NCBI GenBank assembly: GCA_045580265.1 | Contig: JAZNNM010000002.1 | Location: 114,721-178,720 of the forward strand | Direction: 5' to 3' | Source: Elusimicrobiaceae bacterium | GTDB taxonomy: Bacteria > Elusimicrobiota > Elusimicrobia > Elusimicrobiales > Elusimicrobiaceae | DNA: 64,000 nucleotides | Shown here: piece after piece, positions 1-64,000 of the stretch | How positions within the stretch are numbered: position 1 is the first letter of the stretch | Layout of the letters: each line of letters opens with the position of its first letter | Notes under the pieces: generated by a model | Told to the model about the DNA's origin: nothing | Databases searched by the model: none | The model's input: only the letters and a program-made list of their open reading frames with translations | Position numbers and translations under genes: made by a program

Positions 1-1398
1 CCGGAAGATCCGGTTTTGCGGGATTATTATCGTTATATTTTACGAGATGGACTCGGGTACTGGATTAACCAAAAATCGGAACGTTTTGACGAAGAACGCT
101 TACTCTTTTTTACTGCAGTTACTGCTCCTTCGGAAAGATTGTATGCCTTGTACAGCCGCGGCACGGAGGATGGTAAAAATGAGGTTCCGTCAGTGTTTTT
201 GGCGGAGTTGGCGCGGGTCTGTCGGAATGAATGGCAAGCCCAAAATGCGCCGCGTGTAAGTGGTCGATTTTCGGAACAGATAGCCAATTTATCAGCAGAC
301 TTTTTAACAGAGACGGAATTCTCTTGTGCCGTGGCACTTCATCCTCAAACGGCGGAAAGCAAATATCTGGAGGCCGGTTTACTGACGGGAGGAAAATCAT
401 GTTCTCTAAAATCCGCCGTTACGTTAAACCAAGTAAGCGGTGTTACCGCGTATGACGGACAAATCCAAAGCGGACAAGAACTTTTCGAACGAATTAATAA
501 CGGCGCAGGTTTTTCGTGTTCTGCCCTTCAAACATTGGCTTCTTGCCCGCTGAAATACTTTTTTGAAAAAGGCTTGCACCTGCGGGAAGAAGACCCTCTG
601 AGTCGCCAAGAGTTGGCTCCTAATTATCGCGGAACGGCTTACCATGAAATTTTGCAAACTTTCTATACCGAGTTGTTGCGTTTGGGACTTACGCATAACC
701 TGTTTGATACCGGTATTGCTACATATTTGGAACGGGCTGTTGCTTCCCGTTATACGGAATTTTCGTATAAAAAGTTCGGGATATACCCCGTGATATGGCG
801 GGTGATATTGGATTCGATTCGGGAACAGTTGCTTTGCTTTGTAACGGAAGATTTAACTTCTCAAGGAGATTATATACCTTCTTATTTCGAAAAGCAGTTT
901 TCCCTCGAATCGCCCTCAGAACTTCCTTTTAAAATAAATGGGATCATTGATCGCGTTGATATTGATGAAAAAAGTAAAACTTTTTTGGTAATGGATTATA
1001 AATCCTCCAAAAAAGGAACTAAGAACTTGGATAAAGATTTTTTCAGTAAATTTATTTTTCAACCGTTCTTATATGTGTGGGCGGCCCGACATTTGGAGGA
1101 ATTTTCTTCTCTAAATCCGGCAGGCTCTTGCTTGCTCTCCATCAAAGACGGCTATTACCGCCAAGAACTTCCCTTCTCTCGTTGGGAAGATATGCGCCCC
1201 CATGCAGAAAAATTACTGCTTGAATTGGTGGGGCTGATTAAAAAAGGGACTTTCTTTTTAAACGATCAGGTGGAAGAAGTGTGTAAGTATTGTCCTTTTA
1301 CTTCCATCTGTCGAAGAGATGCTTTCCGCCCGCTTATGCGTGCTCGAAAAAGCGACAGCCATAAAAAGATAGAGGAGATTTGCCAACCATGGAAATGA
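1..1398 (+). CDS. addB: AddB/RexB-like PD-(D/E)XK nuclease subunit, 5'-truncated by the window edge
   Basis: Frame is open from base 1. RecB-family nuclease motif GIIDRVD...MDYKS; Fe-S staple cysteines (CPLKYF ... CKYCPFTSIC); overlaps the start of the downstream UvrD-type helicase. Confidence 0.8.
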   Translation, partial: PEDPVLRDYYRYILRDGLGYWINQKSERFDEERLLFFTAVTAPSERLYALYSRGTEDGKNEVPSVFLAELARVCRNEWQAQNAPRVSGRFSEQIANLSADFLTETEFSCAVALHPQTAESKYLEAGLLTGGKSCSLKSAVTLNQVSGVTAYDGQIQSGQELFERINNGAGFSCSALQTLASCPLKYFFEKGLHLREEDPLSRQELAPNYRGTAYHEILQTFYTELLRLGLTHNLFDTGIATYLERAVASRYTEFSYKKFGIYPVIWRVILDSIREQLLCFVTEDLTSQGDYIPSYFEKQFSLESPSELPFKINGIIDRVDIDEKSKTFLVMDYKSSKKGTKNLDKDFFSKFIFQPFLYVWAARHLEEFSSLNPAGSCLLSIKDGYYRQELPFSRWEDMRPHAEKLLLELVGLIKKGTFFLNDQVEEVCKYCPFTSICRRDAFRPLMRARKSDSHKKIEEICQPWK

Positions 1399-4300
1399 AA
1401 GAAAATCGTTTGGAAGTCCAAACCGAATTAAATGTAAACATGGTAGTAGAGGCCGGTGCCGGTACGGGAAAAACGACTCTTCTTATCGATCGTTTATGTT
1501 TGGCTGTTTTGGTTCGCGGTATAGCAGTGGAAAAATTGGTAGCGCTTACTTTTACCGAAAAAGCCGCTGCCGAAATTAAAACTCGTTTTATTTTTAAACT
1601 GCAAAAATTAATACAAACCATCAAACTTCAACGCGTAGCCAAACAAAAGTTGGATAACAAAGAACCGTTAACTCAAGAAGAAGAAAAAGCGGTAAAAGAA
1701 TCGGACAAAACACTCGATTTGTTGCGGGAGTATTTTATGGATAATGCTCCCGAAGTAATTCAGGAACCCTTCGAAAAACGACAAGAAAAATTAGAAGATT
1801 TATGGACGCTTCGTGCAGAAACGGCACTGGCGCGTTTGGATCGCAGTGCTATTGGTACCATTCACGGTTTTTGTGCTGATATTTTGAAGGCATTTCCGTT
1901 GGAAGCGGGTTTAACCCCTAACGCGGAAATTGATTCCGGCCAAAAGAGTGATCGCTTATTTGAATGTCATTGGAATGCTTTTTTGGATGTGGAATTGGGG
2001 GAACAGGCTCCGCGGGAAGAAATGTGGAGAAAACTCTTGCCGGAATTATCCCTTCCCGATTTAAAAAACTTTGCACGAGAATTATGTAGCGGAAAGATAG
2101 ATCTCTACAACTATTGGAGCCATGCGGAAATGTTGGCCGATATATGTAAGAGAAAAGCCTCTTTGGCCAGAGAAATGAGCACCGCTTTCTTGGGACCTAA
2201 AAAGCAGCTTCGCCGTTCGGAGAAAGCGCTTCTTTGGGCGGAAAAATCACTCTTAAGAACAGTCTCTTTTTTACGTAAAGCCCCTTTCCCTCCCGCACCG
2301 GAAGAAGAACTGCCTGCTTTCCCTGATGATCCTGTTACGGGTTGGGAAGAAGATGCCCATGAAGAGGCTAAAGCATTGGTTTCTTTTGCCGAAAAAGTTA
2401 CCCCTGAAAAACAACAGTTATTTTTATCTGCTTGGGAGTTGGTTAAAGACGTGGCAGACCGTGTTCGCGGAGAATTCTCGCGTGAAGGAATCTTAAGTTT
2501 TGATGACCTAATTGTTAAAACGCGCAATTTGCTGCAAAAAGACTTATACGTTCGTCGGTTGTTGAAAGAAAAATACGATGTTTTATTCGTAGATGAATTT
2601 CAAGACACGGACCCTGTTCAAGGGGAGCTGTTGCTTTTTTTAGCGGAAGAAAAAACTTCCTTTGCTTCTCACTGGAAAGAGGTAAAGCTTTCTGCCGGAA
2701 AATTGATTGTAGTGGGGGACCCGAAACAGTCAATTTATCGTTTTCGCGGTGCGGATATTACGGCTTATGAACTCTTTACCGATCTTATTTTAAAACAGGG
2801 TGGAAAAAAATGTTTTCTGCAGCGAAATTTTAGAAGCGTACCCGACATCGTATCTACGGCCAATGCGGTTTGTTCGGGAGCGATGGTGTATGAATCTTCC
2901 TTTCAACCCGCCTACGTACCCATTTTCCCTACCAAGCCTGTTGTAAAGCCGGCGGTAGAATGGCTGTTTATTAATTTGAGTGATGAAGCACGGAAATATG
3001 CCAAAGAAAAAGCGGATTTATATCGCCATAATCAAGGGGAACAAATTGCTCGCTGGATTGAAGAACACGTGGGCAGCATGAAGCTTTCCGACGGGAGAAA
3101 ACTTTCTTATCAGGATATTACGATTTTATCTCGCGCTTCCACTACTTCCGGTCCATATGTAGATGCCTTGCGTCGACACGGAATTCCGTTTAACGTGGAA
3201 GCAGATAAAGATTTTTATCGCAAACAGGAAATTCATGATTTTTTAAATCTTTTGCGCGTGGTAAACGCTCCGGATGACCATGTAGCTTTGACAGGGGTAT
3301 TAAGGAGCCCTTTCGGCGGTTTTACTGATGAAGAAATTTATCAAATTGCCAAACGAGGAGAGTTAAATCTCTCCGCTTCGAGCCAAGATCTTCGTTTGGT
3401 TGAGTTTTATTCACTGCTTCGACGTTTAGTCAATCAATTAGGAAGGGTTCCGTTAAAAGAATTTTTGTCGGGAATTTTGGCGGATACCTTTTTGCCTCAA
3501 TCGTGTGCTGTGGCCTATGATGGGGAACAAACGCTTGCCAACCTCAACCGTTTAGTTTTGTTGGCAGAAAGTTTCTGTGGAGAAAGTGCCGCCGGTTTGG
3601 GGCAGTTTTTGGCCAAGGTGGAAGATTTAATGAAAAATCACCCTGAAATGCTGGGAGCTCCCACTTCGGACGATGCTTTAGATGCCGTGTCCGTGATGAC
3701 CGTACATAAATCTAAGGGATTGCAATTTCCGGTTGTTATTTTGGCAGATTTATCCAAAAAAGATACAGGACGTCCTTCTAAAGATGGACATGTGTTTTCT
3801 TGGCAGCATAATATGCATGGCCTTCGCGTAGGAAAGATAAGAGATATCAACTTGTCTTTTTTGGAAGAAGAACAGAAAAAACATGGTCGTTGTGAAGAAA
3901 TTCGCGTTTTATATGTGGGATTAACACGTGCCGAAGAATGTTTGGTTTTAGTGGCGGATAATCGAAAAAATGCTTCTCAATTGTCCCAAGCATTTGTAAA
4001 TTGTGGCCTTTTTCCGGATGGGGAGAATTTGAAAGAGGTTTTGTCTCATTCGGAAGTATCTGTTCCGGTGAATTATTTGCCTTATCGGGATCCGGAAGAA
4101 TTTATTTTTCGTTCCACCCAAGAAAAACAGAAAGTATTATTGGGGCCGTCTGCATCGGAATGGAAGAAAGCTTTTTCTGCCAGACAAGCCCAATACGAAC
4201 AGATGCTTGGAGAAAAAACTATGGCCCCCAGTGAACTGTCGGGGAATGTCCTTTTAAGTGAAGAACAGCGAATAGGGGCAGAAGTAGGCACCGTGTGTCA

Positions 4301-4736
4301 CCGCGCACTTGAGTTGTTGATCGGCCGAAAGGAAAGCGATCCTCAAAAAGCTGTTTCTCAGGCAGCTCTTTCTTGCGCCATGCCTTTGCGTGAAGAAGCC
4401 GCGGCAGAGGTGGTGTTACCCTTTACCCAAAGCGAACTTTTTAAACAAATTTTATCGTGTGAAGTGTTGGCGTATGAAATGCCGTTTTCTTTTGTGCAAG
4501 AAAACGGTGGAATTACCTCGGGGGTAATTGATTTATTATTAAAACGTGCTGACGGATCTGTGTGGGCCATAGACTACAAAACCGATCGCGTTCACCCCGG
4601 AGGAGAAGGAAAGATTTTAGAAAAATACCGCCCGCAACTTGCCGTCTATTCCCAAGCGGCGCAAAAGCTGTTTCCCAAACAAAAAGTGATTTGTTCGGTA
4701 GTTCTCTTGCGCACATTTGCGGCGTTGGACTTATAA
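1389..4736 (+). CDS. addA: AddA/RexA-like UvrD-family helicase-nuclease
   Basis: Walker A AGAGTGKT, DEFQDTD, VGDPKQSIYRFRGA, TVHKSKGLQF, YVGLTRA, and C-terminal nuclease GVIDLL...IDYKTD. Start placed at ATG 1389, after GAGGAG. Confidence 0.88.
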   Translation: MEMKENRLEVQTELNVNMVVEAGAGTGKTTLLIDRLCLAVLVRGIAVEKLVALTFTEKAAAEIKTRFIFKLQKLIQTIKLQRVAKQKLDNKEPLTQEEEKAVKESDKTLDLLREYFMDNAPEVIQEPFEKRQEKLEDLWTLRAETALARLDRSAIGTIHGFCADILKAFPLEAGLTPNAEIDSGQKSDRLFECHWNAFLDVELGEQAPREEMWRKLLPELSLPDLKNFARELCSGKIDLYNYWSHAEMLADICKRKASLAREMSTAFLGPKKQLRRSEKALLWAEKSLLRTVSFLRKAPFPPAPEEELPAFPDDPVTGWEEDAHEEAKALVSFAEKVTPEKQQLFLSAWELVKDVADRVRGEFSREGILSFDDLIVKTRNLLQKDLYVRRLLKEKYDVLFVDEFQDTDPVQGELLLFLAEEKTSFASHWKEVKLSAGKLIVVGDPKQSIYRFRGADITAYELFTDLILKQGGKKCFLQRNFRSVPDIVSTANAVCSGAMVYESSFQPAYVPIFPTKPVVKPAVEWLFINLSDEARKYAKEKADLYRHNQGEQIARWIEEHVGSMKLSDGRKLSYQDITILSRASTTSGPYVDALRRHGIPFNVEADKDFYRKQEIHDFLNLLRVVNAPDDHVALTGVLRSPFGGFTDEEIYQIAKRGELNLSASSQDLRLVEFYSLLRRLVNQLGRVPLKEFLSGILADTFLPQSCAVAYDGEQTLANLNRLVLLAESFCGESAAGLGQFLAKVEDLMKNHPEMLGAPTSDDALDAVSVMTVHKSKGLQFPVVILADLSKKDTGRPSKDGHVFSWQHNMHGLRVGKIRDINLSFLEEEQKKHGRCEEIRVLYVGLTRAEECLVLVADNRKNASQLSQAFVNCGLFPDGENLKEVLSHSEVSVPVNYLPYRDPEEFIFRSTQEKQKVLLGPSASEWKKAFSARQAQYEQMLGEKTMAPSELSGNVLLSEEQRIGAEVGTVCHRALELLIGRKESDPQKAVSQAALSCAMPLREEAAAEVVLPFTQSELFKQILSCEVLAYEMPFSFVQENGGITSGVIDLLLKRADGSVWAIDYKTDRVHPGGEGKILEKYRPQLAVYSQAAQKLFPKQKVICSVVLLRTFAALDL

Positions 4737-4774
4737 AAGATAGAATATTAAAAACAATTTTTAGGAGAAATACT

Positions 4775-5068
4775 ATGTTTGATAAACTCGGTCAATTAAA
4801 AGATTTATGGAAACTTAAAAGCCAAATGGAAGAAATCAAAAAACGATTGGACAACATGGTTATTAAAGTGGAAAGCCCTCGCCATGTGTTTGAACTGACC
4901 ATTTCCGGCTCTCAGGAAGTAAAAGAAGTAAAAGTAGATGCTCTTGCCAAGAACTTTTCCGAAGCGGAATTGGCGGACGATTTGAAAGCCGTTATCAACA
5001 AAGCCGTGCGCGACAGCCAAGGCATGGCCGCGCAAGCTATGGGCAACTTCGGTATGCCTCAAGCCTAA
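4775..5068 (+). CDS. YbaB/EbfC family nucleoid-associated protein
   Basis: 97 aa, MFDKLGQLKDLWKLKSQMEEIKKRL...ISGSQEVKEVKVD...LKAVINKA, typical YbaB pattern. AGGAG RBS precedes ATG 4775; the ORF-track start at 4562 is too far upstream. Confidence 0.8.
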   Translation: MFDKLGQLKDLWKLKSQMEEIKKRLDNMVIKVESPRHVFELTISGSQEVKEVKVDALAKNFSEAELADDLKAVINKAVRDSQGMAAQAMGNFGMPQA

Positions 5069-5069
5069 T

Positions 5070-5435
5070 ATGTACAAAAATAAAAATATAGCCGTATTCG
5101 GTGTGTCGCAAGATCCGTCCAAATACGGGTATAAAATTTTTTCTGCTCTCTTGGAAAAGGGTTTTTCCGTCTATGCCATTAACCCCAAAGGGGGGGAAGT
5201 TCTGGGCGAAAAAATATATTCCACGCTTAAAGATGTTCCCGTTTCGGTGGAAGTGGCCGTGTTGGTTATTCCCATAAAGGCACTGTTAGGGGCCGTGGAA
5301 CAATGCGAGAACAACGGCGTGAAGGAGATTTGGTTCCAACCGGGAGCGCAAGACCCTACCGCCTATAACGCGGCTAAAGAAGCCGGTATACGGCCCGTAA
5401 ACGGTTGTTTTATGGTGGATAACGGGTTTTGGTAA
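5070..5435 (+). CDS. CoA-binding protein (YccU-like)
   Basis: IAVFGVSQDPSKYG...INPKG...IWFQPGA...GC pattern; 121 aa. Confidence 0.85.
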   Translation: MYKNKNIAVFGVSQDPSKYGYKIFSALLEKGFSVYAINPKGGEVLGEKIYSTLKDVPVSVEVAVLVIPIKALLGAVEQCENNGVKEIWFQPGAQDPTAYNAAKEAGIRPVNGCFMVDNGFW

Positions 5436-5438
5436 TTT

Positions 5439-6383
5439 ATGAAATACAACCGCTTAGGTCAATCTGGTTTATTCATTTCTGCCGTCGGCCTGGGCGGTTG
5501 GCCTTTTGGCGGCGGGTATGATTGGGGAGATTTGGACGAAAAAACCGCTGCTCGTGCGGTAGATGCTGCCTTGGAACAAGGCATTAACTGGATAGATACC
5601 GCCCCCGTGTACGGCAACGGAGCAAGCGAGTCGTTTTTGGGCAACGTTTTGCGCGGTAAACGGGAAAAAGTCCTGCTCGCCACTAAATGCGGGCTTGTTA
5701 AAAACGGTTCGTGGACGGACCACGATTTATCTCCCAAAGCAGTTCGCAAGCAACTGGAGGATTCCCTCACTCGTTTACAGACGGACTTTATTGACTTATA
5801 TCAAATCCACTACCCCGATCCGAAAGTTTCTTTGACCGACGCATTGGAAATACTGATTCGCTTAAAAGAAGAAGGGAAAATCCGCTACATAGGTGTATGT
5901 AATTTTTCGGTGCAGGAACTTTTAACGGCCGCTCAATCGGTCGAAATTGCGAGCGTGCAAAACGAGTATTCGCTTTTGCATCCACAGAAGGGAAACGAAG
6001 TCTTTTCCGTTTGTCGAGAGAAAGGCATAGGTTTTATCGGTTACGGGACTTTATGCGGCGGAATTTTAAGCGGAAAATATAAGAAGGAACCAAACTTTCG
6101 CCGAGCCGATGCGCGGAATTATTTTTACAAAGCTTATCGGGGAGCTTCTTATGAAGAAGCGCAACGGGTGGTGGTGCGCATTAAAAAAATGGCGGAGTTC
6201 AAAGCCTTGAGTCCGGCGGAAGTAGCGGTAGGCTGGGCATTAACGGAGCCTGCCGTAACGGGCGTGCTTGTCGGAGCGCGGACGGAAGAACAGATTTTAC
6301 AAAACATCAAAGGGGCAGCGGTAACGCTTTCCCCGCAGGAATTAGCGTATTTGGAGGGGCGTGTATGCTCGTGCATCAAGTAG
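5439..6383 (+). CDS. Aldo/keto reductase
   Basis: GINWIDTAPVYGNG, LATKCG, SLTRLQTDFIDLYQIHYP and IGVCNF motifs. Confidence 0.92.
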   Translation: MKYNRLGQSGLFISAVGLGGWPFGGGYDWGDLDEKTAARAVDAALEQGINWIDTAPVYGNGASESFLGNVLRGKREKVLLATKCGLVKNGSWTDHDLSPKAVRKQLEDSLTRLQTDFIDLYQIHYPDPKVSLTDALEILIRLKEEGKIRYIGVCNFSVQELLTAAQSVEIASVQNEYSLLHPQKGNEVFSVCREKGIGFIGYGTLCGGILSGKYKKEPNFRRADARNYFYKAYRGASYEEAQRVVVRIKKMAEFKALSPAEVAVGWALTEPAVTGVLVGARTEEQILQNIKGAAVTLSPQELAYLEGRVCSCIK

Positions 6384-7663
6384 AACAATATGTTCAGCAG
6401 GTGTTGCCTTCGTTGGGGGTAAATAAACTGAGGGAAATTTCCCGTCTGTTGTTTGAAATTTGTAAGCGCGAAAATACTGCGCCCGAAGGAGTCCTTCCGT
6501 TTGAAAAAAATTTAACTTTTGAATCTGCCAAAAAGCAACTTTTGCGCCGTCGATATCCGGTAAATTTTAATACAGCGGCCAAAAATCGGTTTTATTTACC
6601 CAAGTTGGAGTTGGACCCTGCCTTGCAGGCAGATCTGTCTACTCGCCCTTTTTATCCCAAGACCGTTTACATAGAAACTTCCGTAAAGGATAGCGAACTG
6701 GCCGACCGTGTGAAAAAGGCTTTTCCGCTAGCACAATTTAAGGAAACGGACGGAAAAACCCAAGTGGGCAGTGCCAACTTCTCTCGTCGTACCGATACCT
6801 TGCTTATTCATAAAGAAAAATACGATTTTCTAAAACCCTGTCCGTGTAGTTGTGGTTCGGCGGGGTGTGGGTATAACCTGATAAATCTGGGTTTTGGTTG
6901 CCGTTTTGAGTGCGAGTATTGTTTTTTGCAACAATATCAAAATTTGCACGCCATTTTGCTTCCCGCCAATGTGGACGAATTTTTACAAAAAATAGATGAT
7001 GCGCATTTTAACAAAGGGCCGTTTGACCGCCCGCGCATCGGCAGTGGGGAATTTACCGATTCGTTGGTATTTGACGATTTAACCAAATACTCCCACAAAA
7101 TTGTTCCTTTCTTCCGTGCGCGCCCGCACTTGCAGTTTGAATTCAAAACAAAAAGTGTAAATATCGGGGGCCTGTTGGAAATAGGCGGTGCAGAAAATGT
7201 GGTTACTTCGTGGTCGGTCAATTCTTCGCGCATTACAAACGAGGCCGAACATTTTACCCCCGGCTTAACCGAACGCTTGGCGGCGGCTTGCCAAACCGCT
7301 AAAGCGGGATATCGCCTCGGGTTTCACTTTGACCCGGTGATTATCTACCCCGGTTGGAAGGAAGATTACGCCCGCACGGTGGAAGAAATGGCCGACACCT
7401 TGCCGGCGGAAAAAATTGCTTGGATAAGCGTGGGAACTTTGCGTTTTAGCCGCGAACTTAAAAAAATGATAGAAAACCGCTTTCCGCAAAACTTTATGCT
7501 GGACGGAGAATTTTTGCTGGATTTTGACGGCAAAATGCGCTACGGGGACGAAGAACGGCGGGAAGTTTATTCGTTTATGATGCCCTTACTTCGCAAAACT
7601 TTTCCCAACACCCATGTTTACTTATGCATGGAAGACCCGCAAATCGCCAAAGATTTTTGGTAA
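6365..7663 (+). CDS. Spore photoproduct lyase (SplB)-like radical SAM protein
   Basis: CxxxCxxC (CRFECEYC), RIGSGEFTDSL, EFKTKS, GFHFDP and YLCME motifs; about 100-aa N-terminal extension. Confidence 0.8.
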   Translation: MLVHQVEQYVQQVLPSLGVNKLREISRLLFEICKRENTAPEGVLPFEKNLTFESAKKQLLRRRYPVNFNTAAKNRFYLPKLELDPALQADLSTRPFYPKTVYIETSVKDSELADRVKKAFPLAQFKETDGKTQVGSANFSRRTDTLLIHKEKYDFLKPCPCSCGSAGCGYNLINLGFGCRFECEYCFLQQYQNLHAILLPANVDEFLQKIDDAHFNKGPFDRPRIGSGEFTDSLVFDDLTKYSHKIVPFFRARPHLQFEFKTKSVNIGGLLEIGGAENVVTSWSVNSSRITNEAEHFTPGLTERLAAACQTAKAGYRLGFHFDPVIIYPGWKEDYARTVEEMADTLPAEKIAWISVGTLRFSRELKKMIENRFPQNFMLDGEFLLDFDGKMRYGDEERREVYSFMMPLLRKTFPNTHVYLCMEDPQIAKDFW

Positions 7664-7681
7664 GAGAAAGATTTGAAGGAT

Positions 7682-7714
7682 AAAAAATGCCGCGGATTTG
7701 ATCCGCGGCGTTTT
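7682..7714. terminator. Bidirectional intrinsic terminator
   Basis: GCCGCGGAT-ttg-ATCCGCGGC with flanking A and T runs, between convergent genes. Confidence 0.85.
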
Positions 7715-7730
7715 CATTTTACAGAAACTT

Positions 7731-8513
7731 TTATAACTCAATAACCATCATGGAAGGTTTGATTAAGTAGAACAAGTTAATCAGGGCTCCCAAGCTTAAA
7801 AACGGCCCGAAGGGGATAGCATCGGACTTTTTTTTCCCTTTGAAAATCATTAAGAAAATAGCATACACAAGCCCAAAGAAGGAGCCCAAAATAACGGTGG
7901 TAATAACACCTTCCCAACCGATTAAAGCCCCTACGCCTGCCATTAACTTCACATCACCGCCGCCCATAGCTTCCTTTTTAAACATCCAAGTTCCCAAAAG
8001 GGCAATTGCAAGTACTCCGAATAAACCGGCTCCTGCTCCTAACAGGGAAAGCAGCTCCTTCTGCCACCAGATGCCTTCAAAGTTCGGGTTACACCAGGCG
8101 AACGTAAGGCCCCATACAATAAGCCCCAAGGAAAAGCGGTCGGGAATAATCATAAGCTCTAAATCAATGACGGACAACGCAACCAGCGCATATACAGCCG
8201 CGAGTACGACAAAAGTCCAAATCGTTAATCCCAAATGCCACACAAAGAGCAAGGTGAGCGCACCCGTTAAAAGTTCCACAATGGGGTATTGCATGGAAAT
8301 GGGGTTTTTGCATTTGCGACATTTTCCGAGCAAAAACAGATAACTGAGAACGGGGATATTATCGTACCAAGCGATGCGTGCTCCGCATTTGGGGCAACCC
8401 GAAGGCGGCCAAACGATAGATTTGTCTCGCGGGATACGGTAGATGCAGACGTTTAAGAAACTGCCCACAATCAAGCCGAAAATAGTGGCAAAAGTAAGAA
8501 TAAAAGTTTCCAT
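7731..8513 (-). CDS. pilD: Prepilin peptidase (A24 family)
   Basis: GSFLNVCIYRIP, CPKC and CRKC zinc motifs, IDLELMIIPD, MGGGDVKL, IPFGPFL. GGAG RBS favours ATG 8513. Confidence 0.93.
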   Translation of the reverse strand: METFILTFATIFGLIVGSFLNVCIYRIPRDKSIVWPPSGCPKCGARIAWYDNIPVLSYLFLLGKCRKCKNPISMQYPIVELLTGALTLLFVWHLGLTIWTFVVLAAVYALVALSVIDLELMIIPDRFSLGLIVWGLTFAWCNPNFEGIWWQKELLSLLGAGAGLFGVLAIALLGTWMFKKEAMGGGDVKLMAGVGALIGWEGVITTVILGSFFGLVYAIFLMIFKGKKKSDAIPFGPFLSLGALINLFYLIKPSMMVIEL

Positions 8514-8567
8514 ATTTAACTCCATAACATAAAAATCCCCCGCGCTTTACAGCCCGGGGGGAAAAGG

Positions 8568-8984
8568 TTAATGCGTGTGCCAGGCTTTGCCGTAACTGTC
8601 TTCCTTTTCAACATTTACGAAAAAATCGCCATAGCGCGGATCTGCCGGGTCGCTGATATAGGCCCAACCGCCTGTTTTGGTAAACGCTTGCTCAAAATTT
8701 CCGTGGGAAACATGGGCAGAAGGCGGATAACCGGGCACGGTGGCTTGCGGAATTTTTTCGATGTATTGCGGACTAAGACTGGAGAGATCATCAGTCGGGT
8801 AATTGCCCTGATGTTCCCCATAGTATGCGGCAATAGCACTGCGTACTTTTACCAATTTGTGTTTGGTGCTTCCCTCTTGGGCTTTGTGTACGAGTGCCAT
8901 AAATTTCGGCACGGTAAAACCAAACAGCAGTGCAAACACAACTACCGTAATAGCAATTTCCATGACCGTAAAGCCTTTTTTCAT
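8568..8984 (-). CDS. Type II secretion / type IV pseudopilin-like protein
   Basis: Class III signal MKKG|FTVME followed by a hydrophobic helix; GspG-like YYGEHQGNYP; adjacent to the prepilin peptidase. Confidence 0.8.
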   Translation of the reverse strand: MKKGFTVMEIAITVVVFALLFGFTVPKFMALVHKAQEGSTKHKLVKVRSAIAAYYGEHQGNYPTDDLSSLSPQYIEKIPQATVPGYPPSAHVSHGNFEQAFTKTGGWAYISDPADPRYGDFFVNVEKEDSYGKAWHTH

Positions 8985-8992
8985 ACACACCT

Positions 8993-10222
8993 CTATTTAA
9001 AGTTTAATGCCACGCGTACAAATACTTTGGCATCGCCCAACGTATTTTTGATGCTGGAATATTCGTTGGGTTGGTGAGCCATGTCATCGAGTTTGGAGCA
9101 GACCACAGCGGGGTAATTTGCATTGCGTAAGAAAGAACCCACTGTTCCGCCGCCCACACCCATGATGCGCGGTTCGTTTTTGTAAATAGCTTTAATGGAA
9201 TCGCGCGTTAATTTTACAAAAGCCGCTTTGTGGTCCGTCGGTTTAGAGGCTTCGTTAATGGCAATATCCATTTTAACCGTCACTTTAAATTGTTTTTCGA
9301 TTTTTTTAGTGATTTTGGCAATTTCCGCCAATACTTCCTTGTTGGAATAGCAAGGGAGTACGCGGCAATCCATGTAAAAGACATCCGTCCCCGGGATTGT
9401 ATTTACGTTCGGCACGTTTGCTTCACGTTTGGTCGGCTCGAACGTGCTGGTAACGGCAGGAGCGAAGAGTTTATCTTTTTTATTAAATTTTTTGCCGAGC
9501 GCATCAAAAGCTACAATCAGGTAAGAAGCCGCGCGATTGGCATTGTTGCCGGCATAGGGCATAGAAGCATGTGCTTGTTTGCCTTGAACGGTAAATTTAA
9601 TCCACAGCATATTTTTTTCGGCTACTTCCACCATGGTTCCGTCCGGGTTGCCTCCGTCCGGTACCAAGAAAACGTCCTCCTTTCCGAAGATTTTACCGTG
9701 CTTTTTCAAAATCGGTACTACACCGTAAAGGCTACCCATCTCTTCATCGGCATTGAGCAAAAGGGCATAATCGCAAGCGGGGCGCACATTACATTCCATC
9801 ATGGCTTTAACCGCTAATAAACCGGAAACCAATCCTTGGTGATTGTCTTCGGAACCGCGCCCATAGATTTTATCCCCTTTAACAACCGCTTTGAACGGAT
9901 CGGTTTTCCATAGGGATAAATCTCCGGGGGGAACAACATCCATATGTGCCATAACCCAAAGGGTTTTCTTTCTGTTTTGACCGTAATAGCGGGCAATAAT
10001 GTTCGGGCGCACACCGCCTTCGGCCTTGGGATCTTTGATATTAATGACGGAAATTTCATCAAATTTCATTTGTTTTAAAACGGAAAGTAAATAAGCGGCT
10101 TTTGCGCTTTCACCTTTGCCGCCTTCTTGAGGGGATAATGCCTCGAGCGGAATCATGTTGCTTTGCAAATCGATGACGTCTTGCTTGTAAGAGTCAATTT
10201 TTTTAAATAAAGTTTTTTCCAT
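8993..10222 (-). CDS. M20 family metallopeptidase (DapE/ArgE-like)
   Basis: AHMDVVP, YGRGSEDN, DEEMGS, GKQAHAS and AHQPNE metal-binding motifs. Confidence 0.9.
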   Translation of the reverse strand: MEKTLFKKIDSYKQDVIDLQSNMIPLEALSPQEGGKGESAKAAYLLSVLKQMKFDEISVINIKDPKAEGGVRPNIIARYYGQNRKKTLWVMAHMDVVPPGDLSLWKTDPFKAVVKGDKIYGRGSEDNHQGLVSGLLAVKAMMECNVRPACDYALLLNADEEMGSLYGVVPILKKHGKIFGKEDVFLVPDGGNPDGTMVEVAEKNMLWIKFTVQGKQAHASMPYAGNNANRAASYLIVAFDALGKKFNKKDKLFAPAVTSTFEPTKREANVPNVNTIPGTDVFYMDCRVLPCYSNKEVLAEIAKITKKIEKQFKVTVKMDIAINEASKPTDHKAAFVKLTRDSIKAIYKNEPRIMGVGGGTVGSFLRNANYPAVVCSKLDDMAHQPNEYSSIKNTLGDAKVFVRVALNFK

Positions 10223-10245
10223 AAAATATCCTCGGCCAAGCCCAG

Positions 10246-10995
10246 TTAAATGGGGTTGGCTATGTCTATAAATTCGGTTTGTACATCAAACCGTTTGGCT
10301 ACCAATTCCATAAGTGCCTTCACACCTGCTTTTTCGGAATTGTAATGCCCCAAGGCGACACAATTAATACGCCCTTCTCGGCACCATTCTTGGACGGGTT
10401 CGTCCACCACGCCGGTAACGTACAAATCCATTTTTTGGCTGATTGCTTGCGGCAAAAGACTGTGTGCTCCGCCACTTACTACTGCTAAAGAACCGATTTC
10501 CTTCGGCCCGTAAGCAAAAACCTGTGCTTGGGTTTGGCAGTAGTTTTCCAAGGTGGCTACCAGTTGATCCAGCGGAGTGTTAACGATACCCGAAAAACCG
10601 ATAGTTTCCCCGTGGTATACTCCAAAAGGTTGCACCCGTTGTGCGCCGACAGCTTTCATTAAGCAAGCATTATGACCCACTACGGAGTGTTTATCCAACG
10701 GTAAATGAAATGCAGCCAAGTTAATATCATTTTTTAAAAGAAAGGCCACCCGTTCTTTTAAAAGCCCGGTAAGCGGTTGTTCCTGCCCCCATAAAAGACC
10801 ATGGTGCACGATAATCATATCCGCTCCCGCCGCTTTGGCTTTGTGAAAGAGTTGCAACGAAGCCGACACGCCAAATGTAATTTTTCCGACGCGCGGCGTC
10901 CCTTCTACCTGCAAACCGTTATGGCTGGCATCCGGTATTTGGGCACTGTTTAAATAAGTATCTAAAAAGTGCAGGACGTCTTCACAATTCACCAT
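10246..10995 (-). CDS. Nif3/YbgI-like dinuclear metal-centre protein
   Basis: NGLQVEG, IVHHGL, FHLPLD and GHYNSE motifs. Confidence 0.92.
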   Translation of the reverse strand: MVNCEDVLHFLDTYLNSAQIPDASHNGLQVEGTPRVGKITFGVSASLQLFHKAKAAGADMIIVHHGLLWGQEQPLTGLLKERVAFLLKNDINLAAFHLPLDKHSVVGHNACLMKAVGAQRVQPFGVYHGETIGFSGIVNTPLDQLVATLENYCQTQAQVFAYGPKEIGSLAVVSGGAHSLLPQAISQKMDLYVTGVVDEPVQEWCREGRINCVALGHYNSEKAGVKALMELVAKRFDVQTEFIDIANPI

Positions 10996-11020
10996 AGATT
11001 TATGTTATCATTTTATTAGA

Positions 11021-12928
11021 ATGAAAAGAATACTTTTTTTACTTATTTTTTTTATTTTAATCGCTTCTACTGTTAAGGCGGGGGAGATTCCCGTAGCACC
11101 TTATTTGCCTGCCCAAGAAAAAAAGATATCCTCTCCTGCTCCGATTACGGTGCAATATCCTTACGAAAAAATGACTGTTTCCCGTGGAGCCCAAAATATT
11201 TTTTTATTTGGAAAAATCAATTTGTCGGGAAAAGTTGCGTTAGATATTAACGGGGTCGCTGTTCCCGTTCACCCCAATGGGGCTTTTTTGGCTTTTTTAC
11301 CGACGGAAAACGGAGAAAATACTTTTTTGTTAACTGCTAGTAACGGACAGGAAACGGCTCAAGCCGTTCGCCATGTACGTGTGCCGGGAGTAAAATTGAA
11401 AGATCTTACTCGTAAGGCTGGTTTTGATCCGGAAGAAATATTTCCGCAAGCCTCAACGGAACTATTGCCGGGGGATAGTGTGGGGCTTTATGCACGCGGA
11501 ACACCCGGCGCAGAAATGACGGTTACACTCTCCGGATTAAAAAATGGGAAGAATATTCCCATGAAAGAAGTGGAATCTTCTCCTGGGCTGTATCGGGCGG
11601 AATACCTTATTGACCTTGAACAAAAGCCCAAAACGGCGAAGGTTGTATATCGCATGAAGAATGGTCCTAAAAAAACGAAAGCTAAAATAACGGCTCCTCA
11701 TAAATTGAAAGTGCGTTCACTGAAAGAACCTTTTACCTATGCCAGTGTTACCAGTCCGGGGGTAAAAATCCGCAAAATTCCTACCGCTCAGGAAAATCTG
11801 TATCCGTTTTACCGTGCCTATGGAACTGTGCAGGTTACGGGTCGAATGGATAATCAGTATCGTTTACGTCTTAATCAAGATGAATTTGCATGGCTAGAGG
11901 AGAGCAAATTAGAAAAGGTTTCTTCTTGGCCTAGTTTAAATCTGTTAACCGGTTTGGATATGAAGGCGGAAAAAGAGAAAACGCGTTTAGTTTTTAGCGG
12001 TAAACGACCGGTGGTGGTGCAAATTCATGAATTTAATGACCGAGTGGAAGTTTCCTTTTACTATACAAAGACTTTTGAAGGTAATTTTAACTTTGATGGA
12101 ACAAGCCCGCTCGTTAAAAATGTTGTTTGGTCTCAACCGAAAAAAGATACGGTTTTGTTTAAAATTTATTTTAAGGAAGGGACTCTCCCTTGGGGCCACG
12201 CGTATGATTTTGAAGAGAATAATTTTGTATTGGATATTATACACCGTCCCGAAATTACCCCTACCAAAAAGAAACCGTTAAAAGGTGTGCGTATTTTGTT
12301 AGATGCGGGGCATAGCCCTCGGCGTACAATTCCCTATGACGGGGCCGTAGGGCCGACGGGATATTTGGAATACGAAGCTAATTTAGCTTTGGCAGAAGAT
12401 TTAAAACCTTTGCTTGAAAGACAGGGAGCAACCGTTTTGATGACGCGTGAAGGAAATAATCGCAAATCACTGCAGGAGCGTTATAAGATGGCCTTGCAGG
12501 AAAAGGCGCATATTTTTATCAGCCTCCACTATAATGCTTTGCCCGAAACTTTTAATCCTTTCGCCAAGCCGAGAGGGTATTCCATCTATTATAATTATCC
12601 GCACAGTTTCGAGTTGGCAAAGGCTGTGTATGATTCTTTTACTCGTTTGGTTTCTTTGCCGGACGACGGATTGATTTCCAATGATGTTTTATTTATTCCG
12701 CGTATTCCGCAGTTACCCAGTATTTTAGTGGAGAATGCCTATCTGATTTTGCCGGAACAGGAAGAACTGGCCAAAACACGAGAAGGACGAGCCCCTTTTG
12801 TGCGGGCTATTTACGAAGGAATTTTAAACTTTTACGGAGTCACTCCCGAACCCGTTTTAACTAAAAAACGTAAAATTCGACAGAGACAAAAATCTCAAGG
12901 AAAGACCTATTTATCTCCTCAAAAATAA
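11021..12928 (+). CDS. Exported N-acetylmuramoyl-L-alanine amidase (Amidase_3) with N-terminal beta-rich domains
   Basis: Signal peptide; C-terminal ILLDAGHS, EYEAN, SLHYNA and ILVENAY zinc and catalytic motifs. Confidence 0.88.
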   Translation: MKRILFLLIFFILIASTVKAGEIPVAPYLPAQEKKISSPAPITVQYPYEKMTVSRGAQNIFLFGKINLSGKVALDINGVAVPVHPNGAFLAFLPTENGENTFLLTASNGQETAQAVRHVRVPGVKLKDLTRKAGFDPEEIFPQASTELLPGDSVGLYARGTPGAEMTVTLSGLKNGKNIPMKEVESSPGLYRAEYLIDLEQKPKTAKVVYRMKNGPKKTKAKITAPHKLKVRSLKEPFTYASVTSPGVKIRKIPTAQENLYPFYRAYGTVQVTGRMDNQYRLRLNQDEFAWLEESKLEKVSSWPSLNLLTGLDMKAEKEKTRLVFSGKRPVVVQIHEFNDRVEVSFYYTKTFEGNFNFDGTSPLVKNVVWSQPKKDTVLFKIYFKEGTLPWGHAYDFEENNFVLDIIHRPEITPTKKKPLKGVRILLDAGHSPRRTIPYDGAVGPTGYLEYEANLALAEDLKPLLERQGATVLMTREGNNRKSLQERYKMALQEKAHIFISLHYNALPETFNPFAKPRGYSIYYNYPHSFELAKAVYDSFTRLVSLPDDGLISNDVLFIPRIPQLPSILVENAYLILPEQEELAKTREGRAPFVRAIYEGILNFYGVTPEPVLTKKRKIRQRQKSQGKTYLSPQK

Positions 12929-12956
12929 AACCCCCGCTCTTATGAACGGGGGTTTT
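12927..12956. terminator. Bidirectional intrinsic terminator
   Basis: AAAACCCCCG-N10-CGGGGGTTTT between convergent genes. Confidence 0.8.
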
Positions 12957-12969
12957 ATAAACGGGAAGT

Positions 12970-13719
12970 TTATTTTTTAATTTGTACTTTAGACATCATG
13001 TCGTACATGATGATGCTGGCCGCCGCCGAAGCATTCAAGCTTTCCACACCGCCTTTTTGCGGAATGGAAATTACTTCGTCACAATTTTCGGCGGTTTTTT
13101 CACGGATACCAAATCCTTCGGAACCGATTACGAGTACCGCCGGAGAGGCATAATCCATGGTGGTGATGGATTTCCCGGCCATATCGGCACCGTAAATCCA
13201 AAACCCTTCTTCTTTTAAGTCGTTTAAAGCAGCGGAAAGGTTGGCTACTTCCACAATGTTAATGTTTTCAATAGCCCCACAAGCTACTTTGTATACGGCA
13301 GGGGTAATGCCTACAGTGCGGCGATTAGGCAAAATGATGGTGGAAAACCCCAAACAGGCAGCACTACGGATGATGGCTCCTAAGTTTTGCGGGTCGGTCA
13401 TTTCATCTACAGCTAACCATAAATCGTCTTTTTTCCCGTCTGCTTCATAGATAGCATTAGAAAGTTTCATCATTTTTACCGGCTGAATTTTTGCCATAAT
13501 GCCTTGATGGTTGGCGTTGTGGGTCAGGCGGTCTAAAATTTTATTTTCAATGCGGTCGATTTTCACGTTTTGACGTTTCGCCAAACGGATAATATCTTCC
13601 ACGGCGCGGTGTCCGGCCTTGGAATCGGATACATAAAGCTGTGTTACGTGGCGTTTTTTGCTACGTAATGCTTCTTGTACCGGATGAATCCCGTAAATCA
13701 TATCTAAATTATCGTTCAT
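12970..13719 (-). CDS. rlmB: 23S rRNA (Gm2251) 2'-O-methyltransferase, SpoU/TrmH family
   Basis: YGIHPV, NHQG, DPQNLGAIIRSA, IGSEGFG and ESLNASAA motifs. Confidence 0.9.
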   Translation of the reverse strand: MNDNLDMIYGIHPVQEALRSKKRHVTQLYVSDSKAGHRAVEDIIRLAKRQNVKIDRIENKILDRLTHNANHQGIMAKIQPVKMMKLSNAIYEADGKKDDLWLAVDEMTDPQNLGAIIRSAACLGFSTIILPNRRTVGITPAVYKVACGAIENINIVEVANLSAALNDLKEEGFWIYGADMAGKSITTMDYASPAVLVIGSEGFGIREKTAENCDEVISIPQKGGVESLNASAAASIIMYDMMSKVQIKK

Positions 13720-13731
13720 AAAATTCTCCTA

Positions 13732-14832
13732 TTAGCCGATTTCCGTTGAACCGAAACTCATGCCTACTTCTAAAGCATAGCGGACTTCTTCTCCGTGCGG
13801 ATCTACGCGTTTAAGTTTGGAAATAGCATCGGAAATTTTTACTTCTGTCATCTCAAATGCATGTAAGGAAGCCATATACCCGAACTTCCCTTCCACTACC
13901 ATATCCAATGCCTTGGCCCCGTAAAGGGTAGAGAGCCAACGGTCAAAAGCGGTAGGTGTACCGCCGCGTTGGGTATGCCCCAACACGCACGCGCGCGATT
14001 CGATTCCCGTTTTTTCTTCAATCATTTGACTTAATTTGTTGGCAATTCCACCCAGACGGATGGCATCTGTGCTGCCGGCCACAGTACGAGCGACGGCCAG
14101 CTCGCCCAGTTCATTTTTTGCGCCTTCCGCGGCCACCACAATACTAAAGTTTTTACCTTTGCTTTTACGATCTAAAATGTATTGAACGATGACGTCATCA
14201 TTGTACGGAATTTCGGGAATGAGTACAATATCGCCACCTCCTGCAATGGCGGAGCGAAGCGCAATCCAGCCGGCATAACGGCCCATAGTCTCTACGATCA
14301 TTACACGGTGGTGGCTTTGGGCGGTGGTATGCAAACGATCGATGGCCTCGGTGGCAATAGATAGTGCAGAATCAAAGCCGAATGTTTGATCGGTGGCGGA
14401 TAAATCGTTATCAATCGTTTTCGGTACAGCCACAATCGGCATACCGAGATCCACAAATTTTTGGGACATATGAAGCGTTCCGTCTCCACCGATAGTAATT
14501 AAAGCATCTAGTTGGTTGGCTTTAAAGTTATGCATGACTACGCTGGATAAATCGCGCGGGGTTTCCGGCGAACCGAAAGGGGGAATCGTATAGCTAAAAG
14601 GGTTGGCGATATTACTGGAGCCCAAAATGGTGCCACCCAAAGTTAAAATGCCGGAGACTGTTTCGTTGGTGATGTGTATGAATTCGTTGCGCACAAGGCC
14701 GTCAAAACCGTTTTTAAAACCTAATACTTCAATGCCGCGTTTGAGTGCATTTTTGCTTACGGCGCGGACAACAGCATTCAATCCGGGGCAGTCGCCACCG
14801 GCGGTTAAAATACCAATCTTTTTAATTGTCAT
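13732..14832 (-). CDS. pfkA: 6-phosphofructokinase (group III type)
   Basis: GGDCPGLN, IGGDGT, PKTIDND, MGRYAG and LGHTQRGG motifs. Confidence 0.93.
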   Translation of the reverse strand: MTIKKIGILTAGGDCPGLNAVVRAVSKNALKRGIEVLGFKNGFDGLVRNEFIHITNETVSGILTLGGTILGSSNIANPFSYTIPPFGSPETPRDLSSVVMHNFKANQLDALITIGGDGTLHMSQKFVDLGMPIVAVPKTIDNDLSATDQTFGFDSALSIATEAIDRLHTTAQSHHRVMIVETMGRYAGWIALRSAIAGGGDIVLIPEIPYNDDVIVQYILDRKSKGKNFSIVVAAEGAKNELGELAVARTVAGSTDAIRLGGIANKLSQMIEEKTGIESRACVLGHTQRGGTPTAFDRWLSTLYGAKALDMVVEGKFGYMASLHAFEMTEVKISDAISKLKRVDPHGEEVRYALEVGMSFGSTEIG

Positions 14833-14844
14833 TTTGATTCCCTC

Positions 14845-16536
14845 CTATAAATAGGCAGACAAGGCACTTAAGGCCCAAAGTACAAAAAATTGTCCGTCAA
14901 TTAACGTTTCGTCTTTTACGCTGCGGGTAGTGCTTTTGCTGTAATAATATACCACTATCGAAATTGTGTATACAAGCCCGAGTAAAAGCATGGCAACTAG
15001 CGATCTTTTCCACGGTAAAGACCACAGAATACCCAATACCGCCGCTAAAGAGACCAGCAAGGACGTGACTACCCATTTTGTTTTTTTCATACCAAAAGCT
15101 TTGTAAAAACTTTCTCTTCCAATGATAAGGTCTTTATTGGCAGAAGAAAATCCAAGCGTTACCGAACGCATAAATATCAGCAATATAGCATAGAAAATAG
15201 CTAAATACGAAGATTTTTTAAACAACATGCCGTTCGTTAAAGCCGGCAAAAATGCACAGCAGTATCCCCAACCAAGGGCGGTAAAAAAATCTTTGGTTCC
15301 CGGTAGAGAAAGAAGTTTGGACTTTAAGAAGTGGCGTGAAGGATACAACAGCCCTCCCACCAAAATAGGGAGCGTTAGCAATACTACCCAAATATCAATC
15401 ATTCCTCCGATTAACAAAGCAAATAAGAGGGAAGTGTAGCACAACCCGCGCGTAAGTTTGTGCGTACTTTGCGGTTTATCCTCATATACTCGGTTGAGGG
15501 ATGTTAATCCGAAAATGAAAAGCCAAGAAAAGAGGACGTATTTCCAATTAAACGGCAGCCCTTCCAATTTCATACACACATAAGTTAGGGCCGAAGCTGC
15601 AGAAGCCGTATACAGACAGTTACGTACTAAAAATTGCCATGCTTTTTGACAAAGATCAGCCGGTAAAAAAGCCGCATTGGATTTGCGTAATTCGCGTACA
15701 AATGCAGCCACGCGGTCAATCACCCAGTTAGGGGTGGAAGCTCCGGCCGTGATAAAGATTTTCTTGGCTTTCAATACTGTTATTTTATCCAGTTCTTCTT
15801 CCGTTTCTACGTGTTGTACGGCGGGGGCAAGGTCTTGGCACAAAAGTGCTAAGCGAGCTGTATTGGCACTATGTTTACCTCCCACAACAATTACCAAATC
15901 GGCACTTTTGGCCAGTTCGATGGTTTCTTTTTGGCGGTCTTTGGTTGGTTGGCAAATGGTGTTGGATACTTGGCATTCATCTGCGTGTTTTTTTATTTCT
16001 TCCGCTGTGGCATAAAAGACACTTTCTTTTTGTGTGGTTTGAGAAACAACGTTTACTTTGTCAAAATGCGGAAGTTGAGCGGCTTCTTCAGGGCCGGAAA
16101 CAACAGTGCCTTTTCCTTGTGCGTATCCTAGCAGGCCGATAACCTCGGCATGTCCTCCGTCCCCTACAATAACGGTATGATAACCTTGCTCGGCAAATTT
16201 AGCGATAATATTTTGTGCATGCTTTACCAACGGGCAGGTGGCATCTACTACTTCCATTCCGCAAGATTCGATTTCTTTTTGAAATTTGGGCGTAATGCCA
16301 TGAGCCCGAATGACGAGCACTCCATTTTTATCGGAGGCATCTTGCGGGTGATCAATAGAAGTAATTTGCTTGGCAGCCAACATATCGGTTACCTGTTTGT
16401 TATGAATCAGGGGACCGATGGTATAAACGGGTTTTTTGCCCGCAGCTTCCAGCTCCAGTACTTTATCTATTGCGCGTTTTACGCCGGGGCAGAACCCTGC
16501 GCTTTTGGCGACGGTAACGTCTTGTTGTTTCTCCAT
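14845..16536 (-). CDS. ispH: 4-hydroxy-3-methylbut-2-enyl diphosphate reductase fused to a C-terminal polytopic membrane domain
   Basis: AGFCPGV, DATCPLV, TICQPT, GGKHSANT and TAGASTP motifs in the first ~280 aa; the remaining ~270 aa are multi-TM. Confidence 0.9.
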   Translation of the reverse strand: MEKQQDVTVAKSAGFCPGVKRAIDKVLELEAAGKKPVYTIGPLIHNKQVTDMLAAKQITSIDHPQDASDKNGVLVIRAHGITPKFQKEIESCGMEVVDATCPLVKHAQNIIAKFAEQGYHTVIVGDGGHAEVIGLLGYAQGKGTVVSGPEEAAQLPHFDKVNVVSQTTQKESVFYATAEEIKKHADECQVSNTICQPTKDRQKETIELAKSADLVIVVGGKHSANTARLALLCQDLAPAVQHVETEEELDKITVLKAKKIFITAGASTPNWVIDRVAAFVRELRKSNAAFLPADLCQKAWQFLVRNCLYTASAASALTYVCMKLEGLPFNWKYVLFSWLFIFGLTSLNRVYEDKPQSTHKLTRGLCYTSLLFALLIGGMIDIWVVLLTLPILVGGLLYPSRHFLKSKLLSLPGTKDFFTALGWGYCCAFLPALTNGMLFKKSSYLAIFYAILLIFMRSVTLGFSSANKDLIIGRESFYKAFGMKKTKWVVTSLLVSLAAVLGILWSLPWKRSLVAMLLLGLVYTISIVVYYYSKSTTRSVKDETLIDGQFFVLWALSALSAYL

Positions 16537-16584
16537 ATCTATATTATAGAAAATATAAGGGTTTTTCGTTGGTAAAATCTAGGG

Positions 16585-17202
16585 TTAGAAACGAATTCCC
16601 GCACGGAGTAAGAGTTGGGTTTCCCAACGAGAGGGTAAGTGATAGAACGAGCCTACGGGGGTTTTATCGTTGTAGATAAAGCGAAGTTCGATTCCGGTGA
16701 ATATCATTTTCCAAATATCGGTTTCTATTCCCGCTCCCAATAAATAATAGTTTGCAGAGGAGGATTCTTTATAGTCAAAAATGTAATTTAGTTTGCGGGA
16801 CGTCTTTCCGACTCCTAACAGAAAGTAGGATCGGGGAAGGGTTTCTGTTGCCAAAAAAAGCTTTGCCGTGGCTCCGAATCGGTGAACCCTGTATTTTTCT
16901 ACTCCGGCTATTTTTTCGTTTGCAAAAGTGGTCCCTTCTATACCAAAAGCAAAGAAATCGGTTGCGTAAAATAAGGCTTGAGCGGAAAGCCCTTTTTGAT
17001 GGGAAAGCGCTTCCCAGCCGGAAGCATCTTTTAACTTTACAAAATCGGCTATACCTGCTACCGAAATTTCCCAAGAGGGAGAATCAGAAAAATTTTCAGA
17101 GGGGGAGGATGTTCCGGCTGTATAAAATTGAGCATGGCAAGGGATAAGCAGTACCGATAACATTACCAGAGAGAGCAGATTTTTAAGGAAAACTTTTTTC
17201 AT
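16585..17202 (-). CDS. Small outer-membrane beta-barrel protein
   Basis: Signal peptide MKKVFLKNLLSLVMLSVLLIPCHA, alternating beta-strand pattern, C-terminal GIRF. Start overlaps the upstream stop. Confidence 0.7.
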   Translation of the reverse strand: MKKVFLKNLLSLVMLSVLLIPCHAQFYTAGTSSPSENFSDSPSWEISVAGIADFVKLKDASGWEALSHQKGLSAQALFYATDFFAFGIEGTTFANEKIAGVEKYRVHRFGATAKLFLATETLPRSYFLLGVGKTSRKLNYIFDYKESSSANYYLLGAGIETDIWKMIFTGIELRFIYNDKTPVGSFYHLPSRWETQLLLRAGIRF

Positions 17203-17651
17203 TTTTCTAATTCCTTTAAATATCTTTCTAAAATATCCGCGGCGCTTTTTACTTTGTCCGGACACGGGCGGGATTTGTAGTACTGGGCCGTTCTCGGTTC
17301 CGGTACGGGACTGACGGTTGCAGTGGGTTGCCCCAATAATTCTCGACAAATGATAGATCCGTTTTCTGCTTTAAATCGGTTACAAATTTCTTGGACTCGA
17401 GCATAGAATAAAGATTTTTGAGAATGATCCGTAGGATCTTTCGGAGCATGTTTTAAAGAAAACATCATGCACATGGCGCTGACGGCACCGCAAATTTCTC
17501 GTTGGCGGCCCAAGCCTCCGCCAAAACAAGCAGATATTGCGCGAGCGGTGGTTTCGTCCATCCCCATATCGTTACAAAAAGCACAACATACGGCTTGTGC
17601 ACAGTTGTCTCCATTTAAAAAGAGGTCTTTTGCTTTGTCGCCTTTGGTCAT
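17199..17651 (-). CDS. C_GCAxxG_C_C family putative redox protein
   Basis: NCAQAV, FGGGLG, ICGAVSA, IICREL and CPDKV cysteine pattern. Confidence 0.88.
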   Translation of the reverse strand: MTKGDKAKDLFLNGDNCAQAVCCAFCNDMGMDETTARAISACFGGGLGRQREICGAVSAMCMMFSLKHAPKDPTDHSQKSLFYARVQEICNRFKAENGSIICRELLGQPTATVSPVPEPRTAQYYKSRPCPDKVKSAADILERYLKELEK

Positions 17652-17655
17652 AAAT

Positions 17656-18357
17656 TTATTTGAAAGAGGGTTTATAAATGAAAGAAAGCAAACTGTCTTT
17701 TACATGGTCTCTTCGCCAAGAAAAGAAGTTTTCTTTATCTCCGCAAGTGCAGTAATAGGGGAGTTTTATGTCGGTGGCTTCAACGCCGGCTGCTACGAGT
17801 TGTTGAGTAATTTCCGTATTTAAATTTACAAAAATTTTTCCTTTTTTATGTACAACACTCCTGGGAGAGAATTGGCAGGCTGTATCTTCTTGTACCTCAA
17901 AACAGCAACTCTGAATATGCGGTCCCGCCCAAGCAAAAATTTTCCCTTTTGCTCCGGCTTGGCGTAATGCTAGGGCTGTTTTGTTCGGAAGCTGTTTTAC
18001 TACACCGCGCCAACCACAATGAGAAAGTGCAAAATGATCGCCTGTTTCATTCCACAAAAAAAGAGGCACACAGTCGGCTGTTAAAATAGCCCCGCCCCAA
18101 CCATCTACAGAAAAAACCCACCCATCTGCTTGTTGAAGGGGAGCCTTTTGCACCGCCAAAGCGTCTTCTTGAGAAGAAATGTTTATTAACGTGTCGCTAT
18201 GGGTCTGTGAAAAGTGGAGTATTTTTTGGGGGGGAATGTCCAACTCTTTATAAATAGTTTCTTGCGCTTGGAGTTCGCGCATATTCCCCGTGTGACGAGA
18301 AAGCGTTCCGCCCACAAGGCCGCAAGAGAGCATTCGGTTATCGGCATAGATTTTCAT
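17656..18357 (-). CDS. pgeF: YfiH/PgeF polyphenol-oxidase-like (laccase domain) protein
   Basis: QTHS, ADG, LTADCVP, SHCGWRG, GPHIQSCCFEV and FFSWRR motifs. Confidence 0.88.
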   Translation of the reverse strand: MKIYADNRMLSCGLVGGTLSRHTGNMRELQAQETIYKELDIPPQKILHFSQTHSDTLINISSQEDALAVQKAPLQQADGWVFSVDGWGGAILTADCVPLFLWNETGDHFALSHCGWRGVVKQLPNKTALALRQAGAKGKIFAWAGPHIQSCCFEVQEDTACQFSPRSVVHKKGKIFVNLNTEITQQLVAAGVEATDIKLPYYCTCGDKENFFSWRRDHVKDSLLSFIYKPSFK

Positions 18358-19154
18358 ACGTTTAATTTTTTGAGCCGTACAGATGACGGTTTTTCCTCTA
18401 GTAAAATACCGGCCATTTCTTTAAAACGTTTAGGGTCATCGCTGGCATAAACGGTCAATTTTCCCCTTCCTTTGCTTTCCGCACAGTTTTGTTTTGATAG
18501 GAAATCCTGTACGGCTTGCGCTAACGTTTCGGAGGAGTCGACCAGTTTTACTTTTTTACCTAAGATTTTAGTGAGTAACGGTTTTAAAATGGGGTAATGG
18601 GTACAACCTAAAATAACGGTATCCGCTCCGCTTTTGGCTACTTTTTTTAAGTATTCTCGTGCAATCAATTCCGCTGCGGGTGTTTTGCCCCAATTTTCTT
18701 CCACTAAGGGAACAAATAGCGGGCAAGGCTGTTCTACTGTTTGAATGGTTGGAGAAAGTTTGGACAAGGCATGAACATATGCCTTGCTTTTAATGGTTCC
18801 TTCCGTCCCCAGTACAGCTACTTTTTGATTGTGCGTGCTTTGCACGGCTTTGGCTGCCCCCGGTTCAATGACGCCGATAACCGGCACAGCAATTTGCTTT
18901 TGCAATTGTGTTAAAGCCAAGGCGGAAGCTGTGTTGCAGGCAACTACGATAAGTTTGGCTTGCTGTCCTTGTAAAAACTGAGCAATTGCCAGAGAAAAAC
19001 GAGTGACGGCGTTTTTTGACTTGGACCCATAAGGTACGTTGGCGGTATCCCCGAAATAAATCAAATCTTCGTGGGGAAGTGTTTGACGAAGAGCCTTTAA
19101 AATCGTCAAACCTCCCAGGCCGGAATCAAAAACGCCAATAGGTTGCTTTTTCAT
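18354..19154 (-). CDS. murI: Glutamate racemase
   Basis: IGVFDSGLGG, VACNTAS and LGCTHYP motifs. Confidence 0.96.
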   Translation of the reverse strand: MKKQPIGVFDSGLGGLTILKALRQTLPHEDLIYFGDTANVPYGSKSKNAVTRFSLAIAQFLQGQQAKLIVVACNTASALALTQLQKQIAVPVIGVIEPGAAKAVQSTHNQKVAVLGTEGTIKSKAYVHALSKLSPTIQTVEQPCPLFVPLVEENWGKTPAAELIAREYLKKVAKSGADTVILGCTHYPILKPLLTKILGKKVKLVDSSETLAQAVQDFLSKQNCAESKGRGKLTVYASDDPKRFKEMAGILLEEKPSSVRLKKLNV

Positions 19155-19238
19155 ATAAGCTATTATAGTATTTATTCGGGAGAGGTGCCAATTTGGAAAA
19201 AATTTCCCTCTTGCTCTTCTTTGTGCTAGAATATCAAT

Positions 19239-20726
19239 ATGTGTAGAAAGGTTTTGTTGGTTTTTTCTTGCGCTCTATGTTTAAGCGTGGCGGCTTTTGC
19301 TGCACAGGCAGATTCCCCTTCGGCTTTGATTGTAGGGGGGAGTTTCTCTGCGCAAGCCAACACCTCTGCTCATCAACAAGTTTTCAATCAAAAAGCTCGT
19401 AATGCAGAAATTGCTTCTCTGAACGAAAAATTAAGAAATAATCAATACGAAGATGTAATTAAACGCATCAATTCTTTAACGGCGCGTAACTTTTTGGATA
19501 ATCGGTTCCACCTGCTTTTGGCGCTGGCTTATGACGGTCTTGGACGTTATGATGATGTTATCTACTCCGCTTCTCAAGCCATAGCGGTTGCCCCGCAAGA
19601 TTCTCGTGCGTATATTTTGCGCGCCGGAGCTTATTTGCACTTGGAACAATATGAACGCTGCCGAATGGATTTGGACAATGCCATTAAATTAAATCCTTCT
19701 TCTAAATTAGCTCAAAAAATCGAAGAAGAATTAAATGAAAAAACGTTTGTTAAGAAACCTAAACCGGAACCGATTTCTACTCCTAAAAAACAAACTCCTC
19801 GTTGGATAATTTTTTATTTTCTGGCTATTTTTGCCGCCATTTTGTTGTATGTATACTGGCGCTACGAAGATTTATTCCATCAACCCAAAAGTGCTTTTTC
19901 TCGTAGAGAAGTAGAGGTGAAGGAACAGTACGATTTTATTCGCCAAATTGGGGAAGGCGGCATGGGAAAAGTGTTCGAAGCCTACGACCGCGTGCTTAAA
20001 CGTAAGGTAGCCATTAAACGGGTCCGTCCGGAATTAGTGCGCAGCTCGTATGTAAGAGAACAATTCCTCTCGGAAGCGCGAATGGTAGCGCTCCTACGTC
20101 ACCCGTGTATCGTGGAAATTTACACTGTTATTGAATCGGAAAGTTCGCTCTATTTAGTATTTGAGTATGTGGACGGACAAACTTTAGAAACTCGTTTGGA
20201 TATTGATGGCCGGTTGCCTTTTTCCAAAGCAAAACAAATTTTCGAACATGTTTGCCGTGGGCTTCATTACGCGCATTCGCAAGATATTATTCACTGCGAT
20301 TTAAAACCCGGAAACATTATGATCTACGATGAAGAAAAAGCAAAAGTAATGGATTTTGGTGTGGCTAAAAAATCGGTAGATCATGAAACCGGCGCTCGTA
20401 CGGTAGCCGGTACCCCCGCTTATATGGCCCCCGAACAACAAAAAGGATTTATGCGCAAACAATCAGACGTTTACTCTTTGGCCTTGTGTTTGTATGAAGC
20501 TTTAGTGGGACAGGTTCCGTGGACGGTAAAAGGATTTGATATTGCCAATAAAAAAATTGTGCCTGCTTCCAAATTGGCTCCGAATATTCCGCCGGAAGTA
20601 GATTTGTTATTGGAAGATTCTTTAAAAGAAGAACCCAAGGAACGTGTCCAATCTATCGACGAGTTCTGGAGCCGTTTGCAAGCAATAGAGCCCTTAGAAG
20701 AAGATTTGGAACAAACACATTATTAA
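19239..20726 (+). CDS. Membrane Ser/Thr protein kinase: signal peptide, TPR region, TM helix, C-terminal kinase
   Basis: GEGGMGKV, VAIK, HCDLKPGN, DFG and GTPAYMAPE motifs; TPR-like ALAYDGLGRY...AYILRAGAY; TM WIIFYFLAIFAAILLYVYW. Confidence 0.9.
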   Translation: MCRKVLLVFSCALCLSVAAFAAQADSPSALIVGGSFSAQANTSAHQQVFNQKARNAEIASLNEKLRNNQYEDVIKRINSLTARNFLDNRFHLLLALAYDGLGRYDDVIYSASQAIAVAPQDSRAYILRAGAYLHLEQYERCRMDLDNAIKLNPSSKLAQKIEEELNEKTFVKKPKPEPISTPKKQTPRWIIFYFLAIFAAILLYVYWRYEDLFHQPKSAFSRREVEVKEQYDFIRQIGEGGMGKVFEAYDRVLKRKVAIKRVRPELVRSSYVREQFLSEARMVALLRHPCIVEIYTVIESESSLYLVFEYVDGQTLETRLDIDGRLPFSKAKQIFEHVCRGLHYAHSQDIIHCDLKPGNIMIYDEEKAKVMDFGVAKKSVDHETGARTVAGTPAYMAPEQQKGFMRKQSDVYSLALCLYEALVGQVPWTVKGFDIANKKIVPASKLAPNIPPEVDLLLEDSLKEEPKERVQSIDEFWSRLQAIEPLEEDLEQTHY

Positions 20727-20748
20727 AGTTGCCCGACTTTAACAATTT

Positions 20749-20774
20749 AAAAGCACCCAACAGGGTGCTTTTTT
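20749..20774. terminator. Bidirectional intrinsic terminator
   Basis: AAAAGCACCC-aaca-GGGTGCTTTT between convergent genes. Confidence 0.85.
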
Positions 20775-20805
20775 GTACACAAGAGGAAATGGTTTTGGGT
20801 ATCTA

Positions 20806-21531
20806 TTAAATTTTTAATAGGGGCTTTAATGTATCAAATACCAAGCGATTTTTGAATTGAGGGTTCCATTGTCCGGTAAAAAGCTCATCACTTATTACAA
20901 GAGCCGCTGCCGCTTTGGCCTTTCGTTTTTTACAAACGCTGTATACTGCACTGATTTCCATATCTACTGTTAAGACTTGTCTTTTTTGGTAATGCTTAAT
21001 TTCGGCTTTTGTTTCGCGAAAAAAGGCCGGTGTTGTCCAATTTCTACCTACATGGAAAGAAGTTTGTTTCGTTTTTAAGTAAGTTTTCCAAATTGACAAA
21101 AGGCTCCGATTGGCTGAGGAAACTTCTTTCGAAGTGTAGTAGGGGGAAACCCCATCTGTGCAGAGAGAATCTTGGCATAAAACAACATCTCCGGCCAGTA
21201 TCTCTTCTTGTAAACTGCCGCCTAAGCCCACAAACAATACTTCTTTTACACCCAGCACAAGCAGCACTTCAATTACGGAAGCAACAGCTGTGGCACCCGT
21301 GCCGAAGTTGGTAACATAGCAAGTATTTTTATAGGTGTAAATGTCGGCTAAACACCAGTATTTTTTGACTCCGGCTAACCCACTAATATGTTTGGAAACT
21401 AGCGGAGTAATCGGGCATAGAACAGCCCGTTTGGGCAAGGTAATCCCATGGGCCGTTAGGCGGACATATTCTTCCGCGTTGATCAGTGCAGGAAGAATAG
21501 CTTTGTTGGTATGTGAAAATAAAATACTCAT
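20806..21531 (-). CDS. Nucleoside phosphorylase (PNP/UDP family)
   Basis: FGTGA, VGLGGSLQ, WTTPAFFRET, VDMEISA and VISD motifs. Confidence 0.85.
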   Translation of the reverse strand: MSILFSHTNKAILPALINAEEYVRLTAHGITLPKRAVLCPITPLVSKHISGLAGVKKYWCLADIYTYKNTCYVTNFGTGATAVASVIEVLLVLGVKEVLFVGLGGSLQEEILAGDVVLCQDSLCTDGVSPYYTSKEVSSANRSLLSIWKTYLKTKQTSFHVGRNWTTPAFFRETKAEIKHYQKRQVLTVDMEISAVYSVCKKRKAKAAAALVISDELFTGQWNPQFKNRLVFDTLKPLLKI

Positions 21532-21600
21532 AATTTCTTTCTCTGTCTTTTTATACTATATCAAAAAAAGAATTGTACGGAAATTACGAGGAGAAAAAAC

Positions 21601-21629
21601 TTTACAAGCCCCTTCTTATGCGGTATCAT
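21601..21629 (+). promoter_or_regulatory. Sigma70-type promoter for corA
   Basis: TTTACA, 17-bp spacer, TATCAT, 33 nt upstream of ATG 21663; GAGG RBS present. Confidence 0.6.
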
Positions 21630-21662
21630 TTAAGTATATCCGGTATATCCGTGAGGTAAAAA

Positions 21663-22574
21663 ATGTTGAAACAATATATCATCTCGGACAAAAAATTATT
21701 GGAAACCGATCAATCCGCTCAAGTGTATGTATATACCAATCCAACGGTAGAGGAGCAACGCTTGTTGGTGGAACGGTACCAAATTGACGAGCATACGTTG
21801 GCTTCTGCGTTAGATCCGGACGAACTCCCCCGTTTGGAATTTGAACCCGAACATATTGCCATGATTTACAAACGCCCGAAAAATTATTCGGGGAAGGATC
21901 AATTGGAATTTAAAGTGGCTTCAGTGGGAATGTTCTTGTTTGAAGATAAGTTAATTGTTGTTTTGGCGGAAGACATTCCGTTGTTTGTCGGTAAACGTTT
22001 TCATTCCGTTTCTTCCATTAAAGAAGTGTTTTTAAAACTGGTTTATAATTCCATTTCTCACTATGTGGAACACTTGCGTATTATTCATATGATTTCGGAA
22101 GAAATCGAAGACAAGATAACCGAATCGATGGACAATACTTACCTTTTGAATTTGTTTAGTTTGGTAAAAAGTTTGGTGTACTATGCCGAAGCTATCACCT
22201 CTAACGGATTTGTGTTCGAAAAAACACGAAATCTTTCTGGTCGCATCGGTTTTAATGAGAAAGATGAAGAAATGTTGGACGATATTATCGTAGAAAACCG
22301 CCAATGCAAAGCACAAGCGGATATTTACTCCAACATTTTAGCTCAGTTGTTAGATGCGCGTTCCTCTATTGTGAATAACAACTTAAACCAACTGATCAAA
22401 AAATTAAACGTTATTACTATTTGGATGATGGTCCCCACTTTTGTAGTGAGTGCCTATGGTATGAACGTGGCTCTGCCTCTTTCTCAGCACCCCAATGCCT
22501 TTTGGATGTTGATGGGAATCTGTTTAATTCTGGTATGGCTTGTTATTATGTTTTGGCGTCATAAAAACTGGTAG
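21663..22574 (+). CDS. corA: CorA family Mg2+/Co2+ transporter
   Basis: LDPDELPRLE, two C-terminal TM helices, YGMN signature. Confidence 0.92.
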   Translation: MLKQYIISDKKLLETDQSAQVYVYTNPTVEEQRLLVERYQIDEHTLASALDPDELPRLEFEPEHIAMIYKRPKNYSGKDQLEFKVASVGMFLFEDKLIVVLAEDIPLFVGKRFHSVSSIKEVFLKLVYNSISHYVEHLRIIHMISEEIEDKITESMDNTYLLNLFSLVKSLVYYAEAITSNGFVFEKTRNLSGRIGFNEKDEEMLDDIIVENRQCKAQADIYSNILAQLLDARSSIVNNNLNQLIKKLNVITIWMMVPTFVVSAYGMNVALPLSQHPNAFWMLMGICLILVWLVIMFWRHKNW

Positions 22575-22587
22575 TAGATTTTAATAT

Positions 22588-22619
22588 AAAAAACCCCGCT
22601 TTAAAGAGCGGGGTTTTTT
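22588..22619. terminator. Bidirectional intrinsic terminator
   Basis: AAAAAACCCCGCT-N6-AGCGGGGTTTTTT. Confidence 0.88.
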
Positions 22620-22634
22620 GTGGGCAAATTAATT

Positions 22635-23426
22635 TTATTTTTCCACTTTAATTTTTCGGAAGGCTCTGTACAGAACAGCTAAAAGTCCGAAAAGTACATA
22701 AAGGGAAAATACAATAAAAATTACATCTTGCGGGAAACGAATGAGCATTACTACTAAAAATACAATCAACAGTAACGTCCATACGCTAAGGCCTTTTTCA
22801 CGTTTGGATTTAAAAGCAGCATACGGAATGTTGGAAACCATGAGAAGCGAAAGAATCAACATGGCAAACCATACAAAGTTGTATAGATGTGGCAAATACA
22901 CGGTTAAAAGTTGGATATTGCGTCCACCCATGTTGCCTTCCATGATACTGTAAGAAATAGCAAACGAGGCTAAAATAGCTGCTGCGGCAGGGGTGGGAAG
23001 CCCGGCGAAGTATTTTTTGGAACCCTCTCCCGCATAGGCCATTGCATTAAATTTAGCAAGACGTAATACGCCAAAGCAGGCGTACACACAGGCAATCGGG
23101 GCGCCCCAAATGGGTTGCGTGTGCAATACAAAAAAGTACATAAGCATGGCCGGGGCCGTGCAGAAAGAAACCGCATCTGCCAAAGAATCCATTTCCACGC
23201 CAAAGTTGCTTTCCGTGCCCAACAAACGTGCAATACGTCCGTCGAACATATCAAATACCATAGCAAATAAAATAAGCCAACCGGCCTGAGCGAAATTGCC
23301 CTTTGAGGCTGCTAAAATAGAGAAGAAACCGCAAGCCAAGTTGCCCAACGTAAACAAAGAAGGAGCTGTGATAGCACCGGTATGTTTTAATTTGCTGACT
23401 ACGTTGTTTTCTTTCTTTTCAGTCAT
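22635..23426 (-). CDS. pssA: CDP-diacylglycerol--serine O-phosphatidyltransferase
   Basis: PSLFTLGN; CDP-alcohol motif DMFDGRIAR...FGVEMDSLAD; RLAKFN; FAGLPTP. Confidence 0.92.
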   Translation of the reverse strand: MTEKKENNVVSKLKHTGAITAPSLFTLGNLACGFFSILAASKGNFAQAGWLILFAMVFDMFDGRIARLLGTESNFGVEMDSLADAVSFCTAPAMLMYFFVLHTQPIWGAPIACVYACFGVLRLAKFNAMAYAGEGSKKYFAGLPTPAAAAILASFAISYSIMEGNMGGRNIQLLTVYLPHLYNFVWFAMLILSLLMVSNIPYAAFKSKREKGLSVWTLLLIVFLVVMLIRFPQDVIFIVFSLYVLFGLLAVLYRAFRKIKVEK

Positions 23427-23435
23427 AAAGATCCT

Positions 23436-24104
23436 CTATTTCCACAAGGCAAGAACGGTAAGTCCGCCTTGAACTTTTTGGCCTTCCTTTACAAGCACGC
23501 GTACTTTGTCTTTCGGCAAATACACCGCTACTTGGGAACCAAAACGTACCAATCCAACGTGTTGGCCGGCTTTAATATCTTGGTCTTTCTTTACCCAACA
23601 TTCAATGCGGCGGGCAATAGCGCCGGTAATTTGTTCTACGTGGGCAAAACGGGACGAATCGCCATCTTTAAAAATTTGAATTAAATTACGCTCATTTTGA
23701 TTTGCTGCCGGATTGTTGGCAAAAAGGAATGTGCCCTTGTTGTAAAAAATATCTCCGACTTTTCCGCTAACCGTAGCACGTTGTACGTGTACATCAAAAA
23801 TAGATAAAAAGATGCGCACTACCACAGAATTCGGATCGTCTTCCGTTTTGATAGAAAGTACGGTTCCGTCAGCCGGGCAGGCAATTTCATCTTCGGCAAA
23901 AACGGTTTCGCGTTTCGGATCACGGAAGAAAAACGCACAGAAACAAGCGACTAATAAACAAACTCCGCCTACGAAACGGAAGCCAAAAAACAAAAAGACC
24001 GCAGCCACAGCCACGGCAATCGCAAAAAATTTAAGCCCCATGGGCAAAACGGTAGAAACCCAACCAAAACACTTGGAAAAAGTACGATTAATGTCTTCAA
24101 TCAT
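23436..24104 (-). CDS. psd: Phosphatidylserine decarboxylase proenzyme
   Basis: FFRDP, PADG, IFLSIFDVH and the RFGSQV self-cleavage motif; adjacent to pssA. Confidence 0.93.
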   Translation of the reverse strand: MIEDINRTFSKCFGWVSTVLPMGLKFFAIAVAVAAVFLFFGFRFVGGVCLLVACFCAFFFRDPKRETVFAEDEIACPADGTVLSIKTEDDPNSVVVRIFLSIFDVHVQRATVSGKVGDIFYNKGTFLFANNPAANQNERNLIQIFKDGDSSRFAHVEQITGAIARRIECWVKKDQDIKAGQHVGLVRFGSQVAVYLPKDKVRVLVKEGQKVQGGLTVLALWK

Positions 24105-24152
24105 GGCAGTTAGTTACTGGTGGGATAAATTGAATGGCAGGAGAAGTAAGAG

Positions 24153-24235
24153 TGGGCAGGGGGGGACTTGAACCCCCACGACCTTGCGGTCAACAGATTT
24201 TAAGTCTGTCGCGTCTGCCATTCCGCCACCAGCCC
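24153..24235 (-). tRNA. tRNA-Leu(TAA)
   Basis: Reverse complement GGGCTGGTGGCGGAATGGCAGACGCGACAGAC-TTAAAA-TCTGT...GGGGGTTCAAGTCCCCC-CCTGCCC-A; long variable arm; CCA not encoded. Confidence 0.95.
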
Positions 24236-24301
24236 TCTTATATATTTATTTTAACAAAAAATACGTTTCTTTGCACTCTTTTTAAAAAAATATTGGGAAA
24301 T

Positions 24302-24712
24302 TTATTTTTCCGGTATTCTGAGACTATTGTAAAACTTGCGGCAAAATAAACTTTTAACTCCTAATTTTTTTAAATCGGTTTGAAGTTGTCTGTCATCGGT
24401 AACGACTATAACGCGTTGCCCCGTTTGGGCCGCATAGGCCGCTCGTTCGTAAATAATTTGGTCAGCACTTTCTTCTTCCGAAAAGGAAATGTGCACTCCC
24501 GCACGATATAAAGGGCCTACCGGCCTATAAGAGCCGTCAAAAATTACCTCATACTGATGCATGCAATAGTGTTCATTCATCGAAACATCGGTTAAGAAGT
24601 CTAAAAAATCGGTGGTTACGTCTTCTTCGGAACGAGAAAATTCGTATAAAAAACTGCGTACTAAGTTAAGGCCGTCTATCAAATATAAGGTGGATTTTGT
24701 GGTTACGTACAT
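24302..24712 (-). CDS. YacP-like NYN domain protein (putative RNase)
   Basis: YLIDGLNL, VIFDG, ESADQII and VVTDDRQL pattern. Confidence 0.8.
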   Translation of the reverse strand: MYVTTKSTLYLIDGLNLVRSFLYEFSRSEEDVTTDFLDFLTDVSMNEHYCMHQYEVIFDGSYRPVGPLYRAGVHISFSEEESADQIIYERAAYAAQTGQRVIVVTDDRQLQTDLKKLGVKSLFCRKFYNSLRIPEK

Positions 24713-24806
24713 GTTTTATTTGCCTATCTTGCAAAAAATTGTTATAAGAAAATGATACAATATAATGCTAAATTGTAGGAAGGTCTTTGACAATTTCCGT
24801 ATTTAC

Positions 24807-25150
24807 GGGGGTGTAATAGATTCGACGGGTATCTGTTGCCGCTCGGGAGCAAGTGCCGGTTGGCCAGGCCGGCTAAAATAGGGCCACAAAAATAAGCAAC
24901 AACAATCAAGTTGCCTGGGCTAACGCTTAGTCCCACCGCTCCTTTAGTGTCTTCCATGCGCTAAAGGGTTGCGGTCACTACATGGAACGCGGTAAAGCGG
25001 GCGCGGTTCGTCCGGCTTTACTTAAGACTCACGAACCAAACCGTAAACGTGCCGTTTCGCGCTTAGTTTACGGTTACAAAAGCGAAACTAAACTTGTAGT
25101 GCCTGAGAGGAAAAGATGTTCGGACGGGGGTGCGAATCCCCCCACCTCCA
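24807..25150 (+). ncRNA. ssrA: tmRNA (SsrA)
   Basis: 5' GGGGGTG-TAATAGATTCGAC pairs with 3' CACCTCC-A including the G3.U70 alanine determinant; T-arm GGGGG-TGCGAAT-CCCCC; internal tag frame ends at TAG 24928-24930; 344 nt. Confidence 0.93.
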
Positions 25151-25224
25151 CTTTTTTATGGAAAATAAATTGAATGCGGAAATTGAAAAAATAAATAGAT
25201 TTTATCTTTACAACGGGAGTATTT

Positions 25225-26634
25225 ATGGCAACGGAAATTAAGTTTGGCACCGATGGTTGGAGAGGCGTAATCGCTTGGGATTTTACTTTTGAAAATGTTC
25301 GCCGTATGGCGCAAGCATTGGCAGATTATATTAACGAAAATGCTCCCAGCGATGAAAAAGGAAAAATGCCTAAAATTTTTGTAGGATATGACCGTCGTTT
25401 TATGTCGGATTTGTTTGCTGCCGATATTGCCAGTATCTTCCGTTCCAATAAAATTGATGTCACTTTGTCGGATCGTCCCATTTCCACACCGGTGGCGGCT
25501 TGTTTAAGCTTAAATAAATTTTGGATGAGTGTAATGGTTACAGCCAGTCATAATCCCTCCAATTATAACGGGATTAAGGTGAAGCTGGCCGGAGGATCGG
25601 CCTCTTCTCGCGTAACGAAAGAAGTGGAAGATTTCTTGGATTGTAATTCCATTTTGCTTCTCTATGGACAAAAGGCCGAACAAAAAGATTTAACCGATGT
25701 TTACTTCAAATATGTTTCCAGCCATGTAAATACCAAAAAATTGCAAACCTTTAAGGGAAAAGTGGCTATCGATTACATGCACGGTGCCGCTGCCGGATAT
25801 TTGGATAAATTTTTGCCCACAAAACAAATCATTTCTTTACGTGCCGAACACGACCCTACTTTTGGTGGTGAGCAACCGGAGCCGGTGGAGAAAAATTTAA
25901 GTGTATTAAAGAAAACCGTTGTGGAAAAGAAAGCCGCTCTAGGCGTTGCTTTTGACGGAGACGGAGACAGAGTTTCCTTGGTGGACGAAAAGGGGGTTTA
26001 CCTGACTCCCTGTCAAATTGCGGCGGTATTGTGCGATTACTTGATTAAAAATAAAAAACTGAAAGGAAAAATTGTTCAAACCGTATCCATGGGCTACTTG
26101 CTCAAACGTATTGCTCGTAAATATGACATGATGTTTGAAGAAGTAAACGTAGGTTTTAAACACGTAGCTGAGCGTATGGCCTTGGAAGAGATAGCTTTTG
26201 GGGTGGAAGAATCCGGCGGTTTTGCTTGGCGTGGTAATTTGCCCGATCGTGATGGCTTGACGGTGGCTTTGGCCTTCTTGGAGGTAATGGCTTCTACCGG
26301 TAAAAAAGCCAGCGAGTTGTGTGCCGCCATTGCCGAAGAATATGGAGCCTCTGTTTATTTAAGAAGAGATCTTCCTCTTGCAAAACCTGTAGATAAAGCC
26401 GTCTTGACAGAAAAGTTGCGCAAAAAATTACCGAAAAAAATCAATGGCCGTAAAGTAGCGGAACTGCTTACTTTTGATGGATTAAAAATTTTGCTTGATA
26501 ACGACGAATGGTTGCTTCTTCGTCCGTCCGATACCGAACCGGTGTTGCGTGTTTATGCGGAAAGTGTAACCAAAAAAGATACACAAGCCTTGTTGGATTT
26601 CGGCGAGAAGTTGGCTGTTTCTTATTTAAAATAG
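25225..26634 (+). CDS. Phosphoglucomutase/phosphomannomutase
   Basis: FGTDGWRG, TASHNP, FDGDGDR, EESGG and RPSDTEP motifs. Confidence 0.92.
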   Translation: MATEIKFGTDGWRGVIAWDFTFENVRRMAQALADYINENAPSDEKGKMPKIFVGYDRRFMSDLFAADIASIFRSNKIDVTLSDRPISTPVAACLSLNKFWMSVMVTASHNPSNYNGIKVKLAGGSASSRVTKEVEDFLDCNSILLLYGQKAEQKDLTDVYFKYVSSHVNTKKLQTFKGKVAIDYMHGAAAGYLDKFLPTKQIISLRAEHDPTFGGEQPEPVEKNLSVLKKTVVEKKAALGVAFDGDGDRVSLVDEKGVYLTPCQIAAVLCDYLIKNKKLKGKIVQTVSMGYLLKRIARKYDMMFEEVNVGFKHVAERMALEEIAFGVEESGGFAWRGNLPDRDGLTVALAFLEVMASTGKKASELCAAIAEEYGASVYLRRDLPLAKPVDKAVLTEKLRKKLPKKINGRKVAELLTFDGLKILLDNDEWLLLRPSDTEPVLRVYAESVTKKDTQALLDFGEKLAVSYLK

Positions 26635-26639
26635 AAAAT

Positions 26640-26999
26640 ATGTTAAAAATTGCGCTTGTAGATGATTCCGTTATTTTACGTTCTGCCATTAAGAACGTAT
26701 TGGAGTCCTCCGGTTTTGAAGTTGTGCTGGAGGCCGGTGGATCGACGGAATTATTTGCAGCAATAGAAGGGAAAACAGTAGATGTTTTTTTATTGGACAT
26801 TTTCTTCCCTACCGAGAATGGTTTGGATATTTTGTCCAAGATTAAAAAGATGTTTCCGCACGCCAAAGTACTTATTGTTACCGGTATGCGACAAGATACT
26901 ATTTTGGAAGAAGCACAGCGGCTCGGAGCGAACGGTGTGTTATACAAACCGTTTGATACGGATGAGTTACTGGCCACCATACACCGTACTCTTCAATGA
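26640..26999 (+). CDS. Single-domain response regulator (receiver domain only)
   Basis: IALVDDS, FLLDIFFP (phosphoacceptor Asp), LIVTG and LYKPF; 119 aa from ATG 26640. Confidence 0.88.
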   Translation: MLKIALVDDSVILRSAIKNVLESSGFEVVLEAGGSTELFAAIEGKTVDVFLLDIFFPTENGLDILSKIKKMFPHAKVLIVTGMRQDTILEEAQRLGANGVLYKPFDTDELLATIHRTLQ

Positions 27000-27028
27000 T
27001 AAAAACCCTCCGTTTCGGAGGGTTTTTT
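27000..27028. terminator. Bidirectional intrinsic terminator
   Basis: AAAAACCCTCCG-ttt-CGGAGGGTTTTT. Confidence 0.85.
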
Positions 27029-27050
27029 AGATAGAAATGTTTTTAGATTC

Positions 27051-28136
27051 TTACAGTCGCAGCCACTTAAATTCTATAAAGAGAATCAGCGAGAAAAATA
27101 TAGCCGGCCCCCAACCTGCCACAAAGGGATTGAGTAACCCGTTTTCCCCAAAAGAAGTAAACATGGACATCATCCACCAAAACGAAAAAGCGATTACAAT
27201 AGAAGCTAAAATGTTTAAAATTTTACTTTTTCTGCGGGAGCTAATGGCAAAAGGCATGCCCAATAAACACATAATAACCGTTACAAAGGGACTGGCCAAG
27301 CGGGATTGGCGCATAGTTTCGGCCGAGTAGTGTGCAAGACCGCTTTTCTTTTGAAAGTTAATACGTTTGGTTAAATCTCGGATACTTAACAAATCGGGAT
27401 CTGTTTTATTAACGGACATATCTTCCGGCTTGGTTTGCATGGGGGAAACCGTTTGTTCGAAAGTTTCTTCTTCCGTATCCATTTTGTTGGCAAAAGTGCG
27501 TTTAATACCGTTTGCAAATAGCCAACTGGAAGAGGCCGGATCCCACACCATTTGGTCGGCCACAATTTGGTTTGCAATATCCCACCCGTCATTATAAGTA
27601 TCCAGCGATACTTGTTTCATCGTTCCTTTTTTAAGGTCTACTTCTTTGGCAAAAAGCATTTGATAGGGGGAAATTTTAATAACAACATCATGTTCCGTAT
27701 GTTGGTTGAAATCCGCTCTTGCTTTGATGCGGGTGTAATAAATTTCGTCTGCTTTTAAGTTAAGGGGAGGGACAACAAATTCTTGCATAAAAAGTGTTAG
27801 GGTAACAACGGTTAAAATGCAAGCTACAACCGGTTTAAATAAATCTCTCGGGGCAAATCCGCCTGCCACACAAGCTGTCCATTCTCCGTTGGAAACCATT
27901 TCGGAAATGGTGGAAATGGCTCCCAATAAACAAGCCACGGGCATAATGGTGGTAAGCCAGTTGGGAAATGTTAGCAAAGAATAGGAAAGGACGTCCAACA
28001 TGGTAGTGGTGCCGTTGCCGAGATTTTTCATTTTTTCAAAGGTATCTCCTAATACCACTAATGCGGCAAAAACACCCAGGGCAAACAAAAAAGGTCCCCA
28101 AAATTTTTTGGCAATATAAAAATAAATGCGATACAT
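27051..28136 (-). CDS. lptG: LPS export ABC permease (LptF/LptG family), second gene of the pair
   Basis: IYFYIAKKFWGPF, MPVACLLG...NGEWTA, central beta-jellyroll, C-terminal TMs with AGWGPAIFF. Confidence 0.82.
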   Translation of the reverse strand: MYRIYFYIAKKFWGPFLFALGVFAALVVLGDTFEKMKNLGNGTTTMLDVLSYSLLTFPNWLTTIMPVACLLGAISTISEMVSNGEWTACVAGGFAPRDLFKPVVACILTVVTLTLFMQEFVVPPLNLKADEIYYTRIKARADFNQHTEHDVVIKISPYQMLFAKEVDLKKGTMKQVSLDTYNDGWDIANQIVADQMVWDPASSSWLFANGIKRTFANKMDTEEETFEQTVSPMQTKPEDMSVNKTDPDLLSIRDLTKRINFQKKSGLAHYSAETMRQSRLASPFVTVIMCLLGMPFAISSRRKSKILNILASIVIAFSFWWMMSMFTSFGENGLLNPFVAGWGPAIFFSLILFIEFKWLRL

Positions 28137-28138
28137 AA

Positions 28139-29233
28139 TTAAATATTAAGCCTCTTTTTCCAAAGCCAATAAGCGGCACCTATCCCAGTGATAACCGGTA
28201 ACCACGGGCCGGGGTAAGATATCCAAGCATATTTTTTACCGAGAGAAAGACCGAATGTCATGAGTAAGTAAAAAGTAAAAATAATAATTACGCTAAACAA
28301 CATTCCCCACCCTTTGTTGGTGCGTTTGCCGAAAGAAAAACCAATCGGACAGCTGACAAATAACAAAATAATAGGCGACAAGGCCAACACATTTCTCATG
28401 CTGATAGTCGTTTTGTATTCATTGGCGAGTTTTTCTTCTACAAGTCCCGTGCGTAATAAACGTAAGAGTTTGGTGGTGGTCATTTCGCCTACCTTGCGGC
28501 TTCTCTCTCGGTCGCGCACGAGGGAAATGCTCATAGTATAATCATCGAAATTGGCAGCAATAATGGAGGAATTATCTTTTTCGTCAATACGTTGCATTTG
28601 TCCGTCTTCCAATTGAAGACCGATGGCCGTATCGGTTAAAATTACTTTGCCGGATGTGGCATTTACTTTTGTGCTTAAAGCTCCGCTATCATTCTTTTTG
28701 ATTAAATGGATTAATTGAGCCGTATGGGTGGACGGATCAAGCTTTTCTAAATACAAATCCCAGTCGCCTAAATTAATAAAAGTTTTGGGTTCCAACGTTA
28801 CTTTGGTAATTTTGCTGCGGGCTTCTTCGCGTCGTTCCAAAAAACGCTTGTAACTGCGCGGGGTGAGCCAGTTGCCAAGTACAAACAAAAGAACGGATAA
28901 CGTAACAGCACAAATAAGAAGAGGACGAACAATTTCTTTAAACGAGAAACCGGCCGCACGCAACGCAATCAGTTCCCCGTGTTCGCTCATGTTGGTTAGG
29001 GTTAACAAAACCGCAATTTGAAATGCCATCGGAGCGCTTAAACAAAATACGTCCGGAAGGATGTTAAGTAACGACGACGCAATCCACCCTATTCCGGTGC
29101 CGTACGTCATAGCCATATCCAACACCTTGATGGAGCGCATCATAAAAATGACAAACGTCAAAATCCCGGTTACCCCGGCAAAAAAGGTAAGCAGGCTTTT
29201 GGCTATATAGCGGGAAAAGATGCTAATGTTCAT
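28139..29233 (-). CDS. lptF: LPS export ABC permease (LptF/LptG family), first gene of the pair
   Basis: IFSRYIAKSLL, LSAPMAF...HGELIALRAAGFS, PKTF, 3+3 TM layout. Confidence 0.85.
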   Translation of the reverse strand: MNISIFSRYIAKSLLTFFAGVTGILTFVIFMMRSIKVLDMAMTYGTGIGWIASSLLNILPDVFCLSAPMAFQIAVLLTLTNMSEHGELIALRAAGFSFKEIVRPLLICAVTLSVLLFVLGNWLTPRSYKRFLERREEARSKITKVTLEPKTFINLGDWDLYLEKLDPSTHTAQLIHLIKKNDSGALSTKVNATSGKVILTDTAIGLQLEDGQMQRIDEKDNSSIIAANFDDYTMSISLVRDRERSRKVGEMTTTKLLRLLRTGLVEEKLANEYKTTISMRNVLALSPIILLFVSCPIGFSFGKRTNKGWGMLFSVIIIFTFYLLMTFGLSLGKKYAWISYPGPWLPVITGIGAAYWLWKKRLNI

Positions 29234-29348
29234 CTTTATTATTCTAACAAAATATCACGTTGTAGGGGCGGAAAATCATGCCTATGTGGGTAAATCGTAC
29301 GCGCGGGGCGGAATTATTATAAAATGAAAGAATGAGGTATTTTTCCCT

Positions 29349-32300
29349 ATGAAAATACTGCGGTTGTTTGTCGCCCTTTTGTTAATCCTCCAGTTAATGT
29401 TCGCCCCGCCGGCGGGTGCCGAAACGCTACCTTATACGCTGGTGGATAGGGACCAGTATTCTATTTTCGAAGAGGACCAAGCCGCCAAACAGGAAGAAGA
29501 ACTGCAAATTACTGACCCTCCGGACGACGCACAATTACTTAAATACACCAACGAATTTTGGCGCCAAGCGGTAACAGCGGTGGAAGGTTCCTACCGTTTG
29601 GACAAGGAGCCGGAACCCATTCCGGACTTGACCCTTTTAAATCCGACCCTTTCTTTGCCTATTTATGGTACGAGTATCGCCTTGACGGGACGTTATGTGT
29701 TGGGTTTTAAATTTGCCGGTAAAAAATACAAAGAAGACGATAATAACGATATCGACGATCGAAATACCCACAGTCTGGAAATGGCGCAAGAACTGCAACT
29801 TAAAATGCAGGGTAAGATTTTGGAGCGTGTATTTGTAGATATCGATTATGATGATCAACGGGAAGAGGAAAAAACGCTTTCTGTGGCCTATCGCGGAAAA
29901 GCAGGGGAACTGGTACAACTTGCCGAATTCGGGGATATTAATCTTTCTTTGCCACAGACGGAATTTATTGCCTACCAAAAACAACTTTTCGGGGCGAAGA
30001 TGCACCTGCAACACAAAAATGCCAACCTGTATTTGATCGGTTCGCAAACCAAAGGTTCCAGTAAGCAAAAGCAATTTATCGGCAGCAGTGTGTCGGAAAT
30101 CGTTTCCATCGCCGATACTGACTATATTCGCCGTAAATACTACGACTTGACTTTCGGCGGAAATATTCATCCCATTGATAACGACGCTGCTTACTTGCAG
30201 TGGCGTAACGACATGGGCAACATTTCTCCCGGTTCAGAGGAGATTTATTTAGACAGCAACACCACCTCTTCCGATTATGTGCCGATCAATAAAACGGCTA
30301 CGGACTACTTGGGTACGGTGCCGTACCAAGCCCAGTGGGAGCTCCTTACCCGCGGGGTGGACTATACGGTGGATTATGCGCGCGGTATTATTACCTTCAA
30401 CCGTTCCATTACGGCCGAAAGTGTGATTGCGGTAGATTACAGAAGTACCAGCGGGGAACAACTAAGTGCTATGGGGGCCACGCCCAACACCATTAAACTT
30501 ATCAAAACGGAAAATGACAAAGCGTGGGAATCTTTTACGGAAGAGACCTCCAATAAGTTGGAAATGAAAACGTTTTACAACATCGGCGCACAAAAAATTA
30601 CCCAAGACAATGGAAAAGGGAATTTTATTTTACGTTTGATGGATGCCAACGGGCAAGAAGTGGGGGAAATGGCTTCTCCCAAACAAATATATCCAAGCAC
30701 GATAGAAGTAGATTTTGATAAAGGTCTTTTTGAACTTCAAAATCGCATGGTGGACGATTTGGGGCTTTATAATGTAACGCCTACCTCTTCCAGAAACCGC
30801 ACTTTTAAGATTCAATATGAATCTACGGTCAAAACCTATTTCATTGAGTCCGACATTGTTATCGAGTCCGAAAGCGTAAAACTAAACGGTCGTGCTTTAA
30901 CGCGTAATAACGATTACTATATCGATTATACTTCCGGTTTTATTACCTTCTACAAAGGTGATGAAATTACCGAAAATTCCGTTATCGATATTACTTATGA
31001 TACCACCACCGGTTCCAGCTCCAACAACTCGGTGTTGGGCGGCCGGTTGGATTATCATTTGTTTGACAAAATCGTTATGGGAGCAACCCTTTTACAAGAA
31101 GGCGGAGACAAACCTTCCACTGTTCCGCAGGTAGGTGCTTACAATAAAAATTTGTTGGTGTACGGGGCGGACATCAACGGGAAGGATATTAAATTGGCGG
31201 AGCCCGTGTCGGTAGATTTTAGTGCCGAAGTAGCCAAAAGCCGTAAAGATCAAAATATGTTCGGCTATGCCATGGTGGACAGCATGAACGACACCCAAGA
31301 AAAAGTGGGCGGTTCTTCCGATTTTAGGGAATGGATTATTGCTTCCAACCCGAATAATAACCCCAACTTTTTAAATGCCATCCGCTGGGACACGCAAGAT
31401 TTGCCTGCGTTGGAAATTAACCCCAACTCTATTGCTAACTATAACGATAAACAACAGGTATTAGTCATCAACTACGATTTCAGCCAAAGTGTTGGCACAT
31501 ACGCGGATAGAGACGAAGTTTCTATCGTGTATCCACTTAGTACCAGCGGTATAGATTTGTCCGAAAAGACCTCATTCGAGCTTACTATGCTTGGCGAAGA
31601 AGGGGGGCCTCAGGTAAACTTTACATTCGGTAACATTTCGGAATATTCCGATAATTCTTTGGGTATGGACACGCAATGCGGAACGGGGGTACCCAAGACC
31701 GAAGATATCTATTGCCGCAACAGTTTGGCTCCGAACGAAGATATCGGCTGGCTTTACACCAACCCGGACGGTTCAGAAGAACGCTATAACCCCTTTGTAA
31801 ATAATGTTTACAACCCCGAATCCCAACCTAACGGACGCATTGATACGCAGGACTTGAACAACAACGGTAAATACGATGAGGCCGATGCCTTGGCTGTTTG
31901 GGGCGGGCAAGGAAACTTCGGTTTTGCGGGTACATCTATCGACGGTATGACAGGTAGCTATGCTACTAATACCAAATGGCAAACCTATACGGCGCCGCTT
32001 TTAATTAACGATAAAAGTGCGTGGACGGCTGTGCGCCATTTGCGTATTACCCTTAAAAAAGGGGAAAAAACAAAAGGGCAAATTAAAATTGCCAATGTGT
32101 CTTTGTCCGGCACGGCTTGGAACCCGAAGGAAGGTGTTTCTACGGATATTTTCTCGGTATCGGGGATTAATAATGTGGATAATTCCAACTATCAACCCAT
32201 TTTTGCCGATCGCCAAGGGGACGGATTAAGGGTATTTAATTATCTTTACGGTTCTGTGAATAATTATAAGAAAAACAGCGATTCCGCCAACGCGCTCGAC

Positions 32301-34718
32301 CAAGCCCTTAACATCACTTTTGATACTACCCAAGTGCCTGCTGTTGCGGATAACGACCCTACTGATTCCCCAGATGGAGAATTGTACGCCAACCGAAACT
32401 TTAAATCCATGGACTTTACCCAACACCGAGAGTTCCGCTTTTTGGTTCACAGTTCGCCGGAAAACCAAGGTTCTGAATTTTTCTTAAAAGTAGGGACGGA
32501 CACTAATTACGATAAAGTAATCGTTCCCTTAACGGACGATTTCAACGGTTGGCGCCTGATTTCTCTCAAAATGATAGATACCAACGGGGACGGTATCACC
32601 GATACATTTGAAAACGTATCTGACGAAAACTATCAAGTGCGTGTGGAAAATCATCGGGCTCCCAACGGGGTTCTTAATTTCAAAGAAATCAGTATGATTT
32701 TGGCCGGTGTACAACGCCGCAAAAATGAGAACGGAACGGAAGAAACGGGTAGCCGTGGGCAAGTGTGGTTAAACGTGATTCACTTGGCGGAAGCCATTAC
32801 GTTGGAAGGTGAGGCCTACAAAGGTGATGTGGTATTAAAATGGGACGGTTGGGGGAGTGCCGGTGCGAAGTACAAATACCAAGACAATAATTTTGAAACC
32901 CCGTTAGCCGTTTCCAAAAATCAAGAGGTAACGGAAGAGGAATACTTCGTAAAAGTGGACCGTATTAAAGAATTCCCCATGCAGGCCAATTTAACGCGCA
33001 GCAGCGTTACCACTCCCTTAGTTACCGATTCTACCGACTACAACACCGTCAGTTTGCTGGATAAAGGAAAAGTAGACCGAGAGCGTGCTGTTATCCGCGG
33101 GGATTTTATCAAAGAAAATATGCCCAAAATCGGCTTAGAATATACGTTGGATAAAGTAGATTACGATGCCATGAAACGTAAAGACGATTCCCAAACTTAC
33201 GGGGCTACTTTATCGCATACGACCGGATCTTTTAAAAATATTTCTCTCGGTTATCACGTAACGGATTCCAGCGTGAGTTATGATCCGGTCCGTCATCAAG
33301 AATCGGAAAATTTTTATAACACGGATGAAAATACTCAAAAATTAAATATGAAAGTTTCCTATCAGCCGAATAATAATTTCATATTTACACCTAATTATAA
33401 TTTAACTAAAAGTAAAGAAGACCGTTCCCGTTACGAGTTCTCCACTCAGGAGCATTTAAGCTATCCGAAAGCATTAAATCAAAGTACCGGTTTTAATACT
33501 ACTTGGAAAATTACCAAGTGGTTGGCTCCGTCAGTCAATTATAATGTCAGTACCGTGGAAAATAACAACCTTACCGCCAAAACCATTACGGCTTCGGGCA
33601 GTAGTGTGTCGGTGGGCGTAGGGGATGTAAAAACGGTTAATCGTAATGCTGACGGGGGCGTGACACTAACCTTAAACGGAAACGAAATTTTGCCCAACAG
33701 CAAGTTGTTTAACACGTTTGTGATCTCGTCCAGCTACCGTATTCAAGATGCGGACTCGTGGGCTGATGTAGACAGCGGTTTTGATTCTCGTAAAGAGTTG
33801 TGGGTGCGCCGCTCGTTAAAAGACGTGGGGGAATTCGGTTATCGCAAAAGTATGACGTTGCGCGATACGTTTACTTCTACGCAACGGTGGAATCCTTTCT
33901 CTCAATATAATTTAACGGGTGCGGCCGCTCCGCTTAAAACAATTTCGCTTATTAACAACTTTACCAAAACCTTACAGACCAACGAACAAACCGGTACAGA
34001 ATATGATTCCGAAAGTCTTACTTTGCCGGATGTCACTTTTTCTATTTCGGATTTAGAAAAAATCTTCTATGGAAGCCGTTGGTTTAGTTCTTCCAATTTA
34101 AAACTACGTTATAGTTGGGTTGAACAAACTAACACCGGTACGGACGAGCAATATACCACCCAATACGGGGGAGATTTGCGGTTTATGTTGTTTAACTATT
34201 TTGATACGGTGTTTAATTACACTAAAAAGGAATCCGATAAGACTGACCTTCGCGCCGGCACCAGTTTGGAACGGATTGATGATAATAATTTTTCCGCACA
34301 GACTTCTTTCTACATCGGTTCTTTGCGTGTCACTCCTAAACTACTTTATACTTCGCACGATAAGTGGCTTGTTCGCGGAAAAATCAGCGAATCGTTTACG
34401 GAAACTACCCCCAGTGTGAATTTCCGGTGGGACTTTAATATCCCGCGTGGATTTAAATTGCCGTTTATTAACAAAATGTATAATACCACCAACCGTGTGA
34501 TATGGAACACAAACCTTAGTTACACGGACAAACGATCGGAAGTAGAAGTGAAAGATAACTACAAAATGTTTGATTTCAGTACTTCTTTTGATTACGAACT
34601 TTCCCGCAATTTACGTTTTACATTATCGGGTGGTCTTACCGTGCTGGACCATGCGTACGTAGCTACAGAAGATTACACTGCCTACAATATGGCTGCTAAC
34701 GTAACAGTACAATTCTAG
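29349..34718 (+). CDS. Very large outer-membrane beta-barrel protein, SprA/Sov (T9SS translocon)-like
   Basis: 1789 aa; signal peptide; N-terminal block QELQLKMQGKI...DYDD...AEFGDINLSLP...KQLFGAK recalls the SprA N-terminus; long C-terminal amphipathic strands; ends in TVQF. Family call is from recalled motifs. Confidence 0.65.
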   Translation: MKILRLFVALLLILQLMFAPPAGAETLPYTLVDRDQYSIFEEDQAAKQEEELQITDPPDDAQLLKYTNEFWRQAVTAVEGSYRLDKEPEPIPDLTLLNPTLSLPIYGTSIALTGRYVLGFKFAGKKYKEDDNNDIDDRNTHSLEMAQELQLKMQGKILERVFVDIDYDDQREEEKTLSVAYRGKAGELVQLAEFGDINLSLPQTEFIAYQKQLFGAKMHLQHKNANLYLIGSQTKGSSKQKQFIGSSVSEIVSIADTDYIRRKYYDLTFGGNIHPIDNDAAYLQWRNDMGNISPGSEEIYLDSNTTSSDYVPINKTATDYLGTVPYQAQWELLTRGVDYTVDYARGIITFNRSITAESVIAVDYRSTSGEQLSAMGATPNTIKLIKTENDKAWESFTEETSNKLEMKTFYNIGAQKITQDNGKGNFILRLMDANGQEVGEMASPKQIYPSTIEVDFDKGLFELQNRMVDDLGLYNVTPTSSRNRTFKIQYESTVKTYFIESDIVIESESVKLNGRALTRNNDYYIDYTSGFITFYKGDEITENSVIDITYDTTTGSSSNNSVLGGRLDYHLFDKIVMGATLLQEGGDKPSTVPQVGAYNKNLLVYGADINGKDIKLAEPVSVDFSAEVAKSRKDQNMFGYAMVDSMNDTQEKVGGSSDFREWIIASNPNNNPNFLNAIRWDTQDLPALEINPNSIANYNDKQQVLVINYDFSQSVGTYADRDEVSIVYPLSTSGIDLSEKTSFELTMLGEEGGPQVNFTFGNISEYSDNSLGMDTQCGTGVPKTEDIYCRNSLAPNEDIGWLYTNPDGSEERYNPFVNNVYNPESQPNGRIDTQDLNNNGKYDEADALAVWGGQGNFGFAGTSIDGMTGSYATNTKWQTYTAPLLINDKSAWTAVRHLRITLKKGEKTKGQIKIANVSLSGTAWNPKEGVSTDIFSVSGINNVDNSNYQPIFADRQGDGLRVFNYLYGSVNNYKKNSDSANALDQALNITFDTTQVPAVADNDPTDSPDGELYANRNFKSMDFTQHREFRFLVHSSPENQGSEFFLKVGTDTNYDKVIVPLTDDFNGWRLISLKMIDTNGDGITDTFENVSDENYQVRVENHRAPNGVLNFKEISMILAGVQRRKNENGTEETGSRGQVWLNVIHLAEAITLEGEAYKGDVVLKWDGWGSAGAKYKYQDNNFETPLAVSKNQEVTEEEYFVKVDRIKEFPMQANLTRSSVTTPLVTDSTDYNTVSLLDKGKVDRERAVIRGDFIKENMPKIGLEYTLDKVDYDAMKRKDDSQTYGATLSHTTGSFKNISLGYHVTDSSVSYDPVRHQESENFYNTDENTQKLNMKVSYQPNNNFIFTPNYNLTKSKEDRSRYEFSTQEHLSYPKALNQSTGFNTTWKITKWLAPSVNYNVSTVENNNLTAKTITASGSSVSVGVGDVKTVNRNADGGVTLTLNGNEILPNSKLFNTFVISSSYRIQDADSWADVDSGFDSRKELWVRRSLKDVGEFGYRKSMTLRDTFTSTQRWNPFSQYNLTGAAAPLKTISLINNFTKTLQTNEQTGTEYDSESLTLPDVTFSISDLEKIFYGSRWFSSSNLKLRYSWVEQTNTGTDEQYTTQYGGDLRFMLFNYFDTVFNYTKKESDKTDLRAGTSLERIDDNNFSAQTSFYIGSLRVTPKLLYTSHDKWLVRGKISESFTETTPSVNFRWDFNIPRGFKLPFINKMYNTTNRVIWNTNLSYTDKRSEVEVKDNYKMFDFSTSFDYELSRNLRFTLSGGLTVLDHAYVATEDYTAYNMAANVTVQF

Positions 34719-34719
34719 T

Positions 34720-35460
34720 ATGAAGACAAAAAAATCTTTTATCCGAACGGTATTTTCTTATTTCTTACATTTCCTGTTCCCGAAAACTTGTCTTGCTTGC
34801 GGTTGTGATTTAGATGCGCAGACTCAACATTCCTTATGTTCGTGCTGTTTAGCTGCGCTCAGAACCCCCGGCCCGCTTATTTGTCGGCGTTGCGGAGCTG
34901 TATTAAAATCGGGAGGAGCGCATTGCTATGCTTGCCGCGGAACTAAAGCCAAAAAATACAAATGCTCAGTAATTCGTTCCGCTTTTGTTTTTAATGATTC
35001 TTCTCGGGCGTGGATACATGCACTTAAATATGGCGGGGCCGATTATTTGGGAAAAGAAATGGGCAAAGAGATGTCTCTTAGATTTTGCCGCTATCCGGAA
35101 CTGTCGGAAGCAGAGTTAATAATACCCGTCCCACTTTTTTCCAAAAAATATCGTCAACGCGGATATAACCAAAGTGAACTTTTGGCACGGTCTTTTTCGG
35201 CAGAGTTATCGCTGCCGTTGGATAAAAATTCATTGAAGCGTATTCGTCATACCGTCAGCCAGACAACGCTTGGCAGAAAGGAGCGTTTAGAAAATATGGC
35301 GGGAGCTTTTGTATGCATAAACCCGAAGGCTGTTTACCGAAAAACCATTTTATTGATTGATGACGTTGCCACCACGGGGGCTACGCTGGAAGGATGCGCT
35401 CAGGCCCTCAAACAGGCAGGAGCCAAGAAGGTGCTGGCTTACACTTTTGCTCGAGAATAG
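34720..35460 (+). CDS. comF: ComF family protein (double zinc ribbon plus PRTase)
   Basis: CLAC, CSCC, CRRC and CYAC cysteine pairs; LKYGG; RGYNQSELLA; LLIDDVATTGATL. Confidence 0.92.
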   Translation: MKTKKSFIRTVFSYFLHFLFPKTCLACGCDLDAQTQHSLCSCCLAALRTPGPLICRRCGAVLKSGGAHCYACRGTKAKKYKCSVIRSAFVFNDSSRAWIHALKYGGADYLGKEMGKEMSLRFCRYPELSEAELIIPVPLFSKKYRQRGYNQSELLARSFSAELSLPLDKNSLKRIRHTVSQTTLGRKERLENMAGAFVCINPKAVYRKTILLIDDVATTGATLEGCAQALKQAGAKKVLAYTFARE

Positions 35461-35468
35461 AAACAAAT

Positions 35469-35497
35469 AAAAAAGCCCGATAAAAATCGGGCTTTTT
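35469..35497. terminator. Bidirectional intrinsic terminator
   Basis: AAAAAGCCCGAT-aaaa-ATCGGGCTTTTT. Confidence 0.88.
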
Positions 35498-35504
35498 ACT
35501 TTAG

Positions 35505-36791
35505 TTAAGAATTACATTTTTCCTGCATGATGTTCACAATCATGGGATCCACTCGGCTCATTCCCACACTGGAAATACTGCCTAGATTTTGAATGGTTTC
35601 TTCTGCTGTTCGACCTACAAAACCTTCTACTTCGGTAATGCCATAATCGTGGATAGCCATATAAGCGCTGCGAATAGCAGCGTCCGTAGAGCTGACTACC
35701 TTCAGGGCACAACCGCTTTTGGCCCCGTCACAGAGCATACCGCCGATATCACTGATGATGTTGTTGATAGCTAAAGTAACGGCCGGTACACATTTTCCGC
35801 GTTGTTGGTACACAATACCGGCGGTCGCGCCCACTCCGGCGGCGATGGCACAACCGCAAATGGGAGCAAGTTCTCCGGTAAAAACCTTTACATATCCGTT
35901 TAATAAGTGAGACAACGCAATGCTTTTTAAAATAGTGGTTTCGTCCACTTCCATTTCTTTTCCCACTTTCCATGGTACTAAAATGGTTACTACCCCTTGA
36001 TTGCCGGATTCCCCACTTGCCATAACGGGAATAGCTTGTCCATCCATGCGGGCATCGGCTGCACATGCGGTGAGAATTTTAGTGGAAGAGATTAAATCCA
36101 TTTGGATAAGCTGTTTGCGAACGAGTTCTTTGATATAAAAACCTACCTTCTGTAAAGCTTGTCCTCTTTCAGCCGCCTTCAGGTTCATATCAACGCCTTT
36201 TTTAATATAGGCCAAATCTTCTTCATCTGCGTTTTCGGCTGCATCTAAAAGGTCTTGCAAAGAGGCATTTTTCAGAGTAGTTTTAAAATCCGGCTTTGGG
36301 GATAACGTTTGCGTGGCATCTTGTTCTAGTTTTATTTTTCCGTCACAAGACAAATGAACCACTTCTGTATGTCCGCCGGCGATAATACATTGGGCGGACT
36401 TTCCGGAAGATCCGGTCAAGGAAGCTTTAATATAAAAACCGCTCACATCCTTTGCCACTTTCATGCTGATGGATCGGTTTTCTACCATTTGTTTGGCTTT
36501 GGCTAGAATCGTTTTGTCTGCGGCGGCCAAAATTTCCATATTTTTTTCAGGGCAAGCCAACAGGGCTCCCATGGCGCCGGCCAGCACGTTTCCTTTTTCC
36601 CCATCTGTATTGGGAATACGCACTCCCATGCCGTTTTTATAGGTGCCGGCATCGAGTTCAAATGACAATTTTACAGCCGGTTCTCCCAGTTCTTTGGCGG
36701 CATAAGCCGCACATAAAGCCACCGAAACAGGTTCCGTGCAGCCCATAGCCGGATAAACTTGATATTTTAAAACTTCTTTTAATAGGTTCAT
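35505..36791 (-). CDS. L-cysteine desulfidase CyuA/YhaM (UPF0597) family Fe-S protein
   Basis: MGCTEPVSVAL, ARMDG...SGESGNQG, APICGCAIAAG and GMLCDGAKSGCALK motifs. Confidence 0.85.
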   Translation of the reverse strand: MNLLKEVLKYQVYPAMGCTEPVSVALCAAYAAKELGEPAVKLSFELDAGTYKNGMGVRIPNTDGEKGNVLAGAMGALLACPEKNMEILAAADKTILAKAKQMVENRSISMKVAKDVSGFYIKASLTGSSGKSAQCIIAGGHTEVVHLSCDGKIKLEQDATQTLSPKPDFKTTLKNASLQDLLDAAENADEEDLAYIKKGVDMNLKAAERGQALQKVGFYIKELVRKQLIQMDLISSTKILTACAADARMDGQAIPVMASGESGNQGVVTILVPWKVGKEMEVDETTILKSIALSHLLNGYVKVFTGELAPICGCAIAAGVGATAGIVYQQRGKCVPAVTLAINNIISDIGGMLCDGAKSGCALKVVSSTDAAIRSAYMAIHDYGITEVEGFVGRTAEETIQNLGSISSVGMSRVDPMIVNIMQEKCNS

Positions 36792-37477
36792 TAGATTTTT
36801 CCATTCGCTTTTAAACTGTAATGCGAATTGCCTCCGATAATGATATGGTCATGCACCGAAATATCAAAAAGTCTTGCCGCTTGGATAACGTCTTGCGTTA
36901 GTAAAATGTCCTCATGTGAAGGGGTTGCATCTCCTGACGGATGATTGTGTACCAAAATTATGGCAGATGCTTTGGCCGCCAAGGCGCTTTCCACAATTTT
37001 TCTGGGGGAAATAGCCACCCGATCAATAAGCCCTGAGGCTAAAATTTGTGTGCCCATCACGGTGTTTCTGACGGAAAGATAAATCACTTCTAAACATTCT
37101 TCTTTTTTCCCGGCTAAAGAAGCCTGGCAATACTCCAATACTTGCTGAGGTGTCCGAATCGTGATGCGCTCTTTTACTTCATCAAAGGTATATTTTTTAA
37201 ATACACTGCGTACCAATTTGATAAATAAAGAAGTATTTTCTCCAATCCCTTCCACTTCGGCTAGTTGTTCCGGTTCCGCGTCCAATACGGCTGCTAAAGA
37301 ACCGAATCGTTTTAAAAGAGCCCAAGCGATGGGTTTGGTGTCTTTACGAGGAATAACGTAAGTTAATAAGAGCTCCAAAACTTCGTGATCTAAAAAAGAA
37401 TCCAACCCGTTCGAAGCAAATTTTTCACGGATACGTTCACGATGTCCAACATAAGACGGTTTATGGTTTTTTGGCAT
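36791..37477 (-). CDS. radC: RadC family JAB-domain protein with N-terminal HhH
   Basis: GHRERIREKF, DHEVLELLL, VEGIG, JAB motif HNHPSGDATPSHED, and HDHII. Confidence 0.92.
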   Translation of the reverse strand: MPKNHKPSYVGHRERIREKFASNGLDSFLDHEVLELLLTYVIPRKDTKPIAWALLKRFGSLAAVLDAEPEQLAEVEGIGENTSLFIKLVRSVFKKYTFDEVKERITIRTPQQVLEYCQASLAGKKEECLEVIYLSVRNTVMGTQILASGLIDRVAISPRKIVESALAAKASAIILVHNHPSGDATPSHEDILLTQDVIQAARLFDISVHDHIIIGGNSHYSLKANGKI

Positions 37478-37555
37478 AGTGTAATTCTTCTTTTTTATTA
37501 TACTGTTTTTAATGCTACAATAGGTATAAACCAATACCATAAACGGGGGAAAGAA

Positions 37556-38923
37556 ATGAAACATATTGTAATTATCGGGGGAGGGCCGGCCGGCTATCCG
37601 GCAGCATTGAAAGCCGCCAGTTTGGGGGCGAAAGTAACACTGATTGAAAAAAATAAATTAGGAGGGGTATGCCTGAATTGCGGGTGTATACCGTCCAAAT
37701 CGTTATTAGATGCTGCACATCGTTTCCAAATAGCGCGGGGTGTCGCTTCTTTGTGTGCCGATGGCGGACAAGAAACAGCAGCAAAATTATTTGAACTCCG
37801 TGACTGGGAAAGGATAAAAAATCGTCAACAAGCGGCCGCTCGCAAGCTGACACAAGGTATTGGATTTCTGCTTAAAAAAGCCGGAGTGGAAGTTTTTTCA
37901 GGGGAAGGTTCTTTTGTAAATGAACATACTGTACGCATTAAAACCATAGAAGGGGAAAAAGAAATTGCATGTGACGGAGTTATTTTAGCTACCGGTTCGG
38001 AAGCCTTTTTCCCGGCTCCGTTTGATGCGATTAAAGACCAAATTTACGACAATTCCACTATTTTTGAAATGCAAACCTTGCCCCAAAGTTTAATTATTGT
38101 GGGGGGCGGAGTAATCGGATGTGAATTTGCAGACCTGATGAGTTCTCTGGGGGTAGAAGTGAGTGTGGTGGAAATGCAACCTCGTATTTTGCCGCAGGAA
38201 GATGAAACCGCCGCACGGACTCTTTTTCAAGCACTAAATAAACGAGGAGTAAAATTCTGTTTGGGCGTTCGTGCAACGAAGGCCGAAAAAACCGTAGATG
38301 GTTTTATTATTACCCTTGATAACGGACAAATCATTCAAGCTCAAGCTGTTTTGGCTGCAATCGGCAGAACGGTGGATTTATCTTCTCTTCATTTGGAAAC
38401 AATCGGAGTGGAGGGTTCCCGCAAAGGGGTGCAGGTTAATCCGCAAACAATGCAACTTAAAAACAATATCTATGCTGCGGGAGATATTACCGGACTTATG
38501 CAATTGGCGCATGCGGCTACCCGACAAGGAGAAGTGGCTGCGGTTAATTTGCTGGGAGGTTCGGCCGTGTATCATAACGATCGGGTGCCTCGAGCAATTT
38601 ATACTTCCCCGGAAATTGCTTCCGTGGGGATTACACGTGCACAAGCGGCCGAACGTGGGCTTGTCGTAAAGGCTAAAAAATCATTTTTGTTAGCCAACGG
38701 TCGGGCGGTGGCACAAGACCAAACAGAAGGGTTTTTTGAAATTCTAGTGGAAGAAGGTACTGATAAAATTTTAGGAGCCACTCTGGTCGGGGCAAATGCT
38801 TCGGAATTGGTACATGTGGTGTCCGTAGCCTTGGCGGCGCATATGACGGCAACCGAACTAGCCGAAGTAATTTTTGCGCACCCTACGTTGGCTGAATCCA
38901 TCGGCGAGGCGGTTCATAAGTGA
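37556..38923 (+). CDS. lpdA: Dihydrolipoamide dehydrogenase
   Basis: GGGPAGY, GGVCLNCGCIPSK redox disulfide, GGGVIGCE and HPTLAE. Start at ATG 37556. Confidence 0.9.
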   Translation: MKHIVIIGGGPAGYPAALKAASLGAKVTLIEKNKLGGVCLNCGCIPSKSLLDAAHRFQIARGVASLCADGGQETAAKLFELRDWERIKNRQQAAARKLTQGIGFLLKKAGVEVFSGEGSFVNEHTVRIKTIEGEKEIACDGVILATGSEAFFPAPFDAIKDQIYDNSTIFEMQTLPQSLIIVGGGVIGCEFADLMSSLGVEVSVVEMQPRILPQEDETAARTLFQALNKRGVKFCLGVRATKAEKTVDGFIITLDNGQIIQAQAVLAAIGRTVDLSSLHLETIGVEGSRKGVQVNPQTMQLKNNIYAAGDITGLMQLAHAATRQGEVAAVNLLGGSAVYHNDRVPRAIYTSPEIASVGITRAQAAERGLVVKAKKSFLLANGRAVAQDQTEGFFEILVEEGTDKILGATLVGANASELVHVVSVALAAHMTATELAEVIFAHPTLAESIGEAVHK

Positions 38924-39627
38924 GTGAGTTTTGTATTATTTTGGTTCGTCCGCGTGATCCCAATAATATGGGGGCTTGCGCACGAGCTATGGGAAATTTC
39001 GGGCTAACTGATTTGCGTATTGTGGACCCCTATCCGCCGATTTGGCAAGAAGCTGTCAGCGCGGTGGGAGTGGTGGATATCCTAAAGAATGCCCGTTGTT
39101 TTGGTTCGCTGGCGGAAGCTTTGGCAGACACACATTTTTCTTTGGCGGCTACCGCGCTCAAAAAAAGAGAAATAAAACAGGAAATAGTTCCTCTTCCTAC
39201 ATTAAATACTCGTTTGGAGGACGTAGACGGACTAACAGCCCTTGTGTTTGGTAATGAAAAAACAGGCCTGAGTAATGAAGATATCGCTCGTTGCCAGGCC
39301 GTTCTTAACATTCCGACAGCAGCCAAGCAGCCTTCCATTAACTTGGCCCAAGCAGTTATTTTGACTTGTTACGAACTTTCCAGACGCAGTGAATTTAAAC
39401 CCATTCGTTCCGCTCCGGCCAAGAAGGTTCTTCCGACGGATGAACAAAAAGAATTATTGGTAAGCGCATTGGATAAAGTGTGCGAGAAATTGCATTTGCG
39501 CACGGATCTTACTCCTATTCAACGAAAGGCTTTTTTGCGTTCCGCCTTGAAAGAGAGTTCTTTTTCAAAAGAACATTTATTTTATGTAAAAAAAGTAGTG
39601 GAAAAAATATCCAAACAGTTGGAGTAA
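38920..39627 (+). CDS. TrmJ/LasT family RNA methyltransferase
   Basis: ILVRPRDPNNMGACARAMGNFG, VFGNEKTGLSNED and SINLAQAV motifs. Confidence 0.88.
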   Translation: MSEFCIILVRPRDPNNMGACARAMGNFGLTDLRIVDPYPPIWQEAVSAVGVVDILKNARCFGSLAEALADTHFSLAATALKKREIKQEIVPLPTLNTRLEDVDGLTALVFGNEKTGLSNEDIARCQAVLNIPTAAKQPSINLAQAVILTCYELSRRSEFKPIRSAPAKKVLPTDEQKELLVSALDKVCEKLHLRTDLTPIQRKAFLRSALKESSFSKEHLFYVKKVVEKISKQLE

Positions 39628-39686
39628 ATACCTCTGCCAAAGGGTGTATATTTTGATAAAATATAAGAAACCAAAAAGGGGGCAGC

Positions 39687-40796
39687 ATGGAATACAATAT
39701 CCTTGTCATTAATCCAGGTTCAACTTCGGATGATATCGGGTATTATCGGGGTGGTAAACCCGTGTTTGAAGTAACCGTGCGTTATTCCATTACCGATTTG
39801 GAACCTTATGAAGGTAAAAATGTTACCGAACAGTTGCCTCTTCGTCGTAAACTTATCTTAGACTATTTGATTGATCACAAAGTCCCTCTTAAAGAAATTC
39901 ACGCCGTTATCGGTCGTGGTGGTTTTATTCATTCTATCGAAGGCGGTGTGTATGCTGTCAATGATAAAATGATTGCTGATTTGGAAAAAGGCCACTACGG
40001 GGTGCATCCCAGCAATTTGGGTGGTATTTTAGCACGAGACATAGCCCAATATGCCGGTTGTCCCAGTTTTATTGCAAATCCTGTGGTGATTGATGAACTG
40101 CAACCGATTGCCCGTTATTCGGGGATGCCCGAAAATCCGCGCATTTCTATTTTTCACGCCTTAAGCCAAAAACGGGTGGCTCGTTTAATTGCCGATAAGT
40201 TGGGCAGACCGTATGAAGAATTAAATTGTATCGTTTGCCATGGCGGCGGCGGTATTACGGTAGGTGCACACCGAAAAGGTAAAGTGGTGGATGTAAACAA
40301 CGGCTACGAAGGAGACGGGCCTATGACTCCTCAACGCAGTGGCGGCACTCCTAATACGGGGCTTGTTCAAATGTGTTTTTCCGGTCAATACTCTCAGCAT
40401 GATATCCGCTTGAAACTGCGCGGAAAAGGCGGTTTGGTTGCCTATACGGGGACCTCGGACGTGAAGGATTTGGAAGAGTTTATTCGTACCGGTCAAAAAC
40501 GTCCCGGTTCACTTATTACCTGCACTCCTGAAGAAGCCAAACTGGCCGAGGATGCTATGATTTATCAAGTAGCCAAATATATCGGTGCTATGGCAGTTGT
40601 GTTAGAGGGGAAGGTAGATTTTATTGCTTTGACGGGCGGGTTGATGCACAGTAAATATATTCCGCAAGAAATCGGTCGTTATGTGAGCTGGATTGCACCT
40701 ATGTATGTTTTCCCCGGAAGTGAAGAAAAAGAAGCTTTGCGTGAAGCCGCCCGCCGAGCTTTAAAAAATCCGGAAATCGTTAAAAATTACATTTAG
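39687..40796 (+). CDS. buk: Butyrate / branched-chain carboxylic acid kinase
   Basis: ILVINPGSTS, HPSNLGG, IFHALSQK, HGGGGITVGAH and GPMTPQRSG motifs. Confidence 0.92.
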   Translation: MEYNILVINPGSTSDDIGYYRGGKPVFEVTVRYSITDLEPYEGKNVTEQLPLRRKLILDYLIDHKVPLKEIHAVIGRGGFIHSIEGGVYAVNDKMIADLEKGHYGVHPSNLGGILARDIAQYAGCPSFIANPVVIDELQPIARYSGMPENPRISIFHALSQKRVARLIADKLGRPYEELNCIVCHGGGGITVGAHRKGKVVDVNNGYEGDGPMTPQRSGGTPNTGLVQMCFSGQYSQHDIRLKLRGKGGLVAYTGTSDVKDLEEFIRTGQKRPGSLITCTPEEAKLAEDAMIYQVAKYIGAMAVVLEGKVDFIALTGGLMHSKYIPQEIGRYVSWIAPMYVFPGSEEKEALREAARRALKNPEIVKNYI

Positions 40797-40830
40797 TTTT
40801 ATTATACTGATCAGTTAAGGAGAAATAAAA

Positions 40831-41748
40831 ATGAAATTCACAAGTTTTGCCGACTTAATCAACCAAGTGAAAGGCAAATCCAACCGCGTCGTTGTTCCCG
40901 GCGCCAACAACAAAGAAGCTTTAGAAGCCATTAAAATGGCCGATGATAACGGACTTATTTCCCATGGTATTTTAATTGGTCCTATCAATGCCGTAAAAGA
41001 AATGGTTCAAGCGGCTGGCTTAAACGAAAGCAAATTTGAATTTATTGATTGTGAAGACGTTCCTACCATGTGCAAATTAGCCGTGGACCAAATTTTGGAA
41101 GGGAAAGGCGACTTTTTAATCAAAGGGCTTGTAGATACCAAATACTATATGAAAGCCATTTTGAACAAAGATGCTCATCTCGTTCCGGAAGGGGCACTTC
41201 TTTCTCACTTCGTGCTTTTCAGCACTCCGAAATACAAAAAACCTTTTGCCGTAACCGATTCTGCCGTGGTAATTGCTCCTACTTTGGAACAAAAGGCCAA
41301 AATTATTCAAAATGCCGTCCACACCATGCATAAATTAGGCTTAGAAAACCCGAAAGTGGCGTGTGTATGTCCGGTGGAAAAAGTGAATGAAAAAATTCCC
41401 TCTACCGTAGATGCTGCCGCCCTTGCCCAAATGAATGCAGAAGGTAAAATTACCGGTTGCACGGTGGAAGGTCCGTACGATTTGTATATCTCCTTATCTG
41501 CCGAAAAAGCCGCTGAAAAAGGGATTAAAGATGCCAAAGTTGCCGGTGATGCCGACATTTTAATGTTGCCCGATTTGGATGCGGCGAACCCGCTTTACAA
41601 AGCTTTAGCTTTCTTTGGCGATCAAATGGAAGCTGCAGCCGTTTTGGTGGGGCCGAAAATTCCGGTCATTTTGCCTTCTCGTGCCGATGATCCGAAAGTA
41701 AAACTAAACGCTATTGCGCTTTGCTCTTACTTAAAAGAAGATAAATAA
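40831..41748 (+). CDS. ptb: Phosphate butyryltransferase / acyltransferase
   Basis: IKGLVDT, LLSH, VTDSAV, VEGPYD, AGDADIL and LPSRAD motifs; follows buk. Confidence 0.9.
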   Translation: MKFTSFADLINQVKGKSNRVVVPGANNKEALEAIKMADDNGLISHGILIGPINAVKEMVQAAGLNESKFEFIDCEDVPTMCKLAVDQILEGKGDFLIKGLVDTKYYMKAILNKDAHLVPEGALLSHFVLFSTPKYKKPFAVTDSAVVIAPTLEQKAKIIQNAVHTMHKLGLENPKVACVCPVEKVNEKIPSTVDAAALAQMNAEGKITGCTVEGPYDLYISLSAEKAAEKGIKDAKVAGDADILMLPDLDAANPLYKALAFFGDQMEAAAVLVGPKIPVILPSRADDPKVKLNAIALCSYLKEDK

Positions 41749-41755
41749 TCTACAC

Positions 41756-41783
41756 GGGGCGGTTTAAACCACCGCCCCTTTTT
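41756..41783 (+). terminator. Intrinsic terminator after ptb
   Basis: GGGGCGGT-N7-ACCGCCCC-TTTTT. Confidence 0.7.
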
Positions 41784-41789
41784 CCAAGT

Positions 41790-43064
41790 ATGAGAAAGAG
41801 ATTCTTAGTCCTTCTTCGAAAACATTACCGTCGCTATCACGATATTTTGTTTTATGTGCTGGCGTTGGGGGTTATTGTTGTTTCTACGTGGGCAGCTCTT
41901 TCCATTACGCACAAAAAGAACGAAATTGAACGTGAAAATTTGCGTGAGCGTGCTATTCCGACGCAAGAATTTAAAGTGGGGGAAAAACCCATTTATATAG
42001 GCTTGCAGGAGGCCGGACTTTCCAATCAGGAAGTAACGCAAATTGTCGGAAAACTTTCCACCGTGGTTGATACGCGAAAATTGCAAAAAAAAGATGTCTA
42101 TTCCATTGCGGTGGAAGACGGGCAGTTTGTGATGATTCTTCTCACACAGGGTTTTAAACGATTTTTTGTAGCCAATGTGGGTGGGGGACTGGTGGCCGGT
42201 ATTAGCGATGTGGAAATCAAAACCCGCATTAAAACGGCGGCCGGAAAAGTGAAAGGCTCTTTATTTAATTCCATGATGGCGCAAGGACTGCAAGTTCCTC
42301 TTATTTTAGATTTTACGGATGCTTTTTCTTGGACAATCGATTTTAATACCGATACCCGTAACGGTGATGAATATACTGCCCTGTGGGAAGAACACTATAC
42401 TTCCACCGGAGAAATTACGGGACAGGATTTGTTAGCGGCCAGTTATACCGGTGTAGAAAACAAAGAAACGACTCACGCTTTTTATTTTGAAGATGATTTT
42501 TACGATGAAACGGGAAAAGTAAGCAAGAAAATGTTCTTAAAGTCTCCCATCAGCTTTCGTAATTATCGTATTTCTTCTCGCTTTTCGTACAATCGTCTGC
42601 ATCCTGTACTAAAAATTAGACGGCCCCATTTAGGAATCGATTATGCGGCTCCGGTAGGTACGCCAATCCAAACGGTGGCCGACGGTACCGTACGTTACGC
42701 CGGCTGGAAAGGTGGTTTTGGTAATTACATCGAAATTAAGCATGCTAATGGCTATACCACCACTTATGGGCACTTAAAGGGATATGCCAAAGGTATTAAA
42801 TCCGGTGCTAAAGTAAAACAAGGGCAGACTATCGGTTATGTGGGGAGCACCGGTTTGTCTTCCGGCCCACACTTGGATTTTCGCATTAAAGAAAAAAATA
42901 AATTTGTTGATTTTTTGCGTATGAAAAATCGTAATTCGGCTGTGAGAGATGTTCCGAAAGAAAAACGAAAAGAATTTGAAGAATTAAAAGTGCTATACTT
43001 AAAAGAATTGGATGCGGCTAAAAAATCTGCCCAAACGGCCGCACCGGAGGAAAAAAACGCATGA
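41790..43064 (+). CDS. M23 family peptidoglycan endopeptidase (MepM-like), N-terminal membrane anchor
   Basis: HLGIDY (HxxxD), YGHL and GPHLDF motifs; N-terminal TM. Confidence 0.9.
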   Translation: MRKRFLVLLRKHYRRYHDILFYVLALGVIVVSTWAALSITHKKNEIERENLRERAIPTQEFKVGEKPIYIGLQEAGLSNQEVTQIVGKLSTVVDTRKLQKKDVYSIAVEDGQFVMILLTQGFKRFFVANVGGGLVAGISDVEIKTRIKTAAGKVKGSLFNSMMAQGLQVPLILDFTDAFSWTIDFNTDTRNGDEYTALWEEHYTSTGEITGQDLLAASYTGVENKETTHAFYFEDDFYDETGKVSKKMFLKSPISFRNYRISSRFSYNRLHPVLKIRRPHLGIDYAAPVGTPIQTVADGTVRYAGWKGGFGNYIEIKHANGYTTTYGHLKGYAKGIKSGAKVKQGQTIGYVGSTGLSSGPHLDFRIKEKNKFVDFLRMKNRNSAVRDVPKEKRKEFEELKVLYLKELDAAKKSAQTAAPEEKNA

Positions 43065-43633
43065 AGAAGCAGAAAAAAATCGCACTTACCGGCGGCCCCA
43101 ACAGCGGTAAAACAACGGCTCTTTCCGTATTAAAGGAAACCTTTGGCCCGCAAGTGGAACTGGTAAAAGAAGCCGCTACCCTCATTTTTAGCGGGGGGTT
43201 TCCTCGGCAAGATAATAGTCGTGCTCATATTGAAGCGGCTCAACGTATTATTTTCTATACTACAAAACAGTTGGAAAGTTTGGCGGAAAAATCTTCAAAT
43301 GCCGAATTGATCGTATGCGATCGTGGCACCGTAGATGCCGCCGTTTATTGGCCCGATGGTAGTGATGCGTTTTTTGCTCATATGGGTACCACTCTGGAGG
43401 AGCAACTCTCCCGTTACGATGCGGTGCTTCACTTGTCCCCGCCGTCTAATCCGGCATTTTATCAATCTACCCATGTGCGAACGGAAAGCTTAGAAGAGGC
43501 CTTTGCAATTGATCGCAGAATTTTGCAAATATGGGAAAAGCACCCCAATCGTATGGTGATTGGCGGTACGGAACACTTTTTTGAAAAGGCAGAAGCCATC
43601 AAAAATTTTGTAGAAAAAATTATTCAAGGATAA
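43061..43633 (+). CDS. NadR/Ttd14-like AAA_28 P-loop NTPase, paralog 1
   Basis: IALTGGPNSGKTT, EAAT, VCDRG and RYDAVLHL. Confidence 0.8.
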   Translation: MKKQKKIALTGGPNSGKTTALSVLKETFGPQVELVKEAATLIFSGGFPRQDNSRAHIEAAQRIIFYTTKQLESLAEKSSNAELIVCDRGTVDAAVYWPDGSDAFFAHMGTTLEEQLSRYDAVLHLSPPSNPAFYQSTHVRTESLEEAFAIDRRILQIWEKHPNRMVIGGTEHFFEKAEAIKNFVEKIIQG

Positions 43634-43636
43634 CTT

Positions 43637-44200
43637 ATGAAAAAAATTGTTTTAACCGGTGGCCCCAGCGGCGGCAAAACTACGGCTCTTTCTATTTTGA
43701 AAGAAACGTTTGGCAATAAAATTGCCTTGGTGCAAGAGGCGGCTACCCTTATTTACAGTGGCGGTTTTCCCCGCAAAGACAATAGCCCCGTGCACATTGA
43801 GCACGCACAAAATATTATTTTTTATACCGTTCATCAATTGGAAGAGTTGGCTGAACGCACATCTGATGCCAGTATTATGGTGTGCGATCGCGGTTCTATT
43901 GACGGTGCTGTATATTGGCCGCATGGACCGGAAGATTTTTTCAAAGCGATGGAATCTTCTTTAGAAGCAGAATTGGCTCGCTATGATGCCGTTATTCACC
44001 TTTCCCCACCTCCGGAAAAAGATTTCTACCAAGCTACTAACGTCCGCACCGAAAACTTGCAACAAGCTTTTGATATTGACGATAAAATTTTAAAAATTTG
44101 GGAAAAACATCCCAACCGCTTGGTTGTTCCGCGCGAAAAACATTATTTTGAAAAAGCGGAAATTATTAAGAATTTTGTAGAAGAATTACTTGCTAAATAA
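43637..44200 (+). CDS. NadR/Ttd14-like AAA_28 P-loop NTPase, paralog 2
   Basis: IVLTGGPSGGKTT, EAAT, VCDRG and RYDAVIHL; collinear with paralog 1. Confidence 0.8.
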   Translation: MKKIVLTGGPSGGKTTALSILKETFGNKIALVQEAATLIYSGGFPRKDNSPVHIEHAQNIIFYTVHQLEELAERTSDASIMVCDRGSIDGAVYWPHGPEDFFKAMESSLEAELARYDAVIHLSPPPEKDFYQATNVRTENLQQAFDIDDKILKIWEKHPNRLVVPREKHYFEKAEIIKNFVEELLAK

Positions 44201-44215
44201 TTTAAGGAGTTTATT

Positions 44216-44608
44216 ATGATATGGAATCCGTTTAAGAAAAAACAGGAAGGAGAGTCTGCGCCCGCTAAAGCGGAAGCGAAACCTTCTAAAAAGGAATCTA
44301 TCGAAGAACGTATTGAACGGGAGCTCGATTCTTTGCCTGCTATGATTAAAGGCAAATTAAAAGATCCGGAAATCAAAAAACGTTTTATTGATATTGCCAA
44401 ACGTATGGAAAAAGACGGGGTGGATTTTAAAAGTATCCGTCAAATGAAAAAATGGATGAAAGACCACGAATCCGAACTTCGTGCCGAACAGGCGGGCACT
44501 CAAAAAGTAGAAACCGTAGTGCATGAAGGACCGAGAATCGGCCGCAACGATCCCTGTCCTTGTGGTAGTGGCAAAAAGTATAAAAAGTGTTGTGGTGCCG
44601 GAAAATAA
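44216..44608 (+). CDS. SEC-C metal-binding motif protein
   Basis: C-terminal [18 protein letters not shown]; AAGGAG RBS. Confidence 0.85.
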
Positions 44609-44614
44609 TCTAAT

Positions 44615-44643
44615 AAAAAAGCCCTCCGAAAACGGAGGGCTTT
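44615..44643. terminator. Bidirectional intrinsic terminator
   Basis: AAAAAAGCCCTCCG-aaaa-CGGAGGGCTTT. Confidence 0.85.
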
Positions 44644-44672
44644 AAATTTCTAAGTTTGTTTGTGTTTTATTA

Positions 44673-45278
44673 CTATTTAAGTAAAACTAAATACTCGGAT
44701 AGTTTTTGAAAAGCACGGAAGCGATGGCTGATTTTATTTTTTTCTTCTTCTGTCATTTCAGCTAATGTTTTTTGGGTGTTTTCCACTAGAAAAATAGGAT
44801 CGTACCCAAAGCCGTGTTCGCCTCGATATCCAAAGCCGATGTATCCATCCAAAACACCCTCAAAAGTTTGTACGCGCCCGTCCGGAGTAGCAAGGCAAGC
44901 TACTGTTCGAAAAGAAGCTTTGCGTTGTGGAAGGAGTTGCCCTTCTAGCGCGGCAAGAAGCTTGCGATTATTGTCATCTGTATCGGCATGTTCGCCTGCG
45001 TAACGGGCCGTATATACTCCGGGCGCTCCGTTTAGAAAATCTACTTCAAGGCCTGTGTCATCGGAAAGTGCAGGTAATCCCGTTGCTTTGGCTGCGTAAC
45101 AAGCTTTTATTGCTGCGTTGGCTTCCAACGTCTCTCCCGTTTCCTCAGGAAGGGACACGCCCTTGAATTGTGCCAAACTGACGTATTCAATGGGCGTGCC
45201 ATTTTTTAAAGCGGTGGGTAAAATTGCACTTAATTCTTTGAATTTATGCGGGTTACCCGTAGCAATCAAAATTTTCAT
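44673..45278 (-). CDS. rdgB: Non-canonical purine NTP pyrophosphatase (HAM1 family)
   Basis: ATGNPHK, SDDTGL, GAPGVYTARY, GFGYDPIF and KNKISHR motifs. Confidence 0.95.
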   Translation of the reverse strand: MKILIATGNPHKFKELSAILPTALKNGTPIEYVSLAQFKGVSLPEETGETLEANAAIKACYAAKATGLPALSDDTGLEVDFLNGAPGVYTARYAGEHADTDDNNRKLLAALEGQLLPQRKASFRTVACLATPDGRVQTFEGVLDGYIGFGYRGEHGFGYDPIFLVENTQKTLAEMTEEEKNKISHRFRAFQKLSEYLVLLK

Positions 45279-45287
45279 TTCTAGCGA

Positions 45288-46661
45288 CTATTTTACTTTG
45301 AGTTTTGCTACTTCGTCTGCCAAATTCAATGCAATTAAGTAAGATTTAAACATATCTTCTTCACTTAACCATTCCGTTAAAGCATGCGGGTTGTTTTGGC
45401 CGGTGAAAATGGTTAAAGCACCTTTCCCGTTTTTAACGAGAAACATAGCAGCGGTTGTTCCGGCACGCATCTTTTCCACTTTGGGGGTTACGCCCGCACT
45501 GGCAAAAGCGCCTTTCATCACTTCCATAGAATTTTGGTGTAAAGCTTCGCCCACGTTACCGTAACTGCGGATAACTTGTCTGGAAATCTCTACTTCATAT
45601 TTTTCTTCTATAGCTGCGGCAATTGGATCTGTGCTTTTTTTCCAACTTTCCATTTCGGCTTGATCAAAACCACGTAAACGAATATCAAGCTGGGCGATGT
45701 AGAATTGGTTATCCGGGTAATACATATGGTGGAGTTCCGCATAGCCTTGTTCGCCGCTGGAATTGTTGGGGAGGTCTTGGTCTCGGCAGATTGTGTCTCC
45801 CAATTTGCAGGCAGGTTTCCAAGCGTTTCTGTAACCGTTAGTTGCGGCATAAGATTGGTGACCGGGAGTCCCTTTTACCGTAAAGATGACGGATTCTGCA
45901 TTGAAGTTTTCTGCGACAACTCTTCCATCGGATCCGCCGTCAAAATCGAAAGCAATATCCGGATTATAACCCGTTTCTTCCAAGTATTGGGCGGCACGGC
46001 CTACGTCTTCATTCGGAGCGATAACTACTTGGATGCGTCCATGCGGTTTGGAAGGATTTTTGGCTAAAGTTTCCAAGAAGGTAACCACTACGGAAAGACC
46101 GGCTTTGTCGTCAGCGGATAAGATAGTGGTTCCGTCAGAGGTGACTACTTTTTTACCTACTTGGGTGGCCAAATAAGCGTCTTTTTCGGTATTGGGATCA
46201 ATTACTTGATTATTTTTAAGTACAATCGGATTTCCATCGTATTTTTCGATTACTTGGGCTTTAATATTTTTGCCTAAGTTATCGGGGGTGGTGTCGTAGT
46301 GACAGCTGAAACCCAATACGGGGGCTTCCCAAGGTAAATTAGAAGGTAAATCTACCACGATGTAATAGTGCTCGGTTAATTTGGCATCAATTCCCAAAGA
46401 ACGCATTTCGTCCATTAACTTATGGGCAGTATCAATTTGTTCTTGAGTAATTTCTTCTCTTTCGCTGCTTTGGCTGTTGTGTGTAGTATAGGTAATAAAG
46501 CGGTCGAATAATTTTTGGCGGAAAGTTTTCGCCAATTTTTGATTCTTTTGTGCATAAGAAGGTTTATTGCAAGGAGCATTAAGCCCGGTCGTAGCAGCAT
46601 TTACGGTAGAGAAGGTAAATGCAAACAACGATAGAAACATAACTAACATTTTAAGACGCAT
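45288..46661 (-). CDS. Peptidase T-like M20B peptidase with signal peptide (variant active site)
   Basis: N-terminal MRLKMLVMFLSLFAFTFSTVNA; CHYDT, SADDKAG, PNEDVG, FDFDGG and NNPH motifs. Confidence 0.82.
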   Translation of the reverse strand: MRLKMLVMFLSLFAFTFSTVNAATTGLNAPCNKPSYAQKNQKLAKTFRQKLFDRFITYTTHNSQSSEREEITQEQIDTAHKLMDEMRSLGIDAKLTEHYYIVVDLPSNLPWEAPVLGFSCHYDTTPDNLGKNIKAQVIEKYDGNPIVLKNNQVIDPNTEKDAYLATQVGKKVVTSDGTTILSADDKAGLSVVVTFLETLAKNPSKPHGRIQVVIAPNEDVGRAAQYLEETGYNPDIAFDFDGGSDGRVVAENFNAESVIFTVKGTPGHQSYAATNGYRNAWKPACKLGDTICRDQDLPNNSSGEQGYAELHHMYYPDNQFYIAQLDIRLRGFDQAEMESWKKSTDPIAAAIEEKYEVEISRQVIRSYGNVGEALHQNSMEVMKGAFASAGVTPKVEKMRAGTTAAMFLVKNGKGALTIFTGQNNPHALTEWLSEEDMFKSYLIALNLADEVAKLKVK

Positions 46662-46774
46662 GGTATCCTCCGAAATGGAAATATATACTGTTATTTTAGT
46701 AATCTGAGCATTCTAACTGCAAGGGCCAAAAGACCTATATAAAAAATAGGTCCCGCGCGTAGGAGTGCGGCATG

Positions 46775-46799
46775 AAAAAGCCCGCCGAAGGGGCGGGCT
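46775..46799 (-). terminator. Intrinsic terminator after the upstream pepT
   Basis: On the minus strand GCCCGCC-N5-GGCGGGC-TTTTT, just after the stop at 46821. Confidence 0.8.
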
Positions 46800-46820
46800 G
46801 AAAGAAGGGGGGAAGAACTC

Positions 46821-48182
46821 TTAGCTTTGTGTTTCTTTTTCTTGAATACTCCACAAAGAAGCAAGTCTTAAAAGCGTGCGAAGAGAAGCTTCCATTACAT
46901 CTACGTCTGCATATTCGCGTACGCTGTGAATGTTAAACATGCCGGCAAAGATATCCGGTGTCGGAAGGCCCATAAAAGAAAGTTGAGAGCCGTCCGTTCC
47001 TCCGCGTGCAGCGGTCAAAACAGGGGTGATTTCTTCCTGTTCCATGGCAAGTTCCGCCAGCGAAACTACTTTTTCCGGCAAAACGGAATTCATGTTCTTA
47101 TATTGGTCCGTAAAGTTAAGGGAAAAGCCGGTTCCTTTGTAGTTCATGGCTTTAACCGTATTAAAAGCACGGGTAACTTCATTTACTAATTCTTGCATTT
47201 CCGTATCGCTAAAAGCGCGGATAATCCCTTTAATTTCACTACGATCTCCTACCGTATCGATGGAATCTGTTAAGATAAATCCGCGGCGTTGAGAAGTAGT
47301 TTCCGGCCGACGATGACGCGGCAGTAAGGTGTGAAAGTCCGACGCCATGAGCAAGTTGTCGGCAAAGGGGGAGTTCATCGCTTCGCCGGGGTGAACCGCC
47401 CGAAGGCCTTCAAATACTACGGTAAAAGCTTTGGCGGAAAAAGTTTCGTTAATCAGTCCCCCTAAATCTCCACCATCTACGGTATATGCATAATCTGCAC
47501 CAAAATCGGGAACATTGAATTTTTCAACACCCGTTCCAATTTCTTCGTCGGGAGTAAAAGCAATTTTGATTGTTCCATGTTGCATTTCAGGGTGATCGTG
47601 TAGGTATTGAACACAGGTCATGATAATGGAAATACCGGCTTTGTCGTCCGCTCCCAAAAGAGTATCACCGGAAGCTGTAATGATATCATGCCCGCGAGCA
47701 CGTGCTAATTGCGGAGAATTCGTTTGATTTAGAACAATGTTTTTTTCGGCATTAATAACGATATTTCCGCCCTGAAAATTTGTGTGAACTTGCGGTTTTA
47801 CATCTTTACCGGAAGCTTCCAAGGCAGTATCCAAGTGGGCCAAAAAACCAATGGTGGGCGTGTCTTTAGTTATGTTGGAAGGAATTTCCGCCGTAACGAT
47901 GGAATTGTTATCTACTTTTACGTTACGAGCCCCATATTTTTTTAGCTCTTTGGCTAATTGTTTAGCCAACTTTTTTTGACCGGAGGTACTGGGAACCGTA
48001 GTGGACTTATCGGAAGATTGGGTATCCACCGTTACATATTGAACAAAGCGTTCCGTTAACTGTTTTTTCGCGTCGGCTTTGTTGTAGTGCGTAACGGACT
48101 TCCAATCCGTTTGCTGCGCGGCTACCCCTAAGGGTAAAACCGCACAGCTAAAACATACTAAAAGTTTGGCAAACAATTTCAT
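46821..48182 (-). CDS. pepT: Peptidase T (tripeptide aminopeptidase) with signal peptide
   Basis: Signal peptide MKLFAKLLVCFSCAVLPLGVAA; AHLDT, LGADDKAG, TPDEEIG, VDGG, RGGTDG and NIHS motifs. Confidence 0.88.
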   Translation of the reverse strand: MKLFAKLLVCFSCAVLPLGVAAQQTDWKSVTHYNKADAKKQLTERFVQYVTVDTQSSDKSTTVPSTSGQKKLAKQLAKELKKYGARNVKVDNNSIVTAEIPSNITKDTPTIGFLAHLDTALEASGKDVKPQVHTNFQGGNIVINAEKNIVLNQTNSPQLARARGHDIITASGDTLLGADDKAGISIIMTCVQYLHDHPEMQHGTIKIAFTPDEEIGTGVEKFNVPDFGADYAYTVDGGDLGGLINETFSAKAFTVVFEGLRAVHPGEAMNSPFADNLLMASDFHTLLPRHRRPETTSQRRGFILTDSIDTVGDRSEIKGIIRAFSDTEMQELVNEVTRAFNTVKAMNYKGTGFSLNFTDQYKNMNSVLPEKVVSLAELAMEQEEITPVLTAARGGTDGSQLSFMGLPTPDIFAGMFNIHSVREYADVDVMEASLRTLLRLASLWSIQEKETQS

Positions 48183-50893
48183 TAAGCCAAATCCTCTAAC
48201 GACGCCGTTACTTGGGCCAATGCTACTTGGGCGGCGGCCAATTCATCTTTGGTTTTTTGAATTTGTTCTTGGGGCGCATGCTTGATAAAGTTTTCCTGCG
48301 CTAAACGAGCCGTGCGGGAAGCAATGTTTGCCTTGGCGATTGCCAAGTCTTTTTCCAAGCGTTTTCTTTCTTTGTCAAAGTCGATAAGCCCCGTAAGCGG
48401 TACGTAGATAGCCGTATTTTCAAAAACCGCGGTTGCTGTTTGTTTGGGCTTTTCTTGATTGACTCCGATGGTCAAATTATCGATTTTTGCCATGAGCTTA
48501 ATGTAGTTTTCGTATTCCGTTACGATAGACAATTCATCTTGCGTTTTGGCACTTAATACCACAGATATTTTAAGCCCCGGAGGCACGTTGAACTGAGAAC
48601 GAATCGTGCGAATTTCACGAGTGACTCCTTGTACCACCGTCATTTTGCGTTGGGCATCCTTGTCTGTTTGTGCTTCGTTGTAAACAGGATAAGATTGGTT
48701 GAGTAAGAACTCTTCCGTCTCTCCTACATACGGGCGCAAGGAAGCGGCAATTTCTTCCGTTACAAACGGAATGAGCGGGTGAAGCGCTTTCAAGGTGCCG
48801 TACAAAATGTTTACACAAAGAGCCATGACCTGTTCTTTTTCTTCCGTTTGGAAACGTTGCTTGGCTAGTTCAATATACCAATCGCAGAAGTCACCCCACA
48901 GGAAGTGATAAAGAGCATTGGCGGTTTGAGCCAAATTATATTTTTCAATTCCTTCGCGGGCCGTTTTGATAGCGGTATTATAACGGTCTAAAATCCACTT
49001 GTCGGCCAACTCGGTTACTTGAGTAGGCATAGACAACGGGCCGTTAATACCTTCCATATTCATCAAAATAAAGCGCGAGGCGTTATAGAGCTTGTTACAG
49101 AAGTTACGCGCACCGGTAATGCTTTCTTCGGCGTACGGGATATCTTTGCTGGGAACGGCTTGCATGAGGAGCGAAAAGCGCACTGCATCCGTACCATATT
49201 TGGCCGTCATATCCAACGGGTCGATTACATTCCCTTTGGATTTGGACATTTTCTGTCCGCTTTTGTCACGCACTATACCGTTTAAGTAAACATCTTTAAA
49301 AGGAAGTTTCCCCGTAAAGTCGAGTCCGGTCATTACCATGCGGGCTACCCACAGATACAAAATTTCGTATCCGGTTACCATGACATTGGTAGGATAGAAG
49401 TGGTCTAATTCAGGAGTTTTTTCCGGCCAACCAAAAACAGAAATCGGCCATAAGGCGGAAGAAAACCAGGTATCTAATACATCGGGGTCCTGTACAAAAT
49501 CGGCTCCGCCGCAAATAGGGCATTTTTCCGGTTTCCCGTAAGAAACCACCGGCTTAGCACCTTCTTCAAATGATACCTTGGTAAGTTGTTCATTTCCTTG
49601 TTGATCAATAGCAAAAGTAAGGCCTTTTTCGCTACAATGGCGGCAGTACCATACGGGGATTCTATGTCCCCACCAAATTTGACGAGAAATGCACCAATCT
49701 TGGATATTTTTTAGCCAATTTAAGAAGGGGTTTTTCCAGTTGGCAGGGTGAAATTGGAGTTCGCCCGTTTCGGCCGCCTTGATAGCGGGGGCGGCCAATT
49801 CTCCCATCTTTACAAACCATTGTTCGCTCATAAACGGTTCGATGGTACTATGGCAGCGGTAGCAGGTAGAAACGTTATTGGTGTATTTCTCTTCTTTAAC
49901 AAGAAGACCTGCTTCTTCCAAATCTTTTACGGTTTCTTTGCGGCAAAGTTCGCGGTCCATGCCCAAGTATTTTTCGGGGCAGTTGACCATCTTGCCTTTG
50001 TCGTTAATGACGCTGACAATGGGCAGATTGTGACGTTGGCCTACTTCGTAGTCGGTGGCATCGTGTGCCGGAGTGATTTTTAAGGCACCGGTACCGAATT
50101 CCAGTTCTACGGCTTCGTCGGCAATAATCGGAATTGTGCGGTTGGCTAAAGGAATGATTACTTTTTTGCCAACCATGTTTTTATAGCGGTCATCTTTGGG
50201 GTTGACGGCAATAGCGGCATCGGCGTAAATGGTTTCGGGGCGCGTGGTAGCAATGACAATACCTTCACTACCGTCTTCCCCTTTGTATTGCAAGTGCCAA
50301 AGTTTACCGTTTTGTTGTTCGTGTTCTACTTCAATATCGGAAAGAGCCGTGGAGCAGCGAACACACCAGTTAATAAGGCGTTTCCCACGATAGATATATT
50401 TCTTTTCCCACCATTGGCGGAAACATTCGTATACGGCTTGGGCGCGTTTTTCGTCCATGGTAAATCGAATGTCGGAAAGGTCCAATGCCCAGCCCATTTT
50501 GCGGAATTGGTTGAAAATAGCATTTCCGCATTCGTTGTACCAATCCCATACGACTTCTAAAAATTTTTCACGGCCTAAATCGTGGCGGGATTTGTGTTGC
50601 TCTTTGGAAAGTTTCTTTTCGATTACGTTTTGCGTAGCGATACCGCCGTGATCGGTTCCCGGTACCCAGTAGGCATCTTCCCCAAACATGCGGTGTGCGC
50701 GGATAAGAACGTCTTGCAATGTGTTGGTGGAGGCGTGCCCCATATGCAGGGCTCCTGTGATATTCGGCGGGGGAATAACAATAACAAAGGGTTTTTTGGT
50801 TTTATCGTTTTTGGCTGCGAAGAGTTTCGCATTTTGCCATTTTTCGGCTAATTTTTGTTCTACTTCTTGCGGTTCGTACGCTTTAGGTAACAT
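48182..50893 (-). CDS. valS: Valine--tRNA ligase
   Basis: PPPNITGALHMGHA, DWCISRQIWWGH, KMSKSKGN and C-terminal coiled coil. Confidence 0.97.
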   Translation of the reverse strand: MLPKAYEPQEVEQKLAEKWQNAKLFAAKNDKTKKPFVIVIPPPNITGALHMGHASTNTLQDVLIRAHRMFGEDAYWVPGTDHGGIATQNVIEKKLSKEQHKSRHDLGREKFLEVVWDWYNECGNAIFNQFRKMGWALDLSDIRFTMDEKRAQAVYECFRQWWEKKYIYRGKRLINWCVRCSTALSDIEVEHEQQNGKLWHLQYKGEDGSEGIVIATTRPETIYADAAIAVNPKDDRYKNMVGKKVIIPLANRTIPIIADEAVELEFGTGALKITPAHDATDYEVGQRHNLPIVSVINDKGKMVNCPEKYLGMDRELCRKETVKDLEEAGLLVKEEKYTNNVSTCYRCHSTIEPFMSEQWFVKMGELAAPAIKAAETGELQFHPANWKNPFLNWLKNIQDWCISRQIWWGHRIPVWYCRHCSEKGLTFAIDQQGNEQLTKVSFEEGAKPVVSYGKPEKCPICGGADFVQDPDVLDTWFSSALWPISVFGWPEKTPELDHFYPTNVMVTGYEILYLWVARMVMTGLDFTGKLPFKDVYLNGIVRDKSGQKMSKSKGNVIDPLDMTAKYGTDAVRFSLLMQAVPSKDIPYAEESITGARNFCNKLYNASRFILMNMEGINGPLSMPTQVTELADKWILDRYNTAIKTAREGIEKYNLAQTANALYHFLWGDFCDWYIELAKQRFQTEEKEQVMALCVNILYGTLKALHPLIPFVTEEIAASLRPYVGETEEFLLNQSYPVYNEAQTDKDAQRKMTVVQGVTREIRTIRSQFNVPPGLKISVVLSAKTQDELSIVTEYENYIKLMAKIDNLTIGVNQEKPKQTATAVFENTAIYVPLTGLIDFDKERKRLEKDLAIAKANIASRTARLAQENFIKHAPQEQIQKTKDELAAAQVALAQVTASLEDLA

Positions 50894-51008
50894 ATTTTCT
50901 TCCTCGGTTTTTAAAATTGCGTGATGTGACTTCACGCGTAACCTATGTATATTTTACTAAATCTTGCGCAGTAGGAAAATTTATGCAAAAATATAACAGA
51001 GAATTTTT

Positions 51009-51725
51009 ATGAAAAAAATAGGAATTATTTGTGCGTTAGCACATGAAAAAGAGCAGCTCGTTTCCCGCTTGCGAACTCATCAAACTACGCAAGAAGGGCC
51101 GTTTGTATTTACCCGTGGAGAATTAAACGGTTGTGAAATTATCTTGTTGCAAAGCGGTATCGGAAAGGTAAATGCCGCGTTGGGTACGCTGGAAATGATT
51201 AAGAATTTCAATCCGGACTATATTATAAATTCCGGTGTGGCAGGCGGTTTGCAACCCACCCTTAATACGATGGACAGTGTGATTGGTTCGCAATATGTAT
51301 ACCACGATGTGTGGTGTGGTGTGGGTAATGACTATGGACAAGTGCAAGAATTACCTACTTTTTTTCAAGCGGATAAAATGCTTCTTACTTTGGCCGAAAA
51401 ATTACACGCTCAAAATCCGGCCCATGTACATACTGGCCTGATTTGCACGGGAGATCAATTCGTTTCCGGGGAAGAACCGGTATCCAAAATTTTACAACAC
51501 TTTCCGAATGTTTTAGCATGCGACATGGAATCAACGGCGATTGCGCAAGTATGTTATCGCTATCATGTGCCGTTTTTAAGTATGCGTTTAATTAGTGATG
51601 TAGCCGGAAAAGATGCTACGAATATGACGCAATACGAAAATTTTTGGCAGACGATGGCCGAACGAGGTTTTGAGCGAACTTGGGGATTATTGTCCTCTCT
51701 CACGGCGGAATTTGTCCGACAGTAG
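51009..51725 (+). CDS. mtnN: 5'-methylthioadenosine / S-adenosylhomocysteine nucleosidase
   Basis: IGIICA, SGIGKVNAA, INSGVAGG, TGDQF, CDMESTAIAQVC and RLISDVA motifs. Confidence 0.93.
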   Translation: MKKIGIICALAHEKEQLVSRLRTHQTTQEGPFVFTRGELNGCEIILLQSGIGKVNAALGTLEMIKNFNPDYIINSGVAGGLQPTLNTMDSVIGSQYVYHDVWCGVGNDYGQVQELPTFFQADKMLLTLAEKLHAQNPAHVHTGLICTGDQFVSGEEPVSKILQHFPNVLACDMESTAIAQVCYRYHVPFLSMRLISDVAGKDATNMTQYENFWQTMAERGFERTWGLLSSLTAEFVRQ

Positions 51726-51731
51726 CATAAA

Positions 51732-51986
51732 ATGAATTCTAAAAAGAATACAGTTATAGAACCTGAAATTTTAGATGAAAACAGTCGCCCAATAGAAATG
51801 AGCGACTGTGTGAAAGATTCTGCCCGTCCCAAAGGAGATACGGGGGGACTGATTGGCGGTTTTTTTGTGCTGGCTTTTGGGTTTATTATGACCCTTCTTG
51901 TAGCGGTGTTTAGTATTTTAGTGGTACTGCCGCTGATGCTTATCGGGCGTCTGCTAGGCATACAGGTTCGCACCTTTCGTCGTTAG
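51732..51986 (+). CDS. Small hypothetical membrane protein
   Basis: 84 aa; acidic N-terminus followed by a long hydrophobic segment; 3 nt after the mtnN stop. Confidence 0.6.
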   Translation: MNSKKNTVIEPEILDENSRPIEMSDCVKDSARPKGDTGGLIGGFFVLAFGFIMTLLVAVFSILVVLPLMLIGRLLGIQVRTFRR

Positions 51987-51988
51987 TT

Positions 51989-52738
51989 TTACAGATATAA
52001 GACCTTATATCCCAACATGATTTCCCAATCTTGGGAGTATTTATTCCCTGCCAAGTGCCAACCGCCGCGTAAATAAATGGAAGATCCCACATTTACCATG
52101 GTGCCGATTTCGAATTCTCCGATCAGCTCTGCGTCTCCGGGGGTTTCGTAATCAACTGTATAGCGCGGGTCAAATTCAAACCACCACTTGTTATCCGACA
52201 TGTAACCGAAAATCATGCGGTAGCGGCTTTCATGGATATCGTCTCGCCCGGAGACTCCCGCAAAGGAAAAAATGTGGCGATATTCGGCCTCTATAAAGAA
52301 GTTGGGGTTTAACTTCCATACTAAAAAAATTTCCGGTTCAATGTAAGCTTTTCCATCACCTAGTTCATGGTGGGTGGCCGTGGGGAGCGTAAGTTCCGCC
52401 CCTAATCCGTAAGAGAAAACTTTGGTGGGAGAATAGTCGGTGTAAAAGCCGGACACCATAATATCGCCTAAGCCTTTTTCACTTATTTCTCCTTCCCCAT
52501 AGCGGGTAAAGGGAATTTCGGCACCTAACTTCCAGTGTTGGTTAATCTTGAAAGAGGGTTTAATTTCTACGGTGGCAACCGTTTTGTTTTTGCTGTCGTC
52601 TTTGGCTTTGTAGCGGGGTTTAATTTCCAAAGAGGTTACGTTTTCGGTGGGGATTACGCCGTGGATATCTTGCAGTTGGGCAAAGGCTGAAAGGGAAGCG
52701 GTTAGCAGGAAAAGTAAACAAATAATTTTCTTAATCAT
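51989..52738 (-). CDS. Outer-membrane beta-barrel protein (transporter-like)
   Basis: Signal peptide MIKKIICLLFLLTASLSAFA; GLGD and LGDG loops with amphipathic strands, as in MetA/SphA-like channels; AGGAG RBS. Confidence 0.65.
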   Translation of the reverse strand: MIKKIICLLFLLTASLSAFAQLQDIHGVIPTENVTSLEIKPRYKAKDDSKNKTVATVEIKPSFKINQHWKLGAEIPFTRYGEGEISEKGLGDIMVSGFYTDYSPTKVFSYGLGAELTLPTATHHELGDGKAYIEPEIFLVWKLNPNFFIEAEYRHIFSFAGVSGRDDIHESRYRMIFGYMSDNKWWFEFDPRYTVDYETPGDAELIGEFEIGTMVNVGSSIYLRGGWHLAGNKYSQDWEIMLGYKVLYL

Positions 52739-52819
52739 AATGACTCCTAATAAAATATTGGAAAAATATTGTAGCAAATTTATAAAAAATCTTTTTTCGT
52801 TCCCAAATAAAAATTTATT

Positions 52820-52828
52820 TGCTATAAT
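52820..52828 (+). promoter_or_regulatory. Extended -10 promoter upstream of tRNA-Ser
   Basis: TGcTATAAT, 33 nt upstream of the tRNA 5' end. Confidence 0.6.
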
Positions 52829-52861
52829 AAATAAGTAATGATTAGAAAGTACTCCGTTTTT

Positions 52862-52948
52862 GGAGAGGTGGCCGAGTGGTTGAAGGCGCAGTCCTGGAAA
52901 GACTGTATACGGGAAACCGTATCGAGAGTTCGAATCTCTCCCTCTCCG
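52862..52948 (+). tRNA. tRNA-Ser(GGA)
   Basis: GGAGAGG/CCTCTCC acceptor stem, CAGTC-CT-GGA-AA-GACTG anticodon arm, long variable arm, GAGAG-TTCGAAT-CTCTC T-arm, G discriminator; CCA not encoded. Confidence 0.97.
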
Positions 52949-52975
52949 TATTAATTTAGAAACCCCGCGAAAGCG
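52936..52975 (+). repeat. 40-bp direct repeat, copy 1 (tRNA-Ser 3' end plus terminator)
   Basis: CTCTCCCTCTCCGTATTAATTTAGAAACCCCGCGAAAGCG, identical to 53154-53193. Confidence 0.97.
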
Positions 52976-52984
52976 GGGTTTTTA
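52959..52984 (+). terminator. Intrinsic terminator after tRNA-Ser
   Basis: AAACCCCGC-gaaa-GCGGGGTTTTT. Confidence 0.88.
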
Positions 52985-53153
52985 ATTCATAAAGAAAGAG
53001 TGGAGCGGCATAAACTGCTTTATGCCGCGTAGAGATTCGAAGCCCGGAGCGATGTTTTTGTTTGAGCCTACCGAAGGTTAAAATAGGCGAAAGGCAAAAA
53101 CCGCGAGGGCGGTTCCGGGCGAAATTTTCGTCAGGAAATTTACGCAGGACGGA
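52985..53153. mobile_element. Putative miniature non-coding element inserted at the tRNA-Ser 3' end
   Basis: Bounded by the 40-bp direct repeats; contains a perfect 10-bp hairpin, an inverted copy of the tRNA T-arm and nested stems; no coding capacity. Mobility is inferred. Confidence 0.55.
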
Positions 53154-53193
53154 CTCTCCCTCTCCGTATTAATTTAGAAACCCCGCGAAAGCG
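53154..53193 (+). repeat. 40-bp direct repeat, copy 2 (duplicated tRNA 3' end plus degraded terminator)
   Basis: Identical 40-mer, followed by TGGTTTTTT instead of GGGTTTTT, which puts a mismatch in the terminator stem. Confidence 0.97.
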
Positions 53194-53227
53194 TGGTTTT
53201 TTAATCAAATTTTATTTTCTTAAATAT

Positions 53228-54235
53228 CTATCTAAACAGCGTAAGTAAAATGCCTTTGAGTACAATTTTGGGATCGGATGCGGAAGAAGATTTAAAAGCC
53301 GTGTCTGCTTCGATAATGCGGTTTAAGGCGTTGAGAAAATTCTTTTGCGCCGGGAAGCGCCGAGCCGCGGAAACAAGGCGGTTTTCCCAGTACATAAGTC
53401 CGGCTGCGCGCAGGATATCGGCCGGAGCCATACCGGCTTCGCTCATGCGTTTGATGCGTGCCATTTTAAGAATGGGGAAAGTCATTTTACTTAAAATCCC
53501 GACGGGTTCTTCTCCGTCATCAAGTAATTTATCTAGTAATTTAATCGCGCGGTTTTTATCGCACGCAGTAATGGCATTGGCCAACTCAAAGGGGTTTTCT
53601 TCTTTGCTAAAACCGATGCAGGCCAATACATCGTCTTGTGTAATGGTTTTATCTGTACGGTCTAACGTATAGAGATATAATTTTTCGATTTCGTTTTCCA
53701 GTGCATTTAATTCGCCGCCTACGCTTTCGCATAATAAATCCAACGAATCAAAGTCGGCACTGAGGCCTTTTTCTCGCATTTTTTCGCGAGTCCATAAACT
53801 TAATTCTTCTTTTTGAAGTTCATCAAAATTAGCCACGCGCCCCGCATCTGAACACACTTCGGCAAGGACTTTTTCCGTTTTCATCTTTTTGGAGTCGTTA
53901 TGCGTCAAAATAAGTGTGGTCGTCGGGAGAGGATTATCTAAATAACGAATCAGCGCCTCTTTGGGTTCTTTGCGTAATTTTTCTATACCTGTTAACACCA
54001 AGAGCCGCGCATCCGAAAATACAGGCGCGGTATTGGCCATAGCCAAAAGTTCACCTAAATCGGCCTTGTCAGCTTCGGCTTGATAAAAATTAAAATCATC
54101 GGGATGCAAAATTTTGCGGATTTTTTGAATAACCAAATTTTTGCGATACACATCTTCCCCGGTTAATAAGTAAACGGGAGCAACGGTATTTTTGGCCAGT
54201 TCGGCATTTAATTTTTCCGCAGTAATTTTTGCCAT
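53228..54235 (-). CDS. holA: DNA polymerase III delta subunit
   Basis: PVYLLTGED, NTAPVFSDARL, ENEIEKL and NPFELANAI; follows leuS-lptE as in the conserved operon. Confidence 0.92.
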   Translation of the reverse strand: MAKITAEKLNAELAKNTVAPVYLLTGEDVYRKNLVIQKIRKILHPDDFNFYQAEADKADLGELLAMANTAPVFSDARLLVLTGIEKLRKEPKEALIRYLDNPLPTTTLILTHNDSKKMKTEKVLAEVCSDAGRVANFDELQKEELSLWTREKMREKGLSADFDSLDLLCESVGGELNALENEIEKLYLYTLDRTDKTITQDDVLACIGFSKEENPFELANAITACDKNRAIKLLDKLLDDGEEPVGILSKMTFPILKMARIKRMSEAGMAPADILRAAGLMYWENRLVSAARRFPAQKNFLNALNRIIEADTAFKSSSASDPKIVLKGILLTLFR

Positions 54236-54236
54236 G

Positions 54237-54818
54237 TTATTGAGTAATGGTGGTGTATTCGGGGTTGTTCATTACTTTCTTTTTGTTTTCGCTCATCACG
54301 GAACCGAACCCGTCAACGGTGCGTTTTACAATATCTTTAGAAAGTTTTTGGAACACGACGTCTCTTGCTTGTACTTCCGTCATGCCACCGGGAAGGGTGG
54401 ACGCCGCATAAATTTGGGTACCCATAAAGGCAGGTTCGCGCCAAACGGGAGCGTTGGTCGTTTTGTCCACCAGTACTACATCTAACCAAATGTCCATGCG
54501 ATAAACGGTGGGAATCAGTTGGCTGTCGTATTGAATCGGTACGTTTAAATAACGGGAAATGGTTGTAACCACTACCCCTTCGGCACCATTGTTTTCGGAG
54601 ACGATTTGATAAGTTCCATCGCGCAGAAATTCATCGTAAAGTTCATTGTAGAATTTATCTTCCAATGCAAAAACTTCTGTTTTGTTCAATATCGGGCGGA
54701 CTGCCACTTTTTTAATATGTTGCGGCATAATTTGCGCTTGTGGCGTATAGAGCGCTCCTTCGGTGGCACAGGCCGACAAAACAGCTACACAACAAAGAAT
54801 AAGTAAGAACTTTTTCAT
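54237..54818 (-). CDS. lptE: LptE-like LPS assembly lipoprotein
   Basis: Lipobox VLSA|C after MKKFLLILCCVA; lies between leuS and holA. Confidence 0.78.
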   Translation of the reverse strand: MKKFLLILCCVAVLSACATEGALYTPQAQIMPQHIKKVAVRPILNKTEVFALEDKFYNELYDEFLRDGTYQIVSENNGAEGVVVTTISRYLNVPIQYDSQLIPTVYRMDIWLDVVLVDKTTNAPVWREPAFMGTQIYAASTLPGGMTEVQARDVVFQKLSKDIVKRTVDGFGSVMSENKKKVMNNPEYTTITQ

Positions 54819-54867
54819 AGAATCTCCATATAGAGAGGGCGGCCCGAAGATCGACCCGCCCTTCAAA

Positions 54868-57381
54868 TTATTTTTTGGGTGCCGCCACCACACTTACCAT
54901 GCGGCCCGGCACGACAATGATTTTTTTAATTTCAAAACCTTCTAACGCGCGTTGAACTTTTTCGCTGGCTAAGGCCATCTTTTCCATGTCTTCGCGGCTG
55001 GAGCCTACGGGTACCAAAATGCGGTCGCGCACTTTGCCGTTTACCTGCACCCCGATATCTTGCGTGTCATCTTGCATCAGGGATTGGTCCGCTTTAGGCC
55101 AAGTGCATTTCACCAAGAAGCCTTCATTCCCTTGTTGTTGCCATATTTCTTCGGTTAGATGGGGGGCAAACGGGTGCAAGAGTTTTAGAAATGTAGAGAA
55201 AGTTTCTTTGTTCACTTGCGGAAGTTTGCTCAGGTCGTTAAACAAAACCATTAAGGCAGAAATGGCGGTATTAAAACGGAAATTTTCAATATCGTCACCC
55301 ACTTTAGCAATGGTTTGGTTGGTTAAAATGGCACTCTTTTTGGGGTCGGCTTGGTCGGATAATTTTACATTATCACTCCAGCCGCCAACGCGTTTTAAGA
55401 AACGGGAAATACCTTCGATGCCTTTCATATCCCAAGGTTTACTGGCTTCGAACGGTCCCATAAACATTTCATACATGCGGAACGCATCCGCCCCGTATTG
55501 AGAGAGGATTTCGTCCGGATTGATGACGTTTTTCTTAGATTTGGACATCTTTTCCACCATGGGGGAAAGTTCTTCCCCGGTGGTTTTCAAGAAGGCTTTT
55601 CCGTCCTTGAAATCGATTTCTTCGTATCCGTGGTAGTTACCCATTTTGTCTCGATAAGAGAAAGCTAAAATCATGCCTTGGTGGCGCAATTTTTGGAAGG
55701 GTTCTTTGTGGGTAACGATACCCAGATCGAAAAGCACACGATGCCAAAAACGTGCATAAAGCAAGTGGAGTACCGCGTGTTCCGCTCCGCCTATATAGCA
55801 ATCTACCGGCCCGTAGGCTTTTTCGATAGCGGGATCTACCGCCGCTTGGGTATTTTTCGGGTCCATATAGCGCAGGTAATACCAGCAGGAACCGGCCCAT
55901 TGGGGCATGGTGTTGGTTTCGCGTTTGGCAGGAGCCCCGCAATGCGGACAGGTGGTGTTGACCCACTCGGTTACATTGGCAAGGGGCGATTCACCTGTGC
56001 CGGAGGGTTCAAATTTATCCACTTCGGGTAAGCGCAACGGGAGTTGATCTTCCGGAAGGGGCACAACTCCGCATTTTTCACAATGCACTACGGGAATCGG
56101 TTCTCCCCAGTAGCGTTGGCGGGCAAACACCCAATCGCGCAGTTTGTAAGTGGTTTTGGCATTTCCGCAGCCGTGTTCTTCCAGCCACTTAATCATGGCG
56201 GCTTTGGATTCTTTTACGCGAAGTCCGTTCAAAAAGCCGGAGTTAACGAGTTCTCCGTCTCCCGTGAAGGCTTCCTTTTCCACGCCTTGTTCACTTTTGA
56301 TTACTTCAATAATATCCAAACCGAATTTCTTGGCGAAGGCATAATCGCGTTCGTCGTGAGCGGGAACGGCCATGATGGCCCCGGTGCCGTAACCCATCAG
56401 TACATAGTCGGACGTCCAAACCGGAATTTTATTTCCGTTTAAGGGATTAAGCGCATAGGCTCCCGTGAACACACCGGTTTTATCTTTGTTTAAATCGCCG
56501 CGTTCCAAGTCGCTCTTTTGGGCGGCTTGGGCCTGATAGGCTTTTACAGCTTCTTTTTGTTCTGCGGTAACGATTTTATCCAAAAGCGGATGTTCCGGCG
56601 AAACAACCATATAGGTAGCACCGAATAAAGTATCGGGGCGAGTGGTAAAGACGGTTAAAGTTTCGTCGTGCCCGTCCAATTTGAACACAACATTGGCCCC
56701 GTTGGATTTACCGATCCAATTTTTTTGCATGGTCAGTGTGCTTTCGGGCCAATCCAACTCGTCCAACCCTTCCAATAATTTTTCCGCGTATTCGGTAATT
56801 TTCAAGATCCATTGACGCAAAGCCTTTCGTTCAATTTGATGGCCGCAGCGTTCACACTTGCCGTTGAAAACTTCTTCGTTGGCAAGACCCGTTTTGCAGG
56901 AAGGACACCAGTTTATCGGTACGGTAGATTCGTAAGCTAAACCTTTTTTGAAAAGTTGTAAGAAAATCCATTGAGTCCATTTGTAGTATTCGGGATCGGT
57001 GGTATCGATTTCACGGTTCCAGTCGTACGCGAGCCCGATGGACTTAATTTGACGTTTAAAATTTTCAATATTTTTGCGCGTGGTGATGCTAGGGTGAATA
57101 CCCGTAGCAATCGCGTAGTTTTCCGCGGGTAGGCCGAATGCGTCCCACCCCATGGGGTGCAGGACATCATAGCCGTTCATTAATTTATAACGGACCAAAA
57201 TGTCGGAGGCGGTGTATCCTTCGGGGTGGCCGACGTGTAAACCCGCACCCGATGGATACGGGAACATATCCAAGCAATAAAATTTTTTACCTTGGGGTAT
57301 TTTGGGGCTGGCGAAAAGATTAGCCTTTTCCCAGCGGTCTTGTTGTTTTTTATCAATCTGCGGAAAATTTTCAATACTCAT
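54868..57381 (-). CDS. leuS: Leucine--tRNA ligase
   Basis: MFPYPSGAGLHVGH, DWVFARQRYWGEPIP, GGAEHAVLHLLYARF and KMSKSKKN motifs. Confidence 0.97.
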   Translation of the reverse strand: MSIENFPQIDKKQQDRWEKANLFASPKIPQGKKFYCLDMFPYPSGAGLHVGHPEGYTASDILVRYKLMNGYDVLHPMGWDAFGLPAENYAIATGIHPSITTRKNIENFKRQIKSIGLAYDWNREIDTTDPEYYKWTQWIFLQLFKKGLAYESTVPINWCPSCKTGLANEEVFNGKCERCGHQIERKALRQWILKITEYAEKLLEGLDELDWPESTLTMQKNWIGKSNGANVVFKLDGHDETLTVFTTRPDTLFGATYMVVSPEHPLLDKIVTAEQKEAVKAYQAQAAQKSDLERGDLNKDKTGVFTGAYALNPLNGNKIPVWTSDYVLMGYGTGAIMAVPAHDERDYAFAKKFGLDIIEVIKSEQGVEKEAFTGDGELVNSGFLNGLRVKESKAAMIKWLEEHGCGNAKTTYKLRDWVFARQRYWGEPIPVVHCEKCGVVPLPEDQLPLRLPEVDKFEPSGTGESPLANVTEWVNTTCPHCGAPAKRETNTMPQWAGSCWYYLRYMDPKNTQAAVDPAIEKAYGPVDCYIGGAEHAVLHLLYARFWHRVLFDLGIVTHKEPFQKLRHQGMILAFSYRDKMGNYHGYEEIDFKDGKAFLKTTGEELSPMVEKMSKSKKNVINPDEILSQYGADAFRMYEMFMGPFEASKPWDMKGIEGISRFLKRVGGWSDNVKLSDQADPKKSAILTNQTIAKVGDDIENFRFNTAISALMVLFNDLSKLPQVNKETFSTFLKLLHPFAPHLTEEIWQQQGNEGFLVKCTWPKADQSLMQDDTQDIGVQVNGKVRDRILVPVGSSREDMEKMALASEKVQRALEGFEIKKIIVVPGRMVSVVAAPKK

Positions 57382-57462
57382 ACCCTTTTATTTTAACAAT
57401 TTTTGAACGATAAAAGGGAGGTTTTGTATTGGAGAATTTTTTGAGGGGGGTGCAACAGCCCG

Positions 57463-58350
57463 CTATCCGCGCGGATGAAACTTTTTGTGCTTGTTTTTTA
57501 AATCGCTTATATCCAGATGGGTATAGATTTGCGTAGTGGTTAGATTGGCATGCCCCAGCATTTCCTGTAAACTGCGTAAATCGGCACCGCCCGTGAGCAG
57601 GTGCGAGGCAAATGTATGACGGAAAAGATGTGGGTGGAGCGGTTGAGATATATTGGCTTTTCGGCCTAAAGCAGCCAAATCTTTCCACACGGTTACGCGG
57701 CTTACTTTTTTGCCGCGGTTATTTAAAAATACTTCGGAACCGACGTCTTTGTTAGCAAAATGTCCTTCCCGTACGGCAAGATAGGCTTTTAAGCGTTCGC
57801 ATGCTTGCGGATGAATAGGTACAAAACGTTGTTTGCCTCCTTTTCCAAAGGCGAGTACCCACCCTTCCTGTGTGTTAATGTTTTCTAAACGTAGATTAAT
57901 AAGCTCACTAACGCGAAGCCCCGCTGCGTATAAGAGTTCTACGATGGTTAAAGTTCGGATTTCATCAAATTTTTCCGCCGGATAAGATAAAAGCCGTTCC
58001 ATTTCCTCTCGTGTAAGTTGGGTGGGAATCTTTTGCGACAGGTGCGGGGATTTAACAAAACGGGTCGGGTCTTCTTTTATTTTTTCTTCAATCATTAAAA
58101 AGCGGTAAAAACATTTGATTGCTTCCATTTTACGAAATACACTGGCAGTGGCTAAATTTTCCACCACACGCAACTGATAGTTGTATTGTTCCAAAAAATC
58201 AGGAGAGGCATCTTCGGGTTTTAAATCGTTGGCGGCACAATACTCTAAGTAACTTTCCACATCGGAACCGTAGGAAAGGATCGTATTTTTGGCCAGTTGC
58301 CGCTCAAAAGATAAATGGTTGATGAAGTCTTCCAATAACAGTGTATCCAT
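57463..58350 (-). CDS. xerD: Site-specific tyrosine recombinase, XerD type
   Basis: LYAAGLRVSEL, GKGGKQRFVP, HPHLFRHTFASHLL, ADLRSLQEMLGH and TTQIYTH motifs. Confidence 0.88.
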   Translation of the reverse strand: MDTLLLEDFINHLSFERQLAKNTILSYGSDVESYLEYCAANDLKPEDASPDFLEQYNYQLRVVENLATASVFRKMEAIKCFYRFLMIEEKIKEDPTRFVKSPHLSQKIPTQLTREEMERLLSYPAEKFDEIRTLTIVELLYAAGLRVSELINLRLENINTQEGWVLAFGKGGKQRFVPIHPQACERLKAYLAVREGHFANKDVGSEVFLNNRGKKVSRVTVWKDLAALGRKANISQPLHPHLFRHTFASHLLTGGADLRSLQEMLGHANLTTTQIYTHLDISDLKNKHKKFHPRG

Positions 58351-58413
58351 AGGGGTATTATAGGAAATTTTTTTCGTCGTTGAATACTGTTTTGGGAGAA
58401 ACAGTTAATGCAC

Positions 58414-58441
58414 TTGACCGGTTTTTTTTTTTTCTTACAAT
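58414..58441 (+). promoter_or_regulatory. Sigma70-type pilin promoter with a T12 tract in the spacer
   Basis: TTGACC (58414-58419), 16-bp spacer GG-T12-CT, TACAAT (58436-58441). Confidence 0.7.
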
Positions 58442-58513
58442 AGTCGTAATCGGCAGGCTATGAAAGTTAAAAGGTCTTTTGTTTGCCGTAAATCTGTTTA
58501 TAAGGAGCTTTGT

Positions 58514-58999
58514 ATGAAAAAGGGTTTTACTTTGATAGAACTTTTGGTTGTTGTGTTAATTATTGGTATATTGTCCGCCGTCGCCATGCCACAATATACA
58601 TTGGCGGTAGAAAAGGCCCGTGTGGCGGAAGCTCGGCCCATCATAAAAAACATTGCTAATGCTAGAGAGATATATCGATTGGCAAATGGCTCTTTACCCA
58701 TTTATTTTAGTGAATTGGATATAGAAATTGCTGGCGAAGAAGATGATGATGATATGTGTAGAGTAACGAAAAATTGGAGATATTGTATCGATGTTAATAC
58801 TACAGATGCTGCTCGTAATAATGTTTCAGATGAAAATTATTATGTGATCTCTTATTATCTTCCTTCTGATCCTGATACTGCGGTGGCGGGACATTTTACA
58901 TGTTACACTCAAGGAGAATTGGGAGATAAAATCTGTCGAAGTTTGGGCGGGAAAAAGCGTGGTGGTTTGCAGAACCCTGATGAATACATTATCCCTTAA
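58514..58999 (+). CDS. Type IV pilin (PilE-like)
   Basis: MKKG|FTLIELLVVVLIIGILSAVAMPQY N-methylation motif; four Cys in the variable region; TAAGGAG RBS before ATG 58514. Confidence 0.93.
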   Translation: MKKGFTLIELLVVVLIIGILSAVAMPQYTLAVEKARVAEARPIIKNIANAREIYRLANGSLPIYFSELDIEIAGEEDDDDMCRVTKNWRYCIDVNTTDAARNNVSDENYYVISYYLPSDPDTAVAGHFTCYTQGELGDKICRSLGGKKRGGLQNPDEYIIP

Positions 59000-59001
59000 A
59001 T

Positions 59002-59032
59002 AAAAACCCCGCTCAGATGAGCGGGGTTTTTT
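59002..59032. terminator. Bidirectional intrinsic terminator
   Basis: AAAAACCCCGCTC-agat-GAGCGGGGTTTTTT. Confidence 0.9.
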
Positions 59033-59045
59033 GGTAAACTCGATT

Positions 59046-60107
59046 TTATTTTTTAGCTGTTTTTTTGGCAGGTTTTTCTTCCGTCGCTTCCCCTTCGGCG
59101 GCTTTTTTGCCGTCGTAGTGGTGGCCCAAGTATTTTACATAGAGTTTATCTTCAATTTCATCTGCCAGTTCGGGGTTATCTTTTAAGTACTGGCGGGCAT
59201 TTTCGGCACCTTGGCCCAGTTTTTCGTCCCCATAGATAAACCAGCTGCCGCTTTTTTCGATAAACCCGGCCTCCACACCTTTATCGATAATGCACGCTTC
59301 GCGGGAAATACCTTTGCCCAGGATGAGGGTAAATTCGGCTTGGCGATACGGCGGAGCTACTTTGTTTTTTGTTACTTTGGCGCGTACGCGGGTGCCGATT
59401 ACTTCGTCGCCTTTTTTCAGGTTTTCGATGCGGCGAACATCAATGCGTACGGAGGCATAAAATTTCAGTGCCAAACCGCCGGGGGTGGTTTCGGGATTGC
59501 CGAACATCACACCGATTTTTTGGCGGAGTTGGTTGATGAAAATGATGCTGGTTTTGGTTTTGTTAAGAAGGCTGGTAAGTTTACGCAAAGCTTGGCTCAT
59601 CAAGCGCGCTTGCACACCCACATGGGAGTCGCCCATTTCTCCTTCGATTTCCGCCCGCGGAACGAGTGCGGCTACGGAGTCGATAACAATTAAATCAATC
59701 GCACCGGAGCGAACCAATTTTTCAGCGATTTCCAAAGCTTGTTCACCGGAATCGGGCTGAGAAACGAGCAGTTCGTCCACATTTACCCCGAGTTGTTCGG
59801 CATAGACGGGGTCCAACGCATGTTCGGCATCAATAAAGGCTACTGTGCCTCCCATTTTTTGGGTCATGGCGGCTACATGTAAAGATAAGGTAGTTTTACC
59901 GCCGGCTTCCGGCCCGTAAATTTCAATCACGCGCCCGCGCGGCAAACCGCCCACCCCGAGAGCCAAGTCCAAAGACAAAGCTCCTGTGGGAATGGCTTCC
60001 ACTTTTTGCACACTGCCTGCGCCTAATTTGCAAATGGCTTCTTTTCCAAAGGCCTTTTCAATTTGGCCCAGCGCCAATTCCAGCGCTTTTTGTTTATTTG
60101 CGTCCAT
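59046..60107 (-). CDS. recA: Recombinase RecA
   Basis: [36 protein letters not shown] and [12 protein letters not shown] motifs; GGAGG RBS before ATG 60107. Confidence 0.98.
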
Positions 60108-60133
60108 ATTAAATTGTCCTCCAAGGGTAAAAA

Positions 60134-62662
60134 TCAAAGGGTTACGGTTTCTTTTTTATCTACCGTTTGACCGGAAAAAGTAAGTTTTCCGGCGTCTTTA
60201 TCTAAGTGTACAATAATTTGCGCTCCCGCGGGGTAGCGGTTTATTAAAATATTTTCCGCCAGCGAGTCTTCTAACTCGCGCTGTAAGGTACGTAAAAGAG
60301 GTCTCGCTCCGAATTTAACATCAAATCCTTTTTCTACCAAAAATTCTTTGGCTTCGGGAGTAAGTTGCAAAGAGAGTTCCTTTTCAGCCAATTTTTCATC
60401 CACTTCTTTTAAAGCAAGATCCAAAATTTGGCCGATATGTTGTTTAGACAGAGAGTGGAATACCACAATTTCGTCAATGCGGTTGATGAATTCCGGATTG
60501 AAGGTTTTTTTAACCTCTTCCATTACATTAATCCGCATATCTTTATATTCTTCCTCTTCGCTTTGTTTGGCGGCAAAGCCCAGTTGGCTGCCTTTATTGG
60601 TAATTTCTCGCGCGCCGACGTTGGAAGTCATAATTACCACACAGTTTTTGAAACTGACTTTGTGGCCCAAATTATCCGATAAAGATCCTTCGTCTAACAC
60701 TTGTAATAAAATGTTGTAAATATCGGGGTGAGCTTTTTCCAACTCGTCGAGAACTACCACACTGTAAGGGCGACGGCGGACGGCTTCGGTTAATTGGCCG
60801 CCTTCTTCATAACCTACATATCCGGGCGGCGCCCCGATTAAGCGAGAGACGGCAAATTTTTCCATATATTCGGACATATCTAACCGAATCATGGCATCTT
60901 CGTCTCCAAACAGGAAAGTAGCCAAACTTTTAGCAAGTTCGGTTTTTCCTACACCGGTGGGCCCTAAGAATAAGAAACCTCCGATCGGTCTATTCGGGTT
61001 GCCCAACCCCGTGCGGTTACGGCGGATCGCCTGAGAAATGGCTTTGACGGCATCATCTTGTCCGATAATTCTTTCGTGCAGTTGCTCTTCCATGTGCAGA
61101 ATTTTATCCGTTTCGCTTTGAGTTAAGCGTGTAACGGGAATTCCTGTCCATTTAGACGCCACAAGCGCAATATCTTCTTCCGTTACTTCGGGAACCTGTT
61201 TACTGCGTTCTTCTTGCCATTTTTGCTTTAAATGGTCAATGTAGGCTTTCAAACGTTCTTCGGTGTCTTTGGCTGCAGCGGCTTTTTCAAATTCTTTTTG
61301 AGACATAGCCTCTTCTTTTTCTTGCATCGCCTGATTGTACTCGGCTTGTTTTTGTTTGATTTCGGGTGGTAAAATAGCATTTTTCAAGCGAGCACGTGCG
61401 CCGGCTTCGTCAAAAAGATCGAGGGCTTTGTCCGGCATGGCGCGGTCGGTAATATAGCGGTCGGCAATGGCGGCGGCGGCACGGACGGCACCGTCTGTGT
61501 ATTTTACTTTGTGGTGCGTTTCATATTTGCCGCGGACGCCTTTCAAAATGGTAATAGTGCCTTCCACATCCGGCGGATCGGCCACCACAGGTTGAAAACG
61601 ACGTTCCAACGCGGTATCTGCTTCGATATATTTGCGGTATTCGTCAAAGGTTGTGGCACCGATGCATTGCACTTCTCCGCGAGCTAAGGCCGGTTTTAAC
61701 ATATTGGAAGCATCAATAGATCCTTCTGCCGCGCCGGCGCCGATGATAGTGTGCAGTTCATCAATAAAAATAATGGCATCTTGGGAAGCTGCTAATTCAT
61801 CAATAATGTTTTTTAAGCGTTGTTCGAATTCTCCGCGGTATTTGGTTCCGGCGATAACGGAGGCCAAATCCAACCCCAAGAGCCTTTTTCCGGAAAGAAC
61901 ATCCGAAATTTCCCCGCGAGCAATTTTTTGTGCCAGCCCTTCTACAATAGCAGTCTTACCGACTCCCGGTTCCCCAATGAGAACAGGGTTATTCTTGGTC
62001 CGGCGAGCTAAAATTTGAACAATACGTTCAATTTCTTCTTCACGGCCGATGACCGGATCTAATTTATTTTGTGCGGCCAGTAAAGTTAAATCTCGGGTAT
62101 ATTCGTCCAAAGTAGGGGTTTTGGATTTCTTTTTTAAATCAGCGGTGCGGGCATTTTTGGGAACGGAATTTAAATTGATTTCTTGCGGGAGATCCGTTAA
62201 ATCTTCTTCTAAATCTTCCGGCTCGGCATCGCCCAAAAAATTAAGAACGGTTTCGCGTACAGCATCTAAATTGAGCCCCAGATTGGCCAAAATTTTGCCG
62301 GCCATGCCTTCTTCTTCGCGAATAAGGCCCAGTAAAATGTGTTCGGTTCCGATGTGTTCGGTGCCGAGCATTTGGGATTCTTCTACCGAAAACTCCAACA
62401 CTTTTTTGGCACGCGGCGTAAACGGGATTTCACCCAGTAACATGATAGTATCGCCAATGCCTACCATTTTTTCGATTTCTTGGCGTACTTTGCGAAACGA
62501 AACCCCTAGATTGGAAAGAATTTTGTTAGAAACGGTGCCTTCTATTGCGCTGAGGCCCAAAAGAATATGCTCAGTGCCTACATAGTCGTGATTGAGGCGT
62601 TTGGCCTCTTCTTGCGCGATGAGGATAATTTTTTGCGCATTTTCGGTAAATCTTTTTGCCAT
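60134..62662 (-). CDS. clpC: ATP-dependent Clp protease ATP-binding subunit, ClpC type
   Basis: Double Clp-N domain, GEPGVGKT and GPTGVGKT Walker A motifs, short UVR-type middle domain. Confidence 0.92.
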
Positions 62663-62810
62663 AAATTAAAAACCCCTTATTCAAGCGATTACTACTATTA
62701 TATAAAAATAACTTTGTCCGCGCGGGGGTTAAAAAAGGGTTAAATAAAAAAGCAAAATTGCAGTTAAACACAGGCCCCTGCCTGAGTATATTTTGTATAA
62801 TACCTTATAT

Positions 62811-63410
62811 ATGCAAGAACTTGTGAATCGTGCCAAAAAAATCAAAGCTATTTTAACCGACGTAGATGGTATTTTGACGGACGGAAAACTTCATTTTTTC
62901 GCCACGCCGGAAGGAAAAATAGAAGAAATTAAATCCTTCAATGCGCAAGACGGCATTGCCGTGATGCTTTGCCATCATGCGGGGCTGGTGTGCGGCATCA
63001 TCACGGGCCGCCGACATATTACTACCGTAACGCGGGCACGTAACCTGGGTTACAAATACATGTACCAAGGATTTTTGACAAAATCCGGCCCGCTTGCCGA
63101 CATCTTAAAACGCGAAAATCTATCCCCGGAGGAAGTGGCATATATCGGTGATGATGTAACGGACCTGCCGGTGCTCAAGCAAGTGGGTTTTGCGGCTACT
63201 GTGGCCAATGCGTTAGATTATGTAAAAGAAAATGTACATTACGTATCTAAACGGAGCGGGGGAGACGGCGCCTACCGCGAAATTATTGATTTTATTTTAA
63301 ATGCTCAAGGGAAATTAGCTCCTGTGATTACGCAGTTGGATTCTGCTGCTTGGACAGGGAAAAACAAACCTGAAATGGAAGTGATTTCTTCTCAAGAAGG
63401 GATTGCCTAG
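62811..63410 (+). CDS. kdsC: 3-deoxy-D-manno-octulosonate 8-phosphate phosphatase (HAD family)
   Basis: LTDVDGILTDG, FNAQDG, IITGR, IGDDVTD and GGDGAYRE motifs. Confidence 0.9.
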   Translation: MQELVNRAKKIKAILTDVDGILTDGKLHFFATPEGKIEEIKSFNAQDGIAVMLCHHAGLVCGIITGRRHITTVTRARNLGYKYMYQGFLTKSGPLADILKRENLSPEEVAYIGDDVTDLPVLKQVGFAATVANALDYVKENVHYVSKRSGGDGAYREIIDFILNAQGKLAPVITQLDSAAWTGKNKPEMEVISSQEGIA

Positions 63411-63411
63411 T

Positions 63412-64000
63412 ATGACGAAGAAAGGAAAATTTATTGTATTGGAAGGGCCGGATAGATGTGGTAAATCCACACAGGCCAAAATGCTTGTAAATTATTTGAT
63501 TTCCAAAGGAAAAGAAGTAATTTTAACGCGTGAGCCCGGAGGTACCCCTACGGCGGAAAAAATCCGTCAAATAGTGTTGGAGCCCGGGTTAGATGTGCGC
63601 CCGATGGCAGAGCTTTTTTTGTATGAAGCTTCCCGTGCGCAACATACGCAAGAAAAAATTCTTCCCGCGTTGGCAGAAGGGAAAATTGTCATTTGCGAGC
63701 GTTACACCATGTCCACCTGTGCTTATCAGGGGTATGGACGGGGCATTGATTTAAAAGTAATTGATACGCTTAATAAAATTGCCACCTTGGAAACTCAACC
63801 GGATTTGACCCTTGTTTTTTTAATGTCCGACAAATACTTTACCGAACGCGGAGAATACTTGTTTTCGGATCGCTTGGAACAAGAGGACTTGGCTTTCCGT
63901 CAAAAAATGCGTAAGGGGTATTTGGAAATGGTACAAAACACGCCTCATGCGCACTTGGTAGATGCTGATAAAAATATTAATGAAATTCAAGCCCAAGTAA
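63412..64000 (+). CDS. tmk: Thymidylate kinase, 3'-truncated by the window edge (absent from the ORF track)
   Basis: Hand translation from ATG 63412: MTKKGKFIVLEGPDRCGKSTQ...TREPGGT...ELFLYEASRAQH...CERY...AYQGYGRG. Confidence 0.93.
   Translation, partial: MTKKGKFIVLEGPDRCGKSTQAKMLVNYLISKGKEVILTREPGGTPTAEKIRQIVLEPGLDVRPMAELFLYEASRAQHTQEKILPALAEGKIVICERYTMSTCAYQGYGRGIDLKVIDTLNKIATLETQPDLTLVFLMSDKYFTERGEYLFSDRLEQEDLAFRQKMRKGYLEMVQNTPHAHLVDADKNINEIQAQV

What the first reader, a model, noticed from the sequence alone, without database searches (positions are those of the whole stretch)
29349..34718. SprA/Sov-like giant beta-barrel in an apparently non-Bacteroidota genome: possible uncharacterised T9SS-related translocon
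Seen: 1789 aa with a signal peptide, a C-terminal Phe (TVQF, BAM-type signal) and roughly 600 C-terminal residues of alternating beta-strands. Known, from recall: Bacteroidota SprA is a ~2400-aa, 36-strand barrel with an N-terminal pattern of Q.Q.NV.GKIG..., YD..., E.GNV.LPL..., LFG.K, then DYTVDY..G motifs and an EDLN.NG loop. The matching segments here, in the same order, are QELQLKMQGKIL, DYDDQ, AEFGDINLSLP, QLFGAK, DYTVDYARG and QDLNNNG. No porK/L/M/N motor or porV genes are recognisable in the window. Inference: a shorter SprA-family pore in a stand-alone or divergent export or import system. This is the best candidate here for an undescribed system.
Basis: partly seen in the sequence, partly recalled or inferred. 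Interest (0 to 1): 0.78.

Follow-up and report, generated by a model that had tools for sequence, protein, structure and literature searches.

The report
SprA-type secretion pore in Elusimicrobiota
This 1789-residue outer-membrane protein of a ruminant-gut Elusimicrobiaceae bacterium is a true but shortened relative of SprA, the type 9 secretion pore. Nearly every genome of its phylum has it together with PorV-like carrier barrels and cargo tails, yet no type 9 motor was detected, although type 9 secretion is said to be absent outside the Bacteroidota group of phyla.

Summary

**Homology to SprA.** A profile of diverse homologs hits Flavobacterium johnsoniae SprA (PDB 6h3i) at E=1.4e-40, colinearly. 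AlphaFold models of residues 1-1200 and 590-1789 each find only SprA chains by Foldseek (E 1e-43 to 1e-31; next best hits are 1.9e-4 and 2.2e-5). The protein scores below the NCBIfam SprA equivalog cutoff (104 against 200 bits) and is about 600 residues shorter than SprA.

**Distribution.** It is a single-copy core gene in 116 of 121 Elusimicrobiota genomes.

**Context.** It usually lies divergent from lptF/lptG and upstream of a comF-like gene.

**Partners.**
- PorV/PorQ-family barrels occur in 117 of 121 genomes.
- T9SS C-terminal sorting domains occur in 80 of 121 genomes.
- Cargo and carrier genes are often adjacent.
- The window's own genome keeps one such pair on another contig.
- The four genomes without PorV-like genes also lack an intact SprA-like gene.

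**Motor.** GldM and GldL were not detected, but the GldM search had no positive control.

**Verdict.** This is a type-9-like translocon-carrier-cargo module in a non-FCB phylum, possibly energised differently. I found no paper describing it. It is a new variant of a known kind.

The parts
29349..34718 (+). Gene for the SprA-family giant outer-membrane barrel (1789 aa, P0001).
   Evidence: ORF. TIGR04189 scores 104 bits, E=3.8e-30. Family profiles hit SprA PDB 6h3i_A at E=1.4e-40 and 6.9e-37. Foldseek of both half-models returns only SprA chains.
29349..29420 (+). Probable Sec signal peptide (residues 1-24, cleavage after AGA).
   Evidence: Read directly from the translation. Modelled as a helix followed by a low-confidence linker. 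No signal-peptide predictor was run.
29670..30113 (+). N-terminal block of barrel-type strands (residues about 108-255), the most SprA-like segment.
   Evidence: Nine strands in the model of residues 1-1200. This stretch lies within the protein's best TIGR04189 match (residues 111-267), and the corresponding family-profile positions 121-236 align to SprA residues 149-266.
30114..32753 (+). Middle region (residues about 256-1135). It holds beta-rich soluble domains, probably the cap and inserts, interrupted by four long strands at residues 561-634.
   Evidence: Models. Colinear HMM blocks align to SprA residues 428-544, 697-779 and 1158-1625.
32754..34715 (+). C-terminal barrel wall (residues 1136-1789): 28 consecutive long strands, ending in Phe.
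   Evidence: AlphaFold model with pLDDT 85.2. Foldseek gives SprA chains at E 2.4e-35 to 8e-31. HMMER finds no sequence-level match to SprA beyond about profile position 1200.
28139..29233 (-). LptF/LptG-family LPS export permease gene, divergent from the barrel gene.
   Evidence: PF03739 E=7.2e-68. The arrangement is conserved in relatives.
27051..28136 (-). Second LptF/LptG-family permease gene.
   Evidence: PF03739 E=1.4e-70.
29234..29348 (.). 115-bp divergent intergenic region between the lptF-like gene and the barrel gene; presumably holds the promoters.
   Evidence: Coordinates. Promoters were not analysed.
34720..35460 (+). ComF-like gene (double zinc ribbon plus phosphoribosyltransferase). 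It starts 2 nt after the barrel gene's stop codon.
   Evidence: PF18912 and PF00156. A ComF-like gene lies directly downstream in 43 of 68 evaluable relatives' loci.

Best explanation
The gene encodes the outer-membrane translocon of a type-9-like protein secretion module that is a core feature of the phylum Elusimicrobiota.

Shown:
- The protein is homologous to SprA/Sov over its whole length. It has the same giant barrel plus cap architecture, but roughly 600 residues of SprA's inserts are missing.
- Nearly every genome of the phylum has one copy.
- The phylum also encodes many PorV/PorQ/PorP-like 14-strand-type barrels. These often lie directly downstream of large secreted proteins that end in a T9SS-type C-terminal Ig-like sorting domain.
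- The genomes that lost the PorV-like genes also lost the SprA-like gene.

Inferred mechanism, by analogy with the Flavobacterium structures (PMC10994853):
1. Sec-exported cargo enters the periplasmic mouth of the barrel.
2. The cargo's C-terminal domain binds loops of a PorV-like carrier docked at a lateral opening.
3. The carrier-cargo complex leaves sideways into the outer membrane or onto the cell surface.

In this reduced gut genome the system appears cut down to one carrier (contig C20:2788-3756) and one adjacent 1576-aa FlgD_ig-repeat surface protein with a degenerate C-terminal domain.

The GldLM motor was not detected. Release of the carrier may therefore be spontaneous or driven by another energiser; this step is unknown. 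The conserved divergent pairing with lptFG suggests co-regulation with LPS export, perhaps because cargo or carriers are anchored to or packed with LPS. This last point is speculative.
For: Homology to SprA:
- TIGR04189 E=3.8e-30.
- Family profile against PDB SprA: E=1.4e-40 and 6.9e-37, in four colinear blocks.
- Foldseek of the residue 590-1789 model (pLDDT 85): SprA chains at 2.4e-35 to 8e-31, next hit 2.2e-5.
- Foldseek of the residue 1-1200 model (pLDDT 76): SprA chains at 1.8e-43 to 1.2e-33, next hit 1.9e-4.
- Some family members carry precomputed PF14349 SprA_N.

Core gene:
- 116 of 121 genomes and 52 of 53 genera have it, as a single full-length copy.

Carriers:
- The own genome has a 321-aa protein scoring 90.7 bits on NF033709 PorV/PorQ family (cutoff 90) and 58 bits on PorQ.
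- NF033709 is found in 117 of 121 genomes, over cutoff in 85, and often in 10-16 or more copies.

Cargo:
- PF18962 is found in 80 of 121 genomes and 50 of 53 genera, over cutoff in 68, and in 0 of 14 control genomes.
- At least 17 listed cases have a CTD match ending 108-764 bp upstream of a PorV-family match on the same strand.
- G020 has three tandem pairs of a large fn3/LamG protein ending in FlgD_ig/Por_Secre_tail followed by a PorV/PorP-like barrel.
- Beside the G020 and L007 SprA-like loci lies a CTD protein followed by a PorV-like barrel.

Co-loss:
- The four genomes without NF033709 (G022, G089, G115, G117) all lack an intact SprA-like gene; G022 holds a remnant with stop codons. Fisher p=1.8e-6, not corrected for shared ancestry.

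Own-genome pair:
- The 1576-aa FlgD_ig protein followed by the PorV/Q-like gene is conserved in a relative whose carrier is 79% identical.
Against: - No experiment exists on any member of this family.
- The protein scores below the SprA equivalog cutoff (104 against 200 bits). Pfam gives no hit on this sequence.
- In the own genome no protein reaches the CTD thresholds. TIGR04183 finds none. The neighbour of the carrier gene reaches only 15 bits on PF18962 and CHU_C. PF18962 finds nothing in the 20 genomes of the own genus that one search lists.
- NF033709 also scores over its cutoff in Bacteroides thetaiotaomicron, which lacks a T9SS. PorV-family barrels are therefore not proof of type 9 secretion.
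- The known T9SS needs motor energy for substrate release (PMC10994853), and no motor was found here.
- Universal single-copy presence next to lptFG would also fit a housekeeping envelope role.
- All four co-loss genomes belong to one genus of very small genomes. The co-loss may be a single event of general envelope reduction.
Confidence: 0.62

Rival explanations
1. It is the translocon of a complete, canonical T9SS, and the motor and ring proteins (PorL/M, PorK/N) are simply too diverged for the searches used. On this reading the mechanism is ordinary type 9 secretion, merely in an unexpected phylum.
For: - The six-frame family search missed the own-genome PorV/PorQ-like gene with two models (NF033710, PF19572), although a third model finds it. 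Its negatives are therefore weak.
- The GldM phylum search had no positive control, and the tool itself warns of this.
- Substrate release in the known system needs energy (PMC10994853).
Against: - GldM found 0 of 121 genomes at E<=1e-3.
- GldL gave only a 12.9-bit hit. That hit lies in a coiled-coil TPR protein, a CpoB-like architecture, beside Pal and TolB.
- SprA itself, although very diverged, was picked up by the same kind of search.
- PorK, PorN, PorU and SprE were not tested.
Confidence: 0.17
2. It is a housekeeping outer-membrane biogenesis factor tied to LPS export, for example a surface-exposure or assembly channel for LPS-associated components. It would share ancestry with SprA but not its secretion role.
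For: - Single-copy, near-universal core gene.
- Divergent pairing with two lptF/lptG genes in 35 of 53 evaluable loci, conserved down to 31-34% identity.
- The window is a housekeeping chromosomal region.
- PF04453 LptD was not detected in the genome.
Against: - A 731-aa protein with an N-terminal LptC/LptD_N jellyroll exists (C2:49611-51806), and an lptC-lptA-lptB cluster is present. The Lpt pathway therefore probably has its own outer-membrane end.
- The PF04453 search also failed to ring in Bacteroides among the control genomes.
- The co-occurrence and adjacency with carriers and CTD cargo point to protein export.
- The more distant, larger relatives lack the lptFG link.
Confidence: 0.15
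3. It is a DNA-uptake or other import channel working with the ComF-like protein encoded immediately downstream.
For: - The comF-like gene starts 2 nt after the barrel gene's stop codon.
- A ComF-like gene lies directly downstream in 43 of 68 evaluable loci.
Against: - ComF proteins are cytoplasmic or inner-membrane-associated phosphoribosyltransferase-like proteins.
- No other competence genes are nearby.
- The homology and the partners are those of an export system.
- No known SprA relative imports anything.
Confidence: 0.04

Closest known systems
SprA (Flavobacterium johnsoniae) / Sov (Porphyromonas gingivalis), the T9SS outer-membrane translocon (PDB 6h3i, 6h3j, 8gl6, 8gl8)
   Same: - Colinear sequence homology over about two thirds of the length.
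- The same fold over both halves by Foldseek.
- Shared layout: signal peptide, N-terminal strand block, large beta-rich inserts, long C-terminal barrel wall ending in Phe.
- Accompanied in the phylum by PorV-family barrels and CTD-bearing proteins.
   Different: - 1789 against 2403 residues; SprA carries large extra inserts between the aligned blocks.
- Scores 104 bits against the 200-bit equivalog cutoff.
- Sits in a phylum outside the FCB group.
- No GldL or GldM was detected.
- Conserved divergent pairing with lptFG and a comF-like gene downstream.
- Single-copy core gene of the phylum.
PorV / PorQ / PorP-SprF carrier barrels of the T9SS, including type B CTD cargo and PorP-like gene pairs (PMC9143113, PMC12618676)
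   Same: - The own-genome 321-aa protein passes the NF033709 family cutoff.
- Relatives hit Pfam PorV and PorP_SprF.
- Genes lie directly downstream of large CTD-ending proteins, like the type B cargo and PorP pairs of Bacteroidota.
   Different: - Far below the PorV and PorQ equivalog cutoffs (20.5 against 250 bits, and 58 against 220 bits).
- Many copies in free-living Elusimicrobiota are fused to periplasmic TPR and sometimes OmpA domains.
LptD, the LPS outer-membrane translocon
   Same: - A large barrel encoded in an LPS-export context (next to lptFG).
- Weak Foldseek similarity, as for any large barrel (E about 1e-4).
   Different: - No jellyroll N-domain.
- About 30 orders of magnitude weaker structural match than to SprA.
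- A separate LptD-like candidate exists in the genome.

Membership tests
SprA/Sov equivalog (NCBIfam TIGR04189) | Score at or above the curated cutoff of 200 bits | tested here: not met
   104 bits, E=3.8e-30, three stretches in the N-terminal 700 residues. Six-frame search of the genome: best 59.7 bits.
SprA superfamily (homology and fold) | Significant, colinear sequence-profile match to solved SprA | tested here: met
   Profile A2 against 6h3i_A gives E=1.4e-40. Profile A3 gives E=6.9e-37 in four ordered blocks. The single sequence and the close-family profile gave no hit.
SprA superfamily (homology and fold) | Structural match to SprA over the whole chain, clearly above other barrels | tested here: met
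   Residues 590-1789: SprA chains at E 2.4e-35 to 8e-31, TMq 0.49-0.54, next hit 2.2e-5. Residues 1-1200: SprA chains at E 1.8e-43 to 1.2e-33, next hit 1.9e-4.
SprA superfamily (homology and fold) | 36-strand single-chain barrel with an extracellular cap and a lateral opening | tested here: inconclusive
   The DSSP strings of the two overlapping half-models give 9 + 4 + 28 long strands, about 36-41 in total. No full-length model and no coordinates were available, so the exact count, the cap and the lateral opening could not be checked.
Type 9 secretion system | PorV-type carrier barrel | tested here: met
   Met at family level only. NF033709 scores 90.7 bits against a cutoff of 90; the PorV equivalog NF033710 scores 20.5 against 250. 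NF033709 is in 117 of 121 genomes of the phylum. Caveat: this family also rings in T9SS-less Bacteroides thetaiotaomicron.
Type 9 secretion system | Cargo with a C-terminal sorting domain (TIGR04183 / PF18962 / CHU_C) | tested here: inconclusive
   Own genome: none at threshold. The protein next to the carrier gene gives only 15.4 bits on PF18962 and 15.0 bits on CHU_C at its C-terminus. Phylum: clearly met, with 68 of 121 genomes over cutoff and up to 33 matches per genome.
Type 9 secretion system | GldL/PorL plus GldM/PorM proton-driven motor | tested here: inconclusive
   GldM: no match in the own genome or in 121 genomes of the phylum, but nothing rang in any control genome, so sensitivity is unproven. 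GldL: a 12.9-bit hit that lies in a coiled-coil TPR (CpoB-like) protein of the Tol-Pal cluster.
Type 9 secretion system | PorK/PorN ring, PorU sortase, SprE/PorW, Plug, PPI | not tested

The most novel reading that the evidence does not exclude
Elusimicrobiota carry an ancient, minimal type-9-like secretion pathway built only from outer-membrane parts: a SprA-like pore, PorV/PorP-like carriers (often fused to periplasmic TPR/OmpA domains) and CTD cargo. It would work without the GldLM/PorKN energy chain and be genetically coupled to LPS export. The translocon-carrier mechanism would then predate, or be separable from, the rotary motor, and type 9 secretion would not be an FCB invention.
Probability: 0.4. 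Interest if true: 0.85.

Novelty: new variant of a known kind. Interest (0 to 1): 0.72.

Why it matters
Type 9 secretion is described as confined to Bacteroidota and a few other FCB phyla, with its genes "absent from other bacterial phyla" (PMC11285876). Its translocon is thought to depend on a proton-driven motor for substrate release (PMC10994853).

Here a non-FCB phylum has a SprA homolog as a core gene, plus expanded carrier and cargo families, and no detectable motor. This gives three openings:
- A natural test of which parts of the machine are needed for transport.
- A smaller translocon (1789 aa) for structural work.
- A handle on how little-studied gut and groundwater Elusimicrobiota build their cell surface.

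The conserved link to lptFG also makes the relation between LPS export and surface-protein display testable.

Tried and rejected
- **Single-sequence and close-family searches.** These gave nothing, and alone would have wrongly suggested no relation to SprA. They were Pfam, phmmer against the PDB and a profile of homologs 64-93% identical to the query. A profile of homologs about 30% identical to one another was needed.
- **The barrel replaces LptD.** PF04453 was not found. However, that search also missed Bacteroides among the controls. A 731-aa protein with an LptC/LptD_N jellyroll exists, together with lptC-lptA-lptB. Rejected as unlikely.
- **Weak PorV hit (NF033710, 13 bits).** It lies in a true FadL/TodX protein, so it is not PorV.
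- **Weak GldL hit.** It lies in a coiled-coil TPR (CpoB-like) protein beside Pal and TolB, so it is not GldL.
- **Further cargo with the same C-terminal domain in the own genome.** A phmmer search with the last 110 residues of the 1576-aa protein found none.
- **A paralog of the carrier gene in the own genome.** None was found.
- **Other large signal-peptide proteins of the genome.** One is a Chlamydia-PMP-type autotransporter. The others are unrelated or orphan proteins.
- **A 108-sequence alignment for AlphaFold.** It was too large to send, so 43 sequences were used.
- **RNA evidence.** Only DNA runs were returned.
- **Positive control for the motor searches.** I could not obtain a genome with a T9SS to use as one.
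Full report
**1.

- The ORF at 29349..34718 (+) encodes 1789 residues.
- It starts with a typical signal peptide and ends in ...TVQF.
- The window has 41-47% G+C and housekeeping content: an AddA-like helicase, ValRS, LeuRS, ClpB, tmRNA, lptF/lptG and others.
- The assembly is 1.43 Mb in 21 contigs and 99% complete.
- Close homologs are named Elusimicrobiaceae or Candidatus Avelusimicrobium. The DNA is found in sheep, goat and bovine gut metagenomes.

**2. It is a genuine SprA homolog**

Sequence evidence:
- Pfam finds nothing on this sequence.
- NCBIfam TIGR04189 (SprA) matches at E=3.8e-30, but with 104 bits against a cutoff of 200.
- The single sequence and a profile of close relatives do not reach any PDB chain.
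- An exhaustive search of 1.84 billion representatives with residues 1-1200 found 758 relatives, 481 of them at E<=1e-10. Those that carry names are Elusimicrobiota, Endomicrobiia, Desantisbacteria or unclassified "bacterium", and almost all are annotated as hypothetical.
- A profile of 24 of these, about 30% identical to one another, hits F. johnsoniae SprA (6h3i_A) at E=1.4e-40.
- A 108-sequence profile gives E=6.9e-37 in four ordered blocks. Profile positions 119-235, 305-394, 474-556 and 781-1171 align to SprA residues 152-270, 428-544, 697-779 and 1158-1625.

Structural evidence:
- AlphaFold2 with a 43-sequence alignment gave pLDDT 85.2 for residues 590-1789 and 76.3 for residues 1-1200.
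- Foldseek against the PDB returns the four SprA chains first for both models. E-values are 2.4e-35 to 8e-31 and 1.8e-43 to 1.2e-33. The next hits are at 2.2e-5 and 1.9e-4.
- The secondary-structure strings show about 9 long strands at residues 108-255, 4 at 561-634 and 28 at 1136-1787. That is about 36-41 in all, compatible with SprA's 36 (PMC10994853). I could not count them exactly because no full-length model or coordinates were available.
- SprA's extra 600 or so residues are inserts between the aligned blocks.

**3. It is a core gene of the phylum with a conserved neighbourhood**

- In 121 Elusimicrobiota genomes, 116 have a match, in 52 of 53 genera. It is almost always one full-length open frame of 1650-1940 codons.
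- The exceptions are mostly one genus with very small genomes (1.0-1.4 Mb). One of those holds remnants with stop codons.
- Two LptF/LptG genes lie divergently upstream in 35 of 53 evaluable loci from named genome records. A ComF-like gene lies directly downstream in 43 of 68. These counts come from single-sequence phmmer, so they are underestimates.
- The arrangement is kept at 31-34% protein identity.
- Larger, more distant relatives (2056-2486 aa) lack this neighbourhood.

**4. Partners**

Negative results in the own genome:
- No TIGR04183 cargo tail, no GldM and no GldL at the sensitivity of the six-frame family search.
- The weak PorV hit is a FadL/TodX protein.
- The weak GldL hit is a coiled-coil TPR (CpoB-like) protein beside Pal and TolB.

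The carrier in the own genome:
- Scanning signal-peptide proteins with a C-terminal aromatic residue turned up a 321-aa barrel on contig C20 (2788-3756, minus strand).
- It passes the NCBIfam PorV/PorQ family cutoff (90.7 against 90 bits) and scores 58 bits on PorQ.
- It lies directly downstream of a 1576-aa secreted protein with FlgD_ig repeats. The last 130 residues of that protein give weak Por_Secre_tail and CHU_C hits and read FYPNP...GVYF...KVVKILVP.
- The pair is conserved in a relative whose carrier is 79% identical, and is followed by a Tad pilus operon.

Across the phylum:
- The PorV/PorQ family is present in 117 of 121 genomes, over cutoff in 85, and usually in ten or more copies in free-living lineages.
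- The T9SS sorting domain PF18962 is present in 80 of 121 genomes and 50 of 53 genera, over cutoff in 68, with up to 33 matches per genome. None of 14 control genomes has it.
- In at least 17 of the listed places a sorting-domain match ends 108-764 bp upstream of a PorV-family match on the same strand.
- One free-living genome has three tandem pairs of a large fn3/LamG protein with a C-terminal FlgD_ig/Por_Secre_tail domain followed by a PorV/PorP-like barrel fused to TPR, and in one case OmpA, domains. Beside its SprA-like locus lies a CTD protein followed by a PorV-like barrel. L007 shows the same arrangement.
- The four genomes without any PorV-family gene are four of the six without an intact SprA-like gene (Fisher p=1.8e-6). 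All four belong to one genus, so this may be a single loss event.

The motor:
- GldM was found in none of the 121 genomes. No control genome rang either, so this negative is weak.

**5. Interpretation**

- The simplest reading is a type-9-like translocon, carrier and cargo module in a phylum outside the FCB group. In this gut lineage it is reduced to one carrier and probably one cargo.
- By analogy with the Flavobacterium structures, cargo would bind carrier loops inside the pore and leave through a lateral opening (PMC10994853). That step needs motor energy in Flavobacterium, and what replaces the motor here is unknown.
- The lptFG link suggests coupling with LPS export.
- I considered and set aside the idea that the barrel replaces LptD. 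A 731-aa protein with an LptC/LptD_N-type N-domain and an lptC-lptA-lptB cluster are present.
- The remaining rivals are a canonical T9SS with undetected motor proteins, a housekeeping envelope role, and a link to ComF-dependent uptake.

**6. Novelty**

- Full-text searches for Elusimicrobia or Endomicrobia together with T9SS, SprA or PorV found no description of this.
- A 2024 paper states that T9SS genes are absent from phyla outside the FCB group (PMC11285876).
- Databases do detect pieces of the system. Some family members carry PF14349, and PGAP-type models hit the carriers and tails. The parts are therefore visible, but they have not been put together.
- I rate it a new variant of a known kind.

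Noticed in passing
G000 contig C2:49611-51806 (minus strand; outside the window), locus L032:1611-3806: A 731-aa protein has an N-terminal LptC/LptD_N-type jellyroll and about 600 further residues with no Pfam family and no PDB sequence hit. It is probably a very diverged LptD; PF04453 does not detect it.
   Followed up: partly
L033 (G020:C10:62000-81999) 2248-3612, 8360-10072, 18275-19630: PorV/PorP-like barrels of a free-living Elusimicrobiota genome are fused to C-terminal TPR repeats and in one case an OmpA peptidoglycan-binding domain. I do not know this architecture from Bacteroidota carriers.
   Followed up: partly
G022:C1:953509-954109 (relative of the same phylum, 1.1 Mb genome): Only C-terminal remnants of the SprA-like gene remain, with TAG, TGA and TAA stops inside. 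The same genome has no PorV-family gene. This looks like pseudogenisation in a reduced, probably endosymbiotic lineage.
   Followed up: no
L008:10001-22106: A metagenomic contig carries two tandem SprA-family giants (2181 and 1843 aa) followed by secDF. Nearby is an 1827-aa protein whose C-terminus passes the Por_Secre_tail cutoff (30.4 bits).
   Followed up: partly
G000 contig C12:17637-31694 (outside the window): Three tandem paralogous signal-peptide proteins of 1299, 1725 and 1566 aa share nearly identical N-termini and the ending ...NTQAY. They were not annotated.
   Followed up: no
G000 contig C4:161527-164838 and C4:154071-157151 (outside the window): One is a Chlamydia-PMP-repeat autotransporter of 1102 aa. 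The other is a 1025-aa signal-peptide protein ending ...ISFEF with no family or PDB match.
   Followed up: partly
Loci L038, L040, L041, L045, L047, L069 (genome contigs): Several MAG records titled 'Clostridia bacterium' carry the Elusimicrobiota-type SprA-like gene; in two of them (L040, L045) LptF/LptG genes lie upstream. The taxonomic labels of these bins look wrong.
   Followed up: no
window 14845-16536 (minus strand): The IspH/LytB domain occupies only residues 7-279 of a 563-aa ORF, so the gene carries a large C-terminal extension that was not identified.
   Followed up: no
window 19239-20726 (+): A 495-aa protein has a signal-peptide-like N-terminus, a TPR repeat and a C-terminal Ser/Thr protein kinase domain.
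   Followed up: no

Follow-up and report, generated by a model that had tools for sequence, protein, structure and literature searches.

Why does the 3′ end of a tRNA gene, together with its terminator, occur twice within a few hundred nucleotides when no gene lies between the two copies? This question is raised by a locus in a stretch of 64,000 nucleotides (positions 114,721 to 178,720 of contig JAZNNM010000002.1, assembly GCA_045580265.1; here called the window) from an Elusimicrobiaceae bacterium. An intact tRNA-Ser(GGA) gene is present on the + strand at 52862-52948 according to Infernal with the Rfam tRNA model (58.9 bits), and ARAGORN places its limits at 52861-52949. A preliminary description, made from the sequence alone, reported a perfect 40-bp repeat of the 3′ end of this gene and its terminator. 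It proposed either a collapsed island or a non-autonomous element of ∼200 bp that targets tRNA 3′ ends and is mobilized in trans.

The repeat is as originally described. Its two copies (52936-52975 and 53154-53193) are identical at 40 of 40 positions and lie 218 bp apart, and a longer alignment extends the similarity to 54 nt at 94% identity (52936-52989 and 53154-53207). The T-stem 5′ strand (52924-52928, +) and the T-loop TTCGAAT (52929-52935, +) of the tRNA precede the first copy, which is the tail in actual use by tRNA-Ser(GGA). This copy (52936-52989, +) contains tRNA nt 61-73, consisting of the T-stem 3′ strand (52936-52940), the acceptor 3′ strand (52941-52947), and the discriminator (52948). 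These are followed by a 14-nt spacer and by the trailer with terminator 1 (hairpin 52963-52978, T-run 52979-52983), most of which falls within the perfect repeat. Sequence comparison assigns 53150-53207 (+) to copy 2. This copy opens with a decayed T-loop part, CGGAC (53150-53154); beginning at 53154, it perfectly repeats tRNA nt 61-73 and the spacer, and continues into terminator 2 (53181-53196). As was also noted earlier, the stem of this second terminator carries a mismatch: T at 53194 replaces the G of copy 1 and creates a C·T opposition. The 178-bp core likewise encodes no integrase, and no open reading frame of at least 60 aa is found between the repeat copies, where the sole frame is one of 36 aa with a TTG start (53062-53172).

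The duplication of the tRNA-Ser(GGA) tail is genuine and is not a misassembly. Depth was checked with assembled contigs and unitigs from four independent ruminant-gut metagenomes. In these data, a 245-nt unitig (52939-53183) has a depth close to that of its flanks (141.7 versus 119.8 and 126.4; 12.2 versus 13.6 and 13.1), and the repeat unitig, with a depth of 263, is covered about twice as deeply as the inter-repeat unitig. Misassembly, which the preliminary description had itself raised as a concern, is excluded because the inter-repeat depth is normal and equals that of the flanks, the repeat depth is about twofold, and the same architecture is repeated at ∼170 other loci. The locus is stable across the four metagenomes. 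Neither a 218-bp circle junction, which had been suggested as a sign of excision, nor an empty-site allele of this locus is present in the contigs of the four metagenomes, in which rare forms are invisible.

A search with the core, proposed earlier as a way to find copies at other tRNA 3′ ends, returned tRNA-linked matches both in the same genome and in relatives. The 1.43-Mb genome contains two further copies of the 178-nt core (three in total), one behind tRNA-Ser(GCT) that is 86% identical and one behind tRNA-Thr(CGT) that is 76% identical. The tail repeat that follows each of these copies is that of its own tRNA, not the Ser(GGA) tail. BLAST with the core gave matches in 34 of 36 other genomes of the genus. 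Of 40 genomes sampled from the genus, 39 carry the element family, at up to 13 or more copies each, tandem ones among them. A covariance model detects the element in 74 of 201 Elusimicrobiota genomes, representing 18 of 76 genera. Many genomes have at least 13 covariance-model matches against ∼45 tRNA genes per genome. Occupancy is nevertheless uneven between close species, ranging from one to at least 13 of ∼45 tRNAs, and in one genome of the family, assembled as a single contig, the covariance model finds no copy. Two conserved blocks of the element recur in metagenome-assembled genomes of the ultra-small CPR bacteria, including Saccharibacteria, Parcubacteria/Paceibacterota, and others, such that the core is conserved to the nucleotide level across two phyla.

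Linkage to tRNA genes was assessed with 173 non-redundant units, of which 158 were counted after units at contig ends were left out. A same-strand tRNA gene lies 4-60 nt upstream in 112 of these 158 units, and 32 anticodon types are represented. Units lacking a nearby upstream tRNA are mostly later members of tandem arrays, which have a period of ∼173-205 nt and include some identical members; truncated fragments are also present. A second dispersed repeat (...CGCCTAGAA...TTTCTTTGAAAAAT...) is located just 5′ of certain units that have no called tRNA (L015, L023, L026, L031, and L100), and two units from Paceibacterota and Saccharibacteria (L111 and L130) are located directly 3′ of a protein-coding gene instead of a tRNA.

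Comparison of orthologous loci reveals filled and empty sites. For example, tRNA-Thr(TGT) is empty in this genome and filled in a relative, where the orthologous gene downstream is kept. Empty sites, which the preliminary description had suggested looking for, thus exist at orthologous tRNA loci, but none was seen for tRNA-Ser(GGA) itself in the contigs of the four metagenomes. Across genomes, cores at different tRNA genes (Tyr and Thr, Tyr and Met, or Leu and Ser) can be 93-97% identical, variable tip included, while their arms, their P1 stems, and their tails (defined below) are each different. The nearest neighbor of a core resides at the same tRNA type in 15 of 70 cases, compared with 5% expected by chance. 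In a single genome, most copies that reside at different tRNAs share 77-89% identity, so that modular exchange is visible and very recent jumps are unproven. Strong constraint combined with gene conversion could instead account for the near-identical cores.

An alignment of units analyzed with RNAalifold yields a conserved fold, which was absent from the preliminary description, as were two tRNA-antisense arms and the start of the repeat inside the T-loop. Each unit has a fixed order: tRNA tail (nt 56-73), spacer or terminator, arm 1, hairpin P1, arm 2, a two-armed core, and a second tail. In the window, P1 (53005-53028, +) has the sequence GCGGCAUAAA-CUGC-UUUAUGCCGC. Its loop is conserved and its stem covaries freely, with 98.3% pairing and compensatory changes at all nine pairs. 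The first, long arm of the core (53042-53110, +) is composed of P2 (53042-53045 with 53107-53110; 75% paired), the near-invariant P5 (GCGAUGUUUUUGUUUG with CAAAAACCGCG, including fixed U·G pairs; 98.8% paired), and a variable tip, Pv (91% paired). The second arm (53113-53150, +) is formed by P3 (53113-53116 with 53147-53150; 75% paired) enclosing hairpin P4 (53117-53146, loop GUCA), which is 96.4% paired and has compensatory changes at all 10 pairs.

Over the whole fold, 87.9% of cells are paired among 120 units aligned with model R1. The covariation value is 0.414, compared with 0.136 for shuffled alignments (none of 500 reaches 0.414) and with at most 0.092 when the partners are slid, and a plain MAFFT alignment agrees with the R1 fold. 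Because the U·G pairs are invariant, the + strand, which has the sense of the tRNA, is the functional strand. A scan of positions 52000-54000 with Rfam 15 at E values up to 10 returned tRNA only, and the core matched no ribozyme, intron, or sRNA model. A sub-family with a different P3/P4 arm (GGGGTCGCGAG...CTTGTGACC) includes L016, L031, L046, L061, L118, L131, and CPR loci L044-L145. This variant arm is common to some Elusimicrobia units and to CPR “type B” units, in which the P1 5′ strand corresponds to the last 5 nt of the tRNA plus the trailer and the end repeat is only 5-7 nt long.

P1 is flanked by the two arms, which together form the antisense of nt 54-73 in the neighboring tRNA. Arm 2 of the window (AGAGATTCGAA; 53031-53041, +) is a perfect antisense match to tRNA nt 54-64 (52929-52939), which form the T-loop and the T-stem 3′ strand. 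Its final AA, opposite T54-T55, is invariant among units. Arm 1 (52994-53005, +) is antisense to the acceptor 3′ strand, ranging up to the discriminator. The match is weak at this locus, where GGAG (53002-53005) pairs with CTCC, and clearer in other units, as with TGCGCCC opposite GGGCGCA. The helix formed by arm 1 (helix 1) is 65.5% paired, and each of its six pairs has changed on both sides. Arm 2 differs according to the tRNA, with AGAGATTCGAA at Ser, GGGGGATCGAA at Thr, CGGGAGTCGAA at Arg, AAGGGACTTGAA at Leu, and CTAGGATTCGAA at Gln genes.

It is the real tRNA that the arms follow, and not the downstream copy, which decays. For the longest exact antisense match between a unit and its own tRNA, the median is 9 nt and the mode 11 nt, versus 5 nt for mismatched pairs. 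For the 9-nt core of arm 2, the mean number of mismatches is 0.85 with the unit's own tRNA, 2.25 with its own tail, and 3.04 with other tRNAs. When equal 30-nt search spaces are compared, this core is matched better by the tRNA than by the unit's own tail in 61 units, equally well in 23, and worse in none. Moreover, T54-T55, the partners of the invariant AA, are missing from the downstream copy. Among 201 arm mismatches, 48 are G·U, a count confounded by flank positions. At genes that do not encode the CCA end, the three nucleotides 5′ of arm 1 are TTT or TTA and never TGG. Because the arms have no complement to this non-encoded CCA, they read the gene or the precursor rather than the mature 3′ end, and pairing with the mature tRNA in the manner of a primer-binding site (PBS) was rejected for the same lack of a complement to the added CCA. 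In several units next to a TTCGAGT T-loop (L020, L079, L088, L073, L081, and L094), which belong to several tRNA types and genomes, arm 2 reads ACGAGAA where ACTCGAA is the expected antisense, such that the inner three bases are sense and not antisense. Other units at a TTCGAGT T-loop (L100, L147, and L041) have perfect antisense.

The junctions of the element are unequal in character. Identity between copy 2 and the tRNA is 0.05-0.16 at nt 54-55, 0.47 at nt 56, ∼0.8 at nt 57-61, and ∼0.97 at nt 65-73. This jump across nt 54-57 indicates that the left edge is sharp and lies inside the T-loop at 55|56. From there the repeat continues at least as far as nt 73; with nt 56-73 provided by the unit, the tRNA remains intact. 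Read most simply, this pattern means that a new tail arrives with the unit and that the old tail is displaced downstream, where it decays. The right edge of the repeat varies from the end of the tRNA (often) to +70 nt, and in some units, including that of the window, it follows the terminator. Sometimes it falls inside a truncated second unit that ends exactly at the P1 loop AAACTGCTTT (the C3 copy of this genome, L027, and L076). A right end that varies in this manner does not fit a fixed staggered cut. The P1 loop is also a recurrent breakpoint at G000:C3:10063-10378 (− strand), L027, L076, L008, and L113, and in some units the tail fragment CAAATCC is joined directly to the P1 loop of the next unit. 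This breakpoint may be an origin, terminus, or nick site of copying.

Two contigs from gut metatranscriptomes cover 52895-53132 (identical except for one inserted base) and 52907-53126. Each joins the 3′ half of the tRNA, terminator 1, and most of the core, whereas the protein genes on both flanks have zero cover in these metatranscriptomes. Because these RNA contigs, which by their nature give neither strand nor ends, extend across terminator 1, the element is present as RNA at least partly through terminator 1 read-through. Transcription of the + strand runs on from the tRNA into the unit. Compensatory changes above the controls and RNA contigs over the core are both observed, as is expected for a structured RNA. 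Minimum-energy prediction for the run-on transcript has tail copy 1 masked by the arms and copy 2 engaged by the tRNA body; for a unit folded alone, it has the arms close the fold by pairing with copy 2.

To identify proteins that might move these units, 41 genomes of the genus were searched. Reverse transcriptase (RVT_1) is encoded in five of the 41 genomes and RtcB (PF01139) in two, in neither case including this genome. The HUH transposase Y1_Tnp (PF01797) is present in 12 of 41, uncorrelated with copy number, and is absent from this genome and from G020 and G015, which carry 11 or more units each. EndA (PF01974), the IS110 DEDD domain (PF01548; positive controls were detected), and the TnpB zinc ribbon (PF07282) were found in none of the 41. 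Two Xer-like recombinases of ∼300 aa are encoded in every genome of the genus, and G015 and G008, with 11 or more units, have no recombinase of that class beyond these two. No match to the core was found in IMG/VR viral contigs or INPHARED phage records. The preliminary description was thus correct in placing a ∼200-bp non-autonomous element at tRNA 3′ ends, where the core recurs, but its mobilization in trans is unproven because no candidate mobilizing enzyme was found.

Several other genes and candidates were considered. One of the two Xer-like tyrosine recombinase genes (∼300 aa) present throughout the genus is located at 57511-58017 on the − strand of the window (G000:C2:172231-172737), ∼4.3 kb from the element. 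Elsewhere, weakly integrase-like ORFs of 381-391 aa (L186 2329-3474, L187 2471-3616, and L188 4526-5671, all − strand; L192 1727-2902) are found beside either tRNA-Ser itself or part of its tail (CTCCCTCTCCG), and three of them are directly 5′ of mini-element arrays. The 381-aa integrase-like ORFs were rejected as partners, as they look like parts of ordinary tRNA-Ser islands, in which the repeat begins near nt 63 and not nt 56. For the islands beside three arrays, the tRNA-Ser gene is read as having held units before the island entered it. A tmRNA gene is present at 24807-25153 (+ strand; G000:C2:139527-139873; RF00023, 130.9 bits), although ARAGORN makes no tmRNA call in the window or the genome. 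This gene, found by Infernal, is a normal tmRNA at another place in the window; the element thus has no relation to it, and a hidden or two-piece tmRNA was dismissed. P1 was likewise rejected as a dif site, given that other P1 alleles covary away from CATAA/TTATG.

The element fits no mobile-element or RNA family tested, Rfam 15 holds no model for it, and full-text literature searches returned no description of it. The explanation that we favor, although its chances of being correct are roughly even, is that the units constitute an undescribed family of gene-less mini-elements that are addressed by base pairing and restore the tRNA gene that they enter. The 218-bp insert would then be one old, vertically kept copy of a structured mini-element family residing at the T-loop and 3′ end of tRNA genes. 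Its arms would serve as the address: A folded single strand, most likely RNA, might pair with nt 54-73 of the tRNA gene or its precursor, and this pairing would steer the unit into the 55|56 site. Each insertion would restore its target and so permit tandem re-insertion. The catalyst might be supplied by recombination or repair in the host, or by an unrecognized protein acting in trans on the conserved core. Features that resemble bridge and seek RNAs of IS110/IS1111 and the omega RNA of IS605/IS607 TnpB include a structured noncoding RNA of ∼150-180 nt, encoded by the element, with programmable segments complementary to a target. Unlike these systems, the element has no DEDD or TnpB protein in any of the 41 genomes searched, its arms read the same target strand, and its repeat is 18 nt or longer.

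Among the rival explanations, the chance that the feature is an isolated scar of island deletion or an assembly error is negligible. The duplicated tRNA tails do resemble attL and attR, but the earlier suggestion of a collapsed island gains no support from a core that is a conserved, multicopy family at many tRNAs and that has normal depth in independent metagenomes. A better, although still rather unlikely, candidate is an att-flanked derivative, comparable to CIMEs or IMEX, that is moved in trans by a tyrosine recombinase (host XerC/XerD or the integrase of an island or phage absent from these assemblies) with crossover in the T-loop. Elements that integrate into tRNA and tmRNA genes reportedly use the T-loop as one sublocation (Williams, 2002), and a repeat from the T-loop to the tRNA end or beyond is the classical signature of this sublocation. 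Two Xer-like genes are available in all genomes, integrase islands use tRNA-Ser in this genus, and the commonest P1 allele, CATAA-N6-TTATG, is superficially dif-like. As with tyrosine-integrase islands, prophages, and CIMEs, a replacement tRNA 3′ end, a repeat start in the T-loop, a displaced downstream tail, and tandem accretion are observed. The fixed tRNA sublocation and gene restoration of this class are found, but an integrase that the element owns or has available is not. An integrase would neither need nor maintain arms that covary with 32 types of tRNA target, and the P1 arms covary as a hairpin with no kept binding sequence. The island repeat start near nt 63, the absence of integrases beyond Xer in genomes with 11 or more units, and the absence of the core from viral and phage records also argue against this explanation. 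Unlike tRNA islands and CIMEs, the element is only ∼200 bp long, many of its host genomes have no integrase, and its fold covaries in an RNA-like manner. Movement as single-stranded DNA by an HUH-type enzyme, as in IS200/IS605 or REPIN/RAYT systems, with the P1 loop as the nick site, is a good deal less probable again. In IS608, short guides next to a hairpin recognize the target and cleavage sites by base pairing. The same logic is apparent in arms that flank a hairpin, and the recurrence of breakpoints at the P1 loop and the strand-specific function are also consistent with this mode of movement. Further similarities to IS200/IS605 and REP/REPIN-RAYT are small size and the fact that the known systems serve non-autonomous copies in trans. 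However, IS200/IS605 elements insert next to a 4-5-nt target without duplicating it and use guides of 4-5 nt, whereas the units have guides of 18-20 nt, are transcribed, reside only at tRNA tails, and generate a tail repeat of 18 nt or longer. They also have no consistent association with a Y1 transposase, which is missing from this genome and two others with high copy numbers.

Two further rivals assign the function to the RNA itself. The core could be a small ribozyme in a self-splicing or self-inserting RNA, with arms that serve as an internal guide similar to the IGS of group I introns, and it could cut and join at 55|56. Arm 2 does span this junction, with AA on T54-T55 upstream and 9 nt paired downstream. 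There are two alternative predicted pairings, in which an arm engages copy 1 or copy 2, and no protein partner was found. Thermoproteales archaea have transposable tRNA introns, some of which occupy T-loop positions, and the element shares with group I, group II, and archaeal tRNA introns a location inside tRNA genes, a guide across the junction, and a tRNA that stays functional. Nevertheless, Rfam contains no ribozyme or intron model that matches the core, the reverse transcriptase needed to turn an RNA event into DNA is lacking, and copy 2 is often too decayed to complete the tRNA after splicing. Splicing is unnecessary because the exon tail is duplicated. The EndA and RtcB of an archaeal-type tRNA intron are encoded in none and two of the 41 genomes, respectively, and the reverse transcriptase and CCA complementarity of a retroelement primed by or copied from tRNA (a retron or group II intron, for example) are likewise not found with the element. 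We therefore regard this ribozyme hypothesis as highly improbable. We would assign an equally slim chance to a specific proposal wherein the three-way-junction RNA alone catalyzes cutting and joining at 55|56, carries a programmable address of 18-20 nt, and is fixed in DNA by a host pathway. The main rival, unlikely but the most serious of the alternatives, is that the units are structured noncoding RNAs that serve the host. Transcribed as tRNA run-ons, they would use their arms to pair with nt 54-73 of the neighboring tRNA, as a precursor or in trans, and would control or assist tRNA maturation, folding, or turnover. Such RNAs would have spread by duplication and been kept by selection. This possibility is consistent with the conservation of the core to the nucleotide across two phyla, with arms that follow the real tRNA while copy 2 decays, with the presence of the RNA and the stability of the locus, and with the predicted run-on fold in which tail copy 1 is masked. 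In contrast, the uneven occupancy among close species, the absence of the element from a one-contig genome of the family, the tandem identical units and truncated fragments, the sharp T-loop junction, and the decaying duplicate tail are all marks of a selfish repeat rather than a housekeeping RNA.

The mini-element hypothesis also has evidence against it. No enzyme was found, and none of the six enzyme families listed above, other than Xer, occurs in this genome. There is no sign of recent jumps in the identities among copies at different tRNAs, no empty or circular form of the tRNA-Ser(GGA) locus appears in the metagenomic contigs, and the variable right end of the repeat does not conform to a fixed staggered cut. 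Furthermore, arms that are kept while copy 2 decays could equally reflect an RNA function exerted in place to the benefit of the host.

These units also have practical consequences. In some Elusimicrobiaceae genomes, more than one-quarter of the tRNA genes carry one or more units, which break short-read assemblies at tRNA loci, create pseudo-tRNA tails, and are missed by current RNA annotation. Because they occur in Elusimicrobiota as well as in Patescibacteria, both an ancient origin and transfer between the phyla come into consideration. If the arms set the target, then the units would represent insertion that is addressed by base pairing without known partner enzymes, aimed at a safe and universal site, the tRNA tail, and able to repair the interruption that it causes. 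If true, this would constitute a new kind of bacterial mobile element or noncoding RNA, and it might also provide programmable insertion with a new principle.

Follow-up and report, generated by a model that had tools for sequence, protein, structure and literature searches.

Copies of a conserved, folded, protein-less DNA or RNA cassette lie behind tRNA genes in Elusimicrobiota and in CPR bacteria, and together they form a widespread and apparently undescribed family. The copies combine a core whose helices are maintained by compensatory changes with variable arms that are complementary to the 3' end of the gene they follow. The reading that we prefer, and in which we place about as much trust as doubt, is that of a gene-less integrative cassette, in which the arms would choose the site by base pairing and the conserved core would recruit a function acting in trans.

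Results

The window analyzed here is a stretch of 64,000 nucleotides from a 1.43-Mb, 99%-complete Elusimicrobiaceae genome. Within it, an ORF-less element of approximately 165 nt (52990-53153) lies between an intact tRNA-Ser(GGA) gene and a 54-nt repeat. This repeat is the second of two direct copies (52936-52989 and 53154-53207) that share 94% identity. Copy A contains the 3' end of the tRNA gene and copy B a displaced duplicate of it (Table 1). The tRNA-Ser(GGA) terminator is strong and is located directly 5' of the element. The genes around the locus are of housekeeping character (valS, a phosphorylase gene, an unknown ORF, holA, lptE and leuS). Both BLAST and a covariance model of the family (R1) find exactly three copies in this genome, behind tRNA-Ser(GGA), tRNA-Ser(GCT) and tRNA-Thr(CGT).

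Table 1 Features of the tRNA-Ser(GGA) locus and of the element behind it, in window coordinates.
Feature	Position	Strand	Remarks
tRNA-Ser promoter	52800..52828	+	TTCCCA-17-TGnTATAAT; sole promoter-like site 5' of the element
tRNA-Ser(GGA), intact	52862..52948	+	Rfam tRNA, 58.9 bits
tRNA T-loop	52929-52935		
tRNA T-stem 3' strand	52936-52940		
tRNA acceptor 3' strand	52941-52947		
tRNA discriminator	52948		
Direct repeat copy A	52936..52989	+	3' 13 nt of the tRNA, trailer and intrinsic terminator
Copy A terminator	52963-68 with 52973-78		T-run 52979-83
5' arm part 1 (a5', AGAGTGGA)	52997..53004	+	Complements the acceptor 3' strand (tRNA and copy B); tRNA-dependent
P1 hairpin	53005..53028	+	10-bp perfect stem; conserved loop (A)ACTGC(TT); all 5 modelled pairs covary
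5' arm part 2 ('anti')	53031..53041	+	Exact reverse complement of 52929-52939 (T-loop and T-stem 3' strand)
Long irregular arm P3-P4-P5	53042..53110	+	Covariation
P3	53042-45 with 53107-10		GCCC with GGGC
P4	53049-51 with 53102-04; 53054-60 with 53095-101		GCG with CGC; GTTTTTG with CAAAAAC
P5, variable hairpin	53066-70 with 53084-88		GCCTA with TAGGC
Second arm P6-P7	53113..53150	+	All 12 modelled pairs covary
P6	53114-16 with 53147-49; 53119-21 with 53143-45		TCC with GGA; GCG with CGC; internal loop between
P7 hairpin	53122-29 with 53134-41		Conserved loop GTCA; bulged A at 53142
Direct repeat copy B	53154..53207	+	Displaced T-stem 3' strand, acceptor 3' strand and discriminator at 53154-53166
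Copy B remainder	53183-53196 and T-run (second terminator)		Trailer and second terminator

An earlier note on this DNA had described a perfect hairpin, GCGGCATAAA-CTGC-TTTATGCCGC, followed by a segment, AGAGATTCGAA, that is the exact reverse complement of TTCGAATCTCT in the tRNA. Both are present as described, and TTCGAATCTCT covers the T-loop of tRNA-Ser(GGA) together with four bases from the 3' strand of its T-stem. Of the three nested stems proposed for the same region, GTTTTTG/CAAAAAC and GCCTA/TAGGC stand and are part of P4 and P5, respectively. The third, GCCCGGA/TCCGGGC (53042-48 with 53114-20), is complementary in the window copy, but the family data favour other partners: GCCC pairs with 53107-10 and not with 53117-20, and TCC pairs with the GGA at 53147-49, as a compensated variant of the GCCC:GGGC seen across the family. 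A 'degenerate T-loop' that runs into the second repeat is also real, and most other copies hold an intact 3' part of a T-loop at this point (CGAAT or CAAAT).

The + strand of the region folds at -65.6 kcal/mol, compared with -50.7 ± 4.4 kcal/mol in dinucleotide shuffles (z = -3.4; 0 of 200 shuffles were as stable), and the - strand at z = -2.8. In a search with the Rfam 15 covariance models at E ≤ 10 the tRNA alone passes and 52990-53153 comes nowhere near a gathering threshold, so that no Rfam family matches the element; ARAGORN found no tmRNA in the region.

Covariation among the homologues is very strong. RNAalifold predicts 34 pairs on a MAFFT alignment of 111 copies, with compensatory changes in 22 of them. 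A second alignment, of 122 distinct copies, was fitted to the covariance model and thereby favours structure, the MAFFT/RNAalifold result (22/34) being independent of it; here 96.8% of the cells are paired, compared with 76.3% in shuffles, and double-sided changes are seen in 31 of the 34 pairs. The covariation score of this alignment is 0.497 versus 0.138, a level reached in 0 of 500 shuffles, and it falls to ≤0.08 when the partners are slid by 1-3 columns. Changes among the 122 copies are double-sided in 755 cells and single-sided in approximately 27. Direct indexing of P3, with the 5' side taken right after the GAA of the antisense segment and the 3' side right after CCGCGA, gives full pairing in 116 of 125 copies compared with 45 in shuffles, through variants as different as GCCC:GGGC, GGC:GCC, GAC:GTC, ACC:GGT and AGC:GCT. 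P1 has at least 7 contiguous bp in 100 of the 125 copies and the loop AACTGCTT in 99. The helices are thus preserved by compensatory changes, as is generally expected of structured non-coding RNA.

The fold runs from the P1 hairpin through the antisense segment to the long irregular arm (P3-P4-P5) and the second arm (P6-P7). Its conserved two-armed part measures approximately 110 nt, the unpaired core motifs are strongly conserved and the junction motifs are invariant. In some copies P1 looks like a dif site (GCGCATAA-ACTGCT-TTATGCGC), a likeness that we reject because the arms covary freely and conservation is confined to the loop. Chimeric P1 arms, or joints at the P1 loop, are found in a few copies.

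Covariance model R1 matches 113 of 301 Elusimicrobiota genomes, including 60 of the 61 within the genus, and carriers often hold at least 10 copies each, some of them in tandem. An exact-pattern scan of species representatives yielded at least 117 loci, and among the matches listed are MAGs of Saccharibacteria, Parcubacteria and other CPR bacteria, in agreement with the mention in the earlier note of similar motifs beside tRNAs of other uncultured lineages. A few matches are in MAGs labelled as other phyla and may be binning noise. Homologues number in the hundreds when counted by genome, and none of the outcomes that the earlier note had named as refuting its interpretation (no homologues or covariation, folding no better than in shuffles, an Rfam match) came about. 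Copies are found behind at least 15 tRNA types and also behind topA, and 86 non-redundant copies lie directly 3' of a tRNA (15 amino-acid types). The cores are near-identical across phyla. The orientation is invariably that of the upstream tRNA, a terminator often follows 3' of the element, and arrays behind one tRNA consist of identical (tandem) or different units. No match to the element was found in IMG/VR, among the INPHARED phages or in the PLSDB plasmids, and the literature searched contained no description of it.

The arms follow the neighbouring tRNA. Across the 86 copies, the antisense segment matches the T-loop and T-stem 3' strand of its own tRNA over a mean of 8.6 nt and over at least 9 nt in 56% of cases, compared with a mean of 4.6 nt and 4.9% when tRNAs of other amino acids are taken. 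The segment ends exactly 6 nt 5' of a conserved AGCGATG, and asymmetric T-loops reveal its antisense direction (TTCAAAT appears as ATTTGAA and TTCGATC as GATCGAA). The second arm, located 5' of P1, complements the acceptor 3' strand, and at acceptor G:U pairs it tracks the complement of that strand. An origin of the arms from the sense strand of a tRNA was considered and rejected, given that the T-loop segments are antisense and the acceptor arm tracks the 3'-strand complement and not the 5' strand. The proposal that the ends of the element pair with or mimic the tRNA T-arm finds direct support in this variation with the neighbouring tRNA and in the arm pairing described below, and such pairing may provide a targeting mechanism, as the earlier note suggested.

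When the stretch that begins with the T-loop and ends with the antisense segment is folded in silico (72 loci), it forms a three-way junction, in which the two arms pair with a mean of 16.7 of the last 21 nt of the tRNA in the closing helix, and the terminator hairpin and P1 constitute the branches. In 68 of the 86 copies, the fit of the antisense segment is better with the genuine tRNA than with copy B. Against the element's own copy B the arms reach 6.6 contiguous bp, versus 5.7 in permuted controls; a closing helix between arms and copy B was therefore rejected as the main role of the arms, being weakly above the controls and inferior to the fit with the genuine tRNA. The partners of the arm in the CPR copies are the final 3 nt of the tRNA and the trailer; P1 tops the resulting hairpin, and there is no acceptor mimic. 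Where B copies have decayed, the parts that pair with the arms tend to persist (for example, L139).

The element has been gained or lost between species. The tRNA-Ser(GGA) gene is without it in several sister species (L016-L019, L021), is followed by a different repeat family in L022, L024 and L025, and carries a variant subfamily in L008. In filled loci (L094, L007, L009), the flank after copy B (CCAGTTT...) equals the flank directly 3' of the tRNA in element-free species, and the trailer and terminator after copy A are new compared with those species. At topA in two CPR genomes, the cassette is located at the gene end with an arm that complements the coding sequence just 5' of the repeat, and the in-frame upstream copy A and the displaced downstream copy B specify identical residues, the differences between them being synonymous. 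Identity between the two genomes is 76-79% in the gene body, 90% in copy A, 90-100% in the element, 65% in copy B and 50-57% in the downstream flank. Judged by these identities, the upstream copy at topA travels with the element, and copy B is the displaced old 3' end of the host gene. Taken together, the flanks of filled and empty loci and the topA identities therefore indicate entry at the T-loop/T-stem boundary, with a replacement 3' end brought in. The length of the duplication ranges from 16 to 87 nt across copies. For the window locus itself no orthologous empty site was found in relatives, because the holA flank is not syntenic with tRNA-Ser there. Joints that resemble a circle junction (core end CAAATCC to P1 loop AACTGC) occur in two genomes only, too few to serve as evidence.

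These observations can be arranged in the layout X - terminator - X' - core - X, where X denotes the 3' end of the target, from the T-loop to the discriminator and beyond, and X' is X in inverted form, interrupted by the conserved hairpin P1. This layout is what a small circle or strand would leave on integrating with X' folded onto X, which is why we read the element as a gene-less integrative cassette. The cassette, of approximately 220 bp, would insert into tRNA genes where T-loop and T-stem meet and, more rarely, at the 3' end of other conserved genes. The first X, together with trailer and terminator, would arrive with the cassette and keep the tRNA whole, and the second X would be the old end of the host gene, now displaced. 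In its working form the cassette is probably a folded single strand, with DNA favoured over RNA, in which X' may pair with X to form a double-stranded replica of its own target site or may pair with both strands of the target. Pairing based on X' would pick the integration site. The enzyme, recruited in trans by the core, would be a recombination or competence function of the housekeeping kind, or else something unrecognised. Counting against the cassette reading, arms that match at least 15 different tRNAs need a re-templating step, and neither an excised or circular form nor a fresh insertion or a polymorphism between strains was observed.

The best-surviving alternative, although in our view a somewhat improbable one, is that read-through from the tRNA promoter yields a functional small RNA, the core of which does a real job in regulation, as a decoy or as a scaffold. 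The arms and the 3' copy of the tRNA end would then fold into an acceptor/T-arm-like minihelix, the element would be processed or bound by proteins that handle tRNAs (RNase P, 3' trimming enzymes or others), and the DNA duplications would merely be how the gene spread. Covariation this strong, conserved unpaired core motifs, an orientation fixed relative to the upstream tRNA and the frequent terminator 3' of the element are all expected of such an RNA, with the conservation of the unpaired core and the fixed orientation fitting it as well as they fit the cassette reading. The a5'-acceptor and antisense-T-stem pairings could moreover stack like a tRNA minihelix, and the persistence of arm-pairing parts in decayed B copies (L139) points the same way. 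However, the element stands behind a strong terminator, and no promoter of its own was found, the only promoter-like site 5' of the element being that of the tRNA. Its stems are also unusual for an RNA family: P1 and P7 contain approximately 1000 Watson-Crick pairs each, with 3 and 9 G:U and 5 and 7 A:C pairs, respectively, so that G:U makes up ≤1% of P1/P7 pairs and is no commoner than A:C. Further arguments against a small RNA are the better fit of the arms to the genuine tRNA than to the element's own 3' copy (68/86), the CPR variant without acceptor mimic, the presence of the same cassette at the end of a protein gene (topA), with an arm complementary to coding sequence, and the fact that neither ARAGORN nor Rfam sees a tRNA-like or tmRNA-like RNA. 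The near-pure Watson-Crick stems, the excess of double-sided over single-sided changes (755 versus approximately 27) and the lack of an own promoter therefore lead us to favour a DNA-level working form, short of proof, and the pairing pattern is suggestive of single-stranded DNA hairpins or of stems renewed by a templated process.

No enzyme is consistently linked to the element. Clustering of the 1221 ORFs within 3.5 kb of approximately 115 copies revealed no recurrent recombinase, transposase or nuclease, and none of the enzymes that the earlier note had proposed to look for (a linked HUH/REP-associated transposase, GIY-YIG nuclease or integrase) recurs next to copies. Only pilin-like genes recur near copies (31 loci), and these are abundant in the genomes generally. 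Two leads were dropped: a GIY-YIG gene 3' of one copy (L007) is not recurrent, and the only RT near a copy (L143), 2.8 kb from the tandem copies in G010, is part of a separate prophage that inserted between the tRNA and the elements. The search for enzymes encoded in trans covered PF01797, PF00078 and PF01548. Y1_Tnp/RAYT (PF01797) and RVT_1 (PF00078) are absent from the 99%-complete genome and most of the genus, and IS110 DEDD (PF01548) is absent from the genome and has no match anywhere in the genus. With no RAYT/Y1 transposase in the genome, the label 'REP-like' given to the P1 hairpin is not supported. Of the three tyrosine recombinases that the genome encodes, two are Xer-like and the third, on another contig, is of phage type; several copy-rich relatives hold two Xer-like tyrosine recombinases only.

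These absences weigh on a second alternative, which we judge distinctly improbable, namely that the element is a non-autonomous MITE- or REPIN-like derivative of a transposon or island, moved by a protein that is encoded elsewhere or in a co-resident element (Y1/RAYT, IS91-type (Y2) or other HUH enzymes such as Rep or relaxases, an IS110 recombinase with bridge RNA, a tyrosine integrase or TnpB). Its multi-copy, ORF-less and hairpin-rich character, with up to at least 10 copies per genome, is typical of such derivatives, the P1 loop (AACTGC) between variable complementary arms resembles HUH nick sites, the chimeric P1 arms or loop joints of a few copies would fit, and the insertion point is located directly after the universal T-loop GTTC. 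Yet three of the candidate families (Y1_Tnp, IS110 DEDD and RVT_1) are missing as described, just two Xer-like recombinases are found in several copy-rich genomes, and no transposase or integrase recurs beside the copies. In addition, the ends are not fixed terminal repeats but vary with each target, and duplications of such variable length do not amount to a fixed short target-site duplication.

A passive, functionless scar, be it the attL/attR remains of a deleted tRNA island or a template-switch by-product at the terminator palindrome, is barely credible: the tRNA 3' end is duplicated as in ordinary att sites, genuine prophages use the same tRNA ends (L143) and quasi-palindrome template switching could yield inverted target copies, but a single core of 140-150 nt is shared by more than 100 independent loci, which span several phyla and at least 15 tRNA types, scars do not covary as 31 of the 34 pairs do here, the junction motifs are invariant and the element is 90-100% conserved where its flanks are 50-79% identical. 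The earlier note, too, had called this much order unlikely in a random deletion scar.

Discussion

If the gene-less integrative cassette reading is true, site choice by base pairing exists in a cassette without any protein gene. CRISPR-associated transposons, IS110 bridge RNAs and group II introns all depend on a dedicated enzyme, and the cassette would stand apart from them in this respect; it could also indicate a minimal programmable integration module. A bolder version, which we consider rather unlikely and which would amount to a new class of nucleic-acid-guided integration in Elusimicrobiota and CPR bacteria, is a self-targeting mobile nucleic acid without a protein gene, the re-settable arm of which would read the T-loop/acceptor of any tRNA gene or the end of another conserved gene, and which would insert its own copy and rebuild the 3' end using only housekeeping functions (competence/RecA, Xer, replication) or catalysis by the core. 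On the cautious reading, gut Elusimicrobiaceae and many ultra-small CPR bacteria share a highly conserved, covarying 140-150-nt fold, with up to at least 10 copies per genome, that is missing from Rfam and from the literature searched. The element also accounts for duplicated 3' ends of tRNAs and for relic ends of genes such as topA, a recurrent annotation puzzle in these lineages, and it marks the regions 3' of tRNA genes as hot spots of rearrangement there.

Among known systems, the logic of the proposed cassette resembles that of CTXphi, with its folded single-stranded attP, and that of integron attC sites. In the CTXphi type of IMEX, the site is present in inverted and in direct orientation with a spacer between the two, and folding lets a single strand display a duplex replica of the chromosomal target, as the element does in silico (mean of 16.7 of 21 nt, 72 loci). 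The integrated forms also correspond: one end holds a hybrid site, and the other an inverted copy followed by a loop and a hybrid site (X ... X' - core - X), and in both cases the element is without a recombinase of its own. Unlike CTXphi, the targets here are the T-loop-to-acceptor region of many tRNA genes and topA, not dif; the matching arms vary from copy to copy; and the unit is approximately 220 bp with zero genes and no phage or plasmid form found. Xer recombinases act at dif and not at T-loops. The analogy with CTXphi is therefore limited to logic, and Xer involvement is unlikely given the known site specificity of these enzymes.

With integron attC sites and gene cassettes the element shares the precedence of structure over sequence, arms that are variable yet complementary, tandem arrays and plausible recombination as a folded single strand. 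It differs in having no IntI, no attI and no R-box (GTTRRRY) logic, and in consisting of ORF-less units that are each tied to a specific tRNA 3' end.

Islands and prophages with tyrosine integrases (T-loop sublocation, tRNA/tmRNA) use the same target region, likewise duplicate the tRNA 3' end, bring a replacement 3' end that keeps the gene intact and make use of the 3' ends of conserved genes. In contrast to these, the element is devoid of an integrase and of any other gene, its insert is a conserved folded sequence of 165 nt that carries an inverted copy of the target, and one family serves at least 15 tRNAs whereas an integrase normally serves one site.

Like the bridge (seek) RNAs of IS110/IS1111 and the EBS-IBS pairings of group II introns, the element contains a segment that complements the target across the insertion point and varies with it. 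However, it comes with no DEDD recombinase or reverse transcriptase, has no guide-bearing internal loops or domain-5-like motif, leaves long target duplications and has stems without G:U pairs.

REP/REPIN, Correia, RUP and MITE-like repeats are equally short, ORF-less, hairpin-rich, multi-copy and intergenic, but the present family has no RAYT gene, has target-specific ends and a strict association with gene 3' ends, and shows a far larger and more strongly covarying fold, with near-identical cores across phyla. The family fits none of the known kinds tested, departing in defining traits from each of them (integrase islands, REPIN/RAYT, IS110, retroelements, IMEX and MITEs), an assessment that a missed protein partner would change.

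Genomic context of the tRNA-Ser(GGA) junction

The 3' flank of the neighbouring gene holA retains no synteny across the genus (window 53228 onward compared with loci L148-L158), and the position that tRNA-Ser occupies near holA is taken in those loci by pilin, outer-membrane-protein or other genes. This loss of synteny, together with the replacement of the tRNA gene, makes the downstream junction of tRNA-Ser(GGA) a rearrangement breakpoint.

At three other loci (L022, L024 and L025), a repeat family of ~150-190 nt that is unrelated to the element, with the pattern CCAGTTTTCTTACTAAAAAGCCCTACTTC...GTTGCTC...CGAATACCTC..., directly abuts the 3' end of tRNA-Ser(GGA), and in L022 it is followed by a further copy of the tRNA 3' end. 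The same family is also present 3' of copy B, the tRNA-end repeat that follows the element, in L009 and L094. Hence, the gene-less inserts found at tRNA 3' ends in this genus belong to two or more families.

Interrupted copies and core variants

Chimeric or interrupted P1 hairpins occur in ~8% of element copies (L120, L134, L095 and L071/L116/L117), and the P1 loop may be a site of breakage and joining. At two joints in L114, and also in L068, the end of the core, with its T-loop remnant (…GGGCAAATCC), is fused straight to the P1 loop (AACTGC…), without repeat, terminator or P1 5' arm. The copy behind tRNA-Thr(CGT) in the source genome (L003) has on its 3' side the tRNA end repeated a second time, then the terminator and the first ~35 nt of another unit, which stops immediately 3' of the P1 loop (…AAACTGCTTT|CACTCC).

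A variant subfamily (L008, L039, L120, L134 and the upstream units of L068) has GTACGAG…/…GAGTAC in place of the P4 helix GTTTTTG/CAAAAAC and a different 3' arm (GGGGTCGCGAGCGGCGAGGG…CTTGTGACC), and retains the junction motifs AGCGATG and CCGCGAG. In L078, L082, L092 and L127, from several genomes, an identical hairpin of ~20 nt (GGTGCGATGGCGCACTCCCGCG) sits between core helices P3 and P6.

Neighbouring genes

Genes for type IV pilin-like proteins (prepilin N-terminal) are the most frequent neighbours of the element (31 of ~115 loci), which may merely mirror the abundance of pilins in Elusimicrobiaceae. A stand-alone GIY-YIG nuclease gene starts ~50 nt 3' of one copy, in L007, and recurs at none of the other element copies. 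At ~4.4 kb downstream of the element, the window encodes a Xer-like tyrosine recombinase.

Features associated with element copies or encoded in the source genome (G000; G010, another genome; C, contig; L, individual locus)
Feature	Position	Strand	Remark
Element copy behind tRNA-Thr(CGT) (L003)	G000:C3:10063-10298		
GIY-YIG nuclease gene	L007:559-822		87 aa; PF01541, E = 1.8e-20
Pilin-like neighbour, example	L010:371-877		
Pilin-like neighbour, example	L113:4317-4868		
Xer-like tyrosine recombinase gene	window ~57511-58017 (G000:C2:172231-172737)	-	
Second Xer-like gene	G000:C2:52844-53347		
Third gene, phage-type integrase	G000:C14:1522-1917		
Prophage-like region	L143:~1-5270		L143 is G010:C9:55500-63500

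The prophage-like region of L143 encodes a tail-fibre-like ORF, an RVT_1 reverse transcriptase, a lysozyme and a small NrdD-like ORF, and terminates in an 11-nt fragment of the tRNA-Ser 3' end (CTCCCTCTCCG), directly followed by two tandem copies of the element. Because the reverse transcriptase adjoins the tail-fibre-like ORF, the pair is possibly a DGR.

Follow-up and report, generated by a model that had tools for sequence, protein, structure and literature searches.

A pure T12 promoter spacer shared by prepilin-type genes of gut Elusimicrobiaceae, a candidate slippage-driven expression dimmer

A gene for a prepilin-type protein in this Elusimicrobiaceae genome is preceded by a promoter-like sequence in which a run of twelve T fills most of the spacer between the -35 and -10 hexamers, and we found that the same arrangement recurs throughout the genome and in related gut bacteria of two genera. 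The tract is pure, is kept at twelve T in most copies, and has slipped recurrently between closely related strains. Judged from the sequence, the pure T12 with its 16-nt spacer is the selected working (ON) state of a promoter whose activity we infer, and it is plausible, on balance somewhat probable, that slippage of the tract serves as a gene-by-gene expression dimmer or phase switch.

The window, by which we mean the whole 64-kb stretch of DNA analysed (C2:114721-178720 of genome G000), reads TTGACC-GG-T12-CT-TACAAT at positions 58414-58441, exactly as the original prediction had it. On the forward strand, the -35 hexamer TTGACC (58414..58419) is followed by a 16-nt spacer (58420..58435), made up of GG at 58420-21, the T12 homopolymer TTTTTTTTTTTT at 58422..58433, which is its slippage-prone core, and CT at 58434-35, and then by the -10 hexamer TACAAT (58436..58441). 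A consensus scan of 57400-59300 ranked this as the best promoter-like site, with 10/12 consensus matches and with TTGACA-like and TATAAT-like hexamers at a distance inside the 16-18 nt range of sigma-70-type promoters. The transcription start site is predicted near 58448. Metatranscriptome contigs that match the region start at 58478 or later, come from relatives, and cover only the family-shared leader and the N-terminal part of the gene.

The gene itself (58514..58999, forward strand) encodes a type IV pilin or pseudopilin-like protein of 161 aa, and 72 nt separate the promoter from its ATG. The start codon is likely the ATG at 58514, which stands behind the ribosome binding site AAGGAG (58502-58507, forward strand), and not that of a longer ORF beginning at 58460. 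With the predicted transcription start this would give a 5' UTR of about 66 nt (58448..58513, forward strand), a sequence common to 14 paralogs. A conserved RNA fold in this shared leader had a consensus energy of -1.06 kcal/mol and only 2 covarying pairs, and on these values the idea of a structured RNA element was rejected. The protein starts MKKG/FTLIELL, its N-terminus reading MKKG/FTLIELLVVVLIIGIL, and has the short leader, the G/F-x-x-x-E motif and the hydrophobic N-terminal helix of a class III signal. It scored 34.9 bits against TIGR02532 (prepilin N-terminal cleavage/methylation), for which the cut-off is 16.3; this match bears out the earlier placing of the tract between near-consensus hexamers of a type IV pilin-type gene. 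The specific equivalogs (GspG, PilA, ComGC and others) all scored below their cut-offs, with matches that span N-terminal residues only (at most 2-63), and the profile search gave no family match for the C-terminal part of the protein.

The pilin gene sits in the gap between xerD and recA. Immediately downstream of it, at 59002..59031, a perfect inverted repeat of 14 nt is flanked by A5 and T5 and has the form of a bidirectional intrinsic terminator, common to the pilin gene and to the convergent recA (59046-60137, reverse strand). Having a promoter and a terminator of its own, the pilin gene is therefore expected to be monocistronic. On the other side lies a divergent gene for a XerD-type tyrosine recombinase (57463..58350, reverse strand), which scored above the cut-off for NF001399 and by its profile score looks like a housekeeping XerD-type enzyme; it is probably a bystander. 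No inverted repeats flanking the promoter were found in 56500-60500, and an invertible promoter of the Xer/Vpma type was rejected on this ground and on the housekeeping-like character of the recombinase.

The T12 tract was said to be the longest homopolymer in the window, and it proved to be the only run of at least 9 nt. A lone T12 per window has no significance when compared with dinucleotide-preserving shuffles, which gave a mean of 1.38 T12 per window and at least one in 56/100 shuffles, and so the case for non-randomness rests on the composite motif and on a genome-wide census. This census covered the whole 1.43-Mb assembly of 21 contigs. A/T run lengths were bimodal, with 161 runs of 8 nt, 9 of 9, 1 of 10, 3 of 11, 18 of 12 and none longer, and, of the 22 that reached 10 nt or more, all but one stood in the same promoter context (18 T12 and 3 T11), always with T on the sense strand. 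The pattern TTGAY-N3-T(9 or more)-...-TAnAnT matched 20 sites of the genome, and a reversed-pattern control matched none. Thus, although one T12 per 64 kb is to be expected from the shuffles, a chance homopolymer or an assembly artefact is refuted by the motif counts, by the genome census and by the occurrence of the tract in independent assemblies and samples, and we give this explanation practically no weight.

The copies share the cassette TTGA(C/T)-N3-T11/12-N2-TA(C/T)A(A/G)(T/A), that is, TTGAY-N3-T11/12-N2-TAnAnT. The TTGAY of the -35 hexamer is kept in 21/21 cassettes of the genome and across two genera, and the TAnAnT of the -10 hexamer in all cassettes; the bases that flank the tract, two on each side, vary among paralogs and species, whereas the T12 is kept. 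In 15 cassettes a homologous leader of ~70 nt follows, and then MKKGFTLIELL (once MKQGFTLIELL). The original prediction had called for a look upstream of other pilin paralogs, and homopolymers of the same kind are indeed there, at about 20 others. The regions 5' of the -35 hexamer are unrelated among copies, which means that the homology starts exactly at the promoter. A second cassette subtype (GT-TATAGT, MNNNKGFTLVELL) lies at contig ends, where the assembly breaks. Because the cassette repeats break the assembly, the copy number in MAGs is probably undercounted. The MAG contig ends C8:90, C9:73954, C15:131 and C21:131 were each observed within ~150 nt of T11/T12 cassettes of the MNNNK type. 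The genome has in addition about 20 further prepilin-type genes without a tract, and decayed cassettes at C14:108117 (T7, 12-nt spacer), at C17:120183 (T5-CG-T6, with a mutated -35) and at C7:44332 (T4-G-T7).

Across the lineage, the motif was present in 90/145 genomes of the family and in 2/10 genera, at up to 89 copies per genome and with ~0 control hits. Genomes of the same genus carried up to 75 copies, and a pattern scan of the other families of the order found the motif absent. The exact-T12 form occurred at no fewer than 119 loci of GTDB species genomes; the matches listed were overwhelmingly from gut Elusimicrobiaceae/Elusimicrobiales MAGs (ruminants, reindeer, yak, mouse, human, chicken) and also included about a dozen sporadic ones in AT-rich organisms. 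T12 accounted for 18/21 copies in the present genome, 47/54 in G007, 14/21 in G017 and, among the matches listed, ~60/72 in G009, and its share in sister species was ~82% of copies, the others being T9-T11 or T13-T15. The flanks are species-specific, CCG..CA/CT-TACAAT here, GCG/TTG..GA-TAAATT in G007 and TTG..GG-TACAAT in G009. A G directly follows the tract in many species and turns its end into an extended -10 'TGn'.

A prepilin N-terminus was encoded downstream at 108/130 assessable Elusimicrobia loci, and at the remaining 22 the gene product was mostly a Cys-rich protein with a Sec signal. Since the T12 promoter is found ahead of these genes also, the promoter class appears to mark a wider set of surface and secretome genes. 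Some classes in sister species have practically no leader, the ATG coming 7 nt downstream of the -10 hexamer. Examples of leaderless pilin genes, of genes for non-pilin secreted proteins, or of both were seen at L016 1501-1540 and at L039, L045, L057, L087, L097, L105 and L139.

Variation between strains was followed in contigs assembled from public runs, with the unique flank on the xerD side as the anchor, and 13 genomes were informative at the locus (the MAG and 12 metagenome samples). The tract was T12 in the MAG, X1, X9 and X14, at least T12 in X3, and T11 in X2, X12 and X13. Sample X4 kept the T12 and had lost one G at 58420, which leaves a spacer of 15 nt. All these length differences lie within flanks that are at least 99% identical, and four of the nine intact alleles were off-length. 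T11 was seen on the reference haplotype (X12, X13) as well as on the 58314G haplotype (X2), and tracts of 12 T or more were likewise seen on both (X9 and X14; X3). These results demonstrate that slippage has occurred at least twice in near-identical DNA. Tract length at the locus is thus not invariant, and on this point the original prediction of a slipping tract holds, with T11 in three samples and in two haplotype backgrounds.

The other four samples (X6, X7, X8 and X10) carried a 349-bp deletion (58422..58770, forward strand) that removes the tract, the -10 hexamer, the 5' UTR and the N-terminal half of the pilin gene; their contigs reach 58421 and go on with AAATTGGAGATATTG..., which is the window sequence from 58771 onward. 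As this deletion is found in four independent gut metagenomes, the pilin paralog of the window must be dispensable in the population, and its decay may account for part of the variation, the 5' half of the gene being deleted in 4/13 informative genomes. The deleted segment extends from exactly the first T of the tract to a run of A5 within the pilin gene; what is left is a 3' remnant that has no promoter. Strain differences were also seen at the cassette C4:93841 (L150 342-353), which has T12 in X1 and, in X7, T15 joined to the other cassette subtype (CTTACAATAGTGCTAATCGG). This indicates that strains differ by replacement of the pilin cassette in this slot, the tract marking the junction. At other cassettes the strain contigs end at repeats.

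As a control we used an A10 run (C4:106006-106015; L150 12507-12516), the only A/T run of at least 10 nt outside the pilin cassettes. This A10/T10 is located directly upstream of the ribosome binding site of a dapA-like gene (identified by eye only), and it measured 9, 9, 11 and 11 nt in four strains. Being off the MAG length in 4/4 strains, it indicates that length polymorphism is generic to long runs and is not by itself evidence for an adaptive switch. Absence of mismatch repair was rejected as the cause of slippage, given that MutS and MutL are both present in the genome.

Transcription from sigma-70 promoters depends on the length of the spacer. In the mechanism that we favour, the T12 would be the spacer core of a lineage-specific sigma-70-type promoter cassette, TTGAY-N3-T12-N2-TAnAnT, which would drive monocistronic prepilin-type genes, and less often genes for other secreted surface proteins, in gut Elusimicrobiaceae. 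Replication slippage in so long a homopolymer would repeatedly shift the tract by one or more bases, and each slip, by changing the spacer to 15 nt (or to 17 or more), may lower or alter the transcription of that single gene. Each of the ~21 cassettes would then be a potential independent and reversible mutational dimmer or phase switch, and at any time most of them would be expected at T12 and a minority (about 15-20%) shifted.

The conserved length is central to this interpretation. Slippage is frequent, and yet ~82% of copies stand at T12 in paralogs, in different species and in both genera, next to flanks that have themselves changed; this calls for selection on the T12 length. An OFF length would not be conserved in this way, and T12 with a 16-nt spacer is therefore best read as the working state. 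Interrupted tracts would keep the spacing and stop the slippage; they are rare among T-rich spacers upstream of pilin genes (2 interrupted versus 89 pure), which suggests that purity itself is maintained. Two explanations of the kept purity remain: perhaps mutability is useful, as in a contingency locus, or perhaps the geometry of a pure A-tract is needed for structural or recognition purposes. In favour of the dimmer, about 15-20% of copies are off-length in consensus assemblies with their genes intact, and the architecture matches the vlp paradigm of mycoplasmas. Against it, classical contingency families have paralogs of differing length and not so sharp a mode as the T12 here, and neither the paralogs of this genome nor those of sister species showed the pattern of differing lengths with a subset ON. 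In many sister species, the extended -10 'TGn' could also blunt the dependence on spacer length.

The geometric explanation holds that the pure T12, as a rigid and overtwisted A-tract, is only a structural or recognition element, needed for promoter function or for the co-regulation of surface proteins, and that slippage has no part in switching, being a mildly deleterious side effect that is tolerated. We regard this as possible and rather unlikely. One route would be phasing, in that the overtwist of an A-tract would presumably give the 16-nt T12 spacer a phase closer to that of an ordinary spacer of 17 nt; another would be recognition of the A-tract geometry by a sigma factor or regulator. 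Length, purity and strand of the T12 are all kept from paralog to paralog, between species and in two genera, however much the flanks change, and the same promoter stands ahead of Sec-signal secreted proteins in a regulon-like manner. The control A10 slips just as readily, and in the vpma system there is precedent for a promoter T-tract without phase variation (PMC2268961). However, if only spacing or AT-richness mattered, interrupted and stable variants should accumulate, and their rarity is difficult to reconcile with this; about 15-20% of copies in consensus assemblies and 4/9 intact alleles at the locus are off-length with intact genes, and no candidate regulator has been identified.

The original prediction placed the optimum at a 17-nt spacer and proposed that slippage may select which pilin paralog is expressed. 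In its full form, T12 (16 nt) would be weak or OFF and T13 (17 nt) ON, and slippage would pick one or a few expressed pilins among many silent ones; we consider this very unlikely. The preference for 17 nt stands in so far as the spacers of non-tract promoter-like sites of the genome peak there (7, 10 and 7 sites at 16, 17 and 18 nt), and some T13 copies do exist in a sister species. But 16-nt spacers are normally functional in sigma-70 promoters, and there is no T13 among the 21 copies of the present genome, where the three off-length tracts are all T11. An OFF length could hardly have stayed at just 12 T in ~82% of copies from one species to the next, and with 18/21 paralogs sharing exactly T12 in this genome neither the notion of T12 as a suboptimal or OFF state nor that of paralog selection by slippage is supported. 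It is even harder to believe that the tract is mainly the 5' edge of a recombination cassette, by which pilin bodies are swapped or deleted via the shared promoter, UTR and leader modules, with no role in expression. The 349-bp deletion does begin exactly at the first T, the X7 slot at C4:93841 does pass from T15 into a different cassette subtype, and MAG contigs do break at cassettes. Nevertheless, an edge of homology is expected at the promoter anyway, contig ends at repeats are partly assembly effects, and the conservation of length and purity would be left unexplained.

The closest known system is that of vlp in Mycoplasma hyorhinis, along with maa2 in M. arthritidis and vmm in M. mycoides, where a homopolymer or short repeat also lies between -35 and -10. 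Each member of the vlp surface-protein family has a conserved cassette of promoter, 5' UTR and signal peptide before a divergent body, and a conserved cassette of promoter, leader and N-terminus across a multigene surface-protein family is what we find here. Spacer tracts switch vlp, maa2 and vmm ON and OFF, which gives the dimmer a precedent (PMC2268961). The present system differs from vlp in belonging to another phylum, in having prepilin-type proteins and not lipoproteins, in its poly-T tract with a 16-nt spacer where vlp has poly-A, in its near-uniform T12 across paralogs and species where vlp paralogs differ in length, and in its copy number of up to ~90; moreover, its switching is a prediction. 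What sets it apart is thus its place in another phylum, the kind of protein encoded, the great number of copies and a tract of almost the same length throughout, and our literature searches turned up no report of this promoter class in Elusimicrobia.

Other systems share single features of the arrangement. In Bordetella pertussis, the paralogous fimbrial-subunit genes fim2 and fim3 each have a promoter homopolymer, a C-stretch, that sets expression. The resemblance is in the placing of a promoter homopolymer on each of several paralogous fimbrial-subunit genes, but the Bordetella tract is poly-C, lies between the site of the activator BvgA and the -10, and concerns only a few genes. Transcription of porA (poly-G) and opc (poly-C) in Neisseria meningitidis is graded by how long the homopolymer within or next to the promoter spacer is; the position is similar, but these are single genes with no family-wide cassette, and the Neisseria tract lengths vary widely among isolates. 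In sabA of Helicobacter pylori, the length of a poly-T promoter tract tunes the promoter gradually, as a 'rheostat', and not in a strict ON/OFF manner; unlike the tract described here, it is near or upstream of the -35 and not in the spacer, and it serves a single adhesin gene. The vpma genes of Mycoplasma agalactiae resemble our locus in having poly-T immediately upstream of the -10, in a promoter of variable surface proteins, with a Xer-type recombinase gene adjoining (PMC2268961). There, the promoter T-tract was shown not to phase-vary, and switching is by Xer1-mediated inversion (PMC2268961). In contrast, the promoter in the window has no flanking inverted repeats, and each gene has a promoter of its own.

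If the tracts do switch, gut symbionts with small genomes, from a phylum that has hardly been studied, would diversify a pilin-like coat as mycoplasmas and pathogens do; the scale, at tens of loci per genome, would be unusual, and so would the signature of one strongly preferred length. A more far-reaching proposal, which we put forward only tentatively and with some doubt, is contingency on the scale of the genome, where in genomes of ~1.4-1.7 Mb some 20-90 pure-T12 promoters would slip independently while selection keeps both the T12 ON length and the purity. Each cell lineage would then differ in which prepilin-type and secreted surface proteins it displays, or in their dosage, and the phylum would gain its first promoter-spacer contingency family, one larger than any other known. 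If, instead, the pure T12 is structural, it would represent a new promoter architecture and a marker of a surface-protein regulon. On either reading the motif is a precise and searchable marker of variable surface genes in these bacteria, whose MAG assemblies break at the cassettes and may misreport them.

Two further observations concern individual cassettes of the genome. A sixteenth leader-type copy, at C9:22155, precedes a pilin pseudogene (ATG AAG AAA GGG TTT ACT TTT TAG; L152 about 256-400), and this dead gene still has its T12, with -35 and -10 intact. An extra motif, GAAAAAG-N8-10-(T)CTCGTCGA(G/C)AG(C), is absent from the copy in the window and abuts the -35 hexamer at C17:83103, C17:61420, C20:34066, C19:14954 and C9:29067, where it may serve as an activator site, act like an UP element or form one end of a longer repeat.
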